From the UHGV virus genome UHGV-0258472: a stretch of 55,135 bases of DNA; one strand, 5' to 3'. Origin of the DNA: a virus. The translations under genes were made by a program, and so were the position numbers. Positions 1 through 55,135 of this stretch are shown here, piece after piece (positions within the stretch are counted from its first letter, which is position 1; each line of letters starts with the position of its first letter). Under the pieces are notes generated by a model, which searched no databases, was not told where the DNA came from, and worked only from the letters and a program-made list of their open reading frames with translations.

Positions 1-153
1 ATTATCAAGTAATAATTGCATTTGCTCGCGGCTCATTAGTGAATCTTTCCAGTATGGGTCATCAATAGTCATAATCATCACTTTGTCGCCTTTTAGCATG
101 TAGGCTATACCGAACAAAGCATGTGAATAAACACCATCTTCGATCTCGTTCAT
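1..153 (-). CDS. hypothetical protein, 3' end runs off window start; N-terminus (MNEIEDGVY) resembles the product of 150..332
   Basis: ATG at 153 overlaps the upstream stop (ATGA); open frame continues to position 1. Confidence 0.35.
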   Translation of the reverse strand, partial: MNEIEDGVYSHALFGIAYMLKGDKVMIMTIDDPYWKDSLMSREQMQLLLDN

Positions 154-332
154 AGGTCGCTAACCTTTACCAGTTCACCAGCATCAAGAAATATTTTAAT
201 TGTTTCTCGCGTCGTCTTAATGATTGGCGCTACCCACTCGCCACCGCCAACGCGGATACGAATATCATCGCCTTCCACGCGGTAAAACAGCCCGTCTACT
301 ACTGTTGCTGCGTACACACCATCTTCAATCAT
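150..332 (-). CDS. hypothetical small protein (60 aa)
   Basis: ORF track; ATG at 332 with SD agagga upstream; start follows upstream stop. Confidence 0.45.
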   Translation of the reverse strand: MIEDGVYAATVVDGLFYRVEGDDIRIRVGGGEWVAPIIKTTRETIKIFLDAGELVKVSDL

Positions 333-557
333 TTAACTATCCTCTTTGAATAGCTTAGATTTAGTATCGCTAATCTTGCGCCAATATCCGTGATTAAACA
401 TCGTGATGATCTCGGCAGATGTCATAGGTAAAAACGGTTCATGCCACGGCTCAAACTGGCTTAATCGCATCATTACGTGTTCACCTTCAAGGCGATAATA
501 AGCGCTTGACGCCAATGACTGATAAACACCGTCATATTTATGGTCGCTATTTCCCAT
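333..557 (-). CDS. hypothetical small protein (74 aa)
   Basis: ORF track; ATG at 557 with SD aaggag. Confidence 0.45.
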   Translation of the reverse strand: MGNSDHKYDGVYQSLASSAYYRLEGEHVMMRLSQFEPWHEPFLPMTSAEIITMFNHGYWRKISDTKSKLFKEDS

Positions 558-792
558 TTTTACGCTCCTTAATGGCTCTCCTGATTTGCTCTGCCGTAGC
601 GTCGAAGAAAGCGATAAAAACAGTCACAGGCCAAAAAGGAATCTCAAGTCCACCAGGTTCGGCACCGCTAAACTTAATAAAACATGACATCAGGATCGCG
701 CCAGCGATATAAAGCAAAACAATCACAGCTATAAGGCATTCAATCATCTTCACCCCCAAGATCGTGATAAATATCGTTAGGGTCTTCTCCAT
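547..792 (-). CDS. small hydrophobic membrane protein
   Basis: ORF-track start 813 is TTG; internal ATG at 792; two hydrophobic segments in translation. Confidence 0.4.
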   Translation of the reverse strand: MEKTLTIFITILGVKMIECLIAVIVLLYIAGAILMSCFIKFSGAEPGGLEIPFWPVTVFIAFFDATAEQIRRAIKERKNGK

Positions 793-871
793 GTTCCTCG
801 CAAAAACGCTCAAATAGCGCCCAATTTTCAGAAAGAAACATGATTAATAAATTTTTATACCACTCTTCCAT

Positions 872-1120
872 TTAATCATCCTCATCGTCTTCATGTTCAG
901 CCAGGAACTCATCAACCACGCTGCAAGTCACTGGCGGGATGTATTCGAAATCATCAGAATCAAGAACAAGCGTCCGGCTGTCGCCATCGTCATCAATCGT
1001 ATTCATCCCTAATTCACCGAAAGGGCCATACCCAATGTGGCCCATGTATTCGTGTCCAGTCGTAAATCCAGGGTATTCGCCTTTACAACGGATTTTGTAA
1101 GGTTTATTTGATACGCTCAA
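872..1120 (-). CDS. small highly acidic protein (C-terminal EHEDDEDD)
   Basis: ORF track; apparent TTG start at 1120 with SD acggag 9 nt upstream; D/E-rich translation. Confidence 0.35.
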   Translation of the reverse strand: MSVSNKPYKIRCKGEYPGFTTGHEYMGHIGYGPFGELGMNTIDDDGDSRTLVLDSDDFEYIPPVTCSVVDEFLAEHEDDEDD

Positions 1121-1427
1121 TTTTTGTGTCTCCGTCTTCTGTCGGGGTTATTTTGTATTCTGCCGCCAGTTCTGCACCAACCAATTCAACCTCGATTTCA
1201 GGAAAAGGATTAAGCATCAGTACGGCAAAAACAAAATGTTTAACGTGATTTGCATCTTCAAGGTGTTTCGCGTCAAAAGGCGGTTCTGATACGTGGAAGC
1301 ATTTAACGTGCGCGTCGTCTTCAGTGGCTACACGGAAACATGCGCCAGGTTGCCCGGCGAATTGTCCATTTTTCTTATCTTCTGGAATAGTTCCACGGAA
1401 AACTTTAACGCTGATAAATTTAGTCAT
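1104..1427 (-). CDS. hypothetical protein (107 aa)
   Basis: ATG at 1427 with SD aaggag. Confidence 0.45.
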   Translation of the reverse strand: MTKFISVKVFRGTIPEDKKNGQFAGQPGACFRVATEDDAHVKCFHVSEPPFDAKHLEDANHVKHFVFAVLMLNPFPEIEVELVGAELAAEYKITPTEDGDTKIERIK

Positions 1428-1430
1428 TGT

Positions 1431-1685
1431 TTATTCTCCTTCATAAAGTACAGTAACCAGTTCAGCATCAATTAGCGTGTTATGATCTGTATAAAACCCG
1501 TGGCGAAGAATTGAGGCAAGGCCAGCAAATTTGCGCCACATAGGGGTCGATTCATTCAGATATTCTTTCTCCCTTTTTTCGCTGTATGCCAATTCATAAA
1601 ACCGACCACGATTAACATCTTCAATCACGCGGCTGTACTCACCATCAAGTCGGCTATTGCCGCGCCATAGTCTGATCACAACCAT
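1431..1685 (-). CDS. hypothetical protein (84 aa)
   Basis: ATG at 1685 with SD ggag. Confidence 0.45.
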   Translation of the reverse strand: MVVIRLWRGNSRLDGEYSRVIEDVNRGRFYELAYSEKREKEYLNESTPMWRKFAGLASILRHGFYTDHNTLIDAELVTVLYEGE

Positions 1686-1687
1686 AA

Positions 1688-1987
1688 TTAAAACTCCGCA
1701 CCAGGTAAGCTACGCGCTTTATTTACCGCATCGTGCTTTAACGATAAACCAGCGTAATAATTCATAATCCCCATATTGCCTGCTGGTATTTCATTATTTT
1801 CTGCCTTTATTCTTAACAACTGGTTTTTAGTGAAAATCCTGTCTCCATCAGTGATATATAACCAGTCGCAGCGCTTACCAACAACAACATGAGATCGGCC
1901 TAAACTGTCTTTAAATTCATAATTAAAGAAAACATCATCTTTAGGCACTTCAACAAAACAGCAAGCAATAAACTTAGCGCTTTTCAT
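1688..1987 (-). CDS. hypothetical protein, possible member of the small paralog family
   Basis: ORF track frame; internal ATG at 1987 preferred because ATG at 2017 lies in a GC hairpin with no SD. Confidence 0.35.
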   Translation of the reverse strand: MKSAKFIACCFVEVPKDDVFFNYEFKDSLGRSHVVVGKRCDWLYITDGDRIFTKNQLLRIKAENNEIPAGNMGIMNYYAGLSLKHDAVNKARSLPGAEF

Positions 1988-2098
1988 AATTACACCATTC
2001 TGATTTGATGGGGCCATCCGGCCCCTTGTTTACTGCATCAAGGATCTTCCACCACACAACCATCTATAACCGCAACATATCGTAGTACATGGCTACCT

Positions 2099-2305
2099 CT
2101 AAATGTCTTCACCGTTGAATACCGCAACCGTTACCAGAGAATAACCATGATTGTAATTGTCGCCGAATATCGTGCGGCCAATAAACATGTCGTTCTCTAT
2201 ATCTCTGCTAGTCACTTTCAACATCTCACCATAGCGAACAACTGTATCGCCAGGCTTGATTGCATTGATGTGTCGTCTTTCGATCCTGTAGTCGTTGCGT
2301 TTCAT
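2099..2305 (-). CDS. hypothetical protein (68 aa)
   Basis: Internal ATG at 2305 with SD ggggag; ORF-track N-terminal extension would cover an intergenic motif. Confidence 0.4.
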   Translation of the reverse strand: MKRNDYRIERRHINAIKPGDTVVRYGEMLKVTSRDIENDMFIGRTIFGDNYNHGYSLVTVAVFNGEDI

Positions 2306-2405
2306 TTTCTTGTCTCCCCTTCCGTCTTCCCTTGACTTATATATAACAAAACGGCACTGCCGAAACAATGCCATTTTGTATACTTTGCGGAGTAGATCAC
2401 GCTTT

Positions 2406-2621
2406 TTATTCATCCTGTCTGAAGGCAACTACAACCTCGCGATCGTCATTCTGAATCAGCCACCAGCCGCGCGCTTTGCTGGGCGCTGCATACCATAAGT
2501 GACCGTAAGTATCCGTAACGACGATAAACGGATTTTTTGGTAATCCGCCTGGTTTTTCCGCTTCGTACTGGCAACCGTCTTCGAAACAATCAAGATCAGA
2601 TCCGTGACACGTTAAAATCAT
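2406..2621 (-). CDS. small protein, paralog family member
   Basis: ATG at 2621 with SD agggg; shares hydrophobic-DD/TD-x-G-x-W motif with neighbours. Confidence 0.45.
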   Translation of the reverse strand: MILTCHGSDLDCFEDGCQYEAEKPGGLPKNPFIVVTDTYGHLWYAAPSKARGWWLIQNDDREVVVAFRQDE

Positions 2622-2624
2622 TTT

Positions 2625-2864
2625 CTACGCCCCTACATACGAAAATGCAGCAAAAGCACCACCACCAGCACGCGCATAAACAAGCGCCGTGCCACACCCC
2701 ATTTTATAAAAGCGCCATAGCTGGCCCTGGTCGTCAGTAATGGCGTGAATATATTCCTGATTCTTTGCGTCAACCAATGCCGCGCCGACTTCGTAGATCT
2801 TGCCATTCTTAAAAAACGCGCTGCATCGTGAATACGTGCATTGATATCTATGATTCCGACTCAT
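2625..2864 (-). CDS. small protein, paralog family member
   Basis: ATG at 2864 with SD aggtgg; G-K-I-Y ... DDxGxLW motif. Confidence 0.45.
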   Translation of the reverse strand: MSRNHRYQCTYSRCSAFFKNGKIYEVGAALVDAKNQEYIHAITDDQGQLWRFYKMGCGTALVYARAGGGAFAAFSYVGA

Positions 2865-2873
2865 AACAACCAC

Positions 2874-3131
2874 CTATTCAGGTTTGCTACCTTCACGCGC
2901 ATGAAGAACAGCGATCTCACGGAAATCATGCACGATGCGATAAATATACAAGCCAGCGGCGTTATTGATATGGATTGCATAAGCGAAATAAACTTTATCG
3001 TCATCGCCAGTTATCGCCATTGCCACATCACCGCACGGTGCGCCGTGGAGTTGAACGCCGCAATAAATCTTCCCTTCTTCGAATCTATTGCGATCGCGCG
3101 TCTGCACTATCTCAAAATATAAATGCTTCAT
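2874..3131 (-). CDS. small protein, paralog family member
   Basis: Internal ATG at 3131 with SD aggggg; G-K-I-Y ... GDDDKVYF motif. Confidence 0.45.
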   Translation of the reverse strand: MKHLYFEIVQTRDRNRFEEGKIYCGVQLHGAPCGDVAMAITGDDDKVYFAYAIHINNAAGLYIYRIVHDFREIAVLHAREGSKPE

Positions 3132-3141
3132 GCTTGCCCCC

Positions 3142-3354
3142 TTAATAACGCACAAAACTAGCGGAAAAATCAGTGCCTGATATTTCGCCACCCCGATAAG
3201 TTGGCATAAATCCCCACACATCCCCACAATCATCAATCAATACAAGCGCCACGCCAACATCACTAATACCATTGCCATAAACGATGTGAACATCATAGAT
3301 TCGCCCAATAGTGAAAACGCTGTCATTGCTTGAATATGAGCATTTAACTTGCAT
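3142..3354 (-). CDS. small protein, paralog family member
   Basis: ATG at 3354 with SD aaggtgg; G-R-I-Y ... DDCGDVWGF motif. Confidence 0.45.
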   Translation of the reverse strand: MQVKCSYSSNDSVFTIGRIYDVHIVYGNGISDVGVALVLIDDCGDVWGFMPTYRGGEISGTDFSASFVRY

Positions 3355-3628
3355 TGTCAGCCACCTTTAAATAATTTTTCGTGTCAATATCTGCCGGATA
3401 CCTGGAAAATTGCGCCAGCCATTGTCCGGTAATGTTTTTCACCAGTGCATAATCAAGATCGCCGCAGTAGAATACCTGGTACATTGTCCCTTCGTTATCA
3501 TCCATAACAAAGACCATCGGATCAGTAGTCGCATTGCGCAGCCTGTGAATCGTGTAAGCCTGGCCAGTAGTGAATTTGTACTCGTTACACGTTGTGCGGC
3601 AAAACATCCGGTCAAAATAGCTTTCCAT
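3344..3628 (-). CDS. hypothetical protein
   Basis: ATG at 3628 overlaps upstream stop (ATGA). Confidence 0.4.
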   Translation of the reverse strand: MESYFDRMFCRTTCNEYKFTTGQAYTIHRLRNATTDPMVFVMDDNEGTMYQVFYCGDLDYALVKNITGQWLAQFSRYPADIDTKNYLKVADNAS

Positions 3629-3879
3629 CAAAAAATCCCCTTATAATCGACCGTGTATTTTGCTATCAGCTTCCATTCACAATAGCTTTCCATGTCGCGC
3701 GGTTGCCAGCCTTTCATGCCTACAGCACCACGCACGCCGTGGCGACGATAATTATCGTTATAGTCAGCTACGCACCACGGCTGAAGCACAAACATGTAAT
3801 TGGCCTCGTTAACCAGGATCGCCACCTGTTTTCCTGTTGCCTTATCTTTCGCCCGGAAATAACTTACCCTGATTTTCAT
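3628..3879 (-). CDS. hypothetical protein (83 aa)
   Basis: ATG at 3879 with SD gaggt. Confidence 0.4.
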   Translation of the reverse strand: MKIRVSYFRAKDKATGKQVAILVNEANYMFVLQPWCVADYNDNYRRHGVRGAVGMKGWQPRDMESYCEWKLIAKYTVDYKGIF

Positions 3880-4090
3880 TTTTAATTACCTCGATCAACA
3901 TTTCTTCTTCCAGGTTAGCCGGACGTTTACGGAATATCCCGGCAAAAACCAGATCATCGAGTAGGTCTTTACGCTTAAATAACCATTCCTTCATTATTAC
4001 CCCGTCATCGCTGCGATATACGACGCCGTTTTTCAAAAAATAAAAAGTGTGGGTATTTGTCTGAAGGTATAGATCTTCGTAAACGTCCAT
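3842..4090 (-). CDS. hypothetical protein (82 aa)
   Basis: ATG at 4090 with SD gaggg. Confidence 0.4.
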   Translation of the reverse strand: MDVYEDLYLQTNTHTFYFLKNGVVYRSDDGVIMKEWLFKRKDLLDDLVFAGIFRKRPANLEEEMLIEVIKNENQGKLFPGER

Positions 4091-4094
4091 GATA

Positions 4095-4322
4095 TTAACC
4101 CTCGACTACTTGCAGCCCGCGCCCCTTATCGCCCACGAAGTCGCCAAGACTGAACGTATACGACCACGCCGGATTGATGTAATGTTCATCAGCACCAGCG
4201 GCAATGAGATCAGCACCGTTAATCATGCAAGTAACATCATCGCTATGAACGACATTAACGACCTTACCAACAACCTGTTTCAATGACGGGTAGCCGTGAT
4301 CGTGCAAGAATTTAACTTTCAT
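4095..4322 (-). CDS. hypothetical protein
   Basis: ORF-track start is TTG; internal ATG at 4322 with purine-rich SD. Confidence 0.35.
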   Translation of the reverse strand: MKVKFLHDHGYPSLKQVVGKVVNVVHSDDVTCMINGADLIAAGADEHYINPAWSYTFSLGDFVGDKGRGLQVVEG

Positions 4323-4590
4323 ATTTCTTTCCCTTGTAAGTGACAGCATCAGTGACCAACAATACCGCCAGCATTTCACCGTCATGTAATGGGTCTGGAA
4401 TAGCAAAAAATATGTCGCTGTTTTTGTCCGGCACTACAACGCGCATATTTCCTTGTTTGTCTTCATGAACAAACCACGGCTTTTCGTGTGGCTCAAACAT
4501 ACCAAAAAGCAATTTAAGATCTATTTCTTCGCCCTTCGTAAATAACGATACATCCGTTGTGGCAATAACTAACGCTTTCTTGTCTGCCAT
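4312..4590 (-). CDS. hypothetical protein
   Basis: In-frame ATGs at 4620 and 4590; 4590 has the better upstream purine run. Confidence 0.4.
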   Translation of the reverse strand: MADKKALVIATTDVSLFTKGEEIDLKLLFGMFEPHEKPWFVHEDKQGNMRVVVPDKNSDIFFAIPDPLHDGEMLAVLLVTDAVTYKGKKYES

Positions 4591-4604
4591 TTTCTTCGCT
4601 CTCA

Positions 4605-4880
4605 TTACTCTGTATCCCATCGTTCAATGCTGATTAAAAAGTCCCGGATAGCGTGGCGCTCGTCGCGCGACGGTTTACGCTTCCGGTAAATTTTAAAATC
4701 AAACCATTCCTTTTCTTGTTCGAAGTCCAGATCGTAAGCAAGCGCCTCAATATATCCGCATTCGTGATACTGGTACGCAACGCCAGCACGAACAAAAAAG
4801 CGGGTTTTATCCCGCTTGTGCTCATAGATACGCATATCAACCCCGTTATGCAGTTGTGTAGCTGTCAACCAGCTTTTCAT
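4605..4880 (-). CDS. hypothetical protein (91 aa)
   Basis: ORF track; ATG at 4880. Confidence 0.4.
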   Translation of the reverse strand: MKSWLTATQLHNGVDMRIYEHKRDKTRFFVRAGVAYQYHECGYIEALAYDLDFEQEKEWFDFKIYRKRKPSRDERHAIRDFLISIERWDTE

Positions 4881-5076
4881 CTTTCATTCTGGCAAGCTGT
4901 GCGATGTTCATCGTGTAGCCGCCATCATCGAAAAGCAATTCCGCCGCCGCGCGACGAAAGGCAATATCATCATGGTTACGTGTCCATGTAGCGATCACAA
5001 CGCGTTTCCCGTTAGTGGCGAACATAGACAATTCATTATCAACAACGTCGATAGCCTGCCAGATTTTTAATTCCAT
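4846..5076 (-). CDS. hypothetical protein (76 aa)
   Basis: ATG at 5076 with SD ggggat. Confidence 0.4.
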   Translation of the reverse strand: MELKIWQAIDVVDNELSMFATNGKRVVIATWTRNHDDIAFRRAAAELLFDDGGYTMNIAQLARMKDEKLVDSYTTA

Positions 5077-5432
5077 GATTTATCCCCGTAGATCTTGAAT
5101 AGTTCGCGCTCTTCCTGGTCTTCAAATATCCCTATGTGCAGATCACGCAGGCGGCGCATTGTGCGGAATCGTGGCCTGAACTCCTGGCTGCGTTTAATGT
5201 ACTTACCGCCAATTGAGTAAATATGCCCGTATGAGTACCATCTATTCCCTACCCATATTTCATATTCTTTGCCTTCGTAATTGAATTTTATCGTTAGCTC
5301 GCCGACTTCAACTATTAACCCTTTGTCAATGATGTCATTAAGCATTTCATCCCATTCTTTGAGGAATGGTTGTTGATAAAAACCAAAAAGCGTATTTGCA
5401 GCATGGCAGAGATAATCAATGATTATTTGCAT
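5067..5432 (-). CDS. hypothetical protein (121 aa)
   Basis: ATG at 5432 with SD ggtga. Confidence 0.45.
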   Translation of the reverse strand: MQIIIDYLCHAANTLFGFYQQPFLKEWDEMLNDIIDKGLIVEVGELTIKFNYEGKEYEIWVGNRWYSYGHIYSIGGKYIKRSQEFRPRFRTMRRLRDLHIGIFEDQEERELFKIYGDKSWN

Positions 5433-5436
5433 ATTA

Positions 5437-5649
5437 TCACCACATCATGTAATAAACGTTCTCATCAGCTAACATGTCAGCTACATCCTGCGTCATGTGC
5501 CTGGCCTCAAGGAAAAAATCCTCATCATGCCATTCACTAACAAGCATACGCGCCCATTTACGGCGCTGGCGCTTATTGCGTCGCAGATCATCAAAAGCCT
5601 TTAATGCTTTGTCGTATGCCCTTACAAGGCGCTTACGGTTACTTTTCAT
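5437..5649 (-). CDS. hypothetical basic protein (70 aa)
   Basis: ATG at 5649 with SD agaggtg. Confidence 0.4.
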   Translation of the reverse strand: MKSNRKRLVRAYDKALKAFDDLRRNKRQRRKWARMLVSEWHDEDFFLEARHMTQDVADMLADENVYYMMW

Positions 5650-5951
5650 TTTTCACCTCTTAGCATCCAATTCACATCACATTTAATTGCGAATACCTTA
5701 ACAGGATCAGGGCCGAACAACGGATGTATGATAGTTTTAACTTCATAGCCCAAATAAGGCAGGTTTATAATCCGGTGTGCTTCGTGGCTGGCTGGATACC
5801 CCAGCTTAATGATCAGGCGTTCATATTCCCGACCCTCCAGACGTTTACGCCAATAGTCATTATAAAGCCGGTATTCCTCAACCTTCTTCCCCGCCCGGAT
5901 AGCGTGGAAGTATTCACCTTTTAAATTCAAATGTAAGTGTTTATTTGCCAT
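5646..5951 (-). CDS. hypothetical protein
   Basis: ATG at 5951 (ORF-track first codon is GTG) with SD agga. Confidence 0.4.
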   Translation of the reverse strand: MANKHLHLNLKGEYFHAIRAGKKVEEYRLYNDYWRKRLEGREYERLIIKLGYPASHEAHRIINLPYLGYEVKTIIHPLFGPDPVKVFAIKCDVNWMLRGEK

Positions 5952-6213
5952 CACTATGATCCTGTAAACAGTCGTTATAACCTTCGATGTATCCGGTTAA
6001 TCCGGTATTACTCACTGACCATTCAGCCGAACGGCGCTTGATGGCCTCGTCCATCGTGATTTCACCTTTGCGATGACATCCGGCATCAATATAGCGGTTA
6101 ACAACCGAAGATAGCCGCCCGCGTAGCTGTTGTGTTCCGGCGTAATATCGGGCCGTATCCGCAAGTTCGTTAATCAACTGGCGGTAAATATGTTCTTTTA
6201 ATTTAGGCTTCAT
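5941..6213 (-). CDS. hypothetical protein
   Basis: Internal ATG at 6213 with SD ggtga; upstream ATG at 6276 has no SD. Confidence 0.4.
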   Translation of the reverse strand: MKPKLKEHIYRQLINELADTARYYAGTQQLRGRLSSVVNRYIDAGCHRKGEITMDEAIKRRSAEWSVSNTGLTGYIEGYNDCLQDHSDGK

Positions 6214-6403
6214 TATCGTCACCACGCTTGTAAATTTTGACAGGCTTAATAGGGATGGCTGGCAATTCGCCTTCATTTAACGCGCTTGCCATACCCAATA
6301 TTAAACGCGCTTCCGCACCAGTGACTTTCTTACACCATGCGCCGCCTGTTTTATCTTCGAACAAGATAACAGCAAACTGATCGTTTATTTCCAGCTTATC
6401 CAT
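6203..6403 (-). CDS. hypothetical protein (66 aa)
   Basis: ATG at 6403 overlaps stop of upstream gene (TAATG); SD ggggtga. Confidence 0.4.
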   Translation of the reverse strand: MDKLEINDQFAVILFEDKTGGAWCKKVTGAEARLILGMASALNEGELPAIPIKPVKIYKRGDDNEA

Positions 6404-7125
6404 TATTCACCCCGTGTCACTCGTTTGATCTCGCTTTCCGCGCGGGCCTCTTCTTTGAATAGCTCCGCTATGGCGTCTTCATAAAAAACCCGGTATTTTT
6501 TCCACCATGTTGATCGGCTCACCGGAAAAACAAGCTGATTAACCGCCTGCCGGACGAGATCTACCGGGAAACGCGAGTACCCGCGCCCGCCGCAATGCTG
6601 GCACGTTTTAAACACTGGCATTTCCGCCGCTTCGCTGGCTGTTTTATCCGGTACTTCGCCGCGCCCCTTGCATTGTTTACAATGATTGCGAACTTTCCCA
6701 TGCCCCTTGCATTTTTTGCAAAGGTGTTTTTCTCCGTAGTCGTCAAACGTAAATTTATATCCGCCGCACTCCATACAAGTTTTTTCCGTCGCGGCGCTTT
6801 GGCAATAATCCCGAAACGCGAAAACGGCAACAAGAATAATGAGATCATTGCGTTTGGCCTCGTCCAGTTCCATAACGTATTCATAATCTTTTGCCATAGC
6901 CCTTAAACGCTCTGTAAGCAAAACTACGGCCTTATGTTTTTCGGCTTGTGATAGTTCCATCTTCCCTAAAAAAGCGCTATAGCCAAGCTCTACGCGCGAT
7001 TGCGCCATTCCTGCGGCAGTTAGCGCATCAGTAGTATTAAGCGCATCCGGGGACGTTCCCCGGCTTTCATCTGACAAACGCGGTGATTTCGGGAAGTGGA
7101 ATTTAAGAATTGATTCCAGATTCAT
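6403..7125 (-). CDS. Q-like late antiterminator candidate with four CxxCxGxG (DnaJ-type) zinc-finger repeats
   Basis: ATG at 7125; translation shows CMECGGYK, CKKCKGHG, CKQCKGRG, CQHCGGRG; overall resemblance to lambdoid prophage Q proteins from memory; sits downstream of RusA/NinG as in lambdoid nin regions. Confidence 0.5.
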   Translation of the reverse strand: MNLESILKFHFPKSPRLSDESRGTSPDALNTTDALTAAGMAQSRVELGYSAFLGKMELSQAEKHKAVVLLTERLRAMAKDYEYVMELDEAKRNDLIILVAVFAFRDYCQSAATEKTCMECGGYKFTFDDYGEKHLCKKCKGHGKVRNHCKQCKGRGEVPDKTASEAAEMPVFKTCQHCGGRGYSRFPVDLVRQAVNQLVFPVSRSTWWKKYRVFYEDAIAELFKEEARAESEIKRVTRGE

Positions 7126-7307
7126 TATTTGCCCCCGTAACGAGCAATAAGGTGTTTACGATCAGAAATAGACTGAACTAACTTTCTCTCAAGCTCTTTC
7201 AATGCAAGCAATTCGCGCATATGAAAAGCCTGGATTTGTCGGACTGTAGCTAAATCATGCTCGTCACGCTGAATATCTATTTGCAGATCTTTAATTTCGT
7301 TTTTCAT
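7125..7307 (-). CDS. hypothetical protein (60 aa)
   Basis: ATG at 7307 with SD gggggtga. Confidence 0.4.
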   Translation of the reverse strand: MKNEIKDLQIDIQRDEHDLATVRQIQAFHMRELLALKELERKLVQSISDRKHLIARYGGK

Positions 7308-7310
7308 TGC

Positions 7311-7712
7311 TCACCCCCACATATTAGTCGCGTATTCGTCAATATCCGGTAACAGGTCTTCGCGCTCGCGTACCTTAATAAACAATCGCCCGCCTTTTGC
7401 CTTCCGGCAGCGAACAATTTTTATAGAATCGATCTGACCGTCGTCGGTCCAGAATCCGGCATAAGTAAGGCTGTCAAAAAGGCATTTGGGGATATTATCC
7501 AGATCTCTGATCCGGTTATCCGGCGGCGCGGCATAAATGGCGATTGCCAGTCGGCAAGATAGGTTAATGTTTAAATTTAATAGCTCGATGATGTCTCTTA
7601 CTTGATCCCGGTATTCCTTCCCCACTTTGCTGATATAGTGAAAACCGCGCGAATGTCGGTAATAGCGATTATTCGATGGCGGGTAAGGCAGGCTAAAAGA
7701 ATATTCATTCAT
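7311..7712 (-). CDS. rusA: RusA-family Holliday junction resolvase
   Basis: Translation MNEYSFSLPYPPSNNRYYRH...RDLDN...GFWTDD matches RusA signature; ATG at 7712 overlaps NinG stop (ATGA). Confidence 0.8.
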   Translation of the reverse strand: MNEYSFSLPYPPSNNRYYRHSRGFHYISKVGKEYRDQVRDIIELLNLNINLSCRLAIAIYAAPPDNRIRDLDNIPKCLFDSLTYAGFWTDDGQIDSIKIVRCRKAKGGRLFIKVREREDLLPDIDEYATNMWG

Positions 7713-8314
7713 GCTGCCTTTCTCCTTAAGGCGTCCAATTTAGCCTGATAGATGTTTATTAGCTCCTTACATTCTGCGATCGTCCATTTATGCGTATCAT
7801 TGTTGTTTTCCAGCGCCACCACCCTGGCGAGGCCAATTTTTCGAATCAGTGCCGGGCGATACCCTCCTATGTTCCCGTCTAATGTCTGGTTGCAGTGCCT
7901 ACATTGTTTATGGCAATTATCCTCGTTAAAGCGAAGATGTCCGGCGGCGGCTACCGTCCTGTAATGACCTGCATCCCACCCGCATTGCTCACCGTAGTAA
8001 GTCCCGCAAGATATACACGGCAAGCGCGCGTCACGTTCGCGAATATAGGCGTTAAATACATTTTGAACTTGTTTGATCCAATAACTACGCGGATTTAACT
8101 GTTTACGCTTCCGGTTGCGTTCTTCCCTCTGGCTATCACGGCGTTTCTTCCGCTCCATAGCCTTCATAGCCTTCTCACGGTCGCGGCATAGCTGGTCAAA
8201 CTTCAGTTCTTCCAGACATTCATCGCTGCACCACGTTTGATTATGATATTTAGGCTCAAAAAAAACGCCGCAGCACTTGCAACGGCGTCTTATGGGTTTT
8301 TTAGGGTTTTGCAT
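7709..8314 (-). CDS. ninG: NinG (Rap) recombination protein
   Basis: Translation ...CKCCGVFF...PRSYWIKQVQNVFNAYIRERD...PCISCGT...WDAGHYRT...LRFNE.N.HKQC..CN closely matches lambda NinG; start moved to ATG 8314 (SD ggggtgg) instead of ORF-track 8404. Confidence 0.85.
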   Translation of the reverse strand: MQNPKKPIRRRCKCCGVFFEPKYHNQTWCSDECLEELKFDQLCRDREKAMKAMERKKRRDSQREERNRKRKQLNPRSYWIKQVQNVFNAYIRERDARLPCISCGTYYGEQCGWDAGHYRTVAAAGHLRFNEDNCHKQCRHCNQTLDGNIGGYRPALIRKIGLARVVALENNNDTHKWTIAECKELINIYQAKLDALRRKAA

Positions 8315-8328
8315 AAAAACCACCCCGA

Positions 8329-8505
8329 TTATTTTTGATTCTCTGTTTCGTTCAGCCTTTCGGCGTGTCCGGCCCTTAGCCAATGTTCTAAGCATTCGTT
8401 GCACTCGTTACAGCCTCCTTTCTTCGTGCTGCATACATTGCACATTGCACGCATAACGCTTTCTCGTTCATAGTCGTCATGCCATTGGTAATTATCAAAA
8501 GGCAT
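8329..8505 (-). CDS. small Cys-rich protein (58 aa, CxxC ... CxxCxxC)
   Basis: ATG at 8505 with strong SD aaaggagag; not in ORF track (under 60 aa). Confidence 0.4.
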   Translation of the reverse strand: MPFDNYQWHDDYERESVMRAMCNVCSTKKGGCNECNECLEHWLRAGHAERLNETENQK

Positions 8506-8664
8506 AATGCTCTCTCCTTTTCAGGTGATTTCTACGCATTTCAGCGCTGCCGGATTTTTAAAGAGCATTTTGTTTGCTTGAAGTATACAAAATGGATACG
8601 TGCTAACAAGGTGTAAAGCGCCATTATGTGACATTCATCACACAATGACGCCATTTTGTAAACT

Positions 8665-9453
8665 TCAGTCCGGCAAAACGCGGTTGAGCGTAGTACGATT
8701 GATGGCCCGGTCGTTAGCCAGGAATACAGCACGGGCGAAGCCACGCGGCGTTAGTGAGCGGATCATCTTTGTTCGCTTTGATTTTCCGCCTAACTTCGCG
8801 TGCTGCTTACTGTCTTCCCATTCATCTGGCATCGGCACAGGACGGAATAGCGGCTGCTTAAATCCATTCCCGCACCAAATACAAGTTTTCTTCGTGTAGG
8901 CGTCGCGGTCGGCAATGTATTCCGGGAAAGCGGGATGTTTATCATCTTCCGGCAGGTAGCCACCGTAAGCGCAAGGATTGAAGATAAAATCCGGTTTACG
9001 CCATAACGTTGACAGCACGCCAACAGGATTTTCAACCATCCACGGCACGTTATACATGTTAGCCAGAGATTCAACCAACATTGCGTTTCTTGCCGCCTTA
9101 TTCTGAAAACAAGGATCTTTTCTGTATTTATCAACGAACCAACGAGCGCCGGACACAGCAAGATCATCACACGGAGGAAAGCCCAGGATAATGTCAGGAT
9201 CTGGATATACAGACAATTCAGGTGAGAACATTACCAGAAAATGGCTATCAATCCAGACGTTAACATATTCAATATTTGGATGAATTATTTTTACACCGTC
9301 ATAATCACCGTGATTAGCGCCGTCATAGTTGAAGCAATAACATTTATAACCAGCGTCCGCCCAATCTTTAACGGCGTACCCGCTGCCGTCGTACAGCGAC
9401 CATACCACCCAATTTCTAAGCCAATTATTTAACCAATGTTTAGCCCTGCTCAT
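8665..9453 (-). CDS. putative DNA (cytosine-5)-methyltransferase-like protein
   Basis: Motifs resembling C5-MTase motif I (LYDGSG), IV (GFPPCDD, PC-type) and VI (ENPVG); ATG at 9453. Confidence 0.5.
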   Translation of the reverse strand: MSRAKHWLNNWLRNWVVWSLYDGSGYAVKDWADAGYKCYCFNYDGANHGDYDGVKIIHPNIEYVNVWIDSHFLVMFSPELSVYPDPDIILGFPPCDDLAVSGARWFVDKYRKDPCFQNKAARNAMLVESLANMYNVPWMVENPVGVLSTLWRKPDFIFNPCAYGGYLPEDDKHPAFPEYIADRDAYTKKTCIWCGNGFKQPLFRPVPMPDEWEDSKQHAKLGGKSKRTKMIRSLTPRGFARAVFLANDRAINRTTLNRVLPD

Positions 9454-9953
9454 TTTCTGCCCTCAAACGTGAAATAGCGGCGCATGATGATAGTAATCAC
9501 CGTTACCGCTGCCATTTTTGAGATGAATTGCATAGCTGATATTTCCGGCATAAATGCCATAAACGATAGCGTCGGGAAAATTAACGCATCACCTATGGCG
9601 GACGCTATATTTGCAGGCCAACGTTTAGAATCAAAGTCACCAGGCAAAACCCGGTAAACGCCGCCAGAAATAAGCGCACCGGAAACAACCGCGACAAATG
9701 ACGCGATCGCCACCATTCCGGCGTCGTAATTTATCAGCACAGTGATTGCGCCAGCGGCGGCGCATGTTGTAGCCGACCATTTCAGGCCGCCGTCATATAA
9801 CAGGAAGTCACGGATCATCATATTGACACACACGGCGGCTACCGTGGTGATCGGAATTACCAACGGGCCGCAATGGTTAACAATAAGATTGATGATCACG
9901 AAAACGGCGACATAAACGCAGGCTAATAACCTGTCAATTGTCACCCTTTCCAT
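9450..9953 (-). CDS. integral membrane protein (multi-pass)
   Basis: ORF-track start 9995 is TTG; ATG at 9953; several long hydrophobic stretches. Confidence 0.45.
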   Translation of the reverse strand: MERVTIDRLLACVYVAVFVIINLIVNHCGPLVIPITTVAAVCVNMMIRDFLLYDGGLKWSATTCAAAGAITVLINYDAGMVAIASFVAVVSGALISGGVYRVLPGDFDSKRWPANIASAIGDALIFPTLSFMAFMPEISAMQFISKMAAVTVITIIMRRYFTFEGRK

Positions 9954-10425
9954 TTTTATGGTACCCCGCCGCGCGTAATAGTGATTCGTTGTCAAACTTC
10001 ACATCAAGCCTATTTGAAAGGCTACCATTTAGAGTTATCCCGCTGGCGTCGATCGTGCCGCCGGATATAGTGACATTCTTACAGCCGCAATTTAACGGCA
10101 TATCAAAAACAGCCTGTTTCTTTCTTTGTTCTTCCTCCCGATCCGTTAATATCTGTTCTGCCTTAAGCGCGTTATAAGCAATAAGGTCTATAAGAGTATC
10201 GAGCGGGTCGCTACCATTGCTTAAAATGGCCTCTAATCGCGCCTCCTTGAGACAAATTAGTAGATCCCATACATCAAGCGGGGTTAAATTTGTCCCCTTC
10301 TTAGCGTTGTAAATAGTGGCTATTTTTGGCGCTGATTTTTCTTCTTTTCGATCGTATCCGTTTTGTTCCCCTCTTGCCTCAATAGTTTCAGCCGCAAGTC
10401 TTAGCAATTCAGCCGCTTTACTCAT
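9934..10425 (-). CDS. hypothetical protein
   Basis: Internal ATG at 10425 just downstream of the Dam-like gene stop. Confidence 0.45.
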   Translation of the reverse strand: MSKAAELLRLAAETIEARGEQNGYDRKEEKSAPKIATIYNAKKGTNLTPLDVWDLLICLKEARLEAILSNGSDPLDTLIDLIAYNALKAEQILTDREEEQRKKQAVFDMPLNCGCKNVTISGGTIDASGITLNGSLSNRLDVKFDNESLLRAAGYHKNGKGDN

Positions 10426-10957
10426 TTTCTGCACCTCTTGCATATAGCTCTTTACGTGTTATCTGCGTGAAAATACATTCATGTCTGCACCGTGGATGCC
10501 AGATCAAAAACAAGCTACCCTTATTGTTTCCGCTTGCTGGTTTCCCTGTCGCAGCATTGATAAACGCCAGCCGCCCGCGCGTGATTAATCGGCATTCGTT
10601 TGCCGTCTCCACGCCGTTCATAAACCAGTTAACAGAGATGTCGGCTGGCAACAACATTACACAGCCAATATGATTTCGGTGATGTTCCATCGCTGCCTTA
10701 TCTACGAATGGCCCCGGATTCGAATATGGCGGATTAAGCCAGACATACTCACCAGGCATCGCCACCGCTCCCCACGGATAATGCAACGTGTCCATTTCTT
10801 CGGTTATATATCGCGGAACTAATGCGTTTGCCTTGTTTGCCGCCACATCCGCGACGAATTCGAATTCCCGATCCATTCCTCTAAAAACTGGTTTTGGCGT
10901 TTGCCATAAGTCCTTTATTTCTTTTGGCGTATGGCTTCCGCCGTAATCATTTTTCAT
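10418..10957 (-). CDS. phage Dam-type DNA N6-adenine methyltransferase
   Basis: Catalytic motif NPPY (WLNPPYSNPGPF); size typical of phage Dam family; ATG at 10957. Confidence 0.75.
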   Translation of the reverse strand: MKNDYGGSHTPKEIKDLWQTPKPVFRGMDREFEFVADVAANKANALVPRYITEEMDTLHYPWGAVAMPGEYVWLNPPYSNPGPFVDKAAMEHHRNHIGCVMLLPADISVNWFMNGVETANECRLITRGRLAFINAATGKPASGNNKGSLFLIWHPRCRHECIFTQITRKELYARGAENE

Positions 10958-10966
10958 TACGCCCCC

Positions 10967-11200
10967 TTAGAAATAATCCTGATCAGTACCCCAGCGGTTA
11001 TTCAGATACCCCACCAACCACACAAAACGCTCAATGCTAATTAGCGGGGCGACCTTGCGATAATGCTTGTCTAGTATCAGCCGCGTGGCTTTATCGCTGT
11101 ATCCGTTCTTTTCTACCTCCGCTTTGCAGGCAGAAAGCGCGGCGCGGGCGGCAGTTTTAACGGCGTTAAATTGCGGCTCTGACAGGTTAAATAAAGCCAT
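10967..11200 (-). CDS. hypothetical protein
   Basis: Internal ATG at 11200 with SD ggtga. Confidence 0.4.
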   Translation of the reverse strand: MALFNLSEPQFNAVKTAARAALSACKAEVEKNGYSDKATRLILDKHYRKVAPLISIERFVWLVGYLNNRWGTDQDYF

Positions 11201-11204
11201 ATAA

Positions 11205-11441
11205 TCACCACGGATCATCCCAATCAGGCGAGGCCACCCAACAAAAACCCACTAAAACACTAAAAGCGAATAGCACGCGTATACCAAAAAACAATTCAGC
11301 CCACGACCGAACATCAGGAAGCGACCATGTGATAAACATTGCTCCGACGATCAGGACGGCAATAACAACGGCGCACGCCAGGAAAATAAAAAGCGCGGCT
11401 AAAAGCCACGCCCCAAAAAAGTGAAAAACTTCTCTTAACAT
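11205..11441 (-). CDS. small membrane protein (78 aa, two hydrophobic segments)
   Basis: ATG at 11441 with SD gagga. Confidence 0.45.
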   Translation of the reverse strand: MLREVFHFFGAWLLAALFIFLACAVVIAVLIVGAMFITWSLPDVRSWAELFFGIRVLFAFSVLVGFCWVASPDWDDPW

Positions 11442-11645
11442 TTAAACGTCCTCAATTACCCCGCCTTTCACGCGCTCTTTAATATCCCATACGTGAGGCT
11501 TGCATATTTCCTGATAATAGTGATCCGGCCTGCTGCCGAAATACCATTTGCCATCCATATAAAAATAAACGCCAGAAAAATTACCAGGTGCGGCCTTTGT
11601 TGCTGATTCTGGAATTTTCCATTCTCTATAGTGTTTAAACTTCAT
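11442..11645 (-). CDS. hypothetical protein (67 aa)
   Basis: ORF track; ATG at 11645. Confidence 0.4.
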   Translation of the reverse strand: MKFKHYREWKIPESATKAAPGNFSGVYFYMDGKWYFGSRPDHYYQEICKPHVWDIKERVKGGVIEDV

Positions 11646-11826
11646 ACATTAACACCGCCTTTTTAAGTGCGCTTAATTCAAAGTGCATCAGACGAAAATG
11701 CTGCACACCACCAATAAGACTAACCTGATAAATATCACCGACACTGTTATAGTAATAACAGCCAAATTGACCGATCCCGGCTAATTTAGCGTTATCCGGT
11801 ATCATGTATTCGCCAACCTTTTTCAT
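11635..11826 (-). CDS. hypothetical protein (63 aa)
   Basis: ATG at 11826 with SD gaggtga. Confidence 0.4.
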   Translation of the reverse strand: MKKVGEYMIPDNAKLAGIGQFGCYYYNSVGDIYQVSLIGGVQHFRLMHFELSALKKAVLMYEV

Positions 11827-11924
11827 ATATCACCTCATATGGTATTCAATAAACCATCTAACAAATAAACATAAAGCAATAAACCCCCAACAAATGCACA
11901 TAAATAGCAATGTGTCGTCCATTG

Positions 11925-12143
11925 TTAAGCCTCCATTAATCCGTAGTCGAATTTACCTAAATATCTTTCAAGGCTAACGATCTCAATTCCATCAACGCAT
12001 CGCTTCCACACAGACACCTGGCTTTCATTTTCCCTGAAGTGCATATTAGAAAGCACTTCATCGGCTGGATAGCTTTTCCCGGCGACGTAGGCATCGTTAC
12101 CTACGCCACCTTCTACGCAATAAAGCATGAATTCGCGTTCCAT
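11925..12143 (-). CDS. hypothetical protein (72 aa)
   Basis: ATG at 12143 with SD ggagga; preceded by a motif-bearing intergenic region. Confidence 0.4.
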   Translation of the reverse strand: MEREFMLYCVEGGVGNDAYVAGKSYPADEVLSNMHFRENESQVSVWKRCVDGIEIVSLERYLGKFDYGLMEA

Positions 12144-12242
12144 TTTGGCTTCCTCCGCACCGTAAACCTTTCGATTTCGGTTTACATAACGGATATGCGA
12201 TCATAATACAAAATGTATATTTATGTGATCTGAATCACTCTG

Positions 12243-12863
12243 TTAATGAAGTACGCGTTTTTCCGGGTGAGGCATTGGCTGTGCGTTTTTCCGTGCATCA
12301 TTAAGCACAGCGATAGCCGCCTGTACACCGAAATCATTTGCGCGCATATCATTGCCAACCATTTCACCGTAAAACAGCGGCATAAACGCTTTTACTTCTT
12401 CTTCCTTGTGGCCTTCCTCAATGCATTTCTGCAACATCTTAACTTCAAAGATGTTTTTCATCAGGCCGCGCATAGAATGCAGTGAAACACTACCAAGCTG
12501 ATCCTTGTTCAACGGGAAAATAACAGCACTTCCGAACGCGAGCGGATCAACCTCTTCCGGCACTGGTACGCGTCCGAATTCTTCCTCCATGCGCTTCACA
12601 AAAGTAAGAGAGAATACATAACGCGCCACCGCTGTTTTTTCTTCCAGGCTTAAAGACACGTAATCGCGGATTGACGCCGCCATCACAATATCAACAACCT
12701 GTAGCGCCAGATTCAAATCAGCGTCATACGCGCCAGCTTCCATATCTTTCAATACTTCGTGATAATCTTTAATTTCCACTTCGTGAAAGTTTGCATCATC
12801 TGTATAGCGAGTGATCAACATGCCTTCATTACCGAGAGAGTAAGCTGTTTTGATGTCGTTCAT
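12243..12863 (-). CDS. hypothetical protein (206 aa)
   Basis: ATG at 12863 with SD aagga. Confidence 0.5.
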   Translation of the reverse strand: MNDIKTAYSLGNEGMLITRYTDDANFHEVEIKDYHEVLKDMEAGAYDADLNLALQVVDIVMAASIRDYVSLSLEEKTAVARYVFSLTFVKRMEEEFGRVPVPEEVDPLAFGSAVIFPLNKDQLGSVSLHSMRGLMKNIFEVKMLQKCIEEGHKEEEVKAFMPLFYGEMVGNDMRANDFGVQAAIAVLNDARKNAQPMPHPEKRVLH

Positions 12864-12876
12864 GATATTTATCCTT

Positions 12877-13209
12877 TTATAGTGGGTGATGCCATTTCAT
12901 TTCTGTTTCTGAATTAAACGGGTTTCCTTCGCTTGAAAGGAATAAATCACGCTCCCGTTTCAGTTCTTCCGGGCTTATTTCTATTTCATCAATCTGACCG
13001 AACGATCCCGGAATCATTCGTTTTAAATCAGATAGCGGGCGCATAAGGCCGCAGCCGCGTAACAGCATATCTACCGCGAATTGCCGCCTACCGCCAGCGT
13101 CATTGAAGCGACGCGCCCAGGGCACAACCACGATCCGGCGTTCGAATTCGATAAATAGTGATAGCTTGTTTGTTGCGCTATCATATGCTTTATGGAATTT
13201 AATTTTCAT
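12877..13209 (-). CDS. hypothetical protein (110 aa)
   Basis: ATG at 13209 with SD gaggtg. Confidence 0.45.
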   Translation of the reverse strand: MKIKFHKAYDSATNKLSLFIEFERRIVVVPWARRFNDAGGRRQFAVDMLLRGCGLMRPLSDLKRMIPGSFGQIDEIEISPEELKRERDLFLSSEGNPFNSETEMKWHHPL

Positions 13210-13390
13210 TTAACACCTCGACGTATTGCTCAAGATGCCATTGACCAACCTCGTCGTCTTCTTCATCAAATAATGTTACCTGCCCACCTGGACCAAAAGA
13301 AATGGCAGCTATAATAAATTTATAGCCATACCATGTGCGGATCTTTTCACCGCCTTTCAGGTGTTTAACCTTCACTAATTTTATAGCCAT
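13199..13390 (-). CDS. hypothetical protein (63 aa)
   Basis: ORF track; ATG at 13390. Confidence 0.4.
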   Translation of the reverse strand: MAIKLVKVKHLKGGEKIRTWYGYKFIIAAISFGPGGQVTLFDEEDDEVGQWHLEQYVEVLNEN

Positions 13391-13653
13391 ACGCCGAACA
13401 TCCCATTCAATCCGGCGAACAATTTCCGCCAGTGGTCTTCAACATAAGCCCGGAACGGCTTAACGCGAACATTGCGGGCCTTCAGTTCAATCTTGTCAAA
13501 GAAGATCGGCTCTATAATTGTTCCGTCCAGGTATTTAACAAGGATCGGGCGCTCAAGATCGTTATATGCTTTATTCAGCACGACCAGCCCAGGGTCACTA
13601 CGATATGCGGGCAAAACAACGAGATCACCAGCTTTTGCATTCCACGGAGTCAT
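13381..13653 (-). CDS. hypothetical protein (90 aa)
   Basis: ATG at 13653 with SD aaggggtga. Confidence 0.45.
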   Translation of the reverse strand: MTPWNAKAGDLVVLPAYRSDPGLVVLNKAYNDLERPILVKYLDGTIIEPIFFDKIELKARNVRVKPFRAYVEDHWRKLFAGLNGMFGVWL

Positions 13654-13772
13654 AACATCACCCCTTTACCAATAAGGGCAATCACCGCCGCCAGTGCGCC
13701 ACAAAAGACAACCGTAAACAGGAAGCAAATAACGCAAAACGCGACCGTTACAATATCCTTACTGACTTTCAT
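13650..13772 (-). CDS. small hydrophobic membrane peptide (40 aa)
   Basis: ATG at 13772 after SD gagg; stop overlaps next start (ATGA). Confidence 0.4.
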   Translation of the reverse strand: MKVSKDIVTVAFCVICFLFTVVFCGALAAVIALIGKGVML

Positions 13773-13780
13773 AATTAGCC

Positions 13781-13894
13781 TCACATATTAGTAATCAGTT
13801 TTATGATCGCCACCGTAATATAAAGCGATACGCTGAGATACAGCACCGCCACCGCTACCGCCGCAAGCAATGCGGCAATTTTTGCAAGATTCAT
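13781..13894 (-). CDS. small hydrophobic membrane peptide (37 aa)
   Basis: ATG at 13894 overlaps upstream stop (ATGA); SD ggaggg. Confidence 0.4.
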   Translation of the reverse strand: MNLAKIAALLAAVAVAVLYLSVSLYITVAIIKLITNM

Positions 13895-14115
13895 TTCCCG
13901 CCCTCCGCAATGAATTTATCAAGCCATTTGTTATTCGCCAGTCGTTCGGCATCTTCGCCAAATGATTTACGTTCGCTTAATTCCTTGCGCGTTGGAAAGT
14001 GCCAGTGATCATGCCAACCCGCAGACGTTTCGAATTCATACAAACCACCGCTAAAAGTAATAAGATCATCAGCACCGTCCGGCATTTCTTTATCGACTTC
14101 TTTATCTTCGACCAT
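13891..14115 (-). CDS. hypothetical protein (74 aa)
   Basis: ORF track; ATG at 14115. Confidence 0.4.
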   Translation of the reverse strand: MVEDKEVDKEMPDGADDLITFSGGLYEFETSAGWHDHWHFPTRKELSERKSFGEDAERLANNKWLDKFIAEGGK

Positions 14116-14129
14116 GATTTAATACCTCA

Positions 14130-14408
14130 TTAATCGTTAATAACCTGGCCCATACGACCGCGATATTTGCGCATACGTGGATCGACATATTCAGGCCAAT
14201 GCATATCCGGTTTTCTTTGCAGTGGGTAAAAACTTGCCTGCCAGTTGTCGAACCATATTTGCTTTGCGTACAGGTCACTAAATCTTTTCGCCATCCGATC
14301 CGCTGCCGTGCCGCATAAAAAAAGCCCATGATCGATTTGATCACGGGCTTCTTTTAATACTTGCTCTTTTGTTCGTGGTGGCGGTGGCGGTTTTAGATAA
14401 TCACTCAT
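14130..14408 (-). CDS. hypothetical protein with poly-proline stretch
   Basis: ATG at 14408 (ORF-track first codon is GTG). Confidence 0.4.
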   Translation of the reverse strand: MSDYLKPPPPPRTKEQVLKEARDQIDHGLFLCGTAADRMAKRFSDLYAKQIWFDNWQASFYPLQRKPDMHWPEYVDPRMRKYRGRMGQVIND

Positions 14409-14424
14409 CGCTAACACATTGATT

Positions 14425-14844
14425 CTAAAAAGGAATATCGTCGTCGAAGTCCATCGGCGGCGGATTATTCCCGTTATTATTCTGCTGCTGCGGCGGCGCT
14501 TTCTGCTGCTGGCCTTGCTGCTGGCCTTGTTGGTTGACGTTCATGAATTCGAACTCATTAACCGCCACTTCGACCGCCGTCCCCTTCGTGCCATCGTTCC
14601 GGTCAAACTGCCGAACATCCAGGCGACCGCTTACCACTATCTTTCCACCCTTGCGGATATGTGGCGCTAATTTTTCCGCACGCTCGCCAAATACCAGGCA
14701 AGTGATCCACATTACCCGCTTATTATCACCGTAGCCATTCGTTACAGCTAACGGAAAACTACCAATCGCTTTTCCGTTTTGCGTGTAGCGAACTTCCATA
14801 TCATTCCCGATATTCCCGCCCAGCGTAATTGAATTTAAACTCAT
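14425..14844 (-). CDS. ssb: single-stranded DNA-binding protein
   Basis: OB-fold SSB N-terminal region, Gln/Gly-rich linker and acidic C-terminal tail DFDDDIPF; ATG at 14844. Confidence 0.85.
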   Translation of the reverse strand: MSLNSITLGGNIGNDMEVRYTQNGKAIGSFPLAVTNGYGDNKRVMWITCLVFGERAEKLAPHIRKGGKIVVSGRLDVRQFDRNDGTKGTAVEVAVNEFEFMNVNQQGQQQGQQQKAPPQQQNNNGNNPPPMDFDDDIPF

Positions 14845-15485
14845 TAACCCATCTCCCCGTTAAGCTCTGATTTTCTGATCTGGTATACGTCGCTCGCTTT
14901 CTGTCGTTGCTCTGAGTTTTCAGGTAATAACTTCCAGCATTTAGCAAAAATATCTTTAAGCGCTTTTTCGTCCTGCGCTTTCGCTGCCGCATCACAAAAA
15001 CGCGCTAACACCTCGTCAGGATTTGGCGGCGCTTTCTGCTGCTGTGGCTGTTGTTTTGGTTGGTTTTTCTGCTGGCGTGGCTGCTGACCTGTCTGCTTAG
15101 CGTATGCGTCAGTATCAGGATCTCGCGCATCATCAATGCAGAATAAGCCGTTCAAAGCATATTTTCGCGCGTAACTTGATGTCGCTCCTGTTAGCTGGCT
15201 TGCATCCATACCCTTCTTGCTTTCTTCCTCCCTGGCGTAAGCAGTTACCGCTATTACGTCTTCACCGTCGCTTAATGTTGCCGTGGCTTTCACATAATAT
15301 CGATTGCCGATCAGGACAATTTCATCACTTACAGTCAGCGTGATATTTTGAAGCAGTGGTTTAACCGCCTCTAGAATATCCTCCGCCGACCTGTAATTAT
15401 ACCCACCAAAATTATTACGCTGATTTTTCGGCGCGTTCAGCGTTTGCTGAATCGTCCATAACTTTTTATGTAACTCTGTTTTCAC
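14844..15485 (-). CDS. erf: Erf-family single-strand annealing recombinase
   Basis: N-terminal region (...LNAPKNQ...YRSAEDILEAVKPLL...IVLIGNRYYVKATAT...AREEESKKGMDASQ..TGATSSYARKY..NGLF.IDDA) matches P22 Erf; GTG start at 15485 with SD aaggag. Confidence 0.85.
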   Translation of the reverse strand: MKTELHKKLWTIQQTLNAPKNQRNNFGGYNYRSAEDILEAVKPLLQNITLTVSDEIVLIGNRYYVKATATLSDGEDVIAVTAYAREEESKKGMDASQLTGATSSYARKYALNGLFCIDDARDPDTDAYAKQTGQQPRQQKNQPKQQPQQQKAPPNPDEVLARFCDAAAKAQDEKALKDIFAKCWKLLPENSEQRQKASDVYQIRKSELNGEMG

Positions 15486-15604
15486 TATTTAATCTCCTTC
15501 GCTGTTAACACTACGTATAAGGCTTTATTCGCGGCGCTCCACATTTCGGCATCGTGAAGCATTTCCGCTACAGCTAGTTTGAATTGAAGCGCACGAATAA
15601 CCAT
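15485..15604 (-). CDS. small ORF (39 aa) whose 3' end supplies the Erf SD
   Basis: ATG at 15604 with SD ggaggtga preceded by the acaaaatgtaaac motif. Confidence 0.35.
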   Translation of the reverse strand: MVIRALQFKLAVAEMLHDAEMWSAANKALYVVLTAKEIK

Positions 15605-15634
15605 AATGTCACCTCCAGCTGTTTACATTTTGTA

Positions 15635-15925
15635 TTAATGGTAGCGGACTTTATCCAGTGGTTTTTCCCCTAGCTGACGTGGTTGCGTTGCGTGGTAGTA
15701 GTTGCCGCTTTCATTTTCCGTATACCATTTTACTGATCCTTTGCGACGTTCTTTAATGCTATTTGATTTGCATCTTTCCTCGTTTGCAAAGCGAATAGCT
15801 TTATCCACATTGTCTGTTTTATTAATTGCAGGTGATGATTTTCTTTCGTTTTCTCTTTTTATTCTTCTGCGTTCCCTGGCATTCAGTTTACTGTCACATT
15901 TGCCATACATGATTGTAACTGTCAT
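15635..15925 (-). CDS. hypothetical basic protein (96 aa)
   Basis: ATG at 15925 with SD aaggag; first gene after the large non-coding region. Confidence 0.45.
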   Translation of the reverse strand: MTVTIMYGKCDSKLNARERRRIKRENERKSSPAINKTDNVDKAIRFANEERCKSNSIKERRKGSVKWYTENESGNYYHATQPRQLGEKPLDKVRYH

Positions 15926-16406
15926 GATCTGATCTCCTTATATCCTTGATGATACTTAATAAAAAATCATCTTCGTTAATTGCCGCACTTCCAGCGGCTG
16001 ACCAGATTGTTAAAGAATGGCTTAACATCTTTCAACTAATCCCGCAATCATCGCCGTTTCCGGTGTGACCCTGCTCACTCCAAGCAAGCTGACTCGTCGC
16101 CTTGCGTGCGGTTTCGTGGGGGATGTGACGCTTTAGACACCCCATGCGCCTTGTTATCAGTGCCGCTTTCGGTCCCCCATCGGGGAGTTACTCCACGGTT
16201 GACAAGGTGTTAAGCCTGATTTTTAAAGTGCCAGGAAGGCGCTTTTTGTTTCCTGCCTCCTTCCTTTGATTCGCAATATACGCCCTGTGATATACCGAGT
16301 CAATCCATTTTGTATACTTTTTTAAAATATTTTATATATCATTGATATTTAAATTATAAAAACAGTTTTTTGGTTTACGTTTTGGTTATTTTACGGGCAA
16401 AGAAAG

Positions 16407-16422
16407 GCCGCCATCCGGCGGC
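16407..16422 (-). terminator. GC hairpin downstream of the repressor gene
   Basis: gccgccggatggcggc stem-loop on minus strand followed by ctttctttg. Confidence 0.4.
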
Positions 16423-16428
16423 TAATGT

Positions 16429-17076
16429 TTATGGCAGGTTTACGATCTTCGCGTCAACTACCACACCTATGATTTTAGATTCTGGATTCATAGGGATTGG
16501 CGGATACAGCGGATTGAGCGAACGTAAAAGCCTTTGACCTCCATCAATAACAAGCTGTTTAAACGTAGGTGTTTGCCCTTCCTCCAGTTGGGCTATAACC
16601 AGTTTTCCGTCAATAGCTGGCGCGTGCGGATCGACAAGTATCATCGTCCCCGCTGGTATACTCAATCCTTGCGGCGCGTTCATTGATTCGCCTTTAGCTA
16701 CCAGCCAATAACTATCATCTGAACAAATAACGCTAGTCGTAACGTGTGGTAATGTTGCTCGCCTTGTATCTTCCATATTGTTTACTGCGTCCTTCCAGTC
16801 AACAACCGGGTAACTACCTAAATCACGCGGCGGCGCTCCCGGTAATGTATTAGAAATAGAATCATCTATGACCATTCCATCGTGTGTAACAGTGAATTGC
16901 CGACGCCCAAGCGCCCGCATGATACGCGCAATATCTTCAAGATTCGGCTCGCGGCGACCGTTCAGCCAGTGTGACAGGCCGCCTTTAGTTATCCCCATGA
17001 GATCCGCGAGTGAATCCTGGCTCATGCCTTGCGCCCGCATGAGTTGCTTTGCTAAGTCGTACCATTTTGTTTTCAT
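16429..17076 (-). CDS. CI-type prophage repressor (XRE HTH plus LexA-like S24 peptidase domain)
   Basis: N-terminal HTH (SQDSLADLMGITKGGLSHWLNGRR) and C-terminal Ser-Lys autopeptidase region (GESM ... KQLVIDG); ATG at 17076. Confidence 0.85.
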   Translation of the reverse strand: MKTKWYDLAKQLMRAQGMSQDSLADLMGITKGGLSHWLNGRREPNLEDIARIMRALGRRQFTVTHDGMVIDDSISNTLPGAPPRDLGSYPVVDWKDAVNNMEDTRRATLPHVTTSVICSDDSYWLVAKGESMNAPQGLSIPAGTMILVDPHAPAIDGKLVIAQLEEGQTPTFKQLVIDGGQRLLRSLNPLYPPIPMNPESKIIGVVVDAKIVNLP

Positions 17077-17100
17077 ATCGCTACCCTATAACCTCAAAAA

Positions 17101-17200
17101 GTTTGACGCAAGTCACAAAACGTATTTTTCAAGCCTTGATCTTAAAACTCCATTCTGTAAACTTGCAGACAAGGTAAGGCCATACTTGCAAGGATGCAAG
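17101..17200. promoter_or_regulatory. candidate operator/promoter region between divergent repressor and rightward genes
   Basis: Repeated (A)CTTGCA(A)G-like half-sites (tgacgcaagtca, acttgcagac, acttgcaaggatgcaag) in the divergent intergenic region. Confidence 0.4.
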
Positions 17201-17380
17201 AAAAAAGATAATGGAAAGCACAAAAAGGCACATACCTTAAAAGCTCTTTAAAAATCCGGTGTCGCTGCGAAGCGAAAAACAAATATCACGCAACGGCGGG
17301 ATCTGTTGAGCGGTCAGTCACTGCTATCTAATGCTAATGGGATACCCGCCAGCGCGTTCACTCTAATCATAGGAGAAAAT

Positions 17381-17626
17381 ATGTATTACGTGCGCAAGGC
17401 TTTTGATATTCGCCTGAATAACAATGATCCGGCGCAAAAACTCATCTTAATTGCACTGGCAACAAAGGCCGGATGCAACGGTAAAAGCGAAGTAACGCCG
17501 GAAGAGATCGCTGAAATGTGCGAAATTTCGTTACGAGATACTATCTCTGCACTTCATCAACTGAAAAGAAGCGGCCTAATCAGCCAGCTACCGGGTTTTT
17601 TCTGTGTTTATCAGTTAATGTTTTAG
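17381..17626 (+). CDS. small HTH protein, paralogous to the N-terminus of the replication initiator; first rightward gene (possible Cro-like role)
   Basis: ATG at 17381 with SD aggag; KLILIALATKA...EEIAEMCEIS...LHQLKRSGLI parallels the N-terminus of 17633..18634. Confidence 0.5.
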   Translation: MYYVRKAFDIRLNNNDPAQKLILIALATKAGCNGKSEVTPEEIAEMCEISLRDTISALHQLKRSGLISQLPGFFCVYQLMF

Positions 17627-17632
17627 TTCGTC

Positions 17633-18634
17633 ATGAGGTTAATGCTTATGAGTATGCGGCTAATGGTAGAGGTATTCCATACTGAGGTCGGTGATCCAAT
17701 GCACAAACTAGTGCTGTTGAAGTTAGCTGATAACGCTAATGATAACGGCGAGTGTTACCCTTCTTACCATCACATAGCAAAGGAGTGTGAGATCAGCAAA
17801 AGAACAGCTATGAGGGCTGTAGACTCACTTTGTGAAAAAGGGTTGTTGATTAAACAACCAAGATACTTAATCGGAGGAAAAGAGCAAACTAGTAATTTCT
17901 ATGTAATAGTCCTTCCGTCATTGCATGGTAGTGTCACTGTGACACCGGGGGTAGTGACACAGAGTCACCAGGGTAGTGACACAGAGTCACCGGGGGTAGT
18001 GACACAGAGTCACCCTAACCAGTCATATATAACCAGTAAAGAGAACATTAAAGATATACCCCCTTATATCCCCCCAAAAGAAAAACATGTCAATCAGGAT
18101 GGCATAAACGAAGCGGCGTTGCGTTGCCTGGCCTTCTACAACGACAAGGCAGGATGCAAGTGTCGTGATGCTAAGCCATTCATCGAACTACTGACAGAAA
18201 CAAAAACACGTAAGGCATATACTGAGGATGAGATCACGTTAGTAATTGAGTGGGCTTTAACGCAATGGCGTAGCCGTGGTGGAACACCTAAGCCTATCAA
18301 CATTTGCAGGGTAACTAAGTTTGATGGGTATTTGGCTGATGCTGAACAATGGCGCAAGCTATCAGCTACTGTAAACGCTGCCGACGTGGTGGAAGCATTT
18401 AACAGCACGTTTGACGGCCTGTTACCACCTGCCGAACTGGATCGTGATCTTGAGCGCAAGATCTATGCGTTCACTGACTACCTGAAAGACAAAAGCATTA
18501 ACGGCTTTGTCGCCTACTTCGAAACGTTCAAAAACACGGCTTCAGATTTTTACTTCGGCAATGGCTTTACTGCGACACTTGATTTCCTGCTTAAACCAAA
18601 AACGCTACGTGATACACGCGCTGGCGCTCTTTGA
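17633..18634 (+). CDS. replication initiator protein containing the origin iterons
   Basis: N-terminal winged-HTH-like region; iterons embedded in the coding sequence as in lambda O; true start may be ATG 17699 (SD gaggt). Confidence 0.65.
   Translation: MRLMLMSMRLMVEVFHTEVGDPMHKLVLLKLADNANDNGECYPSYHHIAKECEISKRTAMRAVDSLCEKGLLIKQPRYLIGGKEQTSNFYVIVLPSLHGSVTVTPGVVTQSHQGSDTESPGVVTQSHPNQSYITSKENIKDIPPYIPPKEKHVNQDGINEAALRCLAFYNDKAGCKCRDAKPFIELLTETKTRKAYTEDEITLVIEWALTQWRSRGGTPKPINICRVTKFDGYLADAEQWRKLSATVNAADVVEAFNSTFDGLLPPAELDRDLERKIYAFTDYLKDKSINGFVAYFETFKNTASDFYFGNGFTATLDFLLKPKTLRDTRAGAL
17928..18014. repeat. origin iterons: one degenerate plus three exact copies of GTAGTGACACAGAGTCACC
   Basis: Copies at 17928-17946 (degenerate), 17951-17969, 17974-17992, 17996-18014; each carries an internal GTGAC/GTCAC inverted repeat; AT-rich segment follows. 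Confidence 0.7.
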
Positions 18635-18766
18635 CCACCCACGATCCGCAAAAAACAAAAATTACCCACAAAACAACCTCACCAGCGAACTAAATCGCAT
18701 ATGGTGCTACACTTGCTTACCTTTTGCGATTAGCTCGTTATAGAGCATTACAGAGAGGATTTTAAA

Positions 18767-18868
18767 ATGGACGGTAAACACGTTTTCGCCCTGGCTTTTG
18801 CCATCGCTGCGGCAATCGCTGTTAACGTCGCTTTGTTCGGCGGTTTGTACCTTCTCGTTAATCCATAA
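18767..18868 (+). CDS. small hydrophobic peptide (33 aa)
   Basis: ATG at 18767 with SD agagagga; Ala/Leu-rich single TM-like translation. Confidence 0.4.
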   Translation: MDGKHVFALAFAIAAAIAVNVALFGGLYLLVNP

Positions 18869-19009
18869 CCTACCTACCAGTCTGTAAATCGAAAATTAGC
18901 CACCTGATAGCGCCTCTGACGCAATAAGACACTGCAACCTGTGCAAACTGGTGTCGCGGTGGGATTTTTGCGTTGTAGCGCGTCTGAGGCGTTTTAAGGA
19001 GTTGGAACG

Positions 19010-19933
19010 ATGCGCAAGTTAACACATGATGAACATGTTGCGGCTATCGCTAAGGTTAATCATGATGTCGAAGTGCTTGGGGAAATTGTTAATAACAGGA
19101 CAAAAGTATCCTGCCGCTGCAAGGTTTGCAGTCACGAATGGTCGGCTAGACCTTACAATCTTAAAAGCGGTCACGGCTGCCCGAAATGCGCCGGAAAGAT
19201 GAAATTATCACACGAAGAACAGGTTGCCGCTATCGAGAAGGTTAATTCTGATGTCGAAGTGATTGGCGAAATAATAAACGGCTATACAAAAGCATTATGC
19301 CGCTGCAAAGTTTGTAATCACGAATGGTCGGCTAAACCTAACAACCTAAAAAACGGGCGCGGCTGCCCGAAATGTAAAGGTTTAAAAATCGCACAAAGAC
19401 GAACATTATCACACGAAGAACATTTATCCGCTATCACTAAGGTAAATCATGATATTGAAGTATTGGCAGAAATAATAAACGATAGGACAAAAGTATTATG
19501 TCGATGCAAGGTTTGTGATCATAAGTGGTCGCCTAGACCTTATGCTATTAAAAGCGGGCAAGGCTGCCCGAAATGTGCGAAACACGGTTTTTTGTCACAC
19601 GATTTCGGCAAACTTTACATCATGGTTGATGATCCTGAAGTGCCTACACAAATGAAAATCGGCGTAAGCGTTAATGAGAACAAGCGAAGAAATCGGGTAT
19701 TAAAAAGCGCACATAAATCAGGCGTTAGAATCCCTGATTTATGTGTCGTGAAAACGTTAGAAGGTCCAACCGAAAATATCCATGAATTAGAAAGCACGAT
19801 GCATAAATATTTCAGCAATTATAAAATTAACTTTCCTGTAAAATTTGATGGCAGCAATGAGTTTTTCTATTACAGGCCTGAAGTATTCGACATGGTAGAA
19901 GAAGCATATAAAGAGGTTGTTTGCTGCCAATGA
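19010..19933 (+). CDS. protein with three tandem zinc-ribbon repeats and a C-terminal T5orf172/GIY-YIG-like domain
   Basis: Three ~60-aa repeats each with CRCKVC ... GCPKC; C-terminal KLYIMVDD ... KIGVS ... NEFFYY resembling the GIY-YIG/T5orf172 pattern; ATG 19010 with SD aaggag. Confidence 0.6.
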   Translation: MRKLTHDEHVAAIAKVNHDVEVLGEIVNNRTKVSCRCKVCSHEWSARPYNLKSGHGCPKCAGKMKLSHEEQVAAIEKVNSDVEVIGEIINGYTKALCRCKVCNHEWSAKPNNLKNGRGCPKCKGLKIAQRRTLSHEEHLSAITKVNHDIEVLAEIINDRTKVLCRCKVCDHKWSPRPYAIKSGQGCPKCAKHGFLSHDFGKLYIMVDDPEVPTQMKIGVSVNENKRRNRVLKSAHKSGVRIPDLCVVKTLEGPTENIHELESTMHKYFSNYKINFPVKFDGSNEFFYYRPEVFDMVEEAYKEVVCCQ

Positions 19934-19966
19934 GTATACAAAATGTAAACCTGAGGAAATAACGTT

Positions 19967-21085
19967 ATGTCACAAAGAAAGATCAGCGACGAACAACTGA
20001 TCGCTGAATACAACAATGGGAAAACTTACAAGCAAATAGCCGAAGAATATGGAATGGCAAAACGCAACGTAGAACGCCTGGGCGCACGGCTGGCGAAGCG
20101 CGGTTTAATATCCACGCGCCGCGCACCTGGCTTCGGTGTTAACGGTGAATCATTGCTCGTTGATAAGGATGGCGATGTGATTATGCGCTGGATTAAAACA
20201 GCCCGTGATCGCGACGAAATGGAAAGGCTAATGCAATCGGCTTGCGACGCTTTCACGGAAGAGATACCACGCGCGGAGGCCGTGCCAGTGCCTGAAATTG
20301 ATTTCCAAAAAAGCCTGGCCCTTTATCCGGTATTCGATCTTCATATCGGTGCGCTTGCTCATAAATCTGAATGCGGTGAGAGCTACGACACCGGGATCGC
20401 TGAACGCGTGCTAAATGATTTCTTTGACTACGCGGTAGGCGCTGCGCCAATGTCTGAAAAGGCTGTTTTGCTTCTCGGCGGGGATGTGCTTCACACGGAC
20501 GGGCTATTGCCAGTGACACCATCAAGCAATCACGTCCTGGATTGCGATTCACGCTACGCAAAACTTGTTTATGTGGCGATCCGGTCGGTCCGGCGGGCGG
20601 TCGGGAAAATGTTGTTAAACCACAAGGACGTCGAGATCCAAGTGTTATCCGGCAATCACGACCAGTCAGGAATGATCTGGCTACGTGCTGCGCTGGCTGC
20701 TTTTTACGAAGATGAACCGCGTGTGACGGTTGATGTGTCCCCTGCTATCGTCCACCACACACAGTACGGAAAAACATTCCTTGCCTATCATCACGGTCAT
20801 ACTATCAAAAAACCCGAAAATTTGTTGGCGGCGTGCGTCTCTGACTGGCGGGAGGATTTCGGCAAGTCGTCGGCGGTTTACGCTCATTGCGGGCACTGGC
20901 ATCATCAACGGCTGATTGAATCATCGTTAGGCGTTGTCGAGTATCACGGCACATTAGCTGGCAAAGACGCTTATTCAACGAATGGCGGCTGGCGGTCGCG
21001 GCGGCTGGCGGCGGTAATAATTTACAGTCCTGATCACGGGGAGATCGGGCGCTTTGTTTATTACCCTGAATATTCCATTTTGTAA
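19967..21085 (+). CDS. HTH-domain protein fused to a calcineurin-like metallophosphoesterase
   Basis: N-terminal HTH; phosphoesterase motifs DLHIG, GGDVLHTDG, GNHDQ, HHGH, GHWHH; ATG 19967. Confidence 0.6.
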   Translation: MSQRKISDEQLIAEYNNGKTYKQIAEEYGMAKRNVERLGARLAKRGLISTRRAPGFGVNGESLLVDKDGDVIMRWIKTARDRDEMERLMQSACDAFTEEIPRAEAVPVPEIDFQKSLALYPVFDLHIGALAHKSECGESYDTGIAERVLNDFFDYAVGAAPMSEKAVLLLGGDVLHTDGLLPVTPSSNHVLDCDSRYAKLVYVAIRSVRRAVGKMLLNHKDVEIQVLSGNHDQSGMIWLRAALAAFYEDEPRVTVDVSPAIVHHTQYGKTFLAYHHGHTIKKPENLLAACVSDWREDFGKSSAVYAHCGHWHHQRLIESSLGVVEYHGTLAGKDAYSTNGGWRSRRLAAVIIYSPDHGEIGRFVYYPEYSIL

Positions 21086-21103
21086 ACCTGAGGAAATGCC
21101 ATA

Positions 21104-22525
21104 ATGGTGACTGAGCAAGTAAACTCATTACGCCAGGAACGTGAGGCGGCTGTGATAGGTGGCCTCCTGTTAGGCGGGCTTACTCCTAACGCGCAAGATG
21201 TTCTTGCTACGCTCGATCCTGAAGTCTTCACCATTCCACTATATAAACGAGCGTTTGAGATCATCCGGGCGCAAGCAAGAAACAGAAACCTTATTGACGC
21301 GCTGATGGTCGGTGATGAAATCGGTAACGAAAATTTTGTCCCGCTAATGCAGACGGCGCGATCGTGTCCATCTGCCGCCAACCTTAAGGGGTACGCCGCG
21401 CTATTACAGGAGGAATATCAGCGGCGGCAGATGTTGGAACTGATGGACGATATACGCTACAACCTGGAAAACGGGACACTTGAAGCTGTCAGGGAGACGA
21501 TGAAATATTTTGATTCCCGGTATTCAAAATTAAAAGTAACGAAAGACAAGATTATTCCGGTGCTGTTGCGCGACGCGGTACAGGAGTACACGGAAGTTTT
21601 AAGCAAACGTATGGAATGTGGTGTCAATTCTGACAATATCAAAACAGGGATAGATCCACTCGACGAAATGTTAGGCGGCATTAACGCTACTGATCTGGTA
21701 CTTATCGCCGGACGCCCTGGATCTGGTAAATCGGCGTTGGCGTTGGCAATTGCCCGCGCGGCGGCTGAACGTCCATACCCTGGCGGCGAAGGTCAACGGG
21801 TCGGCGTTTTGCTGTTCACGCTTGAAATGTCGCTAGATCAGATGACTGAACGCGCTATAGCTGGCGCTGGGAATTTATCAACGGATTGCCTACGTAATCC
21901 GGTAAAACTTGATGACGAAGGGTGGGCGCACGTTGCCCAGGGGATGAGCGCACTTGCCGATCTCGACGTGTGGATTGTTGACGCATCGCAATTGACAGTA
22001 GAGGAAATCCGCGCCACCACGGAACGGATGAAACAGGACCATCCCAACCTGGGAATGGTAATGATTGACTACATCGGGTTAATGAAGCTGGCTAAGGCCG
22101 AACGTCATGATCTCGCCGTAGGGCAATTGTCGTGGTCATTGAAAATGATGGCGAAAGAGTTGCGCGTGCCAGTGGCGGCGCTGGCGCAATTATCCCGCCG
22201 CGTTGAAGAACGACCGAACAAGCGCCCGAACAATTCCGATCTGCGTGATTCCGGTAATCTTGAACAAGACGCAGACCGGATCATCATGGTCTACCGCGAC
22301 GGCTACTACAACGAACAATCAGTTGCCCGCGAATACATGGAGATCATCGTTTCAAAAAACCGTCACGGGAAAACGGGGACTGTTTACCAGCGGTTTGACG
22401 ATAACGGCAACATTTTACCATGCGACCAGGCACGCGCGGCGTCAGCCTGCATACAGTCAATGCAACAACGTCCGGCAGCAAGCCGATTTTCCCCACGAAA
22501 TAACCAGAATAACGCATCTTTTTAA
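21104..22525 (+). CDS. DnaB-family replicative DNA helicase
   Basis: Walker A GRPGSGKS, DnaB-like N-terminal domain and RecA-like core motifs; ATG 21104. Confidence 0.85.
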   Translation: MVTEQVNSLRQEREAAVIGGLLLGGLTPNAQDVLATLDPEVFTIPLYKRAFEIIRAQARNRNLIDALMVGDEIGNENFVPLMQTARSCPSAANLKGYAALLQEEYQRRQMLELMDDIRYNLENGTLEAVRETMKYFDSRYSKLKVTKDKIIPVLLRDAVQEYTEVLSKRMECGVNSDNIKTGIDPLDEMLGGINATDLVLIAGRPGSGKSALALAIARAAAERPYPGGEGQRVGVLLFTLEMSLDQMTERAIAGAGNLSTDCLRNPVKLDDEGWAHVAQGMSALADLDVWIVDASQLTVEEIRATTERMKQDHPNLGMVMIDYIGLMKLAKAERHDLAVGQLSWSLKMMAKELRVPVAALAQLSRRVEERPNKRPNNSDLRDSGNLEQDADRIIMVYRDGYYNEQSVAREYMEIIVSKNRHGKTGTVYQRFDDNGNILPCDQARAASACIQSMQQRPAASRFSPRNNQNNASF

Positions 22526-22602
22526 TTAACTTGAGCAAACGGCTTACCGGAAAGTTGACCTTTCCTGGTGGCTGTTTTCGCGCTTAAAACGAGGCGAAAA
22601 CA

Positions 22603-23160
22603 ATGAGCATTGAACTTGAAACAAAAGTTATCAATATCCTTGAACTGGACGGCATCGCAACAATGCACCAGCTACGCCAGAAAACCGGATTATCCGCGGA
22701 ATATGACGAAGCCGGATGTTTGCCTGAGACAATTAAACACTTGATTGATACTGGTATTGTCGAGCGTGTATATACATATTTCGGACCGCGCCGCCGCTTA
22801 TTGGGGTATCGAATTAAATATTTGTATGCACAACGGCGCGATCGTGTGGCTGCATTATTTAGTGACTACAGCGTTAAAAAGCGTATGCGTGACATTAGCG
22901 CGGAAACTGGTATTCCGTGGAATTATCTTTCGCGCACGCTGCGTTTAATGGTACTGGATGAAACACTTTGCATCGATACCAATAAACATGGCCTTAATTT
23001 TTACTCACTGTTTAAACCTGGGCGCTTCGGTCACGCAAATGATCTCGCGTTTGACTTTGACAGCCGCCTGAACGAATACCGGAAAAATAACGGACTGCTA
23101 CCGGATAAACCAGTATTTGAGATCGAAAAACTTAACGTGGAAACGGGGTTAGAATTATGA
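22603..23160 (+). CDS. hypothetical protein (185 aa)
   Basis: ATG 22603 with SD gaggcg. Confidence 0.45.
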   Translation: MSIELETKVINILELDGIATMHQLRQKTGLSAEYDEAGCLPETIKHLIDTGIVERVYTYFGPRRRLLGYRIKYLYAQRRDRVAALFSDYSVKKRMRDISAETGIPWNYLSRTLRLMVLDETLCIDTNKHGLNFYSLFKPGRFGHANDLAFDFDSRLNEYRKNNGLLPDKPVFEIEKLNVETGLEL

Positions 23161-23363
23161 GACGAGTAATCTTTTATTCAGTTGAAACGTTTGTTGATGA
23201 TACGCGTGTTTATTATCCGTGGGAAGTATGCGACGCAATGGTGTATACACCGCCACTAATGCGGAAATATAAACACGTAAAATTTAACCGGGTTTTCGTG
23301 CCAATGCGCGATGCATTACGGGCGCTGCGTGGTGAATTACGAAACACAATGCGGATTGTGTAA
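23157..23363 (+). CDS. hypothetical protein (68 aa)
   Basis: ATG 23157 overlaps upstream stop (ATGA). Confidence 0.4.
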   Translation: MRRVIFYSVETFVDDTRVYYPWEVCDAMVYTPPLMRKYKHVKFNRVFVPMRDALRALRGELRNTMRIV

Positions 23364-23372
23364 GGGGGAATC

Positions 23373-23570
23373 ATGAACAAGGGTTTGGAGTTAACCGTGG
23401 AGGATTTAAGCACTATTGCTGAATACATGCGCGGCGATGATCCTGATAAACCTGTCACGGTTGACATGAAATATTTAAAAGGCGCTTTCATGACAAGCTC
23501 GCGGCTAATTTCTTTGCAGGCGATTATGTACGCACGGGCACAATGGAAAAATAGCAATGGTGTATTATGA
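23373..23570 (+). CDS. hypothetical protein (65 aa)
   Basis: ATG 23373 with SD aaggggga. Confidence 0.4.
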   Translation: MNKGLELTVEDLSTIAEYMRGDDPDKPVTVDMKYLKGAFMTSSRLISLQAIMYARAQWKNSNGVL

Positions 23571-23998
23571 GGCAAATTAGATTTGAGATAGTAAACGACG
23601 CCGTGAAAGAAAATGCTATCAGGCAGATAAGAGAGATCCAGCCTGATAGCAAAAGCCCGCTGATAATTACCATCCAGGAGAAAACCCGCTCGCTAAGCCA
23701 AAATGCGTTGCTTTGGGCGCTGTTAACCGACATTAGCGATCAGGTTAATTGGTACGGTAAAAAGCTGTCGCCGGAAGACTGGAAAGCGGTATTCACTGCC
23801 GGACTTAAGAAATATGGCGTCGTCCCTAACCTGGATAAATCCGGCTTCGTTGTATTGGGAACGTCTACAAGTCGAATGAGTAAATCAGAATTCAGTGAAC
23901 TAATCGAATTGATTTACTCGTTCGGTGCTGAACATGATGTTCAATGGTCTGGTGATACGAAATTAAACGAGGAATTTATAAAACGCTGGGGGCAATAA
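23567..23998 (+). CDS. ninB: NinB (Orf) recombination mediator
   Basis: Translation ...ITIQEKTRSLSQNALLWALLTDIS.QV.W.G..L..E.WK.VFTA.L matches lambda NinB/Orf; ATG 23567. Confidence 0.75.
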   Translation: MRQIRFEIVNDAVKENAIRQIREIQPDSKSPLIITIQEKTRSLSQNALLWALLTDISDQVNWYGKKLSPEDWKAVFTAGLKKYGVVPNLDKSGFVVLGTSTSRMSKSEFSELIELIYSFGAEHDVQWSGDTKLNEEFIKRWGQ

Positions 23999-24174
23999 TG
24001 GTTAGTTATTACATGGCTAGATCAACGGGGATTTTGTACAAAATAGATCGCCATACGGTGTACTACTTCAATAATCAAGCCAATGAATGGCGGGAATGTT
24101 TTTCTAAGTTTAAATCTGAAATAGAAAACAACCATGAATATTATATCAAGGTTGACAATGTAACTGTGGCGTAA
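23998..24174 (+). CDS. hypothetical small protein (58 aa)
   Basis: ATG 23998 overlaps NinB stop (TAATG); below ORF-track size cutoff. Confidence 0.35.
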   Translation: MVSYYMARSTGILYKIDRHTVYYFNNQANEWRECFSKFKSEIENNHEYYIKVDNVTVA

Positions 24175-24188
24175 CTGAGGATAAGCAA

Positions 24189-24848
24189 ATGAATAAACTT
24201 AAAGCAATTGGCGTAATTAGCCACCGCACTAACCCTGAGTGTTACCCATCGTTTGAGGTAACAACATGCCGCACAGAATATAATTTTGGAACATACTTTC
24301 TATTGGGTGTTCGCGCTGACACTGGCGGCACTTATTCTGTTATGGCGGCAAGCTGGAAATTTGATAAATACGCTAATTTATCTAACAAGGATGATGACGG
24401 CATGAATAAAGAAAGCGAAATTATTGATGAATTGATCGAAGATGAGCGGCATGATTGCGATAAGCCGGAAGTTACGGAATGGAAACAGGGAGAAAAGCCG
24501 CCGCGCGGCGTGTGGCTTGATTGTATTGGATTGGCAAGTGATAGAGTGATTGATGTAGTTAAGTTTTTCTACATTGGCGATAAGTGGTCTATTGCTCACA
24601 GTAAGTTAGAAACTGATATTGAAACACCGATTGCATGGAAACAATACTCGTATCGAATTCATATTGATCCGAAAGAAAAAGCACTGGCGCAAATTGCGTT
24701 TGCGCTTGCTACAAAGGTTATTGGTGAGGATGCGGCAAAAGAGATTGACTTTAACCGCGACAACGAATTTTCGTGCGATTATCGCAATATGGCGCAAGCA
24801 ATTATTGATGGATGTATCGGACACGTTGAATACACGGGGAAAAGATAA
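24189..24848 (+). CDS. hypothetical protein (219 aa)
   Basis: ATG 24189 with SD gagg. Confidence 0.5.
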   Translation: MNKLKAIGVISHRTNPECYPSFEVTTCRTEYNFGTYFLLGVRADTGGTYSVMAASWKFDKYANLSNKDDDGMNKESEIIDELIEDERHDCDKPEVTEWKQGEKPPRGVWLDCIGLASDRVIDVVKFFYIGDKWSIAHSKLETDIETPIAWKQYSYRIHIDPKEKALAQIAFALATKVIGEDAAKEIDFNRDNEFSCDYRNMAQAIIDGCIGHVEYTGKR

Positions 24849-25066
24849 TGGATAAGATCGGGACAATCCTTATTAATCGTGAGCAAGTGCAAAAAATGTT
24901 AGGCGGACTTAGCAAGTCCGCATTTTTTAAGCTCGTTAAAAAATGGAAAGATGCGGGAACTCCTTTCCCTGAACCTGTTAAGGGGATGCCAGCATTAAAG
25001 CGCGGCGGATCTCTTTACCGCTATCAGGACGTTATTTCATTTTGTAAATCAATGGGCTTCATGTAG
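24848..25066 (+). CDS. putative excisionase / AlpA-like small DNA-binding protein
   Basis: Small basic protein convergent with integrase; size and position typical of Xis/AlpA-type regulators. Confidence 0.4.
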   Translation: MDKIGTILINREQVQKMLGGLSKSAFFKLVKKWKDAGTPFPEPVKGMPALKRGGSLYRYQDVISFCKSMGFM

Positions 25067-26223
25067 TAATCAGCCAGTTTATTCATCGCCTCTATTTGCT
25101 CCTTCACGTAATCATACTGATCATATATAGCCATCATTCCCGCCAGTTTATGACCTAAAACCTTTTCTGCTACGTGCGGCGCAATGCCAAGCGCTGAAAG
25201 GTTTGTCCTTACAGTGCGGCGCAAGTCGTGACACGACCACGGCTCGCCGCCCATCCTTAGCATCAAATCCCTTGCGGCTGTTTTCGGCACGCTCCTGTCT
25301 ACCGCTTCATCCCTTCCAGAAAGCACGGGAACGAAGATAAAATTAAAGCCGTGCAAATCCATAGCTTCACGCAATAAATCAACGCTAACGGCGGATAAAC
25401 CGCGTTTAAACTCGTTTCTGTTCTTACTCAATGCGCCCGGCACGGTCCACACACAGTTATCAAGATCGAAATGCTCGCGCCTTGCGTTTGTTAGTTCGCT
25501 TGTTCTGCATCCGGTGAATATAATCAGCTTCATCAATATCTGATTTAGCCGCGCCATTTTTGAACTGTCTATAATGCTGATTAGATGGTGAATCTCTTGT
25601 ATTGATAAGACGCGTTTCCTTTGTGCCGGGTTTTTGCCTACGTCTTTCACGCGTAGCAATGATATGTCGTCACGCTCCACGCGGCGGCGGCGCATGGCAT
25701 ATTTTATCACCGCCTTCATCCTGTTTAAGACTATCCCTGCCTGAACGGGCGCGCCACCATTAGCTACCTTTCTAAAAATACCCTCCCACATTATGGAGTC
25801 CATATCATCGACGATATAGCTACCGCATGGTCTGACAATGTGCTTACTTAGCATCGCCTCGACTTGCTTATAGTTGACCATGTTTCTTGCCTGCGGTGAT
25901 TCCATGTACTCCCTAACAATATCTTCAATCGTTGCCCGTGTCGTAACGCGGGAAAAGTTCATTCTTTTTACGATCGATGGATCTCGTCCTGAGTTTAAGA
26001 CTTCCTTATGCTCCGCCACCGCCGCGCGGGCTTCTTTGAGCGTTATTTCTCCGTAAGTGCCAATCTTCATCCGTCGCGGCTTGCCGTTGAATCGGTAGCG
26101 ATACTGGAAAGATATAACGCCGTGCGGGCTTATCCTGGCAGACAATCCGCCCGCGTCCGGGACTTCTTCCGGGCCGTCATATGGCTTGCCGTGGATGTTT
26201 CGTAATTTGGTATCTGTAAGCAT
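25024..26223 (-). CDS. int: tyrosine site-specific integrase
   Basis: C-terminal catalytic region with R ... HDLRRT ... Y; N-terminal arm-binding-like domain; start set at ATG 26223 (ORF-track 26292 is GTG). Confidence 0.8.
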   Translation of the reverse strand: MLTDTKLRNIHGKPYDGPEEVPDAGGLSARISPHGVISFQYRYRFNGKPRRMKIGTYGEITLKEARAAVAEHKEVLNSGRDPSIVKRMNFSRVTTRATIEDIVREYMESPQARNMVNYKQVEAMLSKHIVRPCGSYIVDDMDSIMWEGIFRKVANGGAPVQAGIVLNRMKAVIKYAMRRRRVERDDISLLRVKDVGKNPAQRKRVLSIQEIHHLISIIDSSKMARLNQILMKLIIFTGCRTSELTNARREHFDLDNCVWTVPGALSKNRNEFKRGLSAVSVDLLREAMDLHGFNFIFVPVLSGRDEAVDRSVPKTAARDLMLRMGGEPWSCHDLRRTVRTNLSALGIAPHVAEKVLGHKLAGMMAIYDQYDYVKEQIEAMNKLADYYMKPIDLQNEITS

Positions 26224-26227
26224 AAAT

Positions 26228-26479
26228 TTGGTCACTATTTGGTACACACATTTCACGCATGGATAGTAACACGATAGAAAACGATATGACACGATAGAAT
26301 AAATATTTCTTTTAAAATCAAGGTGAAACGGTGACGATGTGACACGATATGAAATGATAGAAATGGCGTTATCCGCTTATCTTTTGAATGGATAACTTAA
26401 TGAAAAATTCATTTGTATTCAATGTGTTATGTTTTGTTTTTGTTTTTTATTTATCATTTTGGTCACTATTTGGTACACA
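26228..26479. other. candidate attP region
   Basis: 21-bp direct repeat TTGGTCACTATTTGGTACACA at 26228-26248 and 26459-26479; ACACGATAGAA-like repeats between; inverted GTTATCC ... GGATAAC at 26368-26396; directly upstream of int. Confidence 0.4.
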
Positions 26480-26536
26480 AAAAGAAACGAGGCGTTAGCC
26501 TCGTTTCGCGCGGCGATGTTCTTCGCACATCACCTC

Positions 26537-29098
26537 TTATTCTTCGCTTCCGGTCAACTGCCTGACAAGCGCTTCAAGTTTAGTGATCCGCTCATCCATG
26601 AAGGCAATGTTAGCTCGTAAGCTGGCGTTTTCTTCCTCCAGTTCGGTGACGCGGTTATCTGTTTCGCGTGCAACCTGGACAAGTAAACCAGTCACAGCCG
26701 CGTAGTCAACATTGAGGTAACGCGTTTCTTCGCGTAGCTCGTTGCCGTCAGTGGTCGGGCCTTGTAACTCTTTACCGTAATGAGTAAACGATCCTACTGC
26801 TTCCGGTAGCGCCTCCATTACCTCCTGAGCGATAACGCCAGCGTAAGGCAGACCATTTTCCTTAAGCGTGTAGGTGTACCCGTTCATTTTACGGATAGCT
26901 TCAGTGGCATCACCTATAACCTGAATGTTGTCTTTCAAGTCGCGGTCAGATGATTGTATTACCGTTATGCAACTAACGGAACCTGGAATATTAAAATTAA
27001 CAGAATTGTCCGTGTTAAGCTGGCAATAAAAACCATATCCATTAGCAGCGCCGGTACTGGGGTCAGCAAATCCATACTCAAAAACCGATGGTCTTGAGTC
27101 CGATCCCCATAAATGTAAACGTGAGTTTACTTTTACGTTCTCTGATACACCAAGCGTCAATTTTCTTGTGAAATCATAAGAGTTAATGAACGATGAAACA
27201 AAATTCTGTGAGGCTGTCCATTTATTAGAATCGCTAAGCGTAGCCAGTTGGCGCCATCCTTTATCTACTCCGGCCTCAAAACTTCTGGCGAAGAATTTTG
27301 AATTTCGCCCGGCGAATTGGGTAGCGTAATTACCGCTAAATTGAGCATGGAATCCGCCAACAACCATTGTCCCATCGGGGCCGTTAATAGATCCAGCCAA
27401 CGGTTTAAACTTATTTACGTTATCTGAATGCTGACCATTCCAGTCGTTGCCAGTCTGTGTAAGTAGACCACCAGGAACGCTAAGAGTACCATCACCATTA
27501 AAATTAAAAAACATATGGTTTGATGCGGTCATGTCGCGAACAACAATTTGCGCGGCTTTTTCTGCTGCCCTGAACTCTGACTGATCAAGAGTCTGATTAG
27601 AAGCGGCATTGGTGCGCCTTGATATAAATGTCCTGTTGGTTACGTCCTCGCCATATGCAATAAATCCTTTAGTACAATTAATCGCACCTAAAACCGTGAA
27701 TGACGGCAGCGTAACGATAAACGGATCCGACGAATTCAATTTATTGGTGAGCGCAAAATTTGGTGAATATCCTTGTCTGAATATAGCGTTACTATAAAAA
27801 CCTGAACCGCCACCAGTAAAATCAAGAACGTTAAGAACGTTGTTTTCTGCGTTACCCTCTTCTGATGTGGATACGCCAAATTTGAATTTTACCCCGTTTG
27901 TTCCCAAAGAATAATCACCAGTCGGCACTACTACTTTTGCTTTATATCCCACCTGGATTTTAATTGGAAATGCTTTATTGCTTACATAAAAAGCTACATG
28001 TTGAGCGTAGTCTTTAGCTGATGCCTTAACGCAAAGTATAGCAACCTCGGTTGGCTCATATGCAGCATAGTACCCATACGCTATATTTTTGATGTCTGAC
28101 CAGCCACCGCATCTTACATATCCTGAAAACGTGTTGCTGTTCATTTCTGAAGCGGCACTACCGCCAACAGTTACAATTTCAACCGGACACGGAAAACTCC
28201 CTGCCCCGTTTGTTTCACCAGTGAACACGATTATAGGATAGTATTTCCCATCTTCCATGCCAGATGGTGCGCTTATGGTTATCGTTTTTGATAAACCACC
28301 TTCAGGGATCTGAAGATTTGTTTTTGCATCATCAAGCGACGTTGCACCAGTGCCGCCAGTAAGAATTGGAAGCGGTAGCCATTTACTAGCCTCTGAGTCG
28401 TAATAACCCCACGATCCTGAATCATAGACGGTAAGGAATTTATTTGCGTTTTGAGCGCATACGCGAGTTTCTCCTGTTCTTTGAACAAGCCTGTCTACTT
28501 CATTTTTTCTTGCGTGACGTGTCCAGTTAGCGCCTGATGTAGAAACCCATGTATACGTATAAAGTGATCGCGTAGCCCAACCAACAAATACGCCTGTATA
28601 TGAAGGCGTGCCGTCTCGTTGACAGATGAATCCACTTAAAAAGGATTCTCCAGCCGCTACAGCAGGAAAACCAGTGGCTGTTTCCTTTATGCGCAAAAAG
28701 CCAACGTAAGAAGACGGATCGCCTGATATATCAATGCAATCTCGCGGCGCTGGGCCTAAACCAATATTACTACCGTCTATTGCACTGGATATTTCGTCCT
28801 CTTTTTCCTGATAAAAACGAAGTGTTTCAGCTACGTCCTGAGCAAGACCATCAACTGAGATCGAGTCAGAAAGCAGAATACTGAATTTTGTCCCGGCAGC
28901 GATGGCAGGATTAGCCGCTGGCGTCACTGATAATTCAGTACCGCTCTTAATTTCTGTGATGGTAAAGATCTGGATAGGATTGCTAATGGCAATTAGCGTG
29001 CACCCTACACGGATGAGAGAAAGCGGTGCGGAAAAGTTTGTTCCCGTACCTGTAACAGTATTGCCGCTAATGGCAATTGTTCCCGTTGTATAAATCAT
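26537..29098 (-). CDS. side tail fiber / tailspike with C-terminal S74-type intramolecular chaperone domain
   Basis: 853 aa; C-terminal SDRDLKDNI ... NGYTYTLKENG ... GVIAQEV motif typical of self-cleaving chaperone domains; ATG 29098 with SD. Confidence 0.65.
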   Translation of the reverse strand: MIYTTGTIAISGNTVTGTGTNFSAPLSLIRVGCTLIAISNPIQIFTITEIKSGTELSVTPAANPAIAAGTKFSILLSDSISVDGLAQDVAETLRFYQEKEDEISSAIDGSNIGLGPAPRDCIDISGDPSSYVGFLRIKETATGFPAVAAGESFLSGFICQRDGTPSYTGVFVGWATRSLYTYTWVSTSGANWTRHARKNEVDRLVQRTGETRVCAQNANKFLTVYDSGSWGYYDSEASKWLPLPILTGGTGATSLDDAKTNLQIPEGGLSKTITISAPSGMEDGKYYPIIVFTGETNGAGSFPCPVEIVTVGGSAASEMNSNTFSGYVRCGGWSDIKNIAYGYYAAYEPTEVAILCVKASAKDYAQHVAFYVSNKAFPIKIQVGYKAKVVVPTGDYSLGTNGVKFKFGVSTSEEGNAENNVLNVLDFTGGGSGFYSNAIFRQGYSPNFALTNKLNSSDPFIVTLPSFTVLGAINCTKGFIAYGEDVTNRTFISRRTNAASNQTLDQSEFRAAEKAAQIVVRDMTASNHMFFNFNGDGTLSVPGGLLTQTGNDWNGQHSDNVNKFKPLAGSINGPDGTMVVGGFHAQFSGNYATQFAGRNSKFFARSFEAGVDKGWRQLATLSDSNKWTASQNFVSSFINSYDFTRKLTLGVSENVKVNSRLHLWGSDSRPSVFEYGFADPSTGAANGYGFYCQLNTDNSVNFNIPGSVSCITVIQSSDRDLKDNIQVIGDATEAIRKMNGYTYTLKENGLPYAGVIAQEVMEALPEAVGSFTHYGKELQGPTTDGNELREETRYLNVDYAAVTGLLVQVARETDNRVTELEEENASLRANIAFMDERITKLEALVRQLTGSEE

Positions 29099-29275
29099 CG
29101 CAATGACTCCATTATGTTAATTAACGGAATAATTCTACCATTTTGTGATCTATGTTACATTTTTGACTTATACAAAATGTATTTATTGATTTATATCAAT
29201 ATACGAAATGTGGTTTTGTCGGATATTTAAGCCACCGGATGAACCGGATGAGCTAACAAGAACGAGGATTAAAAA

Positions 29276-29524
29276 ATGAAAAACATGTTCAAAGTGGTTT
29301 TATTCGCTGCGGCTGTTGCTCTTACTGGTTGCGCTGTTGACAAAGAAGCTGCATTGCATAACCTGCCAAATAGCGGAGTGATTCCACAAGAAATCGTCTA
29401 TGATGCTAATGGTCATCTTGTATATGACACTGAAAAACTGCCATATACTGGTCAATGGTGTCATGAACTCGATCACAACATGCGCCGCATCGGTAGCCCG
29501 TCGAATTGTGTAGCTAACTACTAA
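29276..29524 (+). CDS. lipoprotein moron (signal peptide plus lipobox LTGC); candidate superinfection-exclusion lipoprotein
   Basis: MKNMFKVVLFAAAVALTGC signal/lipobox; antisense to flanking tail genes; own terminator; ATG 29276 with SD gagga. Confidence 0.6.
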   Translation: MKNMFKVVLFAAAVALTGCAVDKEAALHNLPNSGVIPQEIVYDANGHLVYDTEKLPYTGQWCHELDHNMRRIGSPSNCVANY

Positions 29525-29531
29525 AAGAAAA

Positions 29532-29548
29532 CCCCGCGCGAAGCGGGG
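29532..29548 (+). terminator. rho-independent terminator after lipoprotein gene
   Basis: ccccgcgcgaagcgggg hairpin followed by ttgttttttat. Confidence 0.55.
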
Positions 29549-29555
29549 TTGTTTT

Positions 29556-32500
29556 TTATCCTGAGAATGAACCAGAACCGCGCGACACAATGACGGTCGG
29601 TGAATTTATATATGCCCCCCTACTATTTTGAGCGGATACCCTAATTTTAACTGTAACGCTCTTGCTTGTTACTGCTGATGAATGCATAACAAGGCGCTCG
29701 TCGCCAGCCATCGACAGGCTTTTCTCTGAACTGCCGATGATTATCGTACAGCCACCAAAACCTTTAACGTTTGCCATAACGCAAATGTGTCTGCTGTGCG
29801 CTGCATTGGATGTGTCATTGTATGTAATTGTTTTTTCCAGTACGCCATCGGCTAACCTGCTGACGTCAGCTCCCGTATACATGTTCGCAACGTCACCTAT
29901 AAAGGTTTTAGCCTCAAGCTCGCCAGAGAATTTGCCTTTGTTGGCATGGATTTCCCCCCTTACAACAACGTTGTTAAATTCAGATGCGCCGTCTTTTGTT
30001 ATCCTCCAACCATTCGAACCAGCGACATAGTTTGATGATTTTATTTCATTAACAATTTTAGCCATAGTAATGGCTGCATCCGCAATTTTAGCTGTCCCTA
30101 TTGATGCGTTTTTAATAAATGCTTCTTTCACATACATTGCACCATTAGACACATAGAAAGGCGTTGTATATGTGCCGTTTGCTGCGGTCATTAATACGAA
30201 GCGATCAACAAGGAAAATACACTGCGATTGAACGTTAGTGCCGCTGCCAGTCAACCCAAGCGACATACCTGTCGCGTATTTCATGCCGTTGTTGTCGGTG
30301 GCAATCTTGATTGACCATGACGCATCAACATTACCTTTGAAGTCGGTTAACGCTTTCGATGTTGTCTCGATCGCCGTTGTGTTCCCGTTAACGGTAACTG
30401 TCAACTGATCAATTTTGGTTGATAATGCCTCGTCCGCCGTTGTCATGGTCTGCGACCATTCTGTGATGCTTGAGTTTACCGCTTCGAAAGATGCTGAGAT
30501 CTGGCTGAATTTTTCCGCGCTTGATGCTTCATGCGTAGAAAGTGCTGTGGACACTTCAGATACTTTAGAATTAATCGTACTGGTAAGCGATGAGTTAAGG
30601 CTGCTTATAGCGTCAGTGCGGGCCTGCGTCTCATCTGCAATAGCTTTGTCGATACGGGTCACATTGCTTGTAACCTTGTTATCAAGAGTACTAATGCTGG
30701 CGTTCACTCCGCTAATCGCTTGAGCGCTGGCGTTCGCCTCGTCAGCAATTGCCTGATCAAGACGGTTAACGCTGGCTTCAGTGTCGTTTTCTAGCGTCTT
30801 TATGCTTGCATTAACACTACTTATAGCTTCAGATCTTGCTTGCGTTTCAGTTGCGATCACTTTATCTAACCGTGATATTTCTCCTTTAATGTTTGAGTCC
30901 ATCGTGTTCATTTCTGCCGTGATGGTTTCAAGCGCTTCCGCTGTTGCCTGTTTTTCGTCAGTAATGACATTATCAATACGGTCAATTTGTGCTTTAGTTT
31001 CACTTTGTCCGCGTTTGAACTCCGCTGTGAGAGTGCGCCTTGTCTTTGTCTGAGACAATGTATTATTGATGAGAGCAAGCGAAGCGTTTTGTAGGCTTGC
31101 CCTTGCCATAGCGAGATCACCATCAAGTTTTTCGCTTTTTGCTATTAACTGATCATCGGCTTCTGCTCTTGCGCTTGATTCGTCAGCTATTGCCTGATCA
31201 AGTCTAGAAACGTTGCTTGTAACCTTGTTATCAAGATTTGTCATGCTCGCATTGACATTGCTGATAGCCTGTGCGCGTGCGCTGGCCTCATCTGCGATAG
31301 CTTGATCAAGACGATTAACACTGGCATCTGTTTTACTATCAAGTGCGTCAATATTTGCGCTAACTTCACTGATGGCGTCAGCCCTTGCCTGGCTCTCATT
31401 GGCAATGGCAGTATCTACGCGCGCAATCTCACCTTTGATGTTTTTATCCATCGTGTCGATTTCGGCGGTAATTGTCTCCATTGCCTCCGCTCTTGCTTCT
31501 TTTTCACTGACAATCACGTTATCAATGCGATCTATTTGCGCCTTAGTTTCATAATCCACGTTTTTGATCTGAGCTGTCAGCGTTCTTCTGGTATTAGTTT
31601 GAGCAAGCGAATTATTAATAAGAGCAAGCGATGCGTTTTGTAGGCTTGCTTTTGTCTGTGCCAGTTCATTACCGACATTTTCGTTTGATACCTCTAACGA
31701 GTCGATTCTTACCTCATGTTTACCTATTTCATCGGAGTTTTCTTCGACTTTCTTGTAAAGGTCTTCAGTGTCTTTTTTAAGGGCGCTTGTATCAGCTTTA
31801 ATTGATTCTGTTTCTGTAATTAAATTATCAGTATCAGTTCTTAAGCCTTCAGTTATTCCGCTTAGGGTATCAGTAGCTGTTTTAAGGTCTTGAGTTGCGC
31901 TTTCGATAACGCCAGTGCGATCGCCAAGATCCTTAATATCACTTACCATTTCCTTAAATTGTTCTGAATTCATAACGTCTTTGGTGACGTAATCGCTAAT
32001 TTCATCAAAATTTTCTGTCGGCTTACCTGATGCTTCAACGAAGTCTGACACGCCAAAAGCATTACGTGTACGCACATAAACGTAATAAGTATGGCCCGTG
32101 TTCATTCCGCCGAACGTCCACTGATACCCGCGCCCGGTAAACTGTGCCGCCGTGGTTATTTTTGCCGGATCTGTGATCTGGTTTTCCCCTGCATAGTAGA
32201 ATTCATACGCTGTATCAGTGGTTAGCGTTGTCTTACTTATCGGGTACACGGTAGCCTGAAATACACCTGGCACCCAGTTAACACCTATTGGCGCGGCTGG
32301 TGCACCGATAACAAGATCGACTATGCTTTCAGCGCCTTTCATGCCAGTGTCATTTCTTCCGCGAACTCCTAACGAATATGAACCAGCATCAATACCATAA
32401 AAATCATAACTATATTTCGTAGTTTCATAGCTTTTAACCACCGCACCATCTGCATTATATATGCGGATCTCAAAGGTCATTCGATGCGTTGTTGTCTGTG

Positions 32501-34418
32501 TTTCCCATGTGGCGCGGCATTGAATTGTTTCAGATCCAATGTTTACCACCTTCAGATTTTCAATGTTCGGCACGCGGAAATGGTTAAGCGTGTCATTGTT
32601 GACTTCAAATATTGCGCCTTCATCGACTATCGCTTGTTTGTTAGGGTCGTGCTGTGCGGCCTCGATGGTGTATACGCTGTTATTTTCGGTTTCGGCTACG
32701 CTGGTGATCCTACACAAAACAGGTTTTGCCGCTTCAGTGGATACAGCGAAAACAGTCCCGTTACGTATCCATGCCGGGGCCGCCGCTAAGGTGATCTCAT
32801 TTCCATTTACCCAGGTGATCTGGTGTTTCTTAAATTTGCCATCACTATCAAGCAAACTAATGGTATCGCCTGCGGTGATGTATTCCGAATCAACCTTATC
32901 GACCGTTATCACCTTGCCATTGTTCGCCACGATACGACCGCCTAAACGAGCGCCTGCGCGGTTATTGTCGAGGATCTCGATAATATCCCCTGGCGTAAAG
33001 TGAATCGCGTCGCGTGCCATTTTGAACGTGAATTTTGACGGCTCGCGTTTTGCTGTTTCTATCAGCCATTTACCCGCGCGGTACGCTTGCCCGCGTGACG
33101 TGCACCCGAACGCCTCTAACGTGGTTTCGTTGTAACCATCACGGGCGATCAGTTCATCATCTGCTACATACTCTTTTGATTGCTCCCAGCCGTTTTCCGG
33201 GTCAGTCCATGATACGATCACGGCGTTGTAGCATTCTGCGCGGGCGATACTTGAACGAGTAAACGCGCCATCAACGACATTTGCATTTGTAATGGTGGCG
33301 ATCGGGTCTTGTGGTGCATCAATCATCACGGTAAGGCGTTGCCCGTCCCATAACGCGATACCCCTGAACATCCCGGCGATATTGTCCAGTAAGTCGCGTG
33401 CGCTCATTTGCTCTGTGATGTAAGCGTTAAGCGTCATGCGAGGCTCAAGGCCACCGTAGCCATCATCAACCAACTGGTCGCAGTATTGAGAAAGCGTATA
33501 CAGTGCGCCGTCATCAACGTCAATATAGCCAGCATGACGCGCAAGGCCGAAACGCTCGTTTTTAACCAGGTAACGGAAGATCCACGCAGGGTTATTAGTG
33601 TAAGCCTGTTTCAAGCCGCCAAGCCATAAACCGGAATAAGTGCGCGTTTCCGGGTCGTAGTTATCAGGCACGTCGACAATAAGACCACGCAGGTGATAAG
33701 TGCGTGTAGGCGTGTCGGTGTACTGGTCGTGGTCAATTACCGCGCCTGCTACAGCGGTGTGAGGATAAGATAAATTATCGTCGATTATTTCGCTGTAGCT
33801 ACTCCATCGCGTATCATTTCGCAATAGATCGCTTGCGCTATCAGCAGTTACGCGGCGAACGCGAATATCAAACGGTTTTTCATCCGGCGCGTTGATAATA
33901 TGCGCTTCAAGATATTCTCCGCTGATCTTACCTGGGCCTATAGTGACGTCTTTAACAAGCGCCCACGTAGAAGAAGACGAAGGCTTCACGTCAATCATCA
34001 TCATAACAGATGTATTATGTTGATTGCTTTGCTCGTCAGATTGTACAAGTGAATCGACGCCGATATTCAGGCGCACGCGCGTAACGTTAGGATCTGATAC
34101 AGTCCTGATTATTGGGGTATCGTGTTTCACCTGAGCGTTAACAATAACGGTTGATTCGATGGCGCTAAAACCGTTAATAGGTGATTGATCTAGCGTACCA
34201 TTGCGCCACGCCACGCTAACGCCAGGGATACTGGTATTGCCGTTCGCGTCAGTTACAGGGGTGTCATTAAGCATAATGCTGTTTAATGGCGCTTTCGTAT
34301 TCACAGGTCCATAAATCGGACCTTCTGAAATAATATCCAGTACACGATAAAACTGTTTATGATACAGGTTATCATTTATCAATGTTGGTGTTTTTGCTTT
34401 GCCGCCGCCGCTACTCAT
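29556..34418 (-). CDS. host-specificity / central tail fiber protein (lambda J-like) with extended repetitive coiled-coil C-terminal region
   Basis: 1620 aa; N-terminal region J-like; follows I/K/L homologs; ATG 34418 with SD aggag. Confidence 0.8.
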   Translation of the reverse strand: MSSGGGKAKTPTLINDNLYHKQFYRVLDIISEGPIYGPVNTKAPLNSIMLNDTPVTDANGNTSIPGVSVAWRNGTLDQSPINGFSAIESTVIVNAQVKHDTPIIRTVSDPNVTRVRLNIGVDSLVQSDEQSNQHNTSVMMMIDVKPSSSSTWALVKDVTIGPGKISGEYLEAHIINAPDEKPFDIRVRRVTADSASDLLRNDTRWSSYSEIIDDNLSYPHTAVAGAVIDHDQYTDTPTRTYHLRGLIVDVPDNYDPETRTYSGLWLGGLKQAYTNNPAWIFRYLVKNERFGLARHAGYIDVDDGALYTLSQYCDQLVDDGYGGLEPRMTLNAYITEQMSARDLLDNIAGMFRGIALWDGQRLTVMIDAPQDPIATITNANVVDGAFTRSSIARAECYNAVIVSWTDPENGWEQSKEYVADDELIARDGYNETTLEAFGCTSRGQAYRAGKWLIETAKREPSKFTFKMARDAIHFTPGDIIEILDNNRAGARLGGRIVANNGKVITVDKVDSEYITAGDTISLLDSDGKFKKHQITWVNGNEITLAAAPAWIRNGTVFAVSTEAAKPVLCRITSVAETENNSVYTIEAAQHDPNKQAIVDEGAIFEVNNDTLNHFRVPNIENLKVVNIGSETIQCRATWETQTTTHRMTFEIRIYNADGAVVKSYETTKYSYDFYGIDAGSYSLGVRGRNDTGMKGAESIVDLVIGAPAAPIGVNWVPGVFQATVYPISKTTLTTDTAYEFYYAGENQITDPAKITTAAQFTGRGYQWTFGGMNTGHTYYVYVRTRNAFGVSDFVEASGKPTENFDEISDYVTKDVMNSEQFKEMVSDIKDLGDRTGVIESATQDLKTATDTLSGITEGLRTDTDNLITETESIKADTSALKKDTEDLYKKVEENSDEIGKHEVRIDSLEVSNENVGNELAQTKASLQNASLALINNSLAQTNTRRTLTAQIKNVDYETKAQIDRIDNVIVSEKEARAEAMETITAEIDTMDKNIKGEIARVDTAIANESQARADAISEVSANIDALDSKTDASVNRLDQAIADEASARAQAISNVNASMTNLDNKVTSNVSRLDQAIADESSARAEADDQLIAKSEKLDGDLAMARASLQNASLALINNTLSQTKTRRTLTAEFKRGQSETKAQIDRIDNVITDEKQATAEALETITAEMNTMDSNIKGEISRLDKVIATETQARSEAISSVNASIKTLENDTEASVNRLDQAIADEANASAQAISGVNASISTLDNKVTSNVTRIDKAIADETQARTDAISSLNSSLTSTINSKVSEVSTALSTHEASSAEKFSQISASFEAVNSSITEWSQTMTTADEALSTKIDQLTVTVNGNTTAIETTSKALTDFKGNVDASWSIKIATDNNGMKYATGMSLGLTGSGTNVQSQCIFLVDRFVLMTAANGTYTTPFYVSNGAMYVKEAFIKNASIGTAKIADAAITMAKIVNEIKSSNYVAGSNGWRITKDGASEFNNVVVRGEIHANKGKFSGELEAKTFIGDVANMYTGADVSRLADGVLEKTITYNDTSNAAHSRHICVMANVKGFGGCTIIIGSSEKSLSMAGDERLVMHSSAVTSKSVTVKIRVSAQNSRGAYINSPTVIVSRGSGSFSG

Positions 34419-34432
34419 GGCTTTTTCTCCTG

Positions 34433-34963
34433 TTAACTTACAACGTCTAAGGCGTCTTTATTGTTTGTTGTGTCTATGCCTAACGATCCGACGTTTGAAC
34501 CCACTTTCATTTCGCCCAATAAAATTGGCACTGGTCTACCCTGGCCCACCCTGTTTTCTATGCTGGTGTAACTGTTGTTTGTTATGGTGTTATCCTGTGC
34601 GCTTTCTGATGATGTTTTCACCTTCATGTTGCGAGACATGAAAATAGAAAATGCGACACTAACAACTGATATTCCGATCATAATCCAACCGATCACACCG
34701 ATCCCTGCAATACCACCTTCCACTATTGGCGCAATAATTACCGTAGTCCCATCTGGATATTTGCTATTAACCGCAGCGGGCGCGGTCTTTTCGTCGTAAT
34801 CTTTCCCGGCAATTCGTAAACGCAAAGGTGTATTTAAAAACGCCTTCTTGAATTCCTGATTCTGCGCGGTCAACAAGCGAAGTCCTTGTGCTGGCGTTTC
34901 AACGTTTAAATACACTTTGCTGTAATATCTTCGAAGATTGCCCGTAAATCTAAATTTGAGCAT
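34433..34963 (-). CDS. tail assembly protein (lambda I-like)
   Basis: Position between K-like and J-like genes; hydrophobic central segment and C-terminal region typical of gpI. Confidence 0.65.
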   Translation of the reverse strand: MLKFRFTGNLRRYYSKVYLNVETPAQGLRLLTAQNQEFKKAFLNTPLRLRIAGKDYDEKTAPAAVNSKYPDGTTVIIAPIVEGGIAGIGVIGWIMIGISVVSVAFSIFMSRNMKVKTSSESAQDNTITNNSYTSIENRVGQGRPVPILLGEMKVGSNVGSLGIDTTNNKDALDVVS

Positions 34964-35637
34964 TTATCAGATCTCCATATTGAATGCGTTTGTCGAACAT
35001 AAGCGGGCCGCATTTGCTCGCGGCGGCTTAGCAGTCCGGCATTGTCATGATGCAAAACAGTGTTATCTCCCAGGTAAATCATCGCGTGGCATGGGTCAGC
35101 ACCCTTGAACGGCTGCCGGATAATTACATCTCCAGGCTGGATGCTTTGCGCGTCAACCTGATAAAACCCGTTTAGCGGCAAGTTTTTTAAATACAGGTTT
35201 TCACCACGCAACCACCACCCATCAAGGCGCTCGAAGTCGGGCAGATCCACGCCGCAAAGGTGATAGGCGTCGCGGAAAAGCGCGTAGCAGTCTGTTTTCC
35301 CGTGTTCAAATTTTCTGCCTAACAGGTGCGCTACCGGACGGAATTTCCTGATCCTTCCGCCTGAATACAAAAGCCAGGGTAGCCCTGAAATAACTTGCTG
35401 TTGTCGATCCCGTGCCGACAATACCGGAATATCATCAACGTGAGAGTGAAAAACGGCGGTTATAACGCCCAATTCGTCAGCTTTGATGTAATCGTCCGGC
35501 GAAATTTTGAAGCTGTTGTATGGTGTTTCAGACACGTTAGCGCACGGGTAAAAATATTCGTTATCTATTACCAGTCCGCAAACTTCTTCAAACTGATGCG
35601 CGGCGGCATAACGCAACATTTTGTCTTCCATTACCAT
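34906..35637 (-). CDS. tail assembly protein (lambda K-like; MPN/JAB plus NlpC/P60-like)
   Basis: AVFHSHVDD (MPN-type HxH) motif and Cys/His peptidase region; start chosen at ATG 35637 just after L-like stop. Confidence 0.65.
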   Translation of the reverse strand: MVMEDKMLRYAAAHQFEEVCGLVIDNEYFYPCANVSETPYNSFKISPDDYIKADELGVITAVFHSHVDDIPVLSARDRQQQVISGLPWLLYSGGRIRKFRPVAHLLGRKFEHGKTDCYALFRDAYHLCGVDLPDFERLDGWWLRGENLYLKNLPLNGFYQVDAQSIQPGDVIIRQPFKGADPCHAMIYLGDNTVLHHDNAGLLSRREQMRPAYVRQTHSIWRSDKCSNLDLRAIFEDITAKCI

Positions 35638-35639
35638 GA

Positions 35640-36344
35640 TTAACCTACCTTGCTGGAACCAGGGAAACAGGAGATTGGTAGCGGATTTGGACGCGGGAAA
35701 CGCAAACGACAACCGCTTAGACGGTGGCTGCATCTGTCGGCTTTAGGATCGCTTGTCGGCTCGTCTTTATCGTTTGCCACTGGTCCGCCAGAGTACATAC
35801 ATCCGTCGCCTCTGTATTGCCACTGGCAAACGTCAGCAAGGATGGTGCGCCCAGGGATAACGGCCTTATCAGCATCAATTGGCGTTGACAGCTCATATTG
35901 CACCTGATCCGCTGTTTCCTCGCTCATGGCCTCCACGACATAAAAAGATACAGCCTCAATAGATGGATCTGCGTCTGGATTGCCGTTATGGAAGTTAACA
36001 GCGTCCAGGTATTTTACTTCCACCTGGCGGCGCGTTACCTTCATTCCTCTAAGGTCGTTGAAATCGTTATTCATCCCCGTAATAAGTCCGCCGATGTTGG
36101 CTACAACCATTTGGGGACGTGAGTAAACGCCTTCGTTTTTCATTTCGAAGCCAGTCGCTTCGATCGGGTAGCTGTTGTAAGCTACTCCCTTCCAGATAAC
36201 CGGGCCGTAATATCCATTCGCGCCGGAATGGAAGCGGATAACCTCGCCTCCCAGTGGCGTAAGGTCCAATTCAAACAAGTCAATTACCGCGCCGACTCCG
36301 GCATCTACGGAATCAATAATCATCTCTGTAGGTATATTGCGCAT
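35640..36344 (-). CDS. minor tail protein (lambda L-like)
   Basis: C-terminal Cys cluster and RFPRPNPLPISCFPG motif typical of gpL; ATG 36344 with SD aaaggtga. Confidence 0.7.
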   Translation of the reverse strand: MRNIPTEMIIDSVDAGVGAVIDLFELDLTPLGGEVIRFHSGANGYYGPVIWKGVAYNSYPIEATGFEMKNEGVYSRPQMVVANIGGLITGMNNDFNDLRGMKVTRRQVEVKYLDAVNFHNGNPDADPSIEAVSFYVVEAMSEETADQVQYELSTPIDADKAVIPGRTILADVCQWQYRGDGCMYSGGPVANDKDEPTSDPKADRCSHRLSGCRLRFPRPNPLPISCFPGSSKVG

Positions 36345-36473
36345 TTTCTCACCTTTCGCTTTTTTGTGATCTGCATCACGCTAAATCATACCGAAATGGT
36401 TGATCGCGCTTTTTACAATATGTATATTTTACTCAAACGAAGTGGTAGTTAACAAAATGGCGCGGGGTGATTT

Positions 36474-36638
36474 ATGGTTGCTAAATTGTGGAAGCTAACA
36501 CTATTCATGAACGATGGAAGCGAAAGACTGATTGCACTATATGACGACGAAGGCGAGGCGCTAATAGACGCGCTTGAGCTTTCTGAGGATAGCCGCGTTT
36601 TGGGATACAGAATTAAACCTGTAAAACGTGAGGTTTAA
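36474..36638 (+). CDS. hypothetical small protein (54 aa), moron cassette B
   Basis: ATG 36474 with SD ggggtga; antisense to tail genes. Confidence 0.4.
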   Translation: MVAKLWKLTLFMNDGSERLIALYDDEGEALIDALELSEDSRVLGYRIKPVKREV

Positions 36639-36642
36639 CAAA

Positions 36643-37044
36643 ATGCAAAAGTATCGTCTCGATGTATGGATGGCAGGAAGTAATGACTGGGAAGGTTACG
36701 GATTGCATGATAGTTACGAAATGGCGGTAGAGGAAGGGGAAAAACTTGTTCGCTTCTTCGGTCGCGCCAGGGAATTCAGAATAACTCCTGTACAAATAGC
36801 CGAGAAGGTGGAAGAGATGAACCCGAAAGATATTAACTTTAACGTCAATGTTGATTTTGCTGATTCTATGGATCAGTCTTGCCCTGGTGAAATACACGCA
36901 AAAGGTTTCCCGGCAGACGATCCAGAAGCAAAACGCGAATACGAAAAGCGGCAAAAGATTTCTGTATCGATAACCTGGGCGCGTTCGATAAATAAGGTGG
37001 CAGTATGGCGCGGCGTAATCACGGTGATTATGTGTACACGTTGA
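36643..37044 (+). CDS. hypothetical protein (133 aa), moron cassette B
   Basis: ATG 36643 with SD gtgaggt. Confidence 0.45.
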   Translation: MQKYRLDVWMAGSNDWEGYGLHDSYEMAVEEGEKLVRFFGRAREFRITPVQIAEKVEEMNPKDINFNVNVDFADSMDQSCPGEIHAKGFPADDPEAKREYEKRQKISVSITWARSINKVAVWRGVITVIMCTR

Positions 37045-37253
37045 AACAGGCCGCCCGCCTTATCGGTTATCATGAACACGAATTTATTGATTTGCTGATT
37101 GAGCGCGGGATACTGTACCAGGTCTGTTTAACACTGTACCCAAAAGCGAAATACCTACAGGAAAAGTTATTCATCATCATGACGGATGAAAACCAGGTTA
37201 ATCACTCATTCGTCACTGATAAGGGGTTAACATACTTAAGGGAAACATTATGA
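37005..37253 (+). CDS. small HTH DNA-binding protein, moron cassette B
   Basis: ATG 37005 with SD aaggtgg; LKQAARLIGYHEHEFIDLLIERGIL HTH-like segment. Confidence 0.45.
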   Translation: MARRNHGDYVYTLKQAARLIGYHEHEFIDLLIERGILYQVCLTLYPKAKYLQEKLFIIMTDENQVNHSFVTDKGLTYLRETL

Positions 37254-37332
37254 TATGTGTGATCACTACATATTAGAAGTGATTATTATAATAATAGGAT
37301 TATTGTTTATTCTGCTATCAACAATGTAAAAC

Positions 37333-37349
37333 CCCGCTTCGCGCGGGGT
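37333..37349. terminator. bidirectional-looking GC hairpin terminator
   Basis: ccccgcttcgcgcgggg flanked by T-rich sequence on both strands. Confidence 0.45.
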
Positions 37350-37354
37350 CGTGT

Positions 37355-37540
37355 TTATACGCCATCAAGTAAGAATAAAACTTCCTTGCCTTCTCTCGAT
37401 CTGCATCCAACATAACCGTCACCAACATCATGAAGATACCATGTATCACCATTATCAGCTTTTACAGTAAGATCGTTGATCTCGTAGTCGTCAAACAATG
37501 TAAAAGCGCCCGTGCGGTCAACTACACAAATACCATACAT
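37355..37540 (-). CDS. small protein of the early-region paralog family, located inside the tail cluster
   Basis: ATG 37540 with SD ggaggt; GDTWYLHD / hydrophobic-D-x-G motif shared with 2406..3354 genes. Confidence 0.4.
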   Translation of the reverse strand: MYGICVVDRTGAFTLFDDYEINDLTVKADNGDTWYLHDVGDGYVGCRSREGKEVLFLLDGV

Positions 37541-37551
37541 ATTAACCTCCA

Positions 37552-37905
37552 TCATCTGACGACTTGCTCAAATGTTGCGTTTAGCGTGCATACCGGGCCG
37601 TCTTTCGTCATGCTCCACTTTCTACATACAAAAAGCCTTTGCACCCCGTCAGTGGATGGAGTCCAGTAAAACGCCTCGACCGCGCAACGTGCTCTTAAAA
37701 ATGCGTCAACCTGTAGCGCTACGTTTCCGTCGTCACCGCATCCGGCGCTCGTACCCTTAAAGACCAGCGTATAGCTATCAAGTAAAGGGTTAATCCCTTT
37801 TGTCTGCCTCTGTTCATACCCATCACCCAGTTTAATGACAGACACGTTAGGCTCACTGTTTACGCTGTAGCTTCTTTGTGGTGTCCATCGGAACACTTCA
37901 GGCAT
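37552..37905 (-). CDS. minor tail protein (lambda M-like)
   Basis: 117 aa; N-terminal EVFRWTP motif typical of phage minor tail protein M; ATG 37905. Confidence 0.65.
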   Translation of the reverse strand: MPEVFRWTPQRSYSVNSEPNVSVIKLGDGYEQRQTKGINPLLDSYTLVFKGTSAGCGDDGNVALQVDAFLRARCAVEAFYWTPSTDGVQRLFVCRKWSMTKDGPVCTLNATFEQVVR

Positions 37906-38072
37906 AAAACCCCCTATAAGTTACATTTTGTATATACCTTTACGCGATTCTACGCGAAAAATGAGATCTTCATCACAATGATTATAGCCAGTTTTCAAAA
38001 TGGCTTCACTTTGGAAATCACATATTGTATACAGAAAGCAAATAAGAAAGACGTTGCACAAAGGGGGATGTT

Positions 38073-38327
38073 ATGAAACTGGTAGCGATTGACAAAAACC
38101 TGAAAGCACAGAAAAACGCACAGGACCGGATCATCAAGAAAGGCAAGGAACTTCTTAAAGCATTTTTGAAGAAAGAAGCCCACCCCAAAAAGTTACGCGA
38201 CGGATACGGTTTTAAATTTGACATCAACCCAGATTGGCGGCTGTTCAGTGAAGACCTCAAGGTATGGTTAATCATCGATCATCTTGAATACAACAGGCAC
38301 TGCGGAGTCAAAGGGGCGCATAAGTGA
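38073..38327 (+). CDS. hypothetical basic protein (84 aa), moron cassette A
   Basis: ATG 38073 with SD agggggat. Confidence 0.45.
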   Translation: MKLVAIDKNLKAQKNAQDRIIKKGKELLKAFLKKEAHPKKLRDGYGFKFDINPDWRLFSEDLKVWLIIDHLEYNRHCGVKGAHK

Positions 38328-38335
38328 GGCGTGAT

Positions 38336-38428
38336 ATGGAAGACGATAAATTCACCTGGCGTGAGATCTGGAACATCTGGCAAGTGATGTTTGCTCGCAG
38401 CTACATAGCAAGAAACGGAAGATTGTAA
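38336..38428 (+). CDS. micro-ORF (30 aa), moron cassette A
   Basis: ATG 38336 with SD gtgagg. Confidence 0.3.
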   Translation: MEDDKFTWREIWNIWQVMFARSYIARNGRL

Positions 38429-38481
38429 TTTGCGGAGGAAAATAAAATGAAAACCCGGCAAATAAAAGCAATGTAAAACGT

Positions 38482-38616
38482 ATGGCCTGGATCGTAAAAT
38501 GGATGGATAGTAAAGGAGATACATATACTGAACCATTTTTCAAACATACTGACGCAGTATTTGCAAGAAGTGTAAGAGGCGGGAAAATTGAAAGAGGATA
38601 TACAAGTTTTGAGTAA
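38482..38616 (+). CDS. micro-ORF (44 aa), moron cassette A
   Basis: ATG 38482; no clear SD. Confidence 0.25.
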   Translation: MAWIVKWMDSKGDTYTEPFFKHTDAVFARSVRGGKIERGYTSFE

Positions 38617-38654
38617 ATTTATTTATGTGATTAATAGCACAGTGGAGATTGATA

Positions 38655-38834
38655 ATGATTATTAACGAAACGGAAGAATGCAGACGTATTACTCTTAGCA
38701 TTGAGTATGACGAAAGATTATGGCTTGAGTGCGACTGCGAATTGATCGTAATAGATAAAAAGCAAGCCGCAGAACTAATAAAGGCATTACAGCTTTATGT
38801 AAACGGCGAATTTAAAAATGATGAAATTGAATAA
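38655..38834 (+). CDS. hypothetical small acidic protein (59 aa), moron cassette A
   Basis: ATG 38655 with SD agtggaga (ORF-track first codon is TTG). Confidence 0.4.
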   Translation: MIINETEECRRITLSIEYDERLWLECDCELIVIDKKQAAELIKALQLYVNGEFKNDEIE

Positions 38835-38841
38835 AAGATAA

Positions 38842-38860
38842 CCCCGGCACAATGCCGGGG
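38842..38860. terminator. bidirectional rho-independent terminator between cassette A and tape measure gene
   Basis: ccccggcacaatgccgggg hairpin with T-runs on both strands. Confidence 0.55.
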
Positions 38861-38866
38861 TTATGT

Positions 38867-41206
38867 TTATTTGCGACGAGGTTGTAATATTCCGCCTGGT
38901 CTTTGTGATTCCCTTGTTATCATTTTCATTGCTACACGTTCCATTGTCTGCTCAAGTCTGCGGCTGTCATCGTCGCTAAATCCGTTTGTGGTCTGAATGT
39001 TGATATTGACAGGCATACTAATGCCGCCGCCACCGCCAATATCACGCCCAGGAATAATTCTGCCATTCTCGCCAGGGATCATATATTGATTTCCGTTAGA
39101 TGTCTGGAATAGCTCCGGCCTGTTGTGTTCCCCTACACGGTACATATTGCCACCAATGACGCTACCACCATTAAAGCGTCCTCCGCCAAAAATTGACGTC
39201 GCCAGCGACATGATCGCAGAAAGCGCCGCCGCACCAGCCGCCGCCCAGCTACCACCAGTTGACGCAGCCGTTGCCGCCGCTGCCGGGGCCGCCGCCGCAG
39301 CAATCTGGCCTTGTGCCGCTACCGCGCCAGCCGTGGTACTTGCCTGCGTTGCCTTGCTTTGTGTCTCCATCATGATTTGATCTGCTATCCAGTCAGCGGC
39401 TATATCTGAAAGTCTGCTACCAATATTGCCGAGGATATTGCTACCTAAGTTAGCAAAAACATCGCTCAATGATTGAGTACCGTTTAACAGACCAACAAGC
39501 GCATTGCTCATACCACCTTTAAGGCCATTAACGCAATCACCGATCAGGCCGTTAGTGTCGCTTTGCGCCTGCCATTGCTCCCACTTCAGATCGCGGATCT
39601 GCTGCTCATAGGCTAACAATTCCTGTTTCTGTTGCGCTTCGGTAGCCCCCAGGTCGATAAGCATTTGCTTACGAATTGCCCATTCATTCTGTACCTGCTG
39701 AATAGGGTCAACCTCGCCTTTTAGCTGGTCCATCGGGCTAACTATTTGCGACCATTTATCACGCAATTCATCTACAGGGATTTGCGCTAATTCTTCCTTC
39801 AGTTCCTTGCCTATCCCTTTTTGCGCGGCGCGGTACTCAAGGATGGTGATTTTACCCTGGGCGAATGCAGCATCAATGGCCTTGCCGTTCTCTAATGCTT
39901 TGCGCATGGCGGCGGCGTCTTTGTTGTACTGGTCAGAAACGCTTATGCCTTTGTCACCAAGCCGATCAGCTTCTGATTTCTTCTCTTTTTTCGGTTTTTT
40001 CGGCTTATCAACTGGCTGATCGAATCCGGTGATCTTGCCGTCGTTAGCCTCACCCTGTTTCTGCATGAACTCATCATAAGCGGCAGTCGCGTTTTTAATA
40101 TCGTTTGCAAACGTCATAACCTTGCCGACGGTAGGGCCGAATTTTTTCTCGTTGTTGCTGTTTAGCTCTTCCTTGCGTTTATCGACAATTTCCTTCATCC
40201 ATTTGTAGCCATCCATTAGCGCTTTTATTGGCGTTACCATTCTAATGATCTCTTCCGCCACCTCACCAGCCTTAACAGCCACGTCGTCAAACATGTCGAT
40301 GAATTCGCTACCAGCCGTTTTGAGTGTATCGAAGCATGTTTTAGCAAATTTAGCGCCCTCGCCAAGTCCTTTAACGCCCTTCGTGATTAAGTCGATAGCT
40401 GATACCACGCCGTCTGATACGCCGAAAAGATCGTCCAACTGCTCAACAAGGCCCATGATCTCTACTTTAAGCTCATTGATAGCCATACCGGATGTGCGCG
40501 GCAACTGAGCAAACTTATCGTTTGTTTCCTGCGTAGCCGCCTGGATCGCGTTGACCATCCTTTCAGCCGTGATCTTGCCGTCCAGCATTTCTGCGCGGAA
40601 CTGGCCCATTGATAATCCCATCTGGCGGGCCATTGTCTGTACGATGGTCGGGGTGTTCTCAAGAAGGCTGTTGAATTCTTCAGCACGGAGTACGCCGCCG
40701 TCGATAGCCTGGCGGAACTGGCGCATTGAGTTAGACATCTGTTCCGCTGATGCACCACCTAACGCTCCCATTTTCTGAATAGTGCCAACAAGGTTAAGTA
40801 ACTGGCCTTCAGTAGCGGATGTGTTCTTTAATGAGATGGCAAGTCCTTGCCATAATTCGCCAGTATCTTTCAGGCTCTGGCCTGTTTCTTTCGATATTGC
40901 TTTCAGGCCGTCGAAAACCCGTCCGGCGGACTCCGCATCGCCAGTAAGCATTTTGATTTTTACGCGTAGCATTTTTGCTTGTTCCGCCATATCCATAAAT
41001 TGGCGCACTGCTTCCGCAGCAAGTAGCAGATGGATGACCCTGGTCAGTGCTTTGATGGATGTTTTCAGGGTGTTTACCTGGCGGTCAGCCTGTTTTGCGC
41101 CGCGCTCTATACGGTCAAAGGCCTGGTCTGCCTGTCGTTGTGCAACGAGAAGTTGACCAGTTTTTGCATCAACCTCGTAATAAATTGTACCTACACTGGT
41201 AGCCAT
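38867..41206 (-). CDS. tail tape measure protein
   Basis: 779 aa, Ala/Gly/Gln-rich with long helical segments; position upstream of M/L/K/I/J; ATG 41206 with SD gaggt. Confidence 0.8.
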   Translation of the reverse strand: MATSVGTIYYEVDAKTGQLLVAQRQADQAFDRIERGAKQADRQVNTLKTSIKALTRVIHLLLAAEAVRQFMDMAEQAKMLRVKIKMLTGDAESAGRVFDGLKAISKETGQSLKDTGELWQGLAISLKNTSATEGQLLNLVGTIQKMGALGGASAEQMSNSMRQFRQAIDGGVLRAEEFNSLLENTPTIVQTMARQMGLSMGQFRAEMLDGKITAERMVNAIQAATQETNDKFAQLPRTSGMAINELKVEIMGLVEQLDDLFGVSDGVVSAIDLITKGVKGLGEGAKFAKTCFDTLKTAGSEFIDMFDDVAVKAGEVAEEIIRMVTPIKALMDGYKWMKEIVDKRKEELNSNNEKKFGPTVGKVMTFANDIKNATAAYDEFMQKQGEANDGKITGFDQPVDKPKKPKKEKKSEADRLGDKGISVSDQYNKDAAAMRKALENGKAIDAAFAQGKITILEYRAAQKGIGKELKEELAQIPVDELRDKWSQIVSPMDQLKGEVDPIQQVQNEWAIRKQMLIDLGATEAQQKQELLAYEQQIRDLKWEQWQAQSDTNGLIGDCVNGLKGGMSNALVGLLNGTQSLSDVFANLGSNILGNIGSRLSDIAADWIADQIMMETQSKATQASTTAGAVAAQGQIAAAAAPAAAATAASTGGSWAAAGAAALSAIMSLATSIFGGGRFNGGSVIGGNMYRVGEHNRPELFQTSNGNQYMIPGENGRIIPGRDIGGGGGISMPVNINIQTTNGFSDDDSRRLEQTMERVAMKMITRESQRPGGILQPRRK

Positions 41207-41455
41207 AATTTAACCTCATACAAAATGTGATCTATGTCTCTATTTTATACAAAATGGCTTCATTTCAACGAATACATTTTGTATAAAGAAGGTGAAGGAT
41301 GAGAGAGATAAAAGAAGGTCGAAGGATATAAAGGATTAAGACTTGAAGCACAGCTAACCGATGGAACGAGGGAGGCGAAAACCCCTAAAACTAAGGAAAC
41401 AGCAAAGGGATTTAAAAGGCCGGATTAACCGGAGGAAGCAAAAGAGGATAAGAAA

Positions 41456-41545
41456 ATGAAAAACGTAAACTACCGCCCCAACGAACATGAACGCTATGCG
41501 GACTTCATCGAAGAAATGTTAAAAGCACTTAAAAACAAAAATTAA
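41456..41545 (+). CDS. micro-ORF (29 aa), moron cassette C
   Basis: ATG 41456 with SD agaggata. Confidence 0.35.
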   Translation: MKNVNYRPNEHERYADFIEEMLKALKNKN

Positions 41546-41556
41546 GCGAGGCGCAC

Positions 41557-41664
41557 ATGGATACCATCAAAAGCATCATAGAAGTGTATATATCAGCATG
41601 GGTGGCTTTTAATGTAATGGCTGTATTCGTGCTGGCATTAACAATAAAAGGCGAATGTAAATAA
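41557..41664 (+). CDS. small hydrophobic peptide (35 aa), moron cassette C
   Basis: ATG 41557 with SD gaggcg; single TM-like segment. Confidence 0.35.
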   Translation: MDTIKSIIEVYISAWVAFNVMAVFVLALTIKGECK

Positions 41665-41675
41665 GGCGGTGCATC

Positions 41676-41978
41676 ATGGAACTAGTAATTCTCTTTATTG
41701 GATTTGTGGTAACTATGGTTGTAGCCGAGAAAAAACATCTTAATATGTTCCTTGCATTTATTGGCGCTCTGATTTGTTGGCCTGCTGTATTGATTTACGC
41801 CCTATGCGTCAACAAGAAGATGTTTAAACACTACATAGATGCTTTAACTTTCGTCAACATGGAGTTTTCTGACGCAACTGACGTACAGAAAGCACAGATC
41901 GCGACTTATCTTTACGATAACGTGTACACAGTCCATGATTTAGAAGAGGCAAGATGGCGCTTTGCAGCATACAAATAA
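41676..41978 (+). CDS. small membrane protein (100 aa, two TM segments), moron cassette C
   Basis: ATG 41676 with SD aaggcggtg; hydrophobic N-terminal half. Confidence 0.5.
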   Translation: MELVILFIGFVVTMVVAEKKHLNMFLAFIGALICWPAVLIYALCVNKKMFKHYIDALTFVNMEFSDATDVQKAQIATYLYDNVYTVHDLEEARWRFAAYK

Positions 41979-41986
41979 AAATAAAG

Positions 41987-42004
41987 GCCCGGTTAATTCC
42001 GGGC
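41987..42004 (+). terminator. rho-independent terminator after cassette C
   Basis: gcccggttaattccgggc hairpin followed by tttttcttg. Confidence 0.55.
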
Positions 42005-42685
42005 TTTTTCTTGCTTGCGATTTTTCATTCTTTCCAGTGCCTTTTTAGCGGCCTCCATTTGCTCATCATAAGCACGTTTATTTATGTGAACATTTGGCTT
42101 GCTTCTCTCGTTTCTTTCGTCTGGCGGCGTTTTAGCGCGCACAGCGGCCCTGTATCCGGTCATTGTCATATTCCACGCTTCTGATTCAGATAATCCCAGG
42201 TGAGCTACGGCAGAATAAACGAATTCAAGGACGTCAAATGTCGGCTTATATTCACCTTCCCGGATCTCCCCAGCGTATTCTTCCGGTCCATCACCGATTA
42301 AACCGTGGTACATGCAATGCTGCGCAAGCGTGATGACGTCATCAGTAGGCATCAATCCGGGTTTTAGTCGTAACTTGCCAGAAGGAGTAAACCAGCATTC
42401 GCCAAGCAATGGCCCTGTTTCCTCTTCTGAGCAACATTTCAGGATGCGCATAGATGTTTGCACTATCTCACCATAACACCGCGCCAGAATGCGATTGCGT
42501 AGGTCTGGATCTGCTGGCAATCGTGATGGATATTTGCCACCGTGGATGGTTGCGAAGTATTCTACCAGTTCTCTGTCACTGCCGATCTTAGCCATTGCAG
42601 CGAAGCAGGGATTAAACACATACCGCCTGCCATCGACTACAGCCGCAAATTGTCCAGTTCGAACATGAATCATAGCTTTCACCAT
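41993..42685 (-). CDS. putative tail assembly chaperone (by position between major tail and tape measure genes)
   Basis: Position only; start may be ATG 42673. Confidence 0.35.
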   Translation of the reverse strand: MVKAMIHVRTGQFAAVVDGRRYVFNPCFAAMAKIGSDRELVEYFATIHGGKYPSRLPADPDLRNRILARCYGEIVQTSMRILKCCSEEETGPLLGECWFTPSGKLRLKPGLMPTDDVITLAQHCMYHGLIGDGPEEYAGEIREGEYKPTFDVLEFVYSAVAHLGLSESEAWNMTMTGYRAAVRAKTPPDERNERSKPNVHINKRAYDEQMEAAKKALERMKNRKQEKARN

Positions 42686-42693
42686 AAAAGAAA

Positions 42694-42708
42694 GGGGCCA
42701 ACGGCCCC
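42694..42708 (-). terminator. hairpin terminator after major tail protein gene
   Basis: ggggccgttggcccc followed by tttctttt on minus strand. Confidence 0.45.
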
Positions 42709-42726
42709 GATTATTAATATTGATTA

Positions 42727-43203
42727 TTATGCTGCTGGGATGTCGCCAACCGTCACCTTACCAGCGCTTGAGCACTCAATAGACCAGGTGGAGACATCAT
42801 CGTTCGGATCTTCCTCTTTGAAGGAGGTGCAAAGGAATGGACCTTCAGTTACATCAACCGGGGAAACAAGTTTAAGCCACACATAAGGCTGAGATCCGGT
42901 TGTTTCACCAGGGTTAATAACGTGACGCTTCAGTTCTTTCTGATTATGGATTGCTTCAGTACGGGATACACCGTCACCTGAGAAAGAAATAGATTTGTAA
43001 GTGACAAGTGATTCTTTGGTGTAGTCTGCTGATTTATCAGCGGTGGCGTCTGCGGTTTCCCATTCGACGGAAAGCGTTTTGCCGCGCATCATGCCTAACG
43101 CTTTATAGGTTTCATCTGACGGTTTCGCGTTAGGACAAGCGATAGCGTAGAATACAGCCACGTCGCGGCCCAAAAACGCGCCCTTTTCGCAAGTCTGAGA
43201 CAT
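42727..43203 (-). CDS. major tail (tube) protein
   Basis: 158 aa; strong SD aagaggt; followed by terminator; position upstream of chaperone/TMP. Confidence 0.55.
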   Translation of the reverse strand: MSQTCEKGAFLGRDVAVFYAIACPNAKPSDETYKALGMMRGKTLSVEWETADATADKSADYTKESLVTYKSISFSGDGVSRTEAIHNQKELKRHVINPGETTGSQPYVWLKLVSPVDVTEGPFLCTSFKEEDPNDDVSTWSIECSSAGKVTVGDIPAA

Positions 43204-43215
43204 GTTTATTACCTC

Positions 43216-43602
43216 TTATCTAGATATGATGGTTTGAAAAGCTACGGTGAAAATAAAGCGCCCTTCTCTTGTCTGCATCGCAGGAATAGCGCCTACTGGC
43301 TTCATGTGTGTAATTTTATCAGTTTTATATTCTGTTAACATACTTTGACGGATGGCGTCGGCAAGGTCTTCCACTTCACTGATATTTGCGTCATTCCGCG
43401 CCGAAATAACCAGGATGCGGAAACAATCACGGGTTATTGCTTCCTCACCAGCCGCGCCGCCGTTTTGCTGGATAACAATGTATCGGTCGTTATTCGAATT
43501 GGATTTTTCATTCCAGAAGCGGGCCTGCAAAATATAGCCTTTATCGTACCCGTGGGATTTAATCCAATCCCTTATTTCGTCGTATACTTCGCTGCGTTTC
43601 AT
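43216..43602 (-). CDS. putative tail terminator / tail completion protein
   Basis: Position and size; ATG 43602 with SD. Confidence 0.4.
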   Translation of the reverse strand: MKRSEVYDEIRDWIKSHGYDKGYILQARFWNEKSNSNNDRYIVIQQNGGAAGEEAITRDCFRILVISARNDANISEVEDLADAIRQSMLTEYKTDKITHMKPVGAIPAMQTREGRFIFTVAFQTIISR

Positions 43603-44039
43603 GTTTTGTAACCTTCTACAATCTCTTTATAAATATCGTCAGCGTTGTTTGGATCTTCGAATGCCTTGCGCAAAAATTCCGGCTCCGCGTTTGGGTCCCA
43701 ATATTTACCTTTTCCAGTACCGCCGCCGAATTCAACCCCTTCGCTAGTCTTGCCGAAATGTTCGCGCGGCTGTCCTTTTAATTTACCTGGCATATTGTGC
43801 ACCCATTCAGCATACCTGGCCGTATATCCCAGCCGTAACTGCATACCCTCCGCCGTGCTACCTATATACTGAAATTGGCTGTTAATTAAAAAACCCGTAT
43901 CAACGGGGGTCATGTTCGCCGCGAAGCCACCAGCCAGCATCCCTACTCGCCATAACACCTCATGAGTTTTCTTATCTGTGATTTCCTTTAGCTCCTGCTT
44001 TAATCGCTCCCTGACACGTTTAACACCCTTGATAGGCAT
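43599..44039 (-). CDS. HK97 gp10-like head-tail joining protein
   Basis: Size, position and a VDTGxL-type motif; ATG 44039 with SD aggggg. Confidence 0.5.
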   Translation of the reverse strand: MPIKGVKRVRERLKQELKEITDKKTHEVLWRVGMLAGGFAANMTPVDTGFLINSQFQYIGSTAEGMQLRLGYTARYAEWVHNMPGKLKGQPREHFGKTSEGVEFGGGTGKGKYWDPNAEPEFLRKAFEDPNNADDIYKEIVEGYKT

Positions 44040-44041
44040 AA

Positions 44042-44416
44042 TTAACCCCCTGTCACGATCTTATAATCCGGCGTGTCATTAAACATGCTCATGTCCCATT
44101 CAACGATCCCGGTTATAAAGTTGGCCCCAGCCGCCAGCGGGTCAGCAATAGCAGTTGTGTCTCCAGTGGCAAGCATCCACCCTTTTCCCGGGCGCTGCAC
44201 TGGCTGCATCTTGTGAAGCAGTTCGGTAAATACGGTTATTGTATTGCTAACCTCATTGCCGTTTGTGTCTGTTGCCGTGCCGTCGGTGCGCTCCCATGAG
44301 CAATCAATCAGGTATGGTGCACCGTATACATCGGAGTTTGTCCAGTCGTCACGCGTTACGGGGTAAATGGTGGCTAATGCCTTGTAGCTGAATCGCGCGA
44401 TCTTACTCATAGCCAT
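44042..44416 (-). CDS. putative head closure / head-tail adaptor protein
   Basis: Position; ORF-track start is TTG, ATG at 44416 or 44410. Confidence 0.4.
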   Translation of the reverse strand: MAMSKIARFSYKALATIYPVTRDDWTNSDVYGAPYLIDCSWERTDGTATDTNGNEVSNTITVFTELLHKMQPVQRPGKGWMLATGDTTAIADPLAAGANFITGIVEWDMSMFNDTPDYKIVTGG

Positions 44417-44588
44417 AGCTCCATTTAACAATTTTCGGATGGGTTTTCGCCACGCGCGGGCAAAGAATTACCCATTCGCCAGCATCATTGAGATAGGCGG
44501 CGACCTGTCGCCCTGTGTCAGTCTTCACCCATACGCGGGTAAACGGCTTCGGCATTAGTGGTTTTGGTAGCGTTAGATCATTCCACAT
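44403..44588 (-). CDS. hypothetical small protein (61 aa)
   Basis: ATG 44588 with SD gggagg. Confidence 0.4.
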   Translation of the reverse strand: MWNDLTLPKPLMPKPFTRVWVKTDTGRQVAAYLNDAGEWVILCPRVAKTHPKIVKWSYGYE

Positions 44589-44590
44589 GG

Positions 44591-44977
44591 TTACATCCTC
44601 CCACTCTTACCAATCCATAGTCCGGCGTGCGCGGTGGCTTCTGGATCTGCTGGAATCAGTTCTGCTGTGCAATTATGCTTGTCAATCGAGCGTAGCAACG
44701 AGCAAGCCGCCCTCCATTTTTTATTAAAATCAACATAGCGGTAGGACTGGCTTGCACCGTTCGGACCTGTGTGTGAGGAAACGTATTTATTCGCCTGTGT
44801 GAGTCCTAACAGCCCGATCAGATAAAGCTGAATTAATGTTGCAGTGGATGCCGGATAGTTAGCATCAAGGCATTCATTAACGCTATTTGCCTGCTCCACC
44901 AGCAAAGATAAGATAACGTCTGGCAGGTCAATACCCTGGCTTTCAAGATATTCCCGCGCCTGTTCTGTAGTGACCAT
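44591..44977 (-). CDS. putative head-tail connector protein
   Basis: Start set at ATG 44977 (SD ggag) downstream of capsid-gene terminator. Confidence 0.45.
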   Translation of the reverse strand: MVTTEQAREYLESQGIDLPDVILSLLVEQANSVNECLDANYPASTATLIQLYLIGLLGLTQANKYVSSHTGPNGASQSYRYVDFNKKWRAACSLLRSIDKHNCTAELIPADPEATAHAGLWIGKSGRM

Positions 44978-45003
44978 TTTGTTTACTCCACATACAAAAA
45001 AAA

Positions 45004-45024
45004 TCCCCGGCATTGCGCCGGGGA
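45004..45024 (-). terminator. rho-independent terminator downstream of major capsid gene
   Basis: tccccggcgcaatgccgggga hairpin followed by an 8-9 T run on minus strand. Confidence 0.6.
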
Positions 45025-45043
45025 GTTACAGGAAACAAGGAAA

Positions 45044-46096
45044 TTATTTGTGACCGTAAACGACACCGGAACGGCCCAGCATGTCGCAGGTGATTTGTAA
45101 ACCTTCGGCAGACATGATTTTGAAGTTGTAGTTATCAGTCGGCATAAAGCGCGGCAGAGGCACTACGCCAGTAGTCATACCAACCAGCGGGGTGATGACG
45201 TTGCGGCGGCGTTGGTAAGCAATGAACTCGTTACCTTTCAGCGCAAAGGTCTGACGGATTTCTTTAACCGGAATGAACGGTTTAACGATATTCAGTACAG
45301 TACCAACAACAGTACCGTTAGCAATGTGCGGCGCTGCCAGGTTAGCCATAATTTCAGGGGACACCCACATGAGATCATACTGGTCAACGCGGTTGTTACG
45401 GGCCATGACACCGAATGCACCAGTGGTGAAGAATTTGATGATGTCATCGAATCCGTCAGTGGTGAGGTCTTCGGAGGTCATGACTAGTTGCTGGGTATTG
45501 CGGTGATTTTTAATACCCTGACCAGGTTTACCGTTGACATTGATTTTTGCGTTACCGTTAAGGTAATAATCAACGCGTGCCTTGTTGAATTTTTGCAGTT
45601 TCAGGCGCTGGCTATCCAGTGCAAGGTCAATACCAACAGTTTTCAGACCTTCGGAATGACGCCAGTTGACACCGTAACCCGCTGCGAACATCGGGATCGG
45701 GTCGCCATCGCTGCCATATTCAGTGTGATCAAAGCCATGCGGGGCTTGACCATCAATACTAACGACGACTTCATCGTTAATATCACCGGATACGCTGTAC
45801 ATTTTCTCCGTTTTACCGATTGGTAATACTGTTTGCACAGCCATCAGGTCGTTTACAATTTCAATACCAGTCTCTTCGGTGCTCATTTCGATAATCTGAT
45901 TATCGATAGCTTTCCAAAATTCCTGATCGAAGCCGCCAACGGCATTACATGCCAGGATGTCAGCGGTCATGTTTGCCATATTTGCGGCAATAAGAGCGCC
46001 GTCACGATCATTGAACATGTTGCGCTGCGCCCACAGGTGATCCCACTGAGCACGAATGCGGCTGTTGGTAGCAAGGTTGTGTTTATTAAACAACAT
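45044..46096 (-). CDS. major capsid protein
   Basis: 350 aa; strongest SD of the head cluster (agaggtg); followed by strong terminator; position after scaffold/decoration genes. Confidence 0.65.
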   Translation of the reverse strand: MLFNKHNLATNSRIRAQWDHLWAQRNMFNDRDGALIAANMANMTADILACNAVGGFDQEFWKAIDNQIIEMSTEETGIEIVNDLMAVQTVLPIGKTEKMYSVSGDINDEVVVSIDGQAPHGFDHTEYGSDGDPIPMFAAGYGVNWRHSEGLKTVGIDLALDSQRLKLQKFNKARVDYYLNGNAKINVNGKPGQGIKNHRNTQQLVMTSEDLTTDGFDDIIKFFTTGAFGVMARNNRVDQYDLMWVSPEIMANLAAPHIANGTVVGTVLNIVKPFIPVKEIRQTFALKGNEFIAYQRRRNVITPLVGMTTGVVPLPRFMPTDNYNFKIMSAEGLQITCDMLGRSGVVYGHK

Positions 46097-46115
46097 AGTT
46101 TTTCACCTCTTATTA

Positions 46116-46517
46116 TTATGCAACGCGGACACGTACAAAATCAGCCGCTTCAAGGGTTACAGCTTCCTGGCAGAAAGCGAAAACTGTTTCATCAGATGCT
46201 ACCAATTTAAATCCACCTTCACCGATGGTGATGGCAGCGTCTTTGGTGTAAGCACCCTCAGGAAGCAGGATTGCGAATTCGCGGGCTTCTTCTGCGTAGT
46301 CAGCGACCACGGAATGACCAGCCGGAATTGCATCCTCAATACCCAAGCCTTCATGGTATGCCGGATTAACAACATAAATACGGCCTTCGGTATCGGTGGC
46401 GGCAACGAATTTACCAGCCGTCATTTTAACCGGGGTGCCTGGTTTAAGCTCTGCGGCAGATACTGCGGTTTCGGTAATAGATTTACCGTCAATATTCACA
46501 CGACGAAAACGGGCCAT
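46116..46517 (-). CDS. head decoration / capsid-associated protein
   Basis: 133 aa immediately upstream of major capsid; strong SD agaggtg. Confidence 0.45.
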   Translation of the reverse strand: MARFRRVNIDGKSITETAVSAAELKPGTPVKMTAGKFVAATDTEGRIYVVNPAYHEGLGIEDAIPAGHSVVADYAEEAREFAILLPEGAYTKDAAITIGEGGFKLVASDETVFAFCQEAVTLEAADFVRVRVA

Positions 46518-46527
46518 AATTCACCTC

Positions 46528-47823
46528 TTATGCGAAATAGTTGTTAATGTCAGGGGTAGCAGGTTTATTTCCACCAGCGGCGGAGTTTGCCGCCATTGGT
46601 GCTGCTTTACCCAGGGATTTAAACATTGCTTCTAATGCTTCACCGCTTAAAGCGTTAGCAACAATTTCGCCGTGAACTTTTGCTACTGCGGCGCGTTTTT
46701 CTGCTTCTTCTTTATTTGCGTTTGCTGCGATCTCTTCTTTGATCGCTTTCTGATTGGTCTGTAATTCTTCAACGCTTGCCCGCACTGGTTTTAATGCCTC
46801 TGCTACTGCATTAGCGATATTAGCGGCTAAGCCTTCGTTAATTTCTTTTACCAGTTCGGCGCGTTCTTCTTTGGTCAAAGGCATGGGATCGTCCTCCGAT
46901 TTATTGGCCTTAATTTTTTCATTCAGGGAGAAAAGATTAGAAAGGTGTTCAGCGAACTGCGTAAACCAGGATTTACTTTCCTCGTTGGTTGCAAGCTCGC
47001 CATTATTGAGAATAATTTTATCAGCCTGTTTTTCATATGCGCAAACTTGAGCACTTTCAGTATTAGTGGCGATCGTCACTTCTTTATCAGTGAAGTCCAC
47101 CACATACACATAATCGGCATCAGGGAATAATTCCCGCGCGGCGTCGGTTAATTGTTTCTCAAGTGTGCGGTAGCTGTTTTCTTTCATTGCCACCGTCATT
47201 AACGGTTTCGCCTGGTCAGTATTAACCATCAGGCCAACGCCTTGCTCTGGTGAAGCGGCTGGCGGCTCATGCAGCAAAATAGCGTCATGGTCGATAGACA
47301 TGATTTTCACCACATGGTCGGCACCCTGGGCTTTCATCTCTTCAGTAGCTGGCATACGTTGACGATATACAGCGACGGATGACCAGATCGGATCTTTGCT
47401 TTCTCCTTTCTCCAGTGCTTCAAGTCTGCTTAATAATTCGCGGCCTTGCTCTGAATGGCTGGCGGTTTCAACATCCACCCATTTTTCCACATAAACACGA
47501 TTGCCGCGTAATTCAACGTTTCTGTTCCACGCTCCACAAAAACCCGTGTTTAATCCTTCCGGGCTAAATGCGGAAACAAATTTACCGTCCACGGTAGGAT
47601 GACCCAGCGGGGCAAGCGTACCCTCCAGTGACTGGTAATTAGCGATAATTTCAGCTTCCGGGTAATATTCCCGATTCATTACGATGTTAAATGGTAGTGT
47701 ATATGACGGGACAACGATATGCTCGCGACCGTTGTATGTTTCACGGCGTATGGTATTAGCGGTTAATTTAGTATTAACCTGAATCAATTCTTTACTCACG
47801 GTTTTACTCCCAATCTTCGCCAT
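46528..47823 (-). CDS. putative scaffold / prohead maturation protein
   Basis: ~430 aa with long C-terminal helical charged region; between Mu F-like and capsid genes; start set at ATG 47823 (ORF-track TTG 47838). Confidence 0.45.
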   Translation of the reverse strand: MAKIGSKTVSKELIQVNTKLTANTIRRETYNGREHIVVPSYTLPFNIVMNREYYPEAEIIANYQSLEGTLAPLGHPTVDGKFVSAFSPEGLNTGFCGAWNRNVELRGNRVYVEKWVDVETASHSEQGRELLSRLEALEKGESKDPIWSSVAVYRQRMPATEEMKAQGADHVVKIMSIDHDAILLHEPPAASPEQGVGLMVNTDQAKPLMTVAMKENSYRTLEKQLTDAARELFPDADYVYVVDFTDKEVTIATNTESAQVCAYEKQADKIILNNGELATNEESKSWFTQFAEHLSNLFSLNEKIKANKSEDDPMPLTKEERAELVKEINEGLAANIANAVAEALKPVRASVEELQTNQKAIKEEIAANANKEEAEKRAAVAKVHGEIVANALSGEALEAMFKSLGKAAPMAANSAAGGNKPATPDINNYFA

Positions 47824-48748
47824 ATTTAGCGTGCGCAACCTTATAGTTTTCTTGCGCCCGATCTAATATTCGTTTGTTTAATATGTTACCGTCTTCGTCA
47901 ACCAATACGGTAATCGTGCTACATTTGCAGTTAATTGAATTTGGGGATCTGCTCCACCATTCGCGCTGCTCATCTATGGTGTATGTTTTCCCGTGCCGCT
48001 GCGCGTGCGATAGCCTGGTAGTCGGTGACAATGCCGAAATGTGCATTTGCATAGTGCGCAGATTAAGCTCTTCTGTCGCCGCTTCTGCCTCATCCATACG
48101 TGCTGTGCGTAACGCTGTGCATATTTCAGTTCTGGCAATACGTTTGCACCTGTATAGCGGCAATTGCGTTTCCTGCTGCAATGTGCGCGCTATTTCCAGT
48201 GGATTTAAACCACGGGCCATACCTTCGGTTAATCGCCGGGCCATATCCTTCTTGATCTGTGCTGTTAGCCCGCGCATTTCCTCAAATACACGGGTACGAA
48301 CAAGGGCAAGACGCGTGCGGTAAGTCGTACTTGATAGCACGGCGGATACATCAGGATAAGCGCTTGAGTAAGTAACAGACTGGTTGGCGAGGTTGGCATA
48401 TTCCTGTGAAGTGCCGCGCTGATATGCCACCTTCACGTATTCCTGCCAAAACCAAAAACTTTCCGGGTCGGTTAGCTCGAATATTTCATCAATCATGTCG
48501 CTGGCGTCTTCCAGCAAATCATGCAATTCGTCAATGTAGATCTGGAAAGTGTATTTCTTATTAACAGCCAGGCTATATTGTATTCTGTCCAGTATGGCGA
48601 TATATGGATCGGCTATTTTCTTCAGGCAGGATTTGAAACGCTTAATAGCTCCCGACCGTAACTTACCTGTCATGGTCGGGTCTTCGGTGTTAGATGGCAT
48701 TATCGCGGCGGGAGGTATTCGCCTGATTATTTTCTTCACCTTCATCAT
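47804..48748 (-). CDS. Mu F-like minor head (head morphogenesis) protein
   Basis: Size and position immediately after portal gene; resemblance to Mu F / SPP1 gp7 family from memory. Confidence 0.65.
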   Translation of the reverse strand: MMKVKKIIRRIPPAAIMPSNTEDPTMTGKLRSGAIKRFKSCLKKIADPYIAILDRIQYSLAVNKKYTFQIYIDELHDLLEDASDMIDEIFELTDPESFWFWQEYVKVAYQRGTSQEYANLANQSVTYSSAYPDVSAVLSSTTYRTRLALVRTRVFEEMRGLTAQIKKDMARRLTEGMARGLNPLEIARTLQQETQLPLYRCKRIARTEICTALRTARMDEAEAATEELNLRTMQMHISALSPTTRLSHAQRHGKTYTIDEQREWWSRSPNSINCKCSTITVLVDEDGNILNKRILDRAQENYKVAHAKYGEDWE

Positions 48749-50063
48749 CGTTTTCCTCGTCTTCCAGTTCTATTTCACTAGCTGGGCCATCGTATCCGGC
48801 AGCTTCGCGGATCTCGTCACCGCTAAATATTTCCTCACCAGTAGCAAGACAAGCCTGATTGATTTGCGCCATTTTGTGTGCCGCTTCCAGTAGCTCGGCT
48901 TTTGTCATGGCGTTAAGGTCATCCCATAAAACTGATACATCGACTGGCATACTGATAAGGCGGAGATCTGCCATCTTGCGGAATAGTTCCTCAAGCTCGC
49001 CTCCTATTTCCTCGCGGCGGGTCATACAGCGATTATTGAAGTAGCGGAGGTCTTCAGTTGATGCGCGTTCACCCTGCTGATTCCCAACCAGGATACGCGT
49101 CGGGATGTCGATACCAGCGGCGGCAGTTTGCAGGTTTACGTCATAGGTTGCAGATGGATCGGCTACGGCAGTTACCAGCGGGCTAACACTTGCCCCTTGT
49201 AATGCCATCATCACATCATTACCCCTGTTCATTTCTGCTGCTGCCTCGTTGAATTTCTCGCGTAGCTCTGTAACGTCGCAATCGTATGTTGCAGCCAGGG
49301 AACGGAAATCAATCTCTTTATCGAACGAGATAGCCAGTTGACGAGCGGCATTTTTCAGGAATGACTCACCGCTACCGCCTTCCACTTTCTCCAGCGAAAC
49401 GAAAGCGTTATAGGACGGCTCAAGGAAAGCGATAGCATCATCAGAATAATCACCGAAGATGAATATACGGTCTGGATGAATCTTTCTTGCTATGGTCTTA
49501 CTGTTGATGCGCTCCTTGTATTCCCACCATGTAGGCAGGCCATAGTTTTCTTTATCCGGGTTTTCTTCGAAGTCCTTCGGCGTAAGAGCACCAGCCCACG
49601 CAGGGGTAAATTTGGCAATGCCTACGCCTTTTGTCACTGGCTGATCCCACGGCTGGTTATCTCTGACATGAATTAACAGACCAGCATAACGACCAATGAG
49701 GCGGCGGCGATCGCATTCAGCTATGACGCGCCAGAAACGATTATCAAATTGCTTTTTAATTTCTCTTTCCCACGGCGTTTCCGTTTCTGCTTTCTCGTCT
49801 TCCGTACCTTCGATCAGCGTTGGCCTGGTGCGCCAGCACGTTGTAATGATCTTCTCAATAGCACCGTGAGCAATACCACCGCGACGATACAGCTTGTATA
49901 AATCGTCATAGGTGATTTCTTCTTTGAATCCGTATTCACTCCACGCAGCATCACGTTTTGCATCAATACCCATTGAGAATGGGTTAACGGCTGCATAGCG
50001 GGCGAAGGCCGCCTGGCGTTGTGACAAGGCAGCATTAACCGCCAATTCTAAATTGGATGGCAT
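48690..50063 (-). CDS. portal protein
   Basis: ~457 aa, acidic C-terminus, immediately downstream of terminase large subunit; start set at ATG 50063 (SD aggag). Confidence 0.65.
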   Translation of the reverse strand: MPSNLELAVNAALSQRQAAFARYAAVNPFSMGIDAKRDAAWSEYGFKEEITYDDLYKLYRRGGIAHGAIEKIITTCWRTRPTLIEGTEDEKAETETPWEREIKKQFDNRFWRVIAECDRRRLIGRYAGLLIHVRDNQPWDQPVTKGVGIAKFTPAWAGALTPKDFEENPDKENYGLPTWWEYKERINSKTIARKIHPDRIFIFGDYSDDAIAFLEPSYNAFVSLEKVEGGSGESFLKNAARQLAISFDKEIDFRSLAATYDCDVTELREKFNEAAAEMNRGNDVMMALQGASVSPLVTAVADPSATYDVNLQTAAAGIDIPTRILVGNQQGERASTEDLRYFNNRCMTRREEIGGELEELFRKMADLRLISMPVDVSVLWDDLNAMTKAELLEAAHKMAQINQACLATGEEIFSGDEIREAAGYDGPASEIELEDEENDDEGEENNQANTSRRDNAI

Positions 50064-50141
50064 AATGTTTACTCCTGAATACATGTTTACGCGTTGCTAC
50101 GCGAAAAATAGAAAAATTCGTGAGGGATTGTGAGGCAGATT

Positions 50142-51620
50142 TTAAAATCCGCGCAGGCGCTTAGGTAACATGAGGCCCATTGCCTGTGGCTGGCTTAATT
50201 CAGTGATACCCCATACCATTGCGTCGAGGCGGTCAGGGGATTTTTTAGCGGTAGCTGGCACGTATTCCATCATTTGATTTTCCAGCGTGTACAGGCTGCC
50301 TGTGTGGGCCACCCTTCCTTGTGCATACAGTGCCGATATTGGCTCGGCGCGGGCGAATTTACCTTTGCTTGCGTGCACCTTAACAATGCGGCCTTTGAAT
50401 CCGGCATTACGTAGCGTGGCCTCCGCCATTTCGCCGCCCTGGTTGGTTTCTATAACTATCGCGTCAGCTTCATGGATGTTGTAAGCGTTCATTGATGCTT
50501 GCGCCCAGTCGTTAGGAGACATGCGGCCTGAGTAGTCACCGTCTACAGAATACTGTGCGTACTTGCCGCCACCATAAGCGGAACATGCCACGATCCCGGT
50601 TTCGTCCGACTCATCAGATGATGTTGTTGCCGGGTCGATGGCTATCACCGTGCGGATCCTGTCCTGCGTTATCTGCATCCGGTGCGCGGCGGTTATCATC
50701 GCTTCATTCCACAACGCGCCCTCTTCGTCGAATCTGCGCGGGCGCTGCATGTACTGGGCCTCAAATGACCTTCTGTGTGCCTTCAGTCCGGCTTCATGGC
50801 TGTCATTGTGCTTTTTAGGCCATAGCCAGCCGTCTGGCAGGTTGTGAGCAATAGGAATAGCGAATTCGTTTTCCGGGTACAGATCCCAATAGTCGATGCT
50901 GTTGTCGATCTTCACTGGCAGGTTAAGGTGATACCACTTCTCACCGCTGCCGCCGCGTAACAGGTAGCCGGACAAATCATCGTAGTGGATGCGCTGCATA
51001 ATGACGATAACAGGCGTCTCCTGTACGGCAAGACGTGAAGCGAGCGTGTCGTTGTAGTTGTTCTTTACCTTATCCCGCATCACATCAGAGTAAGCGTCAG
51101 CGGGCTTTAATGGGTCGTCGATAATTAACGCGCCGTTGAAGCCTGGCTCCATGTAACCAGCACGAAAACCCGTGATCTGACCGTGTGACGATGCGGCATA
51201 TATCCCGCCGCCCTGTTCCGTCCACCACATTGATTTGGAGTTGGCATCATTGCGGATCTTCATAGGCCACATTGCTTGATACTCTGGCGAGCAAATCATA
51301 TTTCTGACTGTCGACGAATTGAGTAATGCGAGGTTGTCGGAATAGGAGACGTGAAGAAAACGCGTGCGGGGATTTATTGCGAGGGACCGCGCCATCATAT
51401 TGATAGTTGCGATCATGGTCTTGCCGTACCCTGGGGGAATGTTAATGATGAGGCGGGTAATCTCACCATTGATAACGCGTTGCAGTGCATCGCGGATAGC
51501 TATGTGATGGCCTGAGACAAACATCTTCGTACCGTTTGCTTGCTTGTAGAAATAGCGGTTGAAGAACAGGCCATCGTTTTCACATTTGGATTGTATAATC
51601 CTTTCTTTAAGCGACAACAT
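50142..51620 (-). CDS. terminase large subunit
   Basis: Walker A PPGYGKT, ATPase and C-terminal nuclease-like region; ATG 51620 with SD gaggtg (ORF-track first codon is GTG). Confidence 0.85.
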   Translation of the reverse strand: MLSLKERIIQSKCENDGLFFNRYFYKQANGTKMFVSGHHIAIRDALQRVINGEITRLIINIPPGYGKTMIATINMMARSLAINPRTRFLHVSYSDNLALLNSSTVRNMICSPEYQAMWPMKIRNDANSKSMWWTEQGGGIYAASSHGQITGFRAGYMEPGFNGALIIDDPLKPADAYSDVMRDKVKNNYNDTLASRLAVQETPVIVIMQRIHYDDLSGYLLRGGSGEKWYHLNLPVKIDNSIDYWDLYPENEFAIPIAHNLPDGWLWPKKHNDSHEAGLKAHRRSFEAQYMQRPRRFDEEGALWNEAMITAAHRMQITQDRIRTVIAIDPATTSSDESDETGIVACSAYGGGKYAQYSVDGDYSGRMSPNDWAQASMNAYNIHEADAIVIETNQGGEMAEATLRNAGFKGRIVKVHASKGKFARAEPISALYAQGRVAHTGSLYTLENQMMEYVPATAKKSPDRLDAMVWGITELSQPQAMGLMLPKRLRGF

Positions 51621-51622
51621 AA

Positions 51623-52108
51623 TCACACCTCGTCTTCTACTTCCTGGACGATGCGGGCGATCTCTTCTTTCGTGACTTCAACCTGGACGGGCGCTTCTTC
51701 CTTGTTGCCGACGATCTCCTGTGTGACGCGTTCGCCGTATTTGCGCGGCTGAAGTTTTGCCAGTAGCCACTTGCGCGTTTCAATCATTAGTTGGTGGCGT
51801 CGCAACTGATCTTTATCTTCGTTCTCTGCTGCATCAGCCAGATCGATGATTTCATCAGCCAATACCTCGAAGCCGATCTCCTTCGCGCGCGCGTACATGA
51901 TCGAGAATTCCGGTACATCCCTAAACCATTTCAGGATTGTGGAACGGGTAGGCATACCAGGCATTTTCGAAATTTTATTAATACTCTGACCATCCGCCAC
52001 CAGTTCACAGATTTCTAATGCTTTTTCTTCGGTATAACCATGCGGACGGCCCACCTTTTTAGCGGCTGGCTTTTTATCGTCAGCCTTTGCCTTTTTAGTG
52101 CGGGCCAT
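51623..52108 (-). CDS. terminase small subunit
   Basis: 161 aa basic N-terminal HTH-like region, immediately upstream of terminase large subunit; ATG 52108 with SD gagaggtg. Confidence 0.7.
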   Translation of the reverse strand: MARTKKAKADDKKPAAKKVGRPHGYTEEKALEICELVADGQSINKISKMPGMPTRSTILKWFRDVPEFSIMYARAKEIGFEVLADEIIDLADAAENEDKDQLRRHQLMIETRKWLLAKLQPRKYGERVTQEIVGNKEEAPVQVEVTKEEIARIVQEVEDEV

Positions 52109-52118
52109 ATTTCACCTC

Positions 52119-52202
52119 TCAATATTTATTGATGATATATACGCAAGCAACAAAACTTGCACAGTATGTTAATACTTCCAACCAGTCGAATAATTCTTTC
52201 AT
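52119..52202 (-). CDS. micro-gene 10 of array: MKELFDWLEVLTYCASFVACVYIINKY
   Basis: ATG 52202 with SD aaggtga; in-frame upstream ATGs could extend it. Confidence 0.35.
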   Translation of the reverse strand: MKELFDWLEVLTYCASFVACVYIINKY

Positions 52203-52270
52203 TGTTGCCATCACCTTTACTTTACTTGCTGAATTTAGGAAGCGCATAAATTGCGCGTCCAAGCTATAAC

Positions 52271-52339
52271 CTATTGAGTTAGCGCGGTCATGGTAAGAAC
52301 AATAGCAACAATCAGGAAAAAGAAATCAAGCCATTTCAT
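52271..52339 (-). CDS. micro-gene 9 of array: MKWLDFFFLIVAIVLTMTALTQ
   Basis: ATG 52339 with SD aggag. Confidence 0.4.
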   Translation of the reverse strand: MKWLDFFFLIVAIVLTMTALTQ

Positions 52340-52355
52340 TTTTAACTCCTGCGAT

Positions 52356-52427
52356 TCAGTTAACGCTTAAAAGCACCGCAACGATGACGATCACTATAAT
52401 CATGCAAAAGAAGTCTGCTTCCCTCAT
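52356..52427 (-). CDS. micro-gene 8 of array: MREADFFCMIIVIVIVAVLLSVN
   Basis: ATG 52427 overlaps upstream stop (ATGA). Confidence 0.4.
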   Translation of the reverse strand: MREADFFCMIIVIVIVAVLLSVN

Positions 52428-52504
52428 CTTTTTAACCCTCGATAAAAATCAACGGCAATTACTGTAATAACAGCCACCAGCAATAGCATTTCGTATGCGT
52501 TCAT
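52424..52504 (-). CDS. micro-gene 7 of array: MNAYEMLLLVAVITVIAVDFYRGLKR
   Basis: ATG 52504 overlaps upstream stop (ATGA). Confidence 0.4.
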   Translation of the reverse strand: MNAYEMLLLVAVITVIAVDFYRGLKR

Positions 52505-52599
52505 TTGATGCTACCCATAACAAGACCAATGATGATGATTATGGCGACAATGCCTAACATCATTCCGCACATAATCGCCAGTAATTCGAATATATCCAT
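52501..52599 (-). CDS. micro-gene 6 of array: MDIFELLAIMCGMMLGIVAIIIIIGLVMGSIK
   Basis: ATG 52599 with SD aggtga; the ORF-track 67-aa version is a non-ATG upstream extension. Confidence 0.4.
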   Translation of the reverse strand: MDIFELLAIMCGMMLGIVAIIIIIGLVMGSIK

Positions 52600-52607
52600 G
52601 CCGTCAC

Positions 52608-52682
52608 CTATACAACATTCTTCCACCAGAAATAGATAATGACGGCGACCAACGACCACCAGATGAGATCGTAAATATTCAT
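52608..52682 (-). CDS. micro-gene 5 of array: MNIYDLIWWSLVAVIIYFWWKNVV
   Basis: ATG 52682 with SD-like aaggta. Confidence 0.4.
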   Translation of the reverse strand: MNIYDLIWWSLVAVIIYFWWKNVV

Positions 52683-52693
52683 GGTGAATACCT

Positions 52694-52768
52694 TCAGCTT
52701 TCAATGAATATCATGATCGCCAGCCATACAGCGACGCAGGCAGAAAGGATAATGAGCGGGTCAATCAT
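52694..52768 (-). CDS. micro-gene 4 of array: MIDPLIILSACVAVWLAIMIFIES
   Basis: ATG 52768 with SD ggtga, 4 nt after upstream stop. Confidence 0.4.
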   Translation of the reverse strand: MIDPLIILSACVAVWLAIMIFIES

Positions 52769-52772
52769 ATTT

Positions 52773-52847
52773 TCACCATAGCCTGTAAATGTTCACGCCA
52801 ATACCTATGATGAGCACAAATAACCAAATGAGATCGTAGGCATTCAT
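52773..52847 (-). CDS. micro-gene 3 of array: MNAYDLIWLFVLIIGIGVNIYRLW
   Basis: ATG 52847 overlaps upstream stop (ATGA). Confidence 0.4.
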   Translation of the reverse strand: MNAYDLIWLFVLIIGIGVNIYRLW

Positions 52848-52939
52848 GATTTGCTTTTTACAGTTATCAGTACAGCTATAATAAAACACACCAGGAATAC
52901 AGAAATGCCGATCAATCCGGCAATGATATAATCATCCAT
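52844..52939 (-). CDS. micro-gene 2 of array: MDDYIIAGLIGISVFLVCFIIAVLITVKSKS
   Basis: ATG 52939, 2 nt after upstream stop. Confidence 0.4.
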   Translation of the reverse strand: MDDYIIAGLIGISVFLVCFIIAVLITVKSKS

Positions 52940-52941
52940 AA

Positions 52942-53031
52942 TCAATCCTGCATAGACATAGCCACCAGAAACATGCAAAGAATGAATCCAGCCGCCATAC
53001 CGCCTATAAACGTTAATATTGATGCAATCAT
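52942..53031 (-). CDS. micro-gene 1 of array: MIASILTFIGGMAAGFILCMFLVAMSMQD
   Basis: ATG 53031 with SD ggggtga, 2 nt after stop of 53034..53576. Confidence 0.4.
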   Translation of the reverse strand: MIASILTFIGGMAAGFILCMFLVAMSMQD

Positions 53032-53033
53032 AA

Positions 53034-53576
53034 TCACCCCCGTTTAAAGCTCATAACACGAGGTACAAGCGCTTCTTTTGCTTTCGGCTTACGTTTGCCT
53101 TTCTTAGCTGGTTTTTTCTCTTCTTTCGGCTGTTCTGCCTGTTCTAATGCCTGCTCAACGACTTCAGCCGCCTGCATTGCTGCAACCTGTGCTTCGTTTG
53201 ATTCTGCCAGGATAGGGAAAAATGCATCAAAGATGCGGCCTACCATGTAAGCGTAAGTCTCATTCGCCGGATGAGATGGATCAGTGGTAGCCACGACGCC
53301 TACATCACTTAAAACATGGAATGTGGTGTGAGCGCATTCATGTACCAGCGTTCCTAACTCATTGTCGAATACTGCGATCACGTAGAAGTTACCGCCTTTC
53401 TCACCAGTGCAAGTAAGCGTCAATCCTCCTGCCAGTTCGAAATCAGGCTCAATTGGAATTCCTGCCTTTTCGCAAAATTCATAAAACATCTCGCGGGTCG
53501 GGCAAAAGAAAACGGTTGTATGCTCAAAGAGCGGTACTTTGAATTGAGGCAATTTAATGCCTTTAGCCTTAGCCAT
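53034..53576 (-). CDS. hypothetical protein with HExxH motif (HECAHTTFH) and Lys-rich C-terminal tail
   Basis: ATG 53576 with SD aggag; possible zincin-like metal site; function unknown. Confidence 0.5.
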   Translation of the reverse strand: MAKAKGIKLPQFKVPLFEHTTVFFCPTREMFYEFCEKAGIPIEPDFELAGGLTLTCTGEKGGNFYVIAVFDNELGTLVHECAHTTFHVLSDVGVVATTDPSHPANETYAYMVGRIFDAFFPILAESNEAQVAAMQAAEVVEQALEQAEQPKEEKKPAKKGKRKPKAKEALVPRVMSFKRG

Positions 53577-53854
53577 CAGAATAATCTCCTATTCTGAAAA
53601 ATATAACCCCCGCAAAACTCGACACCGCAGGGAGTGAAAACAGCTATAAAACACTGAAAACGGCGCTTAATCAGTACCGTTTCCAGAATTTTATAAAATT
53701 GGTGAATGGCGCTTTCTTCTACCCAGGTAGCGCCGACCTGTTAATGGGACTGTTGATCCGGTATTACGTGTTTTTGACTTTTCCGCCGTCGCTCGCGGGA
53801 AGGATTGGCCCGGTTATGGCTGGCTGGCGGAAACGGCGACACGTCCACGCGCTG

Positions 53855-54325
53855 TTATTCTTTGCGTATGCACTGCGTCTTGATGTAGTCCTGCAATCCG
53901 GTGATCTTCGCGTCTTTCTCTTTTAGTTGTTCTCTGAGGGATAGATAAGCCGATTCAGCGTCGGGAGTGAGTCTACAGGCGGCTCCATCAATGCTGCTGG
54001 CGGTTCCGGTGGCGTCTGACACTCGCACGGGTATTGCGTTGACGTGCAACCGGATAGCACCGCTATCAATACCAGCACGCAGATCAGCAATGTCAGATCT
54101 GATAGCTTTAATTTCATCGTGATACCTCTTATCAAGTTTTGACAGTTCGGCGTTTCGCTCCTTCATCTGCTGAATAGTGTTACTTGCTGTTTTTAGTGCG
54201 CCCTGCGTAGTAGTTAGCTCGCTTTGCATTGTGTTTATCACTGACTGGCAGTGACTAAGCGCGGCAACAAGCCCAACAACGACACAAACGATAGCGGCGA
54301 TGATTAACGTCTTCACCTTGTCCAT
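53855..54325 (-). CDS. Rz-like i-spanin
   Basis: N-terminal TM anchor, coiled-coil periplasmic domain; ATG 54325 with SD ggggtga; follows endolysin. Confidence 0.7.
53923..54117 (-). CDS. Rz1-like o-spanin lipoprotein embedded in Rz in the +1 frame
   Basis: ATG 54117 with SD aagaggt; lipobox LSGC, Pro-rich mature region; fully nested within Rz. Confidence 0.65.
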   Translation of the reverse strand: MKLKLSDLTLLICVLVLIAVLSGCTSTQYPCECQTPPEPPAALMEPPVDSLPTLNRLIYPSENN

Positions 54326-54804
54326 GTTTCACCCCATTCGCAAACGGCATATTCAACATCACGGCGGTTAACCAGGCCTTGCCACTTCTTACCGCCAGCG
54401 TATACCCAGCGTTTAAGCTGTGCGCACGCCTCTGATTTCTTGCCGTCATTGAGTAGCTTCAATAAGGTTGATGTTTTGAAGTTGGTAGCGCCTACGTTAT
54501 AGGCGAATGAATAAAGCGCCGCGCGGGTAAAATCTGATATTTCGACTTTAATATATGGGTCAATCGCTTTTGCGGTTTTGTGGAGATCCTTGTTTAACAA
54601 AGCATCGCATTCTGATTGCGTGTAAGTCTTACCAAGCATGATGTCTTTTCCGGTGTGACCATAGCAAACTGTCCATACGCCGATAACATCACGATAGGGA
54701 TCGTACTCCACGCCCTCTAATGGTTTAACCATCACCGCCGCAATAGCGATCGCCCCACCAGCCGCCGCAGCAATAATCTTATTCTTCAGCGATTGGCTAA
54801 TCAT
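54313..54804 (-). CDS. SAR-endolysin (lysozyme with N-terminal signal-anchor-release domain)
   Basis: N-terminal Ala/Gly-rich weakly hydrophobic segment followed by E-x8-D-x5-T-type lysozyme catalytic region ([22 protein letters not shown]); start set at ATG 54804 just after holin stop. Confidence 0.8.
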
Positions 54805-54805
54805 G

Positions 54806-55006
54806 TTACTTATTCCCCATTCGCGCGTCGTGTTCCTCTTGCGCTCGCTTGTTCTCCTGTGATTTGAAGTAATAATTAACGGCAAATGTGCCTATGGTTG
54901 ATAAGATACCAACAAAGACGGCAATATCATTGATGGTTATCGCGCCGAAAAAAGCAGTTACGGCCCCAGTCACATACGCGCACGCCTCCCGTATTCTGTC
55001 GAACAT
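54806..55006 (-). CDS. class II holin (pinholin-like, two TM segments)
   Basis: 66 aa, two hydrophobic segments, charged C-terminus; ATG 55006 with SD ggaggt; pairs with a SAR endolysin. Confidence 0.65.
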
Positions 55007-55026
55007 AGATTTACCTCCAACAAAGC

Positions 55027-55049
55027 AAAAACCCGGCGCGGTGCCGGGT
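55027..55049 (-). terminator. rho-independent terminator immediately upstream of holin (tR'-like)
   Basis: cccggcaccgcgccggg hairpin followed by tttttgctttg on minus strand, ~20 nt before holin SD. Confidence 0.5.
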
Positions 55050-55135
55050 AATTACAATTTCGCATTGTTAGGAAATATTTTAATCTATTTGTTTTTTATG
55101 CGCGATTATGTCTACAGTTTCCTGATTAACAGACC

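Follow-up and report, generated by a model that had tools for sequence, protein, structure and literature searches.

A helix-turn-helix metallophosphoesterase of phage family PHROG 704, encoded between replication initiator and helicase genes, is a candidate Rad50-independent DNA nuclease

The window analysed here, a whole stretch of 55,135 nucleotides from a virus (UHGV virus genome UHGV-0258472), carries a gene for a helix-turn-helix (HTH) metallophosphoesterase between the genes for an O-like replication initiator and a DnaB-type replicative helicase (Table 1). The open reading frame, its strand, its length and its ATG start were found exactly as an earlier note on this DNA had described them, and to these we add a GAGG Shine-Dalgarno sequence 10 nt upstream of the open reading frame and an ATG position that is conserved among homologues. 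The Shine-Dalgarno sequence is part of a 17-nt block, TGTAAACCTGAGGAAAT, of which a second exact copy lies at 21081-21097, preceding the DnaB gene; these two exact copies in the window compare with 0.01 expected by chance. Related versions of the block precede both the phosphoesterase and the DnaB genes in MagusPhagus, mEp021 and mEp010, with the two copies mutually identical in the window and in MagusPhagus and mutually different in mEp021 and mEp010. Because the copies are unlike each other in these last two phages, we take the repeat to be a ribosome-binding region common to the two genes, not a scar of recombination; the same divergence led us to reject a cassette-insertion mark or concerted evolution as its origin.

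Table 1. Coordinates of the metallophosphoesterase gene, the segments of its product and neighbouring features in the window
Feature	Position	Strand	Remarks
17-nt translation-initiation region with GAGG Shine-Dalgarno	19944..19960	+	
HTH-metallophosphoesterase open reading frame, PHROG 704 member	19967..21085	+	372 aa plus stop, ATG start
Three-helix HTH domain, residues 8-44	19988..20098	+	AF2 helices, Pfam HTH, family-level HTH
Conserved beta-hairpin (residues 56-80) plus helix (82-97)	20132..20257	+	Alignment, AF2
Calcineurin-like binuclear metallophosphoesterase core, residues 114-365	20306..21061	+	No capping domain after
Motif I, D124-L-H126	20336..20344	+	Codons gat ctt cat confirmed on DNA
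Motif II, G172-D-V-L-H176, Mre11-type GDxxH	20480..20494	+	Aligns with GDLLH of T. maritima Mre11
Family-specific invariant loop, T184-P-x-S-x-H-x-L-D-x-D-x-R196	20516..20554	+	Alignment
Motif III, G229-N-H-D232	20651..20662	+	Residue scan and DNA check
Motif IV, H275-H-G-H278	20789..20800	+	Residue scan and DNA check
Motif V, G309-H-W-H312	20891..20902	+	Residue scan and DNA check
O-like replication initiator, upstream, same operon	17633..18634	+	HTH_36 E 6.5e-15; PHROG replication-initiation families
DnaB-type replicative helicase	21104..22525	+	DnaB_C E 1.9e-75; 57% identical to P22-type gp12
Integrase	25024-26292	Opposite to phosphoesterase gene	
cI-like repressor	16429-17076		

The ordered phosphoesterase motifs that the earlier note had read from the translation (DxH, GDxxH, GNHD, HHGH and GHxH) each occur once in the 372-aa product, in canonical order. 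Across an alignment of 91 homologues with a lowest identity of 24%, nine motif residues are invariant (H126, H176, N230, H231, D232, H276, G277, G309 and H312), while D124 and D173 are kept in 90 of the 91 sequences; judged by this conservation, the motif set is not a product of chance. The AF2 model (overall pLDDT 84.6, pTM 0.73) agrees with the motif spacing, folding into a beta-sandwich alpha/beta arrangement in which all five motifs sit at the C-terminal ends of beta-strands. The family-specific invariant loop presumably contacts the substrate, and residues 180-192, which overlap it, are modelled at pLDDT below 50. Pfam Metallophos (PF00149) gave no match to the window protein at E ≤ 1 and matched five of the 91 relatives, weakly (best E 4.4e-4). 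The family is too divergent for the Pfam model, and we overrode this miss because the fold and the motifs are those of the superfamily. Direct sequence searches of Pfam, NCBIfam and the PDB likewise returned weak HTH matches only and zero phosphoesterase matches; they were thus blind to the enzyme domain, and profile and structure methods were required. Taken together, motifs and modelled fold place the protein in the calcineurin-like binuclear metallophosphoesterase superfamily.

The HTH-like character of the N-terminus, also proposed in the earlier note, gained from the structural model and the family-level comparison. Specifically, the AF2 model places helices at residues 8-16, 21-28 and 32-44 with pLDDT near 90. 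Pfam HTH matches for the single protein are weak (residues 10-58, E 0.011-0.27, all below gathering scores), whereas among the 91 family members HTH_1 was detected in 43 and HTH_50 in 22, and the family profile picked out LrpA among PDB proteins (E 0.006-0.018). The domain is thus weakly indicated by one sequence and well supported at the family level. Between it and the catalytic core lies the hairpin/helix segment, in which G60, W75 and K77 are invariant among homologues. Homologues from Campylobacter phages lack the HTH and keep both this segment and the catalytic core, and a scan of the longer family members for informative alternative fusions yielded extra HTH domains or nothing.

At the profile level, the window protein matches PHROG 704, labelled ‘DNA repair exonuclease’, at E 9.1e-138, its residues 4-368 aligning to positions 2-387 of a profile 390 positions long. 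Homologues, T1 orf16 among them, were counted in 2,044 of 50,697 phage records, about 4% of deposited phage genomes; the family forms about 6,750 clusters at 50% identity, with sequence clusters in metagenomes running into the thousands. The window gene is an ordinary member of this large, already catalogued phage family, neither rare nor new. The T1 protein (CPTT1_064, AAP49983.1) is 55% identical to it and has in common with it the layout of HTH, hairpin and metallophosphoesterase as well as the invariant residues. The PHROG 704 gene is a persistent core gene of the Drexlerviridae (T1-like phages), in which a module of exonuclease, holin, endolysin and spanin was detected in 508 of 522 members (PMC13164509). 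There the gene precedes the lysis cassette, whereas the window phage, which is temperate, has it between its O-like gene and its DnaB gene. In literature searches centred on the T1/Drexlerviridae protein, neither an experimental function nor escape mutants nor CRISPRi fitness data came to light for the family.

The phage represented by the window is temperate, as its integrase and cI-like repressor indicate, and is a coliphage of the mEp-immI group, called non-lambdoid by its describers (PMC11893012). Its DnaB gene begins 18 nt past the phosphoesterase stop codon, so that the placement directly before the replicative helicase holds as first described. How unusual this placement is depends on the comparison: in P22-type modules, the helicase gene immediately follows the O-like gene (genes 18 and 12 are adjacent), in line with the earlier suggestion, but the interposed gene is conserved in all relatives of the window phage and its family is common. 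The O-like/DnaB intergenic position is specific to the mEp-immI group. Across phage lineages the neighbourhood varies, from the replication operon in the window phage and all of its relatives to settings among replication, repair or nucleotide-metabolism genes elsewhere. No conserved partner (Rad50/SbcC, polymerase, helicase or loader) was found across the sampled homologue neighbourhoods, and the window ORFs scanned held no Rad50/SbcC ATPase. Sequence membership in a helicase-loader family (lambda P, DnaC, SPP1 G39P) was considered and rejected, as no Pfam, PHROG or NCBIfam match to a loader was obtained and homologues exist in phages without an adjacent DnaB-type helicase. PADLOC gave zero matches and therefore no link to known defence systems. 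The recombination genes of the window comprise Erf, SSB, NinB and Rap; the ORFs scanned included no exonuclease of the RecE or lambda-Exo type. In T1 a RecE-type exonuclease adjoins Erf; since T1 already has such an enzyme, the phosphoesterase is not simply the annealing protein's missing partner.

Of the activities named in the earlier note, the Mre11/SbcD-like one agrees with the active site, where both GDVLH and GNHD are present and the former aligns with the GDLLH of T. maritima Mre11, while a signal-degrading phosphodiesterase is disfavoured by the higher structural ranking of nucleases. Identity to Mre11/SbcD proteins (T. maritima 2Q8U/4O43, E. coli SbcD 4LTY/6S6V) is 13-18%, and the HMMER family profile reached T. 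maritima Mre11 in the PDB at a non-significant E of 0.14-0.68; the GenBank record of the T1 homologue mentions an HHpred 99% match to SbcD 4LTY. Unlike Mre11/SbcD, the window protein has no C-terminal capping domain, because its chain of 372 residues stops seven residues past the end of the core at residue 365; it has an N-terminal HTH and hairpin instead, and no Rad50/SbcC partner was found near its gene. It likewise differs from the PolD small subunit DP1 (5IHE) and the eukaryotic polymerase B-subunits, its N-terminus being HTH plus hairpin with no OB fold; as compared with DP1, the window ORFs scanned offer neither a DP2-type polymerase partner nor any phage polymerase. The Pseudomonas putida nuclease MPE (6NVO) was also among the structural matches. 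This metallophosphoesterase is a Mn2+-dependent DNA nuclease that works alone and whose gene lies beside that of the Lhr helicase, and the window protein resembles it as a stand-alone metallophosphoesterase encoded next to a helicase gene.

The closest tested analogues come from mycobacteriophages. Bxb1 gp47 is a recombination directionality factor that is required for DNA replication and has Mre11 and DP1 as its top structural neighbours (PMC11795197), and A10ZJ24 gp48, a solo metallophosphoesterase, breaks down the DNA of its host in vivo and, in vitro, DNA in linear, plasmid and genomic form (PMC12287305). Like the window protein, both stand alone with no Rad50 partner and are encoded among replication genes, and the top structural neighbours Mre11 and DP1 are common to these proteins and ours. 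The mycobacteriophage proteins are recorded as active nucleases with a part in the replication of phage DNA. They differ in being about 254 aa long, with motif I at residue 10 and no HTH or hairpin extension. Further, membership of the window protein in the Bxb1 gp47 family was rejected: gp47 matches phrog_221 and not phrog_704, the window protein gave no match to phrog_221, and hhalign of the family profile against gp47 aligned the two only locally, near motifs IV-V (E 0.025, probability 2%). The integrase of the window lies on the opposite strand, and a recombination-directionality role is therefore unsupported here.

The explanation that we favour, at about even chances, is that the protein belongs to the Mre11/SbcD/DP1 branch and acts, tethered by its HTH and independently of Rad50, as a DNA nuclease in phage replication and recombination. 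This view builds on the modelled fold, on an active site that is intact and conserved, on the presence of a DNA-binding domain, on the family membership and on the missing partner ATPase. The gene would be transcribed as part of the early rightward operon, along with the genes of the O-like initiator and the DnaB helicase, and the N-terminal HTH would bring the nuclease to DNA, its likely substrate. Catalysis would depend on two metal ions, probably Mn2+, held by D124, H126, D173, N230, H276, H310 and H312, while H176 and H231 would serve to orient both the scissile phosphate and the leaving group. A site of this kind would let the nuclease cut or trim DNA ends, nicks or hairpins in intermediates of phage replication and recombination, aiding the Erf, SSB, NinB and Rap proteins and efficient synthesis of phage DNA. 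Against this explanation stand the lack of significance of the HMMER similarity to Mre11/SbcD, the Pfam Metallophos miss, the unconserved neighbourhood, the RecE-type exonuclease that T1 already has, and the fact that the tested precedents belong to PHROG 221.

An alternative reading, which we consider unlikely, follows A10ZJ24 gp48 more closely and makes the protein a host-DNA-degrading nuclease that would break down the chromosome early in lytic growth, releasing nucleotides and silencing host genes, defence genes among them. Besides the gp48 precedent itself (PMC12287305), some neighbourhoods are in line with it, as a homologue adjoins a polynucleotide kinase and a dNMP kinase in one lineage (PMC13164509). 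In other lineages homologues lie beside a thymidylate synthase and a putative deoxycytidylate deaminase, beside a dCMP deaminase and a dGTP diphosphohydrolase domain, or beside a dCMP deaminase and a dUTPase. Degradation of host DNA by T1 is known from the older T1 literature and counts on the same side. The window phage, however, is temperate, and its early operon would be on before the lysis-lysogeny decision, where an indiscriminate nuclease seems ill-suited to lysogeny. The HTH domain also suggests targeted and not bulk DNA binding, and gp48 belongs to another family, phrog_221.

It is improbable, in our view, that the protein works within the replisome as a DP1-like exonuclease, acting at the phage fork alongside DnaB and the polymerase of the host, either in editing or in the removal of primers and flaps. 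The location between initiator and helicase genes would suit such a role, which has been proposed for Bxb1 gp47 (PMC11795197), but adjacency to the helicase is unconserved outside the mEp-immI group. The window ORFs scanned yielded no DNA polymerase, and the annotation in the examined parts of the T1 record lists none; host Pol III already comes with a proofreader, and the OB domain and the DP2 partner of DP1 are absent.

Highly improbable is an anti-defence phosphodiesterase, directed against the cyclic (oligo)nucleotide signals of CBASS, Pycsar, type III CRISPR or Thoeris or against 2',3'-cyclic phosphate ends. For gp66 of mycobacteriophage D29, cAMP is a reported substrate (PMC12287305), but a fused DNA-binding domain is of no obvious use with a small-molecule substrate, and nucleases rank higher in the structural comparison. 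A persistent core gene, moreover, contrasts with the variable loci typical of accessory anti-defence functions, and a literature search gave no report of the PHROG 704 family as an anti-defence factor.

Lambdoid phages carry a calcineurin-type phosphatase, NinI, a member of the PPP family that resembles the window protein in its superfamily fold and in being encoded by a temperate coliphage within the early right region. Nevertheless, the NinI-like option of the earlier note failed the PPP motif test (GDxxDRG, GNHE), motif II reading GDVLHTDG where the PPP signature has GDxxDRG, and a PPP protein phosphatase was rejected. An HTH transcription regulator with a regulatory phosphoesterase domain is suggested by names given to homologues (‘Rrf2 family transcriptional regulator’ for close ones in some sources, ‘winged helix-turn-helix domain-containing protein’ for one from a Yersinia phage), but the invariant or nearly invariant catalytic residues argue for an active enzyme and the Campylobacter phage homologues drop the HTH while retaining the core, so that regulator and phosphatase alike deserve very little credence.

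If the protein is the HTH-tethered nuclease that we favour, PHROG 704 may, as a tentative proposal, constitute a distinct and widespread class of ‘self-targeting’ nucleases of the Mre11 type, with the HTH and hairpin module standing in for the Rad50 clamp. Such enzymes would act at specific sites on phage DNA and would be indispensable to many unrelated phage lineages, either for DNA replication or for forming packageable concatemers. PHROG 704 is among the commoner phage genes whose function is putative, and several of the phages that carry it are used for therapy. A Rad50-free Mre11-type mechanism, together with the target of the HTH, would explain a core step of replication or recombination in T1-like and many other phages.

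Each of the five calcineurin-type phosphoesterase motifs that an earlier note had read in order in the product of the HTH-phosphoesterase gene occurs once, in canonical order, and is conserved in an alignment of 91 homologues with identity down to 24%. Specifically, H126, H176, N230, H231, D232, H276, G277, G309, and H312 are invariant (91/91), and D124 and D173 are kept in 90 of the 91, a conservation far beyond chance. The open reading frame (ORF) itself is present as first described, with an ATG start and a GAGG Shine-Dalgarno sequence 10 nt 5' of it, and the adjacent gene does encode a DnaB-type replicative helicase (DnaB_C, E 1.9e-75), beginning 18 nt past the stop codon. The N terminus, MSQRKISDEQLI, is kept in homologues as far off as phage T1.

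Modeling with AlphaFold2 from the 91-sequence alignment (mean pLDDT 84.6, pTM 0.73) gave three modules. The proposed N-terminal HTH-like segment is supported by the first, a three-helix bundle, together with family-level HTH matches and a match to LrpA in profile searches of the PDB (E 0.006-0.018). Pfam HTH matches are sub-threshold for the window protein alone; among the 91 family members, HTH_1 matches 43 and HTH_50 matches 22, with Sigma70_r4_2, Fis, and GerE types matching others, and, judged from these profiles, the HTH is clear at the family level. The hairpin-helix module (G60, W75, and K77 invariant) is part of the conserved core, because Campylobacter phage homologues that lack the HTH retain it. 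In the modeled phosphoesterase core, past which the chain stops after 7 residues, each motif lies at the C-terminal end of a beta-strand. The loop at residues 184-196, invariant in all 91 homologues yet modeled at pLDDT <50, probably contacts substrate or a partner, making it a candidate PHROG 704-specific binding element for either.

Features of the replication region and of the HTH-phosphoesterase, with other window genes discussed
Feature	Position	Strand	Remarks
cI-like repressor	16429-17076	-	
Small HTH_36 protein	17306-17626	+	106 aa
O-like initiator	17633-18634	+	333 aa; HTH_36 plus O-like C-terminal part
Hydrophobic ORF	18767-18868	+	33 aa; between O-like and endonuclease genes
Homing-endonuclease-like gene	19010-19933	+	307 aa
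17-nt direct repeat, copy 1	19944-19960	+	just 5' of phosphoesterase start
HTH-phosphoesterase ORF	19967-21085	+	ATG start; 372 aa
Three-helix bundle	residues 8-44		AlphaFold2 model
Beta-hairpin + helix	residues 56-80 + 82-97		AlphaFold2 model
Phosphoesterase core	residues 114-365		AlphaFold2 model
Motif I	D124-L-H126		single copy
Motif II	G172-D-V-L-H176		single copy
Loop T184-P-x-S-x-H-x-L-D-x-D-x-R196	20516-20554		directly past motif II; family-specific
Motif III	G229-N-H-D232		single copy
Motif IV	H275-H-G-H278		single copy
Motif V	G309-H-W-H312		single copy
17-nt direct repeat, copy 2	21081-21097	+	overlaps phosphoesterase stop; just before DnaB start
DnaB-type helicase	21104-22525		followed by MarR-like gene; NinB further downstream
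219-aa ORF	24189-24848	+	between NinB and integrase
Head genes (PHROGs 760, 758, 771)	44000-52000	-	

Comparison of the predicted model with calcineurin-like families, a check suggested at the outset, confirmed the calcineurin fold through both structural scores and Foldseek ranking. Fold-comparison scores were highest for the PolD DP1 proofreading exonuclease (14.4), MJ0936 (14.3), and Staphylococcus aureus SbcD (14.3), followed by Mre11 (13.3), LpxH (13.1), Escherichia coli SbcD (12.8), polymerase B-subunits (11-12.8), Rv0805 (12.1), PP5 (9.5), and the P. putida nuclease MPE (9.1). Foldseek placed T. maritima Mre11 first (E 1.8e-8), then DP1, Rv0805, M. jannaschii Mre11, and E. coli SbcD. 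By the model, the nearest solved relatives are DNA nucleases, with a small lead over other metallophosphoesterases. Sequence-level phosphoesterase matches in the PDB were all marginal, that to T. maritima Mre11 (E 0.14) covering motifs I, II, and V and aligning GDflH on GDLLH; the GenBank record of T1 gives an HHpred match of 99% between its homologue and SbcD (4LTY).

The nuclease-like nearest structures, the Mre11-type motif II, and the intact, invariant catalytic residues support the Mre11/SbcD-like option raised in the earlier note and, jointly with the protein's own DNA-binding domain, its core-gene behavior, and its neighbors in replication and DNA metabolism, argue for an HTH-tethered, Rad50-independent nuclease. 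The protein would be a metal-dependent DNA exo- or endonuclease that acts without a Rad50 clamp and is held to DNA by its own HTH. That it is a DNA nuclease seems likely; whether its task in this temperate phage is to process intermediates of replication and recombination we regard as evenly balanced. Among the window ORFs scanned, no Rad50/SbcC-like ATPase or DNA polymerase was found (those of at least 400 aa are all tail, head, portal, terminase, integrase, or helicase genes), and no RecE or lambda-Exo type exonuclease was identified; the recombination-related genes are Erf, SSB, NinB, and NinG/Rap. The classical phage Mre11-type nuclease, T4 gp46/47, serves recombination-dependent replication and host DNA breakdown. 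Two experimentally studied mycobacteriophage metallophosphoesterases, Bxb1 gp47 and A10ZJ24 gp48, show that such enzymes exist, the latter being an early-expressed DNase that breaks down host DNA and is required for the phage to replicate its DNA in Mycobacterium tuberculosis (PMC12287305). Both belong to PHROG 221, whereas the window protein belongs to PHROG 704, and hhalign matched the two families only locally, around motifs IV-V; we therefore treat them as analogues from the same structural branch rather than as family members.

The sole theme common to homologue neighborhoods is DNA and nucleotide metabolism, and no obligate partner gene was found across the contexts sampled. Homologues lie beside a polynucleotide kinase and dNMP kinase (a Yersinia phage and, often, Drexlerviridae), or near thymidylate synthase, deoxycytidylate deaminase, and a dGTP diphosphohydrolase domain (N4-like phages), a ligase and Holliday-junction resolvase (a Campylobacter phage), or dCMP deaminase and dUTPase (a Proteus phage). 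Elsewhere, the neighbors are Dam methylase, small ORFs, an HNH gene, and lysis genes in T1, which carries a separate RecE-Erf-SSB module; lysis genes in Bas83 and RcWata; an endolysin and HNH gene in a Vibrio phage; and tail genes on one metagenomic contig. Host-DNA degradation or nucleotide salvage would suit the nucleotide-metabolism neighbors and has a precedent in gp48, but is hard to square with expression from the early operon of a temperate phage and is unlikely. The earlier suggestion of a phosphodiesterase degrading host signals is compatible with the fold, but is quite improbable given the HTH, its lower rank in the structural comparison, and the way the gene behaves as a core gene. 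A lambda NinI-type phosphatase, also proposed, failed the PPP motif test, and it or a pure regulator would leave the invariant catalytic residues unexplained, so we give this reading almost no credence.

The window is related to Escherichia phages MagusPhagus, mEp010, 013, 021, 044, 515, and 554 (86-92% nucleotide identity over the region); the mEp-immI group, that of its close relatives, consists of Nus-dependent temperate coliphages that their describers termed non-lambdoid (PMC11893012). Outside this group, the helicase's nearest relatives are P22-type gp12 proteins (57% identity), whose gene sits directly 3' of the O-like gene 18, so that the phosphoesterase gene is interposed in a P22-like initiator-helicase pair. 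This supports the earlier note's sense of an unusual position, but the arrangement is fixed across the mEp-immI group. For the phosphoesterase itself, the closest relatives beyond the group come from virulent T1-like phages (Drexlerviridae, 55-67% identity), and because the helicase is P22-like, the replication region appears to be a mosaic with T1-like and P22-like components. The GC content of the phosphoesterase gene (0.52) is in line with that of DnaB (0.50-0.55); the endonuclease gene 5' of it is richer in AT (GC 0.39-0.41). Because no convincing promoter or terminator was found between genes of the region, we infer cotranscription from the early rightward promoter.

A 17-nt exact direct repeat, TGTAAACCTGAGGAAAT, brackets the phosphoesterase ORF, and related copies, TGTAAAC[C/A][T/G]GAGG, precede both genes in MagusPhagus, mEp021, and mEp010. 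As the two copies do not covary consistently, the repeat probably serves ribosome binding or translational coupling at both genes and is not an insertion scar. Upstream, two consecutive ORFs carry an HTH_36/replication-initiator N-terminal domain, as if the origin-binding module had been duplicated in tandem or split; mEp021 labels the counterpart of the first a MarR-like HTH protein. The 33-aa ORF, MDGKHVFALAFAIAAAIAVNVALFGGLYLLVNP, is strongly hydrophobic with its own GAGG ribosome-binding site; MagusPhagus has a closely similar sequence, and the mEp010 annotation places a 102-nt ORF at the corresponding position. The 219-aa ORF has no PHROG match at E <= 1e-8.

The phosphoesterase gene also looks like a recurrent homing target. 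The free-standing upstream gene encodes a protein in which three treble-clef zinc-ribbon repeats (DUF4379/CapR) are combined with a T5orf172/GIY-YIG-like domain at the C terminus. MagusPhagus lacks this gene at the equivalent site, and mEp021 has a longer, 495-aa zinc-ribbon protein there. An HNH endonuclease, absent from the window, is inserted between the phosphoesterase gene and DnaB in mEp021 and mEp010, and in T1, Salmonella phage S101, and a Vibrio phage the homologue is directly followed by an HNH or homing endonuclease gene.

Within its family, which is very large and has already been catalogued, the window protein is typical. Its entire length aligned to PHROG 704 ("DNA repair exonuclease", E 9.1e-138), with a weaker match to PHROG 284 ("exonuclease"); there is no dedicated Pfam or NCBIfam model. 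By tblastn, 2,044 of 50,697 phage records bear homologues, 1,957 of them at a query coverage of at least 80%, including Drexlerviridae (T1 orf16, 55% identity; Hanrivervirus and Webervirus types, 60-67%), Dhillonvirus, Jerseyvirus, Casjensviridae, N4-like roseophages, Campylobacter Fletchervirus, and Vibrio, Yersinia, and Proteus phages. When 1.84 billion cluster representatives were searched by profile, 6,753 clusters matched at E <= 1e-3, of which 2,917 reached E <= 1e-30; most are of 375-400 aa and therefore share the architecture of the window protein. Near-identical sequences are already deposited, some labeled "DNA repair exonuclease" or "metallophosphoesterase", and 35 of 5,426 RefSeq E. 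coli genomes carry a prophage copy, mostly labeled "hypothetical protein". Literature searches found no experimental work on any PHROG 704 member. The biological interest lies with the whole family, not with anything peculiar to the window. We suggest, tentatively, that PHROG 704 may constitute a distinct class of HTH-guided, Rad50-independent Mre11 enzymes that would be indispensable to replication or the processing of concatemers across many phage lineages.

Follow-up and report, generated by a model that had tools for sequence, protein, structure and literature searches.

The interval at 26224-26483 is the intact attP of a temperate coliphage of the mEpimmI group with a type II integrase, and the two copies of a perfect 21-bp direct repeat that it holds are most likely its paired integrase arm sites in an arrangement of the P4/lambda type. 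The window, that is the whole stretch of DNA that was analysed, is 55,135 bp long. An intact attP next to the integrase gene was the original prediction, and it was borne out by a comparison of attP, attL, attR and attB, which sets the crossover between the two 21-mers. It is a standard P4-like attP in a known phage group and no concept is changed by it.

The genome in the window is complete and circularly permuted. It belongs to a coliphage of the mEpimmI group that encodes a type II integrase, and the phages nearest to it are MagusPhagus and mEp010/013/044. Megablast matches to the mEp and MagusPhagus genomes were obtained at attP and at both window ends, and the identity over the attP region is 96.5% with MagusPhagus and ~89% with mEp010, mEp013, and mEp044. 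The last 2.5 kb of the window map to MagusPhagus 35975-38405 and the first 2.5 kb to 38406-40426, that is, window positions 55135 and 1 are contiguous in MagusPhagus (38405 and 38406). Since the ends are contiguous there and host flanks are absent, the window is a whole circularly permuted phage genome, and a free or circularly permuted phage genome was what had been foreseen. No host genes were found flanking the window, and no terminal redundancy or repeat was found at its ends. The place at which the window was opened is arbitrary and follows closely upon the lysis genes, which are covered by the last 2.5 kb. Judged by its sequence, the phage is an isolate distinct from MagusPhagus and from the mEp phages. 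The mEpimmI group has been published, insertion at the abgT 3' end has been linked to type II integrases such as those of mEp010/013/044, E. coli UMNK88 has been given as a type II lysogen, and the N-terminal conservation of the mEpimmI integrases has been remarked upon (PMC11893012). A search of the text of that paper showed that insertion sites are mapped in it and that attP, arm-type sites, direct repeats, and excisionase are not mentioned (PMC11893012); the published description of the group stops at the insertion locus. The window has its phage group, its integrase type, and its abgT 3'-end site in common with mEp010, mEp013, mEp044, and the type II E. coli prophages.

The features of the attP interval and of the genes that bound it are the following.

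24848-25066, plus strand: candidate RDF (excisionase), a 72-aa HTH protein, convergent with int and overlapping the int 3' end.

25024-26223, minus strand: int, heterobivalent tyrosine integrase of 399 aa with a P4-like domain layout (Pfam, PHROG 1).

26227-26248, plus strand: int-proximal arm site, with half-sites TTTGGTCACTA (26227-26237) and TTTGGTACACA (26238-26248), 4 nt upstream of the int ATG; proposed pair of arm-type Int sites and int operator, 100% conserved in 8 type II attPs.

26271-26300, plus strand: distal 10-bp repeat triplet, ACGATAGAAA, ACGATATGAC, and ACGATAGAAT; probable excisionase (RDF) sites.

26301-26333: AT-rich spacer between the triplets, 73% A+T; a possible bend.

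26334-26363, plus strand: proximal 10-bp repeat triplet, ACGATGTGAC, ACGATATGAA, and ATGATAGAAA, its end 6 bp from the core.

26368-26396: core region, in which GTTATCC...GGATAAC forms an inverted repeat about 26382; the core-type Int sites C and C' are proposed here.

26370-26385: common core TATCCGCTTATCTTTT, that is TATCC(G/A)CTTATCTTTT, shared with the abgT attB in the four-way alignment.

26417-26429, plus strand: candidate IHF site ATTCAATGTGTTA within the AT tract, with one mismatch to WATCAANNNNTTR.

26458-26479, plus strand: int-distal arm site, the second half-site pair, in the same orientation as the first; it abuts the T-tract of the tail-fibre terminator and is 99.4% conserved.

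26484-26507, minus strand: intrinsic terminator of the tail-fibre (late) operon, with a 10-bp stem containing 6 G-C pairs, a 4-nt loop, and a T-run.

26537-29098, minus strand: side tail-fibre gene, the right bound of attP (PHROG tail fibre families, E 6e-257; tail fibre in the MagusPhagus annotation).

The sequence TTGGTCACTATTTGGTACACA is present at 26228-26248 and at 26459-26479, exactly twice in the 55-kb window, and the perfect 21-bp direct repeat of the original prediction is thus real. The similarity of the two copies runs to 27 nt at 93% identity (26222-26248 and 26453-26479). When up to 3 mismatches were allowed on both strands of the window no matches to TTGGTCACTATTTGGTACACA were found beyond these two, and 100 dinucleotide shuffles of the window gave 0 matches to the 21-mer. 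Each 21-mer is a tandem half-site pair, TTTGGTCAC/TTTGGTACAC, with an 11-bp period (TTTGGTCACTA followed by TTTGGTACACA), and within the window both the half-site TTTGGTACACA and the spaced pattern TTTGGTN5TTTGGT are confined to the two 21-mer sites. One copy lies ~140 bp left and the other ~90 bp right of the crossover, and the T-run of the terminator passes straight into the right-hand copy. Phage genes on both sides of the interval had been noted earlier, and they are the integrase gene on the left and the tail-fibre gene with its terminator on the right, both on the minus strand. The inverted pair that had been pointed out between the repeats is also there, as GTTATCC at 26368-26374 and GGATAAC at 26390-26396; its centre falls inside the mapped crossover segment, and the inverted repeat is perfect in three of eight related attP variants, its outer arms being variable. 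It is followed, again as predicted, by an AT-rich tract, with 84% A+T at 26397-26458 compared to 54% in the whole window. The exact IHF consensus WATCARNNNNTTR was not found in attP and the best site is the one with one mismatch at 26417, where the consensus positions are kept among the relatives and the N positions vary; IHF bound at 26417-26429 would probably bend the AT-rich attP DNA.

The crossover was mapped by a four-way alignment of the window attP, both prophage junctions of E. coli UMNK88, and the empty abgT attB. The only stretch common to attP and attB is TATCC(G/A)CTTATCTTTT at 26370-26385, and in UMNK88 attL and attR are reciprocal attP/attB hybrids. The G/A difference at 26375 remains with its parental arm in the UMNK88 junctions, and since it segregates in this manner, strand exchange took place within CTTATCTTTT (26376-26385). 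Thus, the phage integrates at the 3' end of abgT by exchange within CTTATCTTTT. The 7-bp overlap is predicted to be ATCTTTT (26379-26385), centred on 26382, and these positions are unchanged in all eight attP variants.

The int-side junction in UMNK88 adjoins a 99-bp remnant of the abgT 3' end and ogt, and the tail-fibre-side junction, ~55 kb away, adjoins abgT truncated at its 3' end. A 321-bp query over the attP region was also run against 5,426 complete E. coli genomes, which answered the earlier call for a search of candidate host genomes with the core; abgT junctions were found. Matches were obtained in 35 of the 5,426 genomes and the whole query was covered in none. Among the matches listed, 13 genomes match the left part only (query 1-186), beside an integrase gene, and in 10 of these 13 the match also overlaps the annotation of a truncated AbgT gene. 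In lysogens, the 21-mers are parted onto opposite ends of the ~55-kb prophage, which makes them arm elements of attP. It had been remarked that such cores are often the 3' end of a tRNA gene; here attB is instead the 3' end of the protein-coding abgT. A tRNA-type attB was rejected because there is no tRNA gene in the window and attB is in abgT, and a search for Rfam families near attP gave none but one match at chance level. It was also observed that the 27 C-terminal residues of AbgT, predicted to form a terminal hydrophobic segment, are missing in a lysogen and that the truncated protein ends at a TGA supplied by the phage at 26384-26386, the target gene not being reconstituted.

The original prediction had placed the arm-type repeats between the two copies of the 21-mer. 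Repeats do exist there, but the best candidates for the integrase arm-type sites are most likely the 21-mers themselves rather than the ACGATAGAA repeats. Both 21-mer sites are tandem half-site pairs, one in each arm, and by sequence and by comparison they bear no relation to the core. The 22-mers are 100% (int-proximal) and 99.4% (int-distal) conserved in 8 distinct type II attPs, and in the same 8 attPs the outer core arms are 82-90%, the AT tract 90%, and the proximal triplet 98% conserved. A paired element of this kind, ~230-240 bp apart, flanks differing cores in relatives whose integrases are 32-50% identical to the window Int, as listed here.

mEp021 with related prophages and contigs, Int 50%: core ~CTGTCTGGAATG, at the 5' end of ydaM/dgcM; int-proximal arm TTTGGTCACG(T/A)TTTGGTACACA; int-distal arm TTTGGTC(A/T)C(T/A)ATTTGGTACACA, beside a terminator.

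Contigs L034-L063, Int 44-46%: different core; int-proximal arm (A/T)TTGGTACRCAATTTGGTACACA; int-distal arm AATTGGTACACAATCTGGTACACA (L043) or AATTGGTTCGCAATCAGGTACACA (L053).

Contig L070, Int 40%: different core; int-proximal arm ATTATGTACACAGTTATGTACACA; int-distal arm GATGTGTACTCGATTAAGTACATA.

Contig L066, Int 33%: different core; three int-proximal ATGTACAC sites; int-distal arm TTGTATGTACACCATTCTGTACACA.

The element upstream of int has its equivalent in all the relatives, down to 32% Int identity. It stays just upstream of int, remains tandem, and retains its orientation and the ~230-240 bp to its partner even where the core is another. As the integrase diverges, the half-site changes from GGTACAC to TGTACAC in both arms together. 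In L070 the int-proximal arm carries pairs of TATGTACAC, to which the pair in the opposite arm, GATGTGTACTC/GATTAAGTACATA, is related but degenerate; L066 has ATGTACAC in both arms, and the spacing there is 234-263 bp depending on which int-proximal site is counted. The sequence of the int-distal 22-mer is also present in the type I (mEp021-like) phages, in which both the integrase and the core are different. The identity of the Int N-terminal domain to that of the window is 55-66% where Int as a whole is 39-50% identical and 43% in the relative at 33%, and in the core-binding region, which is the lowest part, it is 20-42%. The N-terminal domain being the best conserved and the core-binding region the least conserved fits with shared arm sites and differing cores. 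Two features count against the reading of the 21-mers as arm sites. The first half-site, TTTGGTCAC, is imperfect and one base shorter than TTTGGTACAC, and a perfect identity over 21 nt exceeds what an arm site needs; in other groups the copies differ at 2-4 positions. A search of the literature for the half-site TTTGGTACAC gave unrelated primer matches only.

It is conceivable, though improbable, that the roles are the reverse, namely, that the 10-bp ACGATAGAA-like repeats are the Int arm sites and that the 21-mers bind some other partner, for example the small HTH protein, a factor of the host, or a regulator, or serve mainly as the int operator. The 10-bp repeats are numerous, phased, and beside the core, and a 21-mer 4 nt from the int ATG is in the natural position of an operator. 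The repeats that had been noticed between the 21-mers are in fact more regular than first described, with six 10-bp units in two triplets in exact 10-bp phasing (26271/26281/26291 and 26334/26344/26354), and the pattern A[CT]GAT[AG][GT][AG]A has no more than 15 matches in the window, both strands included, of which these units are 6. However, the only arm in which they occur is the int-proximal one, where they stand between its arm pair and the core, whereas heterobivalent integrases need sites in both arms. The half-site in the 21-mers, on the other hand, follows the divergence of Int in both arms and matches the annotated layout of P4, while the 10-bp repeats change between phages whose Int N-terminal domains stay ~65% identical. 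Moreover, L043 and L070 have similar internal repeats and the same HTH helix, yet their arm half-sites are different.

The last observation brings in the protein that would bind the 10-bp repeats if the 21-mers are the arm sites. In 55 of 64 related loci, with Int identities as low as 40%, the gene for the 72-aa HTH protein is found in synteny, and the protein belongs to PHROG 4745 (DNA-binding protein) with homologues that match Pfam HTH_23/HTH_29. The window protein itself gave no significant match against Pfam (AlpA was below threshold, E 0.19), a profile search of the PDB gave AlpA at E 0.74, no significant similarity to P4 Vis was found, and a single-sequence AlphaFold model, with a pLDDT of 55, was too poor for use. 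The internal repeats differ between groups with differing HTH proteins; in the type I phages they are of the AACGGAT...TAAAC type, and in the 45% group (L043) and L070 they are RTGAAAC repeats in 10-bp phase. The L043 group and L070 have the putative recognition helix SRTTFYRKRK in common and different arm half-sites. Such a partial uncoupling of the internal repeats from the arm half-sites fits with the HTH protein on the repeats and Int on the 21-mers. With moderate confidence, we propose that the 72-aa HTH protein probably binds the six phased 10-bp repeats and acts as the excisionase. Three head-to-tail sites at 10-bp spacing resemble the filament formed by lambda Xis.

It is very unlikely that the repeat is neutral, without function, and was left behind by a duplication or gene conversion. 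A protein site does not need 21 nt of perfect identity, but the repeat is invariant in 8 diverged attPs while the flanking bases change, and its position, orientation, and spacing are kept down to 32% Int identity. The least likely explanation, which had been offered as the alternative in the original prediction, is that the 231-bp interval is a small inserted element with the 21-mers as its target-site duplication or terminal direct repeats: two contigs with int, a single 21-mer, and the terminator do have the look of an empty site with 231 bp exactly absent, but the interval holds a functional core that was mapped from lysogens, the same flanking pairs surround other cores and other internal repeats with copies that differ at 2-4 positions, unlike a fresh duplication, and the 321-bp region matches prophage ends only, in 35 of the 5,426 E. 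coli genomes, and is never dispersed. The unit with its flanking direct repeats was not found at unrelated loci, its matches in the E. coli genomes being prophage ends only, and a scan of a genome collection for the 22-mer gave 2 loci, each upstream of an integrase gene.

In the two contigs (L019 2475-2495 and L024 2475-2495; IMGVR_UViG_3300045988_076816 and _064823), the equivalent of window 26249-26479, 231 bp including the core, is precisely absent. The order in both is int ATG, one 21-mer, and terminator, and the RDF-like ORF differs at its N-terminus. L019 and L024 have 0 mismatches over 6.2 kb and are thus one lineage, and a deletion between the repeats or an assembly collapse explains them better than an empty site does. 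As judged from the contigs, they could be either an integration-defective phage in which attP was deleted between the direct repeats or the product of such a collapse.

The arrangement in the window was compared with known systems. In P4 (NC_001609, as annotated), as in the window, Int has an Arm-DNA-bind_3 N-terminal domain and int is transcribed away from attP. The tandem 12-bp 'attP arm sequence repeats' of P4 (3942-3965) are 16 bp upstream of the int ATG and in the window this distance is 4 bp. The P4 core is at 4078-4097, and the core is ~115-120 bp beyond the int-proximal pair in both P4 and the window. P4 also has a second tandem pair (4151-4174), in the same orientation and beyond the core, and the distance from pair to pair is 209 bp compared to 231 bp in the window. 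The half-site motif is ATGCCCCC with a 12-bp period in P4 and TTGGT(A)CAC with an 11-bp period in the window. P4 differs in that further copies of its repeat, in inverted orientation, lie at the int gene and within it, its Int is 25% identical to that of the window (BLASTP, E 6e-21), and the excisionase candidates are without significant similarity. In lambda and HK022, related integrases keep their arm-type sites and recognise different cores; likewise, the type I and type II integrases share the int-distal 22-mer and use the ydaM and abgT cores, respectively. They differ from lambda and HK022 in belonging to another integrase subfamily and in the number and arrangement of the arm sites.

The Pfam matches of the window Int are Arm-DNA-bind_3 at residues 2-87 (E 1.8e-19), Phage_int_M, and Phage_integrase (E 6.4e-17). 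By the layout described above, the N-terminal Arm-DNA-bind_3 domain would bind the tandem arm-type pair of each 21/22-mer, core-bound Int would bridge from its C-terminal domains at the core to the arm sites on both sides, and bends in the AT-rich stretches, probably by means of IHF, would help the assembly of an intasome of the P4/lambda type.

The position of the int-proximal pair also bears on the expression of int. The int start codon is identical to that in the RefSeq annotation of the UMNK88 prophage, and because the pair ends 4 nt from this ATG, int transcripts must begin inside attP and cross the pair. No sigma-70 promoter was picked up within attP by a consensus scan of the int strand. 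By eye, a conserved TGnTACTAT, the reverse complement of 26263-26271, was seen that is a candidate for an extended -10. In KplE1, IntS and the RDF TorI have been demonstrated to repress the int promoter through the att sites (PMC2951348). The IntS-TorI system of KplE1 (CPS-53)/HK620 resembles that proposed for the window in that int faces away from att, its promoter and leader overlap the arm and RDF sites, the RDF gene is transcribed separately from int, and there are multiple RDF sites in the int-proximal arm; it is different in that its arm sites carry a conserved TAAA and its target is a tRNA gene, argW, whereas the target of the window phage is a protein-coding gene (PMC2951348). By analogy with KplE1 IntS, Int bound at the int-proximal pair probably also represses its own gene; the autoregulation was demonstrated in KplE1 and in the window it is deduced from position only. 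The type II int gene has no recognisable Shine-Dalgarno sequence at 26224-26227 (…GTGACCAAATTTATG), and in the type I relatives GAGGTG or GGGGGG is found at this position; this suggests that the translation initiation of the type II integrase may be weak or unusual.

The value of these results is mainly in annotation because attP, the core, and the likely crossover are now fixed, and integrase and excisionase sites are proposed, for a prevalent group of gut coliphages. What is new is modest. The parts of the attP have been assigned, from the core and its probable overlap to the arm pairs, the probable RDF sites, and the probable RDF gene, and one arm-site sequence with one spacing was seen to be common to several integrase lineages. 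The related attPs, with the same arms and spacing, different cores, and a conserved integrase N-terminal domain, are a natural series for the change of integrase target specificity, and the series is usable for orthogonal integration vectors.

A search for TTTGGTCACNNTTTGGTACACA in 596 Gb of genomes gave two matches only, L073 4100-4121 in a MAG of Robiginitomaculum sp. and L074 6215-6236 in a MAG of Marinicaulis sp., both marine alphaproteobacterial. Two matches are near the count expected by chance (~1), but their position is not chance-like; in both, a tyrosine integrase gene starts ~20-30 bp downstream of the 22-mer. No similarity between L073 or L074 and the window was found besides the 22-mer. 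The L073 integrase has a DUF6538 N-terminal domain (Pfam E 2.7e-9) and three tandem half-sites are present in L073; judging from this placement, DUF6538 may be an arm-binding domain that reads the same half-site. A broader proposal, which we put forward as tentative and rather doubtful, is that (T)TGGTACAC pairs ~230 bp apart and the conserved N-terminal domain serve a whole radiation of integrases whose core specificity has moved to one or another of several nearby E. coli loci, among them abgT and ydaM, that DUF6538 reads the same half-site, and that the perfect repeats make attP prone to self-deletion. If this is the case, then precise self-deletion of attP between perfect 21-bp arm repeats would be a simple route to integration-defective variants.

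A different kind of junction was observed in one further contig (L016 ~1-70; IMGVR_UViG_3300045988_111075), in which the sequence joined to the int-side arm and the left core part (…GCTTATC) is unrelated DNA instead of abgT. The junction corresponds to window 26381/26382, and an AlpA-like N-terminus (MATPVSLMDDQMVDMAFITQLTGLT…) is encoded by the opposite strand of the unrelated DNA. It could be the result of integration at a secondary site or beside another integrative element, or the contig could be chimeric.

What the first reader, a model, noticed from the sequence alone, without database searches (positions are those of the whole stretch)
29099..29555. Antisense lipoprotein moron between side tail fiber and J-like gene
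A plus-strand gene (29276-29524) encodes an 82-aa protein with a signal peptide and lipobox (LTGC). It is embedded antisense between two minus-strand tail genes, has its own upstream region carrying the CATTTTGTATA-type motifs and its own terminator (29532-29548), and is AT-richer than its neighbours. Small outer-membrane lipoproteins placed next to tail fiber genes are known superinfection-exclusion factors that block the phage's own receptor (Cor of phi80/N15/HK022, Llp of T5).
Basis: partly seen in the sequence, partly recalled or inferred. Interest (0 to 1): 0.5.

Follow-up and report, generated by a model that had tools for sequence, protein, structure and literature searches.

The report
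Phage lipoprotein that blocks LamB receptor
This small phage gene encodes an outer-membrane lipoprotein that very likely stops other LamB-using phages (including lambda) from infecting the cell; a 94%-identical protein from a sister phage was shown to do this in 2025, so the gene is real but already known.

Summary
29276-29524 (+) encodes an 82-aa prolipoprotein (lipobox LTGC, Cys19, Ala at +2). It converges on the J tail-tip gene, shares a bidirectional terminator with it, and diverges from the side tail fibre gene. It is under strong purifying selection (dN/dS 0.04-0.13).

The window is an mEpimmI-group temperate coliphage. The protein is 93.9% identical to Lpp010 (mEp010 gp116). Lpp010 expressed from a plasmid excludes the LamB-dependent phages mEp010, mEp044, mEp554 and lambda (PMC11893012).

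Homologues sit in the same slot in lytic Seuratvirus, Nonagvirus and Dhillonvirus phages. All eight carriers with a tested receptor use LamB. The lipoprotein accompanies at least three different J receptor-binding ends, so it tracks the receptor.

It is not homologous to Cor, Llp or Rtp45, although cor occupies the same slot in a sister prophage. It therefore works like Cor and Llp without being a member of either family.

How a lipoprotein disables a porin is still unknown.

One new lead: no sigma-70 promoter precedes the gene, but a perfect FNR box lies 22 nt upstream of a -10-like hexamer (class II geometry). This is untested.

The parts
29276..29524 (+). Prolipoprotein gene (82 aa). Signal peptide codons 29276-29329, lipobox L16-T17-G18-C19 at 29321-29332, mature 63-aa protein from Cys19 (29330-29521), stop 29522-29524. 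Orthologue of mEp010 gp116 (Lpp010, 'type-C' exclusion lipoprotein).
   Evidence: phrog_12984, E 4e-27; 93.9% to mEp010, 97.6% to MagusPhagus; family alignment; lipobox rule, dN/dS 0.04-0.13.
29264..29268 (+). Shine-Dalgarno GAGGA, 7 nt before the ATG.
   Evidence: Read from the sequence. Conserved in all type-C loci.
29186..29199 (.). TTGATTTATATCAA, an exact match to the FNR consensus TTGAT-N4-ATCAA. Candidate activator site centred 41.5 bp upstream of the predicted transcription start (about 29234).
   Evidence: It is the only exact match in the window (0.14 expected). The left half-site is invariant and the right half is A/GTCAA in 10 related loci, including two cor alleles. It lies at -90 from the start codon in 13 of 13 mEpimmI-type IMG/VR loci with an intact start. 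Function is inferred, not shown.
29222..29227 (+). -10-like hexamer GATATT, 22 nt after the FNR-like box, with no -35 match.
   Evidence: Read from the sequence. GATAYT is kept at the same 22-nt distance in the cor alleles although the intervening sequence is unrelated. The simple sigma-70 scan found no plus-strand promoter.
29144..29159 (.). CRP-consensus-like palindrome TGTGATCTATGTTACA (one mismatch to TGTGA-N6-TCACA). It is centred 82.5 bp upstream of the predicted lipoprotein start site and overlaps the fibre promoter region.
   Evidence: 8 such sites in the window against 1.4 expected. The right half is degenerate in mEp010-type loci. Role unknown.
29139..29210 (.). Three copies of the window-wide motif CATTTTGT(ATA): 29139-29146 (+), 29169-29179 (-), 29200-29210 (-, one mismatch).
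29132..29140 (-). Extended -10 element TGGTAGAAT for the divergent side tail fibre gene.
   Evidence: Read from the reverse complement. Invariant in 9 of the 10 aligned loci; the M15 cor allele has one change in the hexamer. Inferred promoter.
29530..29550 (.). Bidirectional intrinsic terminator shared by the lipoprotein gene and the convergent J gene.
   Evidence: Annotated as a terminator in mEp010 and mEp013. The same 29-35 nt gap to J is seen in 29 of 31 IMG/VR loci.
29559..29897 (-). Last 113 aa of J (from GDVANMYTG to GSGSFSG): 'type 1' receptor-binding end, predicted to bind LamB.
   Evidence: Identity is 90% to CSP1C, 78% to mEp013, 72% to mEp010 and 60% to KurtStettler. mEp010, mEp013 and KurtStettler are experimentally LamB-dependent.
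29556..34418 (-). J-like tail tip protein, 1620 aa.
26537..29098 (-). Side tail fibre with C-terminal S74 intramolecular chaperone domain.

Best explanation
The gene encodes a small outer-membrane lipoprotein that makes the cell refractory to phages using the maltoporin LamB as terminal receptor.

Proposed sequence of events:
- The precursor is exported and lipidated at Cys19, and its signal peptide is removed by signal peptidase II.
- The 63-residue mature part probably carries a C62-C78 disulfide. It binds LamB from the periplasmic side and alters or occludes the surface that phage J proteins recognise.
- The resident phage's relatives, lambda and lytic LamB phages then cannot adsorb productively.

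The likely benefit is protection of the lysogen or infected cell from superinfection. A second likely benefit is protection of released progeny from being wasted on LamB in debris.

What is shown and what is inferred:
- Shown for a 94%-identical protein: plasmid expression excludes LamB phages.
- Shown here: the gene is real, its lipoprotein features are conserved, and it belongs to a J-end/lipoprotein cassette that tracks LamB use.
- Inferred: lipidation, localisation, direct LamB binding, and the step that is blocked.
For: (1) Orthology to a tested protein. The window protein is 93.9% identical to mEp010 gp116 in the same slot of a phage of the same group. Lpp010 expressed from Ptac excluded mEp010, mEp044, mEp554 and lambda, all LamB-dependent (PMC11893012).

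(2) Receptor tracking. All eight carriers of this family with a tested receptor use LamB: mEp010/013/044/554 and BASEL Bas21-24. Among the MZ501 (BASEL) records, only Bas21-24 are among the 44 tblastn hits, even at E<=1; the FhuA- and LptD-dependent Bas14-18 and Bas25 are not, and neither is lambda.

(3) The lipoprotein accompanies different J ends. Type 1 is found in the window, mEp010/013 and KurtStettler. Type 2 is found in MagusPhagus, CAjan, GottfriedDienst, WildeMaa and SeppeHuegi. A third type is found in Salmonella. Lpp010 also excludes lambda, whose J end is unrelated. This points to action on the receptor rather than on a particular phage protein.

(4) Lipoprotein hallmarks and two mature-domain cysteines are conserved across the family. 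The +2 residue is never Asp.

(5) The slot is the exclusion-gene slot. A sister prophage in E. coli UMNK88 has cor there, and mEp021 has its tested type-A exclusion lipoprotein there.

(6) Precedents exist for periplasmic lipoproteins that disable outer-membrane phage receptors: Llp-FhuA (PMC9586334) and Rtp45-LptD (PMC12685063).
Against: - This exact protein has not been tested. It differs from Lpp010 at four mature positions (E39D, I40V, A44G, N45S), all in the family's most variable segment.
- Lpp010 did not exclude mEp013, which is LamB-dependent and encodes an identical mature lipoprotein. The J end in the window is closer to mEp013 (78%) than to mEp010 (72%). Self-exclusion by this phage therefore cannot be assumed.
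- The published assay was a spot test with plasmid expression. No adsorption, binding or localisation data exist.
- LamB has no plug domain or known allostery, so the Llp mechanism cannot simply be transferred (PMC9586334).
- AlphaFold models of the protein were of low confidence (pLDDT 58 and 54).
- No recognisable sigma-70 promoter precedes the gene, so when it is expressed is unknown.
Confidence: 0.78

Rival explanations
1. The lipoprotein acts after adsorption. Phages still bind LamB, but tail-tube passage or DNA ejection across the periplasm is blocked, for example by obstructing the periplasmic mouth of LamB or the route to the inner-membrane entry factors.
For: The published assays are spot tests that cannot separate adsorption from injection. 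Exclusion of phages with unrelated J ends fits a block at a common downstream step as well as it fits receptor masking. The mEpimmI authors themselves list interference with DNA ejection as an option.
Against: The escape of mEp013, which differs mainly in its J protein, points to the receptor-recognition step. The structurally resolved lipoprotein precedents, Llp and Rtp45, both prevent binding of the receptor-binding protein.
Confidence: 0.12
2. The lipoprotein is flipped to the cell surface and masks LamB sterically from outside, as the surface lipoprotein TraT does.
For: van den Berg et al. raised this possibility for non-TonB-dependent receptors because LamB and LptD lack known allostery.
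Against: For LptD the exclusion lipoprotein turned out to be periplasmic (PMC12685063). Nothing in the sequence indicates surface sorting. The family keeps the same lipoprotein in E. coli and Salmonella phages while the J ends differ. That fits the conserved periplasmic face better than the variable surface loops. This last point is an inference.
Confidence: 0.07
3. The gene has a host-directed function unrelated to phage exclusion, such as serum resistance like lambda Bor or modulation of maltodextrin uptake. Exclusion would then be a side effect of overexpression.
For: Lysogenic-conversion lipoproteins such as Bor exist (own knowledge). The only functional data come from plasmid expression.
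Against: There is no similarity to Bor or any Pfam, NCBIfam or PADLOC family. Strictly lytic Seuratvirus phages carry the gene with a strong sigma-70 promoter, and a host-fitness factor makes no sense for them. The gene always sits next to the receptor-binding end of J.
Confidence: 0.03

Closest known systems
Lpp010 (mEp010 gp116), 'type-C' exclusion lipoprotein of mEpimmI phages (PMC11893012); PHROG phrog_12984
   Same: 93.9% identity over all 82 residues. Same lipobox, same slot (convergent with J, divergent from the tail fibre), same terminator, same upstream region, same phage group.
   Different: Five substitutions: M4V in the signal peptide, and E39D, I40V, A44G, N45S in the mature protein. 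The J receptor-binding end next to it is only 72% identical to that of mEp010.
Cor (phi80, N15, HK022, T1): FhuA-directed exclusion lipoprotein
   Same: Small outer-membrane lipoprotein of about 80 aa encoded next to tail-tip genes. In the sister prophage of E. coli UMNK88, cor occupies exactly this slot and shares the upstream region up to about 29200.
   Different: No sequence relationship beyond the signal peptide (hhalign probability 9.8%; PHROG Cor E 0.078 over residues 4-25 only). Cor goes with FhuA-dependent phages; this family goes with LamB.
Llp of phage T5 (FhuA-Llp complex, PMC9586334)
   Same: Small lipoprotein encoded beside the receptor-binding gene that protects infected cells and progeny. 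Llp has an intramolecular disulphide, and this family has two conserved mature cysteines. The lytic Seuratvirus homologues have their own sigma-70 promoter.
   Different: No sequence similarity. Llp works through reverse allostery via the FhuA plug, which LamB lacks.
Rtp45 and bas18_0026: LptD-directed exclusion lipoproteins of small siphophages (PMC12685063)
   Same: Same cassette logic downstream of gpJ in Dhillonvirus and Queuovirinae phages. The target is an outer-membrane protein that is not TonB-dependent. Rtp45 binds at the periplasmic interface and shifts extracellular loops.
   Different: No sequence similarity. Different receptor. No separate receptor-binding gene here; the J C-terminus itself varies.
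svsR sRNA of prophage NC-SV (PMC12803456)
   Same: A prophage-encoded way of taking LamB out of play against competing phages.
   Different: It is an RNA that represses lamB expression, not a protein acting on LamB.

Membership tests
mEpimmI type-C Lpp / phrog_12984 | Full-length sequence similarity to Lpp010 and family profile | tested here: met
   93.9% identity to mEp010 gp116. phrog_12984 E 4e-27 over residues 7-82. All invariant family columns are present.
mEpimmI type-C Lpp / phrog_12984 | Lipoprotein signal peptide with lipobox and outer-membrane sorting residue | tested here: met
   LTGC with Cys19, two Lys in the n-region, +2 Ala. The rule passes in 23 of 25 members. Actual lipidation is not testable here.
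mEpimmI type-C Lpp / phrog_12984 | Position: convergent with the 3' end of J, sharing a terminator, next to the side fibre gene | tested here: met
   29 of 31 IMG/VR loci have a long convergent ORF 29-35 nt downstream.
mEpimmI type-C Lpp / phrog_12984 | Excludes LamB-dependent phages when expressed | not testable with these tools
   Shown for Lpp010 only (PMC11893012).
mEpimmI type-C Lpp / phrog_12984 | Carried by phages whose terminal receptor is LamB | tested here: inconclusive
   The window phage's receptor is not known. Its J end is of the type found in LamB-dependent mEp010, mEp013 and KurtStettler (60-78% identity). All eight carriers with tested receptors use LamB.
Cor family (phage exclusion lipoprotein Cor) | Sequence homology of the mature domain | tested here: not met
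   hhalign of the family profile against UMNK88 Cor aligns residues 1-22 only, probability 9.8%. phrog_1119 E 0.078, signal peptide only. No NCBIfam Cor hit.
Cor family (phage exclusion lipoprotein Cor) | Association with FhuA-dependent phages | tested here: not met
   Carriers with known receptors use LamB. The FhuA-dependent BASEL phages Bas15-17 lack the family.
Llp (T5) / Rtp45 exclusion lipoproteins | Sequence or fold similarity to the solved proteins | tested here: not met
   phmmer and profile hmmsearch against all PDB chains found nothing relevant at E<=10. The fold could not be compared because the models were poor (pLDDT 58 and 54).
Lambda Bor / Iss lipoproteins | Pfam Bor-family domain | tested here: not met
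   No Pfam hit at E<=10.
Moron (Hendrix sense) | Autonomous unit with own promoter and terminator, distinct base composition, expressed from the prophage | tested here: inconclusive
   A terminator is present but shared with J. No sigma-70 promoter was found; only an FNR-type candidate. The ORF's GC content is like its neighbours. Expression is not testable. The gene also occurs in lytic phages.

The most novel reading that the evidence does not exclude
This concerns the temperate mEpimmI phages. There the exclusion-lipoprotein slot, whether filled by this LamB-directed gene or by cor, would be driven by a host-activator-dependent promoter. The architecture is an FNR site at -41.5, possibly with a CRP-like site at -82.5, similar to the E. 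coli ansB promoter arrangement as I recall it. The prophage would then block its receptor mainly under anaerobic, catabolite-derepressed gut conditions, which are also the conditions under which LamB is made. In addition, the lipoprotein would disable a plug-less porin from the periplasm by a mechanism unlike Llp-FhuA, for example by entering the pore lumen, which would also shut maltodextrin uptake.
Probability: 0.25. Interest if true: 0.6.

Novelty: already known. Interest (0 to 1): 0.3.

Why it matters
The gene adds one more member to a small, recently characterised family of LamB-directed exclusion lipoproteins. The comparative results here sharpen what is known about that family:
- The family tracks LamB across temperate mEpimmI phages and lytic Seuratvirus, Nonagvirus and Dhillonvirus phages.
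- It does so regardless of which J receptor-binding end is present.
- It is unrelated to Cor, Llp and Rtp45.
- It occupies an exchangeable slot where cor or a type-A lipoprotein can sit instead.

This makes it a compact system for an open question raised in the T5 work (PMC9586334): how can a periplasmic lipoprotein disable a receptor that has no plug and no known allostery? It is also relevant to phage therapy and phage-host prediction, because a prophage with this gene should protect its host from many LamB-dependent phages. The possible FNR-dependent promoter would, if confirmed, be an example of environmental control of superinfection exclusion.

Tried and rejected
- Pfam, NCBIfam and PADLOC scans of the protein gave nothing.
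- PDB sequence searches with the single sequence and with the family profile gave nothing relevant.
- An exhaustive HMM search of 1.84 billion representatives found only three true clusters and no bridge to Cor or Llp. The fourth hit, P0030, is a 4467-aa repeat protein matching a short DANG...GTW motif and is probably a chance resemblance.
- Two AlphaFold2 runs, on the full-length and the mature protein with the family alignment, gave pLDDT 58 and 54. No fold search was run because the matches would be meaningless.
- The sigma-70 scan found no plus-strand promoter. Manual candidates (TTGACT at 29163, TGTTACATT at 29153) were rejected because they lack a partner hexamer or are not conserved in mEp010 and mEp013.
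- The 38-aa ORF 29114-29230, annotated by phanotate in mEp010 and MagusPhagus, was rejected as a gene. It lies across the conserved regulatory spacer and its annotated counterparts differ in length (38-42 aa).
- The idea that the upstream motifs are operators of the phage CI repressor was rejected. The immunity region carries different palindromes (CTTGCA..TGCAAG).

Full report
**Observation.** The ORF at 29276..29524 on the plus strand exists as described. It encodes 82 aa, MKNMFKVVLFAAAVALTGC|AVDKEAALHNLPNSGVIPQEIVYDANGHLVYDTEKLPYTGQWCHELDHNMRRIGSPSNCVANY. The N-terminus has the three parts of a bacterial lipoprotein signal peptide: two lysines, a ten-residue hydrophobic core, and the lipobox L-T-G-C with Cys19. 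Residue +2 is Ala. By the established +2 sorting rule (own knowledge) this predicts delivery to the outer membrane. A PROSITE-style lipobox rule is satisfied by the window protein and by 23 of 25 family members, and none has Asp at +2.

The gene is flanked by two minus-strand genes. One is a side tail fibre at 26537..29098 (853 aa, Peptidase_S74 chaperone domain). The other is a 1620-aa J-like tail tip protein at 29556..34418 (FNIII-A_GpJ, Phage-tail_3, Ig_J, Ig_J_second, Phage_Tail_Tip). The lipoprotein gene and J converge on a GC-rich hairpin at 29530-29550. The hairpin has U-tracts on both strands, with free energies of -19.7 and -15.4 kcal/mol. The terminator is therefore real but bidirectional and shared.

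CATTTTGTATA occurs 18 times in the window at one mismatch or fewer, against 2.0 expected. Two copies plus a related CATTTTGT lie in the 177-bp spacer upstream of the gene.

The AT-richness claim holds only for that spacer (31% GC). The ORF itself is 43.4% GC, much like the fibre gene (44.5%) and the 3' end of J (43.2%).

The ORF is a real gene. Against four orthologues it shows 14-21 nucleotide differences but only 2-6 amino-acid changes, giving dN/dS of 0.04-0.13.

**What the window is.** A 24-kb stretch around the locus matches Escherichia phage MagusPhagus (91% identity over 85% of the query) and the Mexican coliphages mEp044, mEp554, mEp010, mEp021, mEp013 and mEp515. These are the 'mEpimmI' phages, which are Nus-dependent, non-lambdoid, temperate siphoviruses of the human gut (PMC11893012). 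An integrase lies just beyond the fibre gene at 25024..26292.

**What the gene is.** The protein hits no Pfam, NCBIfam or PADLOC family. It matches PHROG phrog_12984 'lipoprotein' at E 4e-27. tblastn against phage genomes finds 44 records:
- MagusPhagus: 97.6% identity.
- mEp010: 93.9%.
- mEp554: 93.9%.
- mEp013: 92.7%.
- mEp044: 91.5%.
- Seuratvirus, Nonagvirus (9g) and Dhillonvirus phages, and an Enterobacter phage: 59-77% over the conserved C-terminal 52 residues.

The mEp010 orthologue is gp116, called Lpp010 or the 'type-C lipoprotein' in PMC11893012. When expressed from Ptac on a low-copy plasmid it abolished spot-plating of mEp010, mEp044, mEp554 and lambda. All of these require LamB. 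A different lipoprotein from the same slot of mEp021 (type A) excluded the OmpA-dependent mEp021 and mEp515.

**The family tracks LamB, not a particular phage protein.** The convergent J/lipoprotein/fibre arrangement is conserved in the lytic phages CAjan, KurtStettler, GottfriedDienst, WildeMaa, SeppeHuegi, CSP1C and EP23. It is also conserved in a Salmonella contig and in 29 of 31 IMG/VR loci.

BASEL table S5 gives LamB as the terminal receptor of Bas21-24. It gives LptD or FhuA for Bas14-18 and Bas25. Only Bas21-24 appear among the 44 hits, even at E<=1. Together with the four mEp phages, all eight carriers with a tested receptor use LamB.

The J C-termini next to the lipoprotein fall into at least three sequence types:
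- Type 1 (...VSAQN..GSGSFSG): the window, mEp010, mEp013, KurtStettler and CSP1C.
- Type 2 (...KEEYTN..TRGTGSWS): MagusPhagus, CAjan, EP23, GottfriedDienst, WildeMaa and SeppeHuegi.
- Type 3: the Salmonella locus.

Types 1 and 2 both include experimentally LamB-dependent phages. Within the mEpimmI group, lipoproteins more than 90% identical pair with either type. Lpp010 also excludes lambda, whose J end aligns with these only weakly and only upstream of the terminal domain. The simplest reading is that the lipoprotein acts on LamB itself.

The last 113 residues of J in the window are 90% identical to CSP1C, 78% to mEp013, 72% to mEp010 and 60% to KurtStettler. I therefore predict that this phage uses LamB.

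At nucleotide level, CSP1 and CSP1C share about 86% identity with the window only across 29423-29903. That stretch covers the 3' 100 nt of the lipoprotein gene, the terminator and the J end. The lipoprotein C-terminus ...CVANY is shared with CSP1C but not with other Seuratviruses. The J end and the exclusion gene therefore move together as a cassette between temperate and lytic phages.

**Relation to Cor, Llp and Rtp45.** The slot is the same. In the mEpimmI-type prophage of E. coli UMNK88, the antisense gene between J and the fibre is cor, preceded by two small ORFs that may be a separate receptor-binding module (my reading of their position; not examined). In mEp021 the slot holds the type-A lipoprotein gp81 plus the virion protein gp80.

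The protein is not homologous to any of these. A profile-profile comparison of the 25-member family alignment with Cor aligns only the signal peptide (probability 9.8%). The PHROG Cor profile matches residues 4-25 only, at E 0.078. Neither the sequence nor the family profile finds Llp, Rtp45 or anything relevant among all PDB chains at E<=10.

The family is small. It has 27 clusters at 90% identity among 5.8 billion proteins, and three clusters at 50% identity among 1.84 billion representatives, with no remote relatives. Its invariant features are the lipobox Cys, PNSGVxP, DTEKLPxTGQWC and RRIGSPSNC..Y. The two mature cysteines (C62, C78) are probably disulfide-bonded. Residues 38-46 are the most variable segment, and all four mature-domain differences from Lpp010 lie there.

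Two AlphaFold2 runs gave low-confidence models (pLDDT 58 and 54). No fold comparison was attempted.

**Mechanism.** By analogy with Llp-FhuA (PMC9586334) and Rtp45-LptD (PMC12685063), I propose that the mature lipoprotein is anchored in the inner leaflet of the outer membrane. There it would bind LamB at its periplasmic side and change or occlude the surface recognised by J.

This step is inferred. The published data are spot assays only. LamB has no plug and no known allostery, a point raised explicitly as an open question in PMC9586334, which already noted that LamB phages such as Bas23 'likely do have SE lipoproteins'. A post-adsorption block and a surface-exposed mask remain possible.

One published oddity matters here. 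Lpp010 did not exclude mEp013, although mEp013 needs LamB and encodes the same mature lipoprotein. The J end in the window is closer to that of mEp013 than to that of mEp010. This phage may therefore escape its own lipoprotein, which would then serve mainly against other LamB phages.

**Regulation (new, untested).** The lytic Seuratvirus homologues have a near-consensus sigma-70 promoter, TTGACT-16-TATATT. This fits early expression after infection, as I recall is described for T5 llp.

The window and its temperate relatives have no such promoter on the plus strand. Instead the spacer holds TTGATTTATATCAA at 29186-29199. This is an exact FNR consensus and the only one in the window (0.14 expected). 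It is followed after 22 nt by GATATT at 29222-29227. That places the box at -41.5 from a start site near 29234, which is the geometry of class II FNR-activated promoters (own knowledge).

In ten related loci the left half-site is invariant and the right half is A/GTCAA. In the two cor alleles the sequence between box and hexamer is unrelated, yet GATACT sits at the same 22-nt distance. All 13 mEpimmI-type IMG/VR loci with an intact start have the box at -90 from the ATG.

A CRP-consensus-like site (TGTGATCTATGTTACA, 29144-29159) would then lie at -82.5, but its right half is degenerate in mEp010-type phages.

The divergent fibre gene has an extended -10 element (TGGTAGAAT, reverse complement of 29132-29140) that is invariant in 9 of the 10 aligned loci. 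This suggests it need not depend on read-through of the J terminator across the antisense lipoprotein gene.

These are pattern-based inferences. I rate FNR dependence at roughly one in three.

**Verdict.** The finding is correct and well interpreted, but a 94%-identical protein from the same phage group was characterised in 2025, so the gene is already known. What this analysis adds is the identification of LamB as the target, the demonstration that the family follows the receptor across phage lineages and J-end types, the clear non-membership in Cor, Llp and Rtp45, and a testable promoter hypothesis.

Noticed in passing
window-wide; clusters at 8566-8662, 12208, 15626, 16306, 19938, 21076, 25038, 29139-29210, 37924-38031, 41217-41285, 44975: The motif CATTTTGTATA (core ACAAAATG) is about ten-fold over-represented: 18 against 2.0 expected, and 23 against 2.3 for the core. 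It lies mostly in short intergenic spacers 10-70 nt upstream of start codons, in both orientations, including inside the tail operon. Its function is unknown. It is not the CI operator, because the immunity region has different palindromes.
   Followed up: partly
window 8627, 12224, 16064, 17102, 29144, 36365, 37962, 38626 (and 41228): CRP-consensus-like palindromes TGTGA-N6-TCACA (mostly TGTGATCT-NN-ATCACA) occur 8 times against 1.4 expected. They often abut the ACAAAATG motif. They could be host CRP sites or sites for a phage regulator controlling internal promoters.
   Followed up: partly
window 29423-29903: This is the only stretch of the 20000-44000 query shared at nucleotide level (about 86%) with the lytic phages CSP1 and CSP1C. 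It covers the 3' 100 nt of the lipoprotein gene, the terminator and the J receptor-binding end. One recombination breakpoint therefore lies inside the lipoprotein gene.
   Followed up: partly
L012 (E. coli UMNK88 prophage) 2943-4122; L014 (mEp021) 7742-8895: The same slot holds other cassettes in sister phages. UMNK88 has cor plus two small ORFs downstream of J. mEp021 has the type-A lipoprotein gp81 plus the virion protein gp80. The upstream spacer is shared up to about window 29200 (cor) or about 29182 (type A).
   Followed up: partly
L050, L051, L016, L017 (protein P0025): A 72-73 aa family variant has no canonical lipobox. Its N-terminus (...LLCTNAFA|NTNEP) looks like a signal peptidase I site. 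It sits among small ORFs and is not next to a J gene. It may be a soluble periplasmic version in another phage type.
   Followed up: no
L035, L036 (IMG/VR mEpimmI-type loci): The lipoprotein reading frame is intact, but the usual ATG start appears to be replaced by an Ile codon. This may reflect an alternative start or an inactivated allele.
   Followed up: no
window 29234-29251: A perfect tandem 9-nt repeat ACCGGATGA x2 lies at the predicted 5' end of the lipoprotein transcript. It also forms a CCGG..CCGG mini-hairpin. Its significance is unknown.
   Followed up: no
window 29116-29125: TGTTAATTAA in the fibre gene leader matches the ArcA-box consensus as I recall it. It is invariant in all ten aligned loci. 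It was not tested against chance.
   Followed up: no
window 29556-34418 (J, residues about 947-1230): J is unusually long (1620 aa) and contains internal repeats of about 100-150 residues (self-hits). The mEpimmI paper also notes length-variable repeats in this part of J.
   Followed up: no
protein P0030 (4467 aa, metagenomic): A giant repeat protein matches the lipoprotein profile nine times at 'DANGDITSVTVPGEGTW' (E 2e-5). This is probably a chance resemblance to the DANGHLVYDTEKLPYTGQW segment.
   Followed up: no

Follow-up and report, generated by a model that had tools for sequence, protein, structure and literature searches.

The window, as we call the whole 55,135-nt stretch of DNA analysed, is the complete, circularly permuted genome of a phage of the mEpimmI (mEp021-like) coliphage family, a group described as a family only in 2025 and as common as lambdoid phages in human faecal isolates. 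Two of its late-gene junctions carry near-identical copies of a 24-nt element. At the first, copy 1 (TTTACGCGATTCTACGCGAAAAAT in plus-strand letters, 37939-37962) precedes the M-like minor tail gene (37552..37905, minus strand; PF05939, E 4e-29), whose ATG at 37905 follows 33 nt after it on the late strand, behind a minus-strand Shine-Dalgarno sequence, AGGGGG, at 37910-37915. At the second, copy 2 (TTTACGCGTTGCTACGCGAAAAAT in plus-strand letters, 50086-50109) lies in the ~78-nt non-coding gap between the stop codon (50142-50144) of the large terminase gene (50142..51626, minus strand) and the start of the portal gene (48690..50063, minus strand; PF06381). The portal ATG at 50063, which is also the RefSeq/PGAP start, follows 22 nt after copy 2 on the late strand, and the portal Shine-Dalgarno AGGAG (50072-50076, minus strand) is 9 nt from the element, which a further in-frame ATG at 50084, upstream of the portal start, abuts.

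Read on the minus strand, copy 1 is ATTTTT-CGCG-TAGAAT-CGCG-TAAA, with stem arms at 37953-37956 and 37943-37946, and copy 2 is ATTTTT-CGCG-TAGCAA-CGCG-TAAA, with stem arms at 50100-50103 and 50090-50093, giving the RNA consensus AUUUUU-CGCG-UAGNNN-CGCG-UAAA, in which a 4-5 bp GC hairpin comes after a U-tract. The preliminary description had placed both 24-mers at exactly these coordinates and had called the pair too similar for chance, which holds, in that the copies are identical at 22 of 24 positions and none of 100 dinucleotide shuffles gave a match. Both copies are co-oriented upstream of late-gene starts, as had been proposed, and the CGCGTA direct repeat noted then is present as CGCGTA-N4-CGCGTA, its period being 10 rather than 11 bp. 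The self-complementarity of CGCG lets the bases of this direct repeat double as an inverted repeat, TTTNCGCG-N6-CGCGNAAA. Likeness between the junctions reaches slightly past the 24-mer (82% identity between 37929-37962 and 50076-50109), with a weak in-register match ~20-40 nt upstream of both copies on the late strand, the score of which was equalled in 47 of 2000 shuffles. No third copy of the core pattern occurs in the 55,135-nt window at ≤3 mismatches.

Comparison with relatives revealed the element at the same two junctions, between terL and portal and between the cassette and the M-like gene, in mEp021, mEp044, IMG/VR relatives and gut-metagenome contigs, such that conservation in relatives, which had been named earlier as a check, is seen at both junctions across the mEpimmI family. 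It is absent from more distant phages and from 185,579 species-representative genomes, and the 2025 paper on the family does not mention it. When measured on loci retrieved by protein or flank, never by element sequence, nucleotide diversity of the element was 0.047 for the M copy and 0.012 for the portal copy, against 0.17 (M) and 0.26 (portal) in upstream non-coding DNA and 0.31 (M) and 0.22 (portal) at third codon positions. Of 31 M loci, 24 keep both CGCGTA hexamers at 10-bp spacing; among 48 IMG/VR portal loci, only L150 is altered outside the variable loop, and the element is intact in all 23 related metagenome portal loci (23/23). Overall, 20 of the 24 positions are almost invariant while the 4-bp centre varies freely, and spacer types are sometimes swapped (CTTC at portal in L004 and L025, TTGC at M in L061), so the same sequence is acceptable at the M and portal sites. 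Judged from these alignments, the element is clearly under selection in the mEpimmI family.

RNAalifold independently returned a late-strand hairpin in which 97.9% of cells pair, and prediction within a context of 120 nt gave a stem-formation probability of 0.8-0.9. Stability of the hairpin is low (-6 to -7.6 kcal/mol; z-scores -1.6 to -2.2), the plus strand and shuffled flanks allow the predicted stem just as readily, and the window's M leader, when folded over 96 nt, prefers a competing structure. Five of the 8 stem pairs are invariant and 3 show one-side changes, all to standard pairs; none changes on both sides, and with zero compensatory double changes covariation tests are uninformative (as is the shuffle control). 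Just two stem substitutions occur, both C to U; they yield wobble pairs (U·G and G·U) in the late-strand hairpin, whereas a plus-strand hairpin would carry A·C mismatches, and we estimate the probability of two wobble-preserving substitutions by chance at roughly 0.1. At the innermost position of the hairpin, 25 of 30 variants have U·G or U-A. Rare natural variants touching the direct repeat keep the hairpin in every case while breaking the 10-bp direct repeat; two contigs have a loop of 5 nt, not 6, with a direct-repeat period of 9 bp, and in two contigs the first hexamer is CGCGTG. The loops read UAGAAG, UAGCAA and similar, and the flanks are conserved, as are the loop UAG and a U·U mismatch, though both of these are unpaired.

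We tentatively favour, at a probability of about 0.4, the reading of the element as a cis-acting leader RNA hairpin that would serve processing, stability or translational control. Among the four functions first offered for it (internal late promoter, RNA processing, antitermination and protein binding), RNA processing or a leader-RNA element appears to fit best. This reading draws on the co-orientation of both copies in untranslated gaps at 22 and 33 nt from start codons, on the leader distance that the element keeps in contig L086 (see below), on the low diversity relative to non-coding flanks and third codon positions, on the RNAalifold hairpin and its predicted stem probability, on the hairpin's tolerance of all variants that touch the direct repeat, and on the precise absence of the block from the tape-measure and L leaders (see below). 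It is weakened by the missing compensatory changes and the ~0.1 chance estimate, by a weak stem that folds equally on the plus strand and loses to the competing M-leader fold, by an invariance of loop UAG, U·U and flanks that exceeds structural need and that a DNA site fits equally, and by tape-measure and L genes that manage without the hairpin. Mechanistically, the element would sit in the late-mRNA 5' leaders of two translational units, one of portal and head genes and the other of the M-like gene and a 66-aa gene. The AU-rich single strand beside the hairpin may provide an RNase E-type endonuclease entry site and/or a factor-binding site, the hairpin could then cap the RNA downstream, and the downstream genes would thereby be uncoupled from upstream RNA, presumably terminase mRNA at the portal site and untranslated antisense-cassette RNA at the M site. 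As the loop UAG and the U·U mismatch are conserved, the hairpin suggests a protein or RNA reader rather than the fold alone, perhaps in the manner of a translational operator.

The same unpaired but invariant bases would suit a DNA operator, which is the main rival explanation, possible but on balance unlikely. Here a sequence-specific phage or host protein would bind double-stranded DNA, whether two subunits occupy the tandem 10-bp repeats or a dimer the inverted repeat, and would modulate late transcription across both junctions, for example at an activator site or as an orientation-dependent roadblock silencing the portal and tail-tip genes in lysogens. A freely varying 4-bp centre among 20 near-invariant positions is typical of a half-site spacer, the repeat period equals one helical turn, spacers swap between copies, and direct-repeat sites of the Q21 Q-binding element (QBE) and stoperators, as oriented intergenic repressor sites, are precedents. 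Against it, a cognate protein is not evident, with no CII family member among the early proteins scanned and no DNA-binding domain among the cassette and late small proteins scanned, and the immunity and early promoters carry neither a copy nor a half-site; the TACGCG between the repressor and cro-like genes is a single hexamer inside the repressor coding sequence. In addition, natural variants alter a hexamer base in each repeat, two contigs shift the phase from 10 to 9 bp, and the portal copy has no promoter to regulate. A NagC/Mlc operator, for which TT and AA are needed at positions ±5,6 from the symmetry centre (PMC4288165), was rejected, as the element has G and C there.

Around the M-like gene lie further modules. 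TATAAT at 37981..37986 (minus strand), 18 nt upstream of copy 1 and invariant in 31 of 31 M loci, is a candidate -10 element for transcribing M as a separate unit; at the portal copy the corresponding hexamer is only CACAAT. One copy of a genome-wide palindrome, TATACA-WWW-TGTA, occupies 37920..37934 between copy 1 and the M Shine-Dalgarno, and TAT-N-CA recurs at equal offset after both copies. The antisense cassette has a promoter-like module (37996..38036, plus strand) that points away from the M gene and recurs ahead of the tape-measure gene at 41250-41290. The paralogous leader of that gene (41207..41262, minus strand) has the same ...AGATCACATTTT / GTAT...SD...ATG frame without the hairpin block, and the tape-measure and L leaders align with the M and portal leaders minus exactly this block of ~19-26 nt. 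A late-strand -10-like hexamer plus AGATCWCA (8 matches vs 2.3 expected) is found in the tape-measure, M, L and fibre units, and since each of these ends in a terminator, the tail genes look like separate units. Many related tails also have a gene-insertion hot spot at the M junction.

Such modules bear on the proposal, made in the preliminary description, that the element belongs to internal late promoters. Under this proposal, transcription would restart before portal and M, with the element as initially transcribed region or as an activator site overlapping the -35 region, and the invariant TATAAT, the terminator-ended tail units with their -10-like hexamer and AGATCWCA, and the shared TAT-N-CA offset are consistent with it. 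We nonetheless consider it improbable, as a consensus scan of both strands found no promoter hexamers at or beside either copy, the portal copy has CACAAT without a -35, and an element acting as -35 would place the start within or beyond the portal Shine-Dalgarno, 9 nt away. Moreover, the restart modules of the tape-measure, L and fibre genes work without the element. A consensus sigma-70 promoter (hexamers at 16-18 bp spacing, with the ribosome-binding site falling inside the transcript) was rejected as a class, with no site found and no -35 to the M-copy TATAAT.

Antitermination, also suggested at the outset, fares worse and seems very improbable to us. The element would be a reload site whose boxB-like hairpin recruits the N-like Gp17 or another factor to RNA polymerase within the long late transcript. 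The family does depend on Nus factors and has both Gp17 and a PF03589-type Q, and this phage's boxB hairpins likewise have 4-5 bp GC stems and 6-7 nt purine-rich loops starting with U. Yet neither copy has a boxA (GCTCTTTAAAAA or TTCTTTAACAA) nearby, boxA-like matches in the window lying at 8555, 16007 and 17244 and none near 37962 or 50109. The loops of the phage's three nut sites, which have been mapped in the family to three early positions only, contain GNRA tetraloops (GGAA, GAAA, GCGA), unlike the AGNN of the element. An intrinsic terminator was rejected on orientation, since on the late strand the T-run precedes the hairpin and on the plus strand the run after it is of A, and the element was not among the terminators listed by a terminator scan. 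Rfam 15 covariance models gave no gathering-score match in the whole window and nothing relevant at E≤10 around the copies.

Could the element instead be a passenger without regulatory role, kept in recombination-prone junctions as a small mobile or duplicated hairpin or as a homing endonuclease's recognition site? Compared with the paralogous leaders it behaves like a discrete insertion, genes tend to insert at the M junction in related tails, and in one IMG/VR contig (L086) a homing HNH gene landed adjoining it, between element and M. The ATG of this HNH gene lies 35 nt after the element, which thus stays at leader distance from whichever gene is first. We think a passenger highly implausible, as diversity 4 to 20 times below that of adjacent non-coding DNA is not expected of neutral passenger DNA, the element is kept in M loci both with and without the HNH gene, and there are two copies only per genome and none outside the family.

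Late-gene control in mEpimmI phages has so far been known only through a Q homologue, and at two key virion-gene junctions no other non-coding sequence is as strongly conserved as the element. Together with the surrounding promoter and terminator modules, it suggests that one lambda-like late operon is too simple a picture of the structural genes. The coordination of head and tail expression raised in the preliminary description is speculative. It is conceivable, though we would hold it with some doubt, that the copies form a two-site regulon of a putative sequence-specific late regulator in the family. If so, the regulator would be an RNA-binding translational repressor or activator reading the UAG loop and U·U mismatch or, alternatively, an orientation-specific DNA roadblock protein; the output of portal (head initiation) and M-like protein (tail-tip completion) would be set jointly, and the hairpin block would be a portable control module copied from leader to leader. 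For the field this is a useful finding more than a surprising one, and the two 24-nt sites offer a precise and cheap handle on how portal and tail-tip protein levels are set.

Among known systems, autogenous translational operators, such as the T4 gene 43 and gene 32 leaders and the MS2 coat-protein hairpin, are small GC hairpins with conserved unpaired bases, placed tens of nt before a start codon and read by protein. Each of these lies on a single mRNA, overlapping or next to the ribosome-binding site, and has a known protein partner, whereas the element is shared by two genes and lies 9-20 nt from the Shine-Dalgarno. Like boxB of mEp021-type and lambda nut sites, it has a short GC stem and purine-rich loop in transcribed non-coding RNA; unlike boxB, it lacks boxA and a GNRA-type loop and accompanies late genes rather than standing just after early promoters. 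Stoperators resemble it as oriented sites in short intra-operon intergenic gaps whose orientation correlates with transcription direction, and the element too has one orientation, which chance alone gives in 1/2 of cases with two copies. They differ in being 13-bp, asymmetric, present in >20 copies and shared in sequence with the immunity repressor's early-promoter operator; the element has only two copies and none in the immunity region, and a stoperator-type site was rejected as its sequence is missing from the early promoter/operator there. The direct repeat recalls the two short subsites of the Q21 QBE, which is found shortly after gene Q within the late promoter, where a sigma-dependent pause element and a terminator adjoin it (bioRxiv 10.1101/651190). 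A Q-binding element was rejected, neither copy having such a setting and none lying near Q (6403-7125; PF03589, a family other than that of Q21's Q) or the terminator before the holin gene (55031-55049). The extended start-associated sequences (ESAS) of Cluster K mycobacteriophages are likewise short family-specific repeats that share one orientation, closely precede the translation starts of a gene subset and are conserved across subgroups (PMC3203893). ESAS have imperfect 17-bp arms associated with a 13-bp SAS containing the ribosome-binding site, and 11-19 copies in the non-structural half of the genome (PMC3203893), as against arms of 8 bp and two copies at structural genes here. The element has no SAS beside it and no sequence homology to ESAS; the likeness is one of kind only and lies in the inverted repeat, variable spacer, single orientation, start-proximal position and group-wide conservation that the element displays.

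The preliminary description had placed near-identical 24-mers upstream of two late genes, and its coordinates proved correct, with TTTACGCGATTCTACGCGAAAAAT at 37939-37962 (the M copy) and TTTACGCGTTGCTACGCGAAAAAT at 50086-50109 (the portal copy) on the + strand. The two share 22/24 positions, a likeness that had been judged beyond chance and indeed was, with 0 matches in 100 dinucleotide shuffles. A degenerate 24-mer pattern (≤3 mismatches) matched these two places only, and a shorter core pattern with 3 mismatches again revealed no third copy across the window. Each copy also contains the direct repeat described earlier, CGCGTA-N4-CGCGTA on the late (minus) strand or TACGCG-N4-TACGCG on the + strand, with a period of 10 bp, and because CGCG is its own complement the repeat's own bases form a TTTNCGCG-N6-CGCGNAAA inverted repeat. 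The late-strand sequence of the portal copy is TAA-AATCTGCCTCACAATCCCTCACGAATTTTTCT-ATTTTTCGCGTAGCAACGCGTAAA-CATGTATTC-AGGAG-TAAACATT-ATG, and this copy lies in the non-coding gap downstream of the large-terminase stop, 9 nt from the Shine-Dalgarno sequence. The M copy, TATAAT-CATTGTGATGAAGATCTC-ATTTTTCGCGTAGAATCGCGTAAA-GGTATATACAAAATGTAACTTAT-AGGGGG-TTTT-ATG on the same strand, sits in a divergent control region and not in a simple operon, since + strand cassettes with their own promoter-like modules interrupt the tail genes.

The phage belongs to the mEpimmI group of temperate coliphages (mEp021, mEp010, mEp013, mEp044, mEp515, mEp554 and MagusPhagus), to which it is 84-91% identical around both element sites and which a 2025 paper, without mention of the element, established as a new family (PMC11893012). 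An ORF spans the window ends, and the sequence is therefore a complete, circularly permuted genome. The late genes, all on the - strand, comprise Q (PF03589; 6403-7125), the endolysin and spanin genes (near 53855-54885), the small (51623-52108) and large (50142-51626) terminase genes, the portal gene (PF06381; 48690-50063), the tape-measure gene (38867-41206) and the M-like minor tail gene (PF05939; 37552-37905), while the + strand cassettes between tail genes occupy 36345-37355, 37906-38866 and 41207-41992, each with a promoter-like module and a bidirectional terminator at its end. A prophage of E. coli UMNK88 matches the window exactly over 101 nt around the portal copy, a stretch found in 35/5,426 complete E. 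coli genomes. The portal protein (PF06381, Phage_portal_3), whose gene has its UMNK88 counterpart at NC_017641.1 1647681-1649054, is labelled by RefSeq/PGAP, throughout the listed E. coli genomes, as 'anti-CBASS protein Acb1 family protein', a name that looks misleading because the gene sits between terminase and head genes.

Several further features of the genome were observed along the way. In mEp021 (~23920-23950, equivalent to window 50063-50084), ATA replaces the portal ATG of the window and most relatives, so the mEp021 portal must start at the annotated upstream ATG abutting the element or at a TTG two codons on; that abutting ATG is GTG in another relative (L065). Upstream of the small terminase gene (52110-53030, - strand) runs a series of very short ORFs, each with a ribosome-binding site, encoding hydrophobic peptides of 20-30 aa with related starts (MNAYDLIW..., MNIYDLIW..., MNAYEMLL...), where mEp021 has an unannotated gap of ~485 bp. 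Two GTGACAC-rich 45-bp tandem repeats within the O-like replication gene (17924-18013) may be origin iterons, and three ~190-bp copies at 19016-19575 within a zinc-ribbon/T5orf172 gene match its repeated treble-clef domains.

Lack of conservation among related phages had been named in advance as grounds for refutation, and the element is instead kept at both junctions across the mEpimmI family. Scanning IMG/VR with the exact pattern returned 95 stretches, and all except ~9 chance matches were the same two junctions, on contigs of ~54 kb that mostly held two each. Because such a search is conditioned on the element, loci were re-fetched without it as query. It was present in 50/50 loci fetched via the portal protein (one with a single T-run change) and in 23/23 related gut-metagenome loci fetched via the portal ribosome-binding site, a 24th match there being unrelated and due to chance. 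Of 31 loci fetched via the M protein (82-99% identity), both CGCGTA hexamers and their 10-bp spacing are retained in 24, the other 7 showing small changes. Nucleotide diversity within the element was 0.047 (M copy) and 0.012 (portal copy), against 0.174 and 0.257 in the 60 nt upstream and 0.31 and 0.22 at third codon positions of the downstream gene. Near-invariance at the portal junction spans the U-tract through the ATG, and at the M junction only the element and the upstream TATAAT stand out as conserved. Such low diversity contradicts the idea that the element is a functionless passenger of mobile or homing-related origin, which we regard as very improbable.

The terminase and portal genes are also found in Cronobacter phage ES2 and Klebsiella phage RAH1, whose junctions of 388 nt and 15 nt lack the element, M homologues at 63-69% identity have quite different junctions, and an exact-pattern scan of 185,579 species (one genome each) gave 7 matches in unrelated bacteria, approximately the estimated chance expectation. 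To judge from these comparisons of sequence, the element is confined to the mEpimmI family. It is a real, strongly constrained, family-specific cis element, with two copies per genome.

The evidence leans towards a hairpin in the leader of late mRNA. RNAalifold on 30 distinct versions of the element returned AUUUUU-CGCG(U)-loop-(R)CGCG-UAAA, with three flanking U-A pairs across a U·U mismatch and standard pairs in 97.9% of all cells; no pair changed on both sides among the 30, which leaves formal covariation controls nothing to measure. At the innermost position, 15 versions have U·G, 10 have U-A and 5 have U·U. Two substitutions were seen in the stem, both C to U (relatives L162/L167; L166), which pair as U·G and G·U in the late-strand reading and would be A·C mismatches in the + strand one; two wobble-preserving substitutions would occur by chance about 1 time in 10 by our estimate. 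One loop base is lost in L163 and L164, so that the hexamer period is 9 bp rather than 10 bp, and the first hexamer is CGCGTG in L177 and L182. Every variant in which the direct repeat or a DNA half-site is damaged keeps the late-strand hairpin, and a single-stranded, late-strand reading is favored for that reason, if on small numbers. These same variants bear on whether the two copies are a duplex DNA operator for some protein, a reading that fits near-invariant half-sites flanking a freely varying 4-bp centre; yet the phase-shifting deletion and the hexamer changes occur naturally and the portal copy has no promoter, and we consider the operator a doubtful, if serious, alternative.

Several observations disfavor a purely structural role. 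The UAG of the loop, the U·U mismatch and the flanks vary as little as the stem does; the hairpin is a weak one, at -6 to -7.6 kcal/mol (z -1.6 to -2.2); its predicted formation is the same on either strand; and natural flanks favored it no more than shuffled flanks did. Conservation of the unpaired bases suggests a specific reader, in the style of a translational operator. Domain searches for a cognate factor among the small cassette, late and early proteins found nothing, and Rfam gave no relevant match, whether at gathering score or with permissive settings.

Internal late promoters and antitermination sites had both been offered as functions, and neither was supported. Consensus scans listed no sigma-70-type promoter at or beside either copy, and with the invariant TATAAT before the M copy as the sole point in its favor, we think it improbable that the element forms part of internal promoters. 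The nutR1, nutR2 and nutL sites of the phage itself were located and consist of a boxA (GCTCTTTAAAAA or TTCTTTAACAA) with a boxB hairpin after it whose loop is GGAA, GAAA or GCGA; no boxA accompanies the element, and the loops of the element (UAGAAG, UAGCAA and similar) are of a different type, so that a nut-like site is rejected and an antitermination reload site strikes us as most improbable. No intrinsic terminator was found by scanning at or beside either copy, the T-run lying on the wrong side of the late-strand hairpin and an A-run following the hairpin on the + strand. Immunity and early promoters carry no copy or half-site, and the element is therefore not a stoperator-like site of the main repressor. 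A NagC/Mlc operator was considered as well, but its defining TT/AA positions do not match (criterion from PMC4288165). A CII-type activator site for + strand antisense promoters fails on the lack of a conserved + strand -10 at suitable distance, of a + strand gene after the portal copy and of any CII family member among the early proteins scanned. Both copies share a + strand frame, F-T-R-x-Y-A-K-N, whose most variable base is a synonymous third position; coding fails to explain the variation pattern because the remaining third positions never vary, and a ribosome-binding site is absent. An upstream ORF after the element was likewise set aside, with ATG-TAT following most copies but ATA or GGT standing in place of the ATG in many M copies, including that of the window, as was Shine-Dalgarno sequestration, the pairing in the portal fold not being kept among variants.

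Comparison of late leaders points to a modular hairpin. The regions upstream of the tape-measure, M, L and 853-aa fibre genes are paralogous, each comprising a cassette promoter module on the + strand, a -10-like hexamer on the late strand (TATAAA or TAAAAT, TATAAT, TATGAT), AGATCWCA (8 found vs 2.3 expected) and a short leader, and the M vs tape-measure alignment scores 61 where shuffles score 25 ± 5. Tape-measure and L leaders align as ...AGATCACATTTT | GTATGAGG...ATG, and those of M and portal carry an extra block, CGCGTAGNNNCGCGTAAAN, at the bar; being present in one pair and absent from the other, the hairpin acts like a self-contained block that two of several related leaders possess. 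Farther upstream, portal and M leaders match weakly in register (ATTTTAAAATCTGCCTCACAATC vs ATTTTGAAAACTGGCT-ATAATC; 47/2000 shuffles score as high). In an IMG/VR contig (L086), a late-strand gene for a 157-aa HNH homing endonuclease (4035-4508) is inserted between the element and the M-like gene, whose start it overlaps by 29 nt, and the element is kept 35 nt upstream of the HNH start codon. Because the insertion kept the element before its own start, the element belongs to the start of a unit and not to M specifically. HNH or T5orf172 genes were seen at other junctions in other family members.

By sequence, the 29100-42010 region divides into four tail units (tape-measure; M plus a 66-aa gene; L-K-I-J; the 853-aa fibre gene), ended by bidirectional terminators at 29528-29556, 37331-37349, 38838-38864 and 41983-42008, and its tail genes would not form one operon. 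Among the + strand cassette genes are those for a ParE-like protein (38073-38327) and a KilAC/ANT-like protein (37005-37253). A palindrome, TATACA-WWW-TGTAT(A), matched 22 times in the window at ≤2 mismatches (4.1 expected), with sites at 8584, 12205, 15622, 16302, 19935, 29169, 36412, 37920, 38018 and 41271; all divergent promoter modules in the tail region contain it, it also lies beside the N-like gene promoter and nutR2, and it looks like an operator or promoter core common to many units.

From the observed position, orientation, conservation, folding potential and variant pattern of the element, we infer any processing, stabilisation or translational control that it exerts, and its reader. 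Our preferred reading, to which we give a probability of roughly 40%, is a cis-acting leader RNA element, a U-rich single strand beside a small GC hairpin, that lies 22-35 nt ahead of a unit's first start codon and would mark a point for processing or binding. Genes after it might thereby be uncoupled from the RNA before it, namely the terminase mRNA at the portal site and ~960 nt of untranslated antisense-cassette RNA at the M site. What probability remains after the alternatives discussed here is assigned to explanations outside them.

As far as likeness of sequence goes, the element is in no described family. Small translational-operator hairpins of phage mRNAs are close to it in kind. Among described elements, the nearest in kind are the extended start-associated sequences found in Cluster K mycobacteriophages (PMC3203893), variable-spacer inverted repeats that closely precede the starts of some genes and have a single orientation. 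L5-type stoperators have orientation and intergenic placement in common with the element but are defined by a sequence link to the immunity operator, which it does not have, and the Q21 binding element (bioRxiv 10.1101/651190) has the direct-repeat form in common, whereas its setting of promoter, pause and terminator is not that of the element. We see here a fresh example of a familiar type of phage regulatory signal, with a putative reader.
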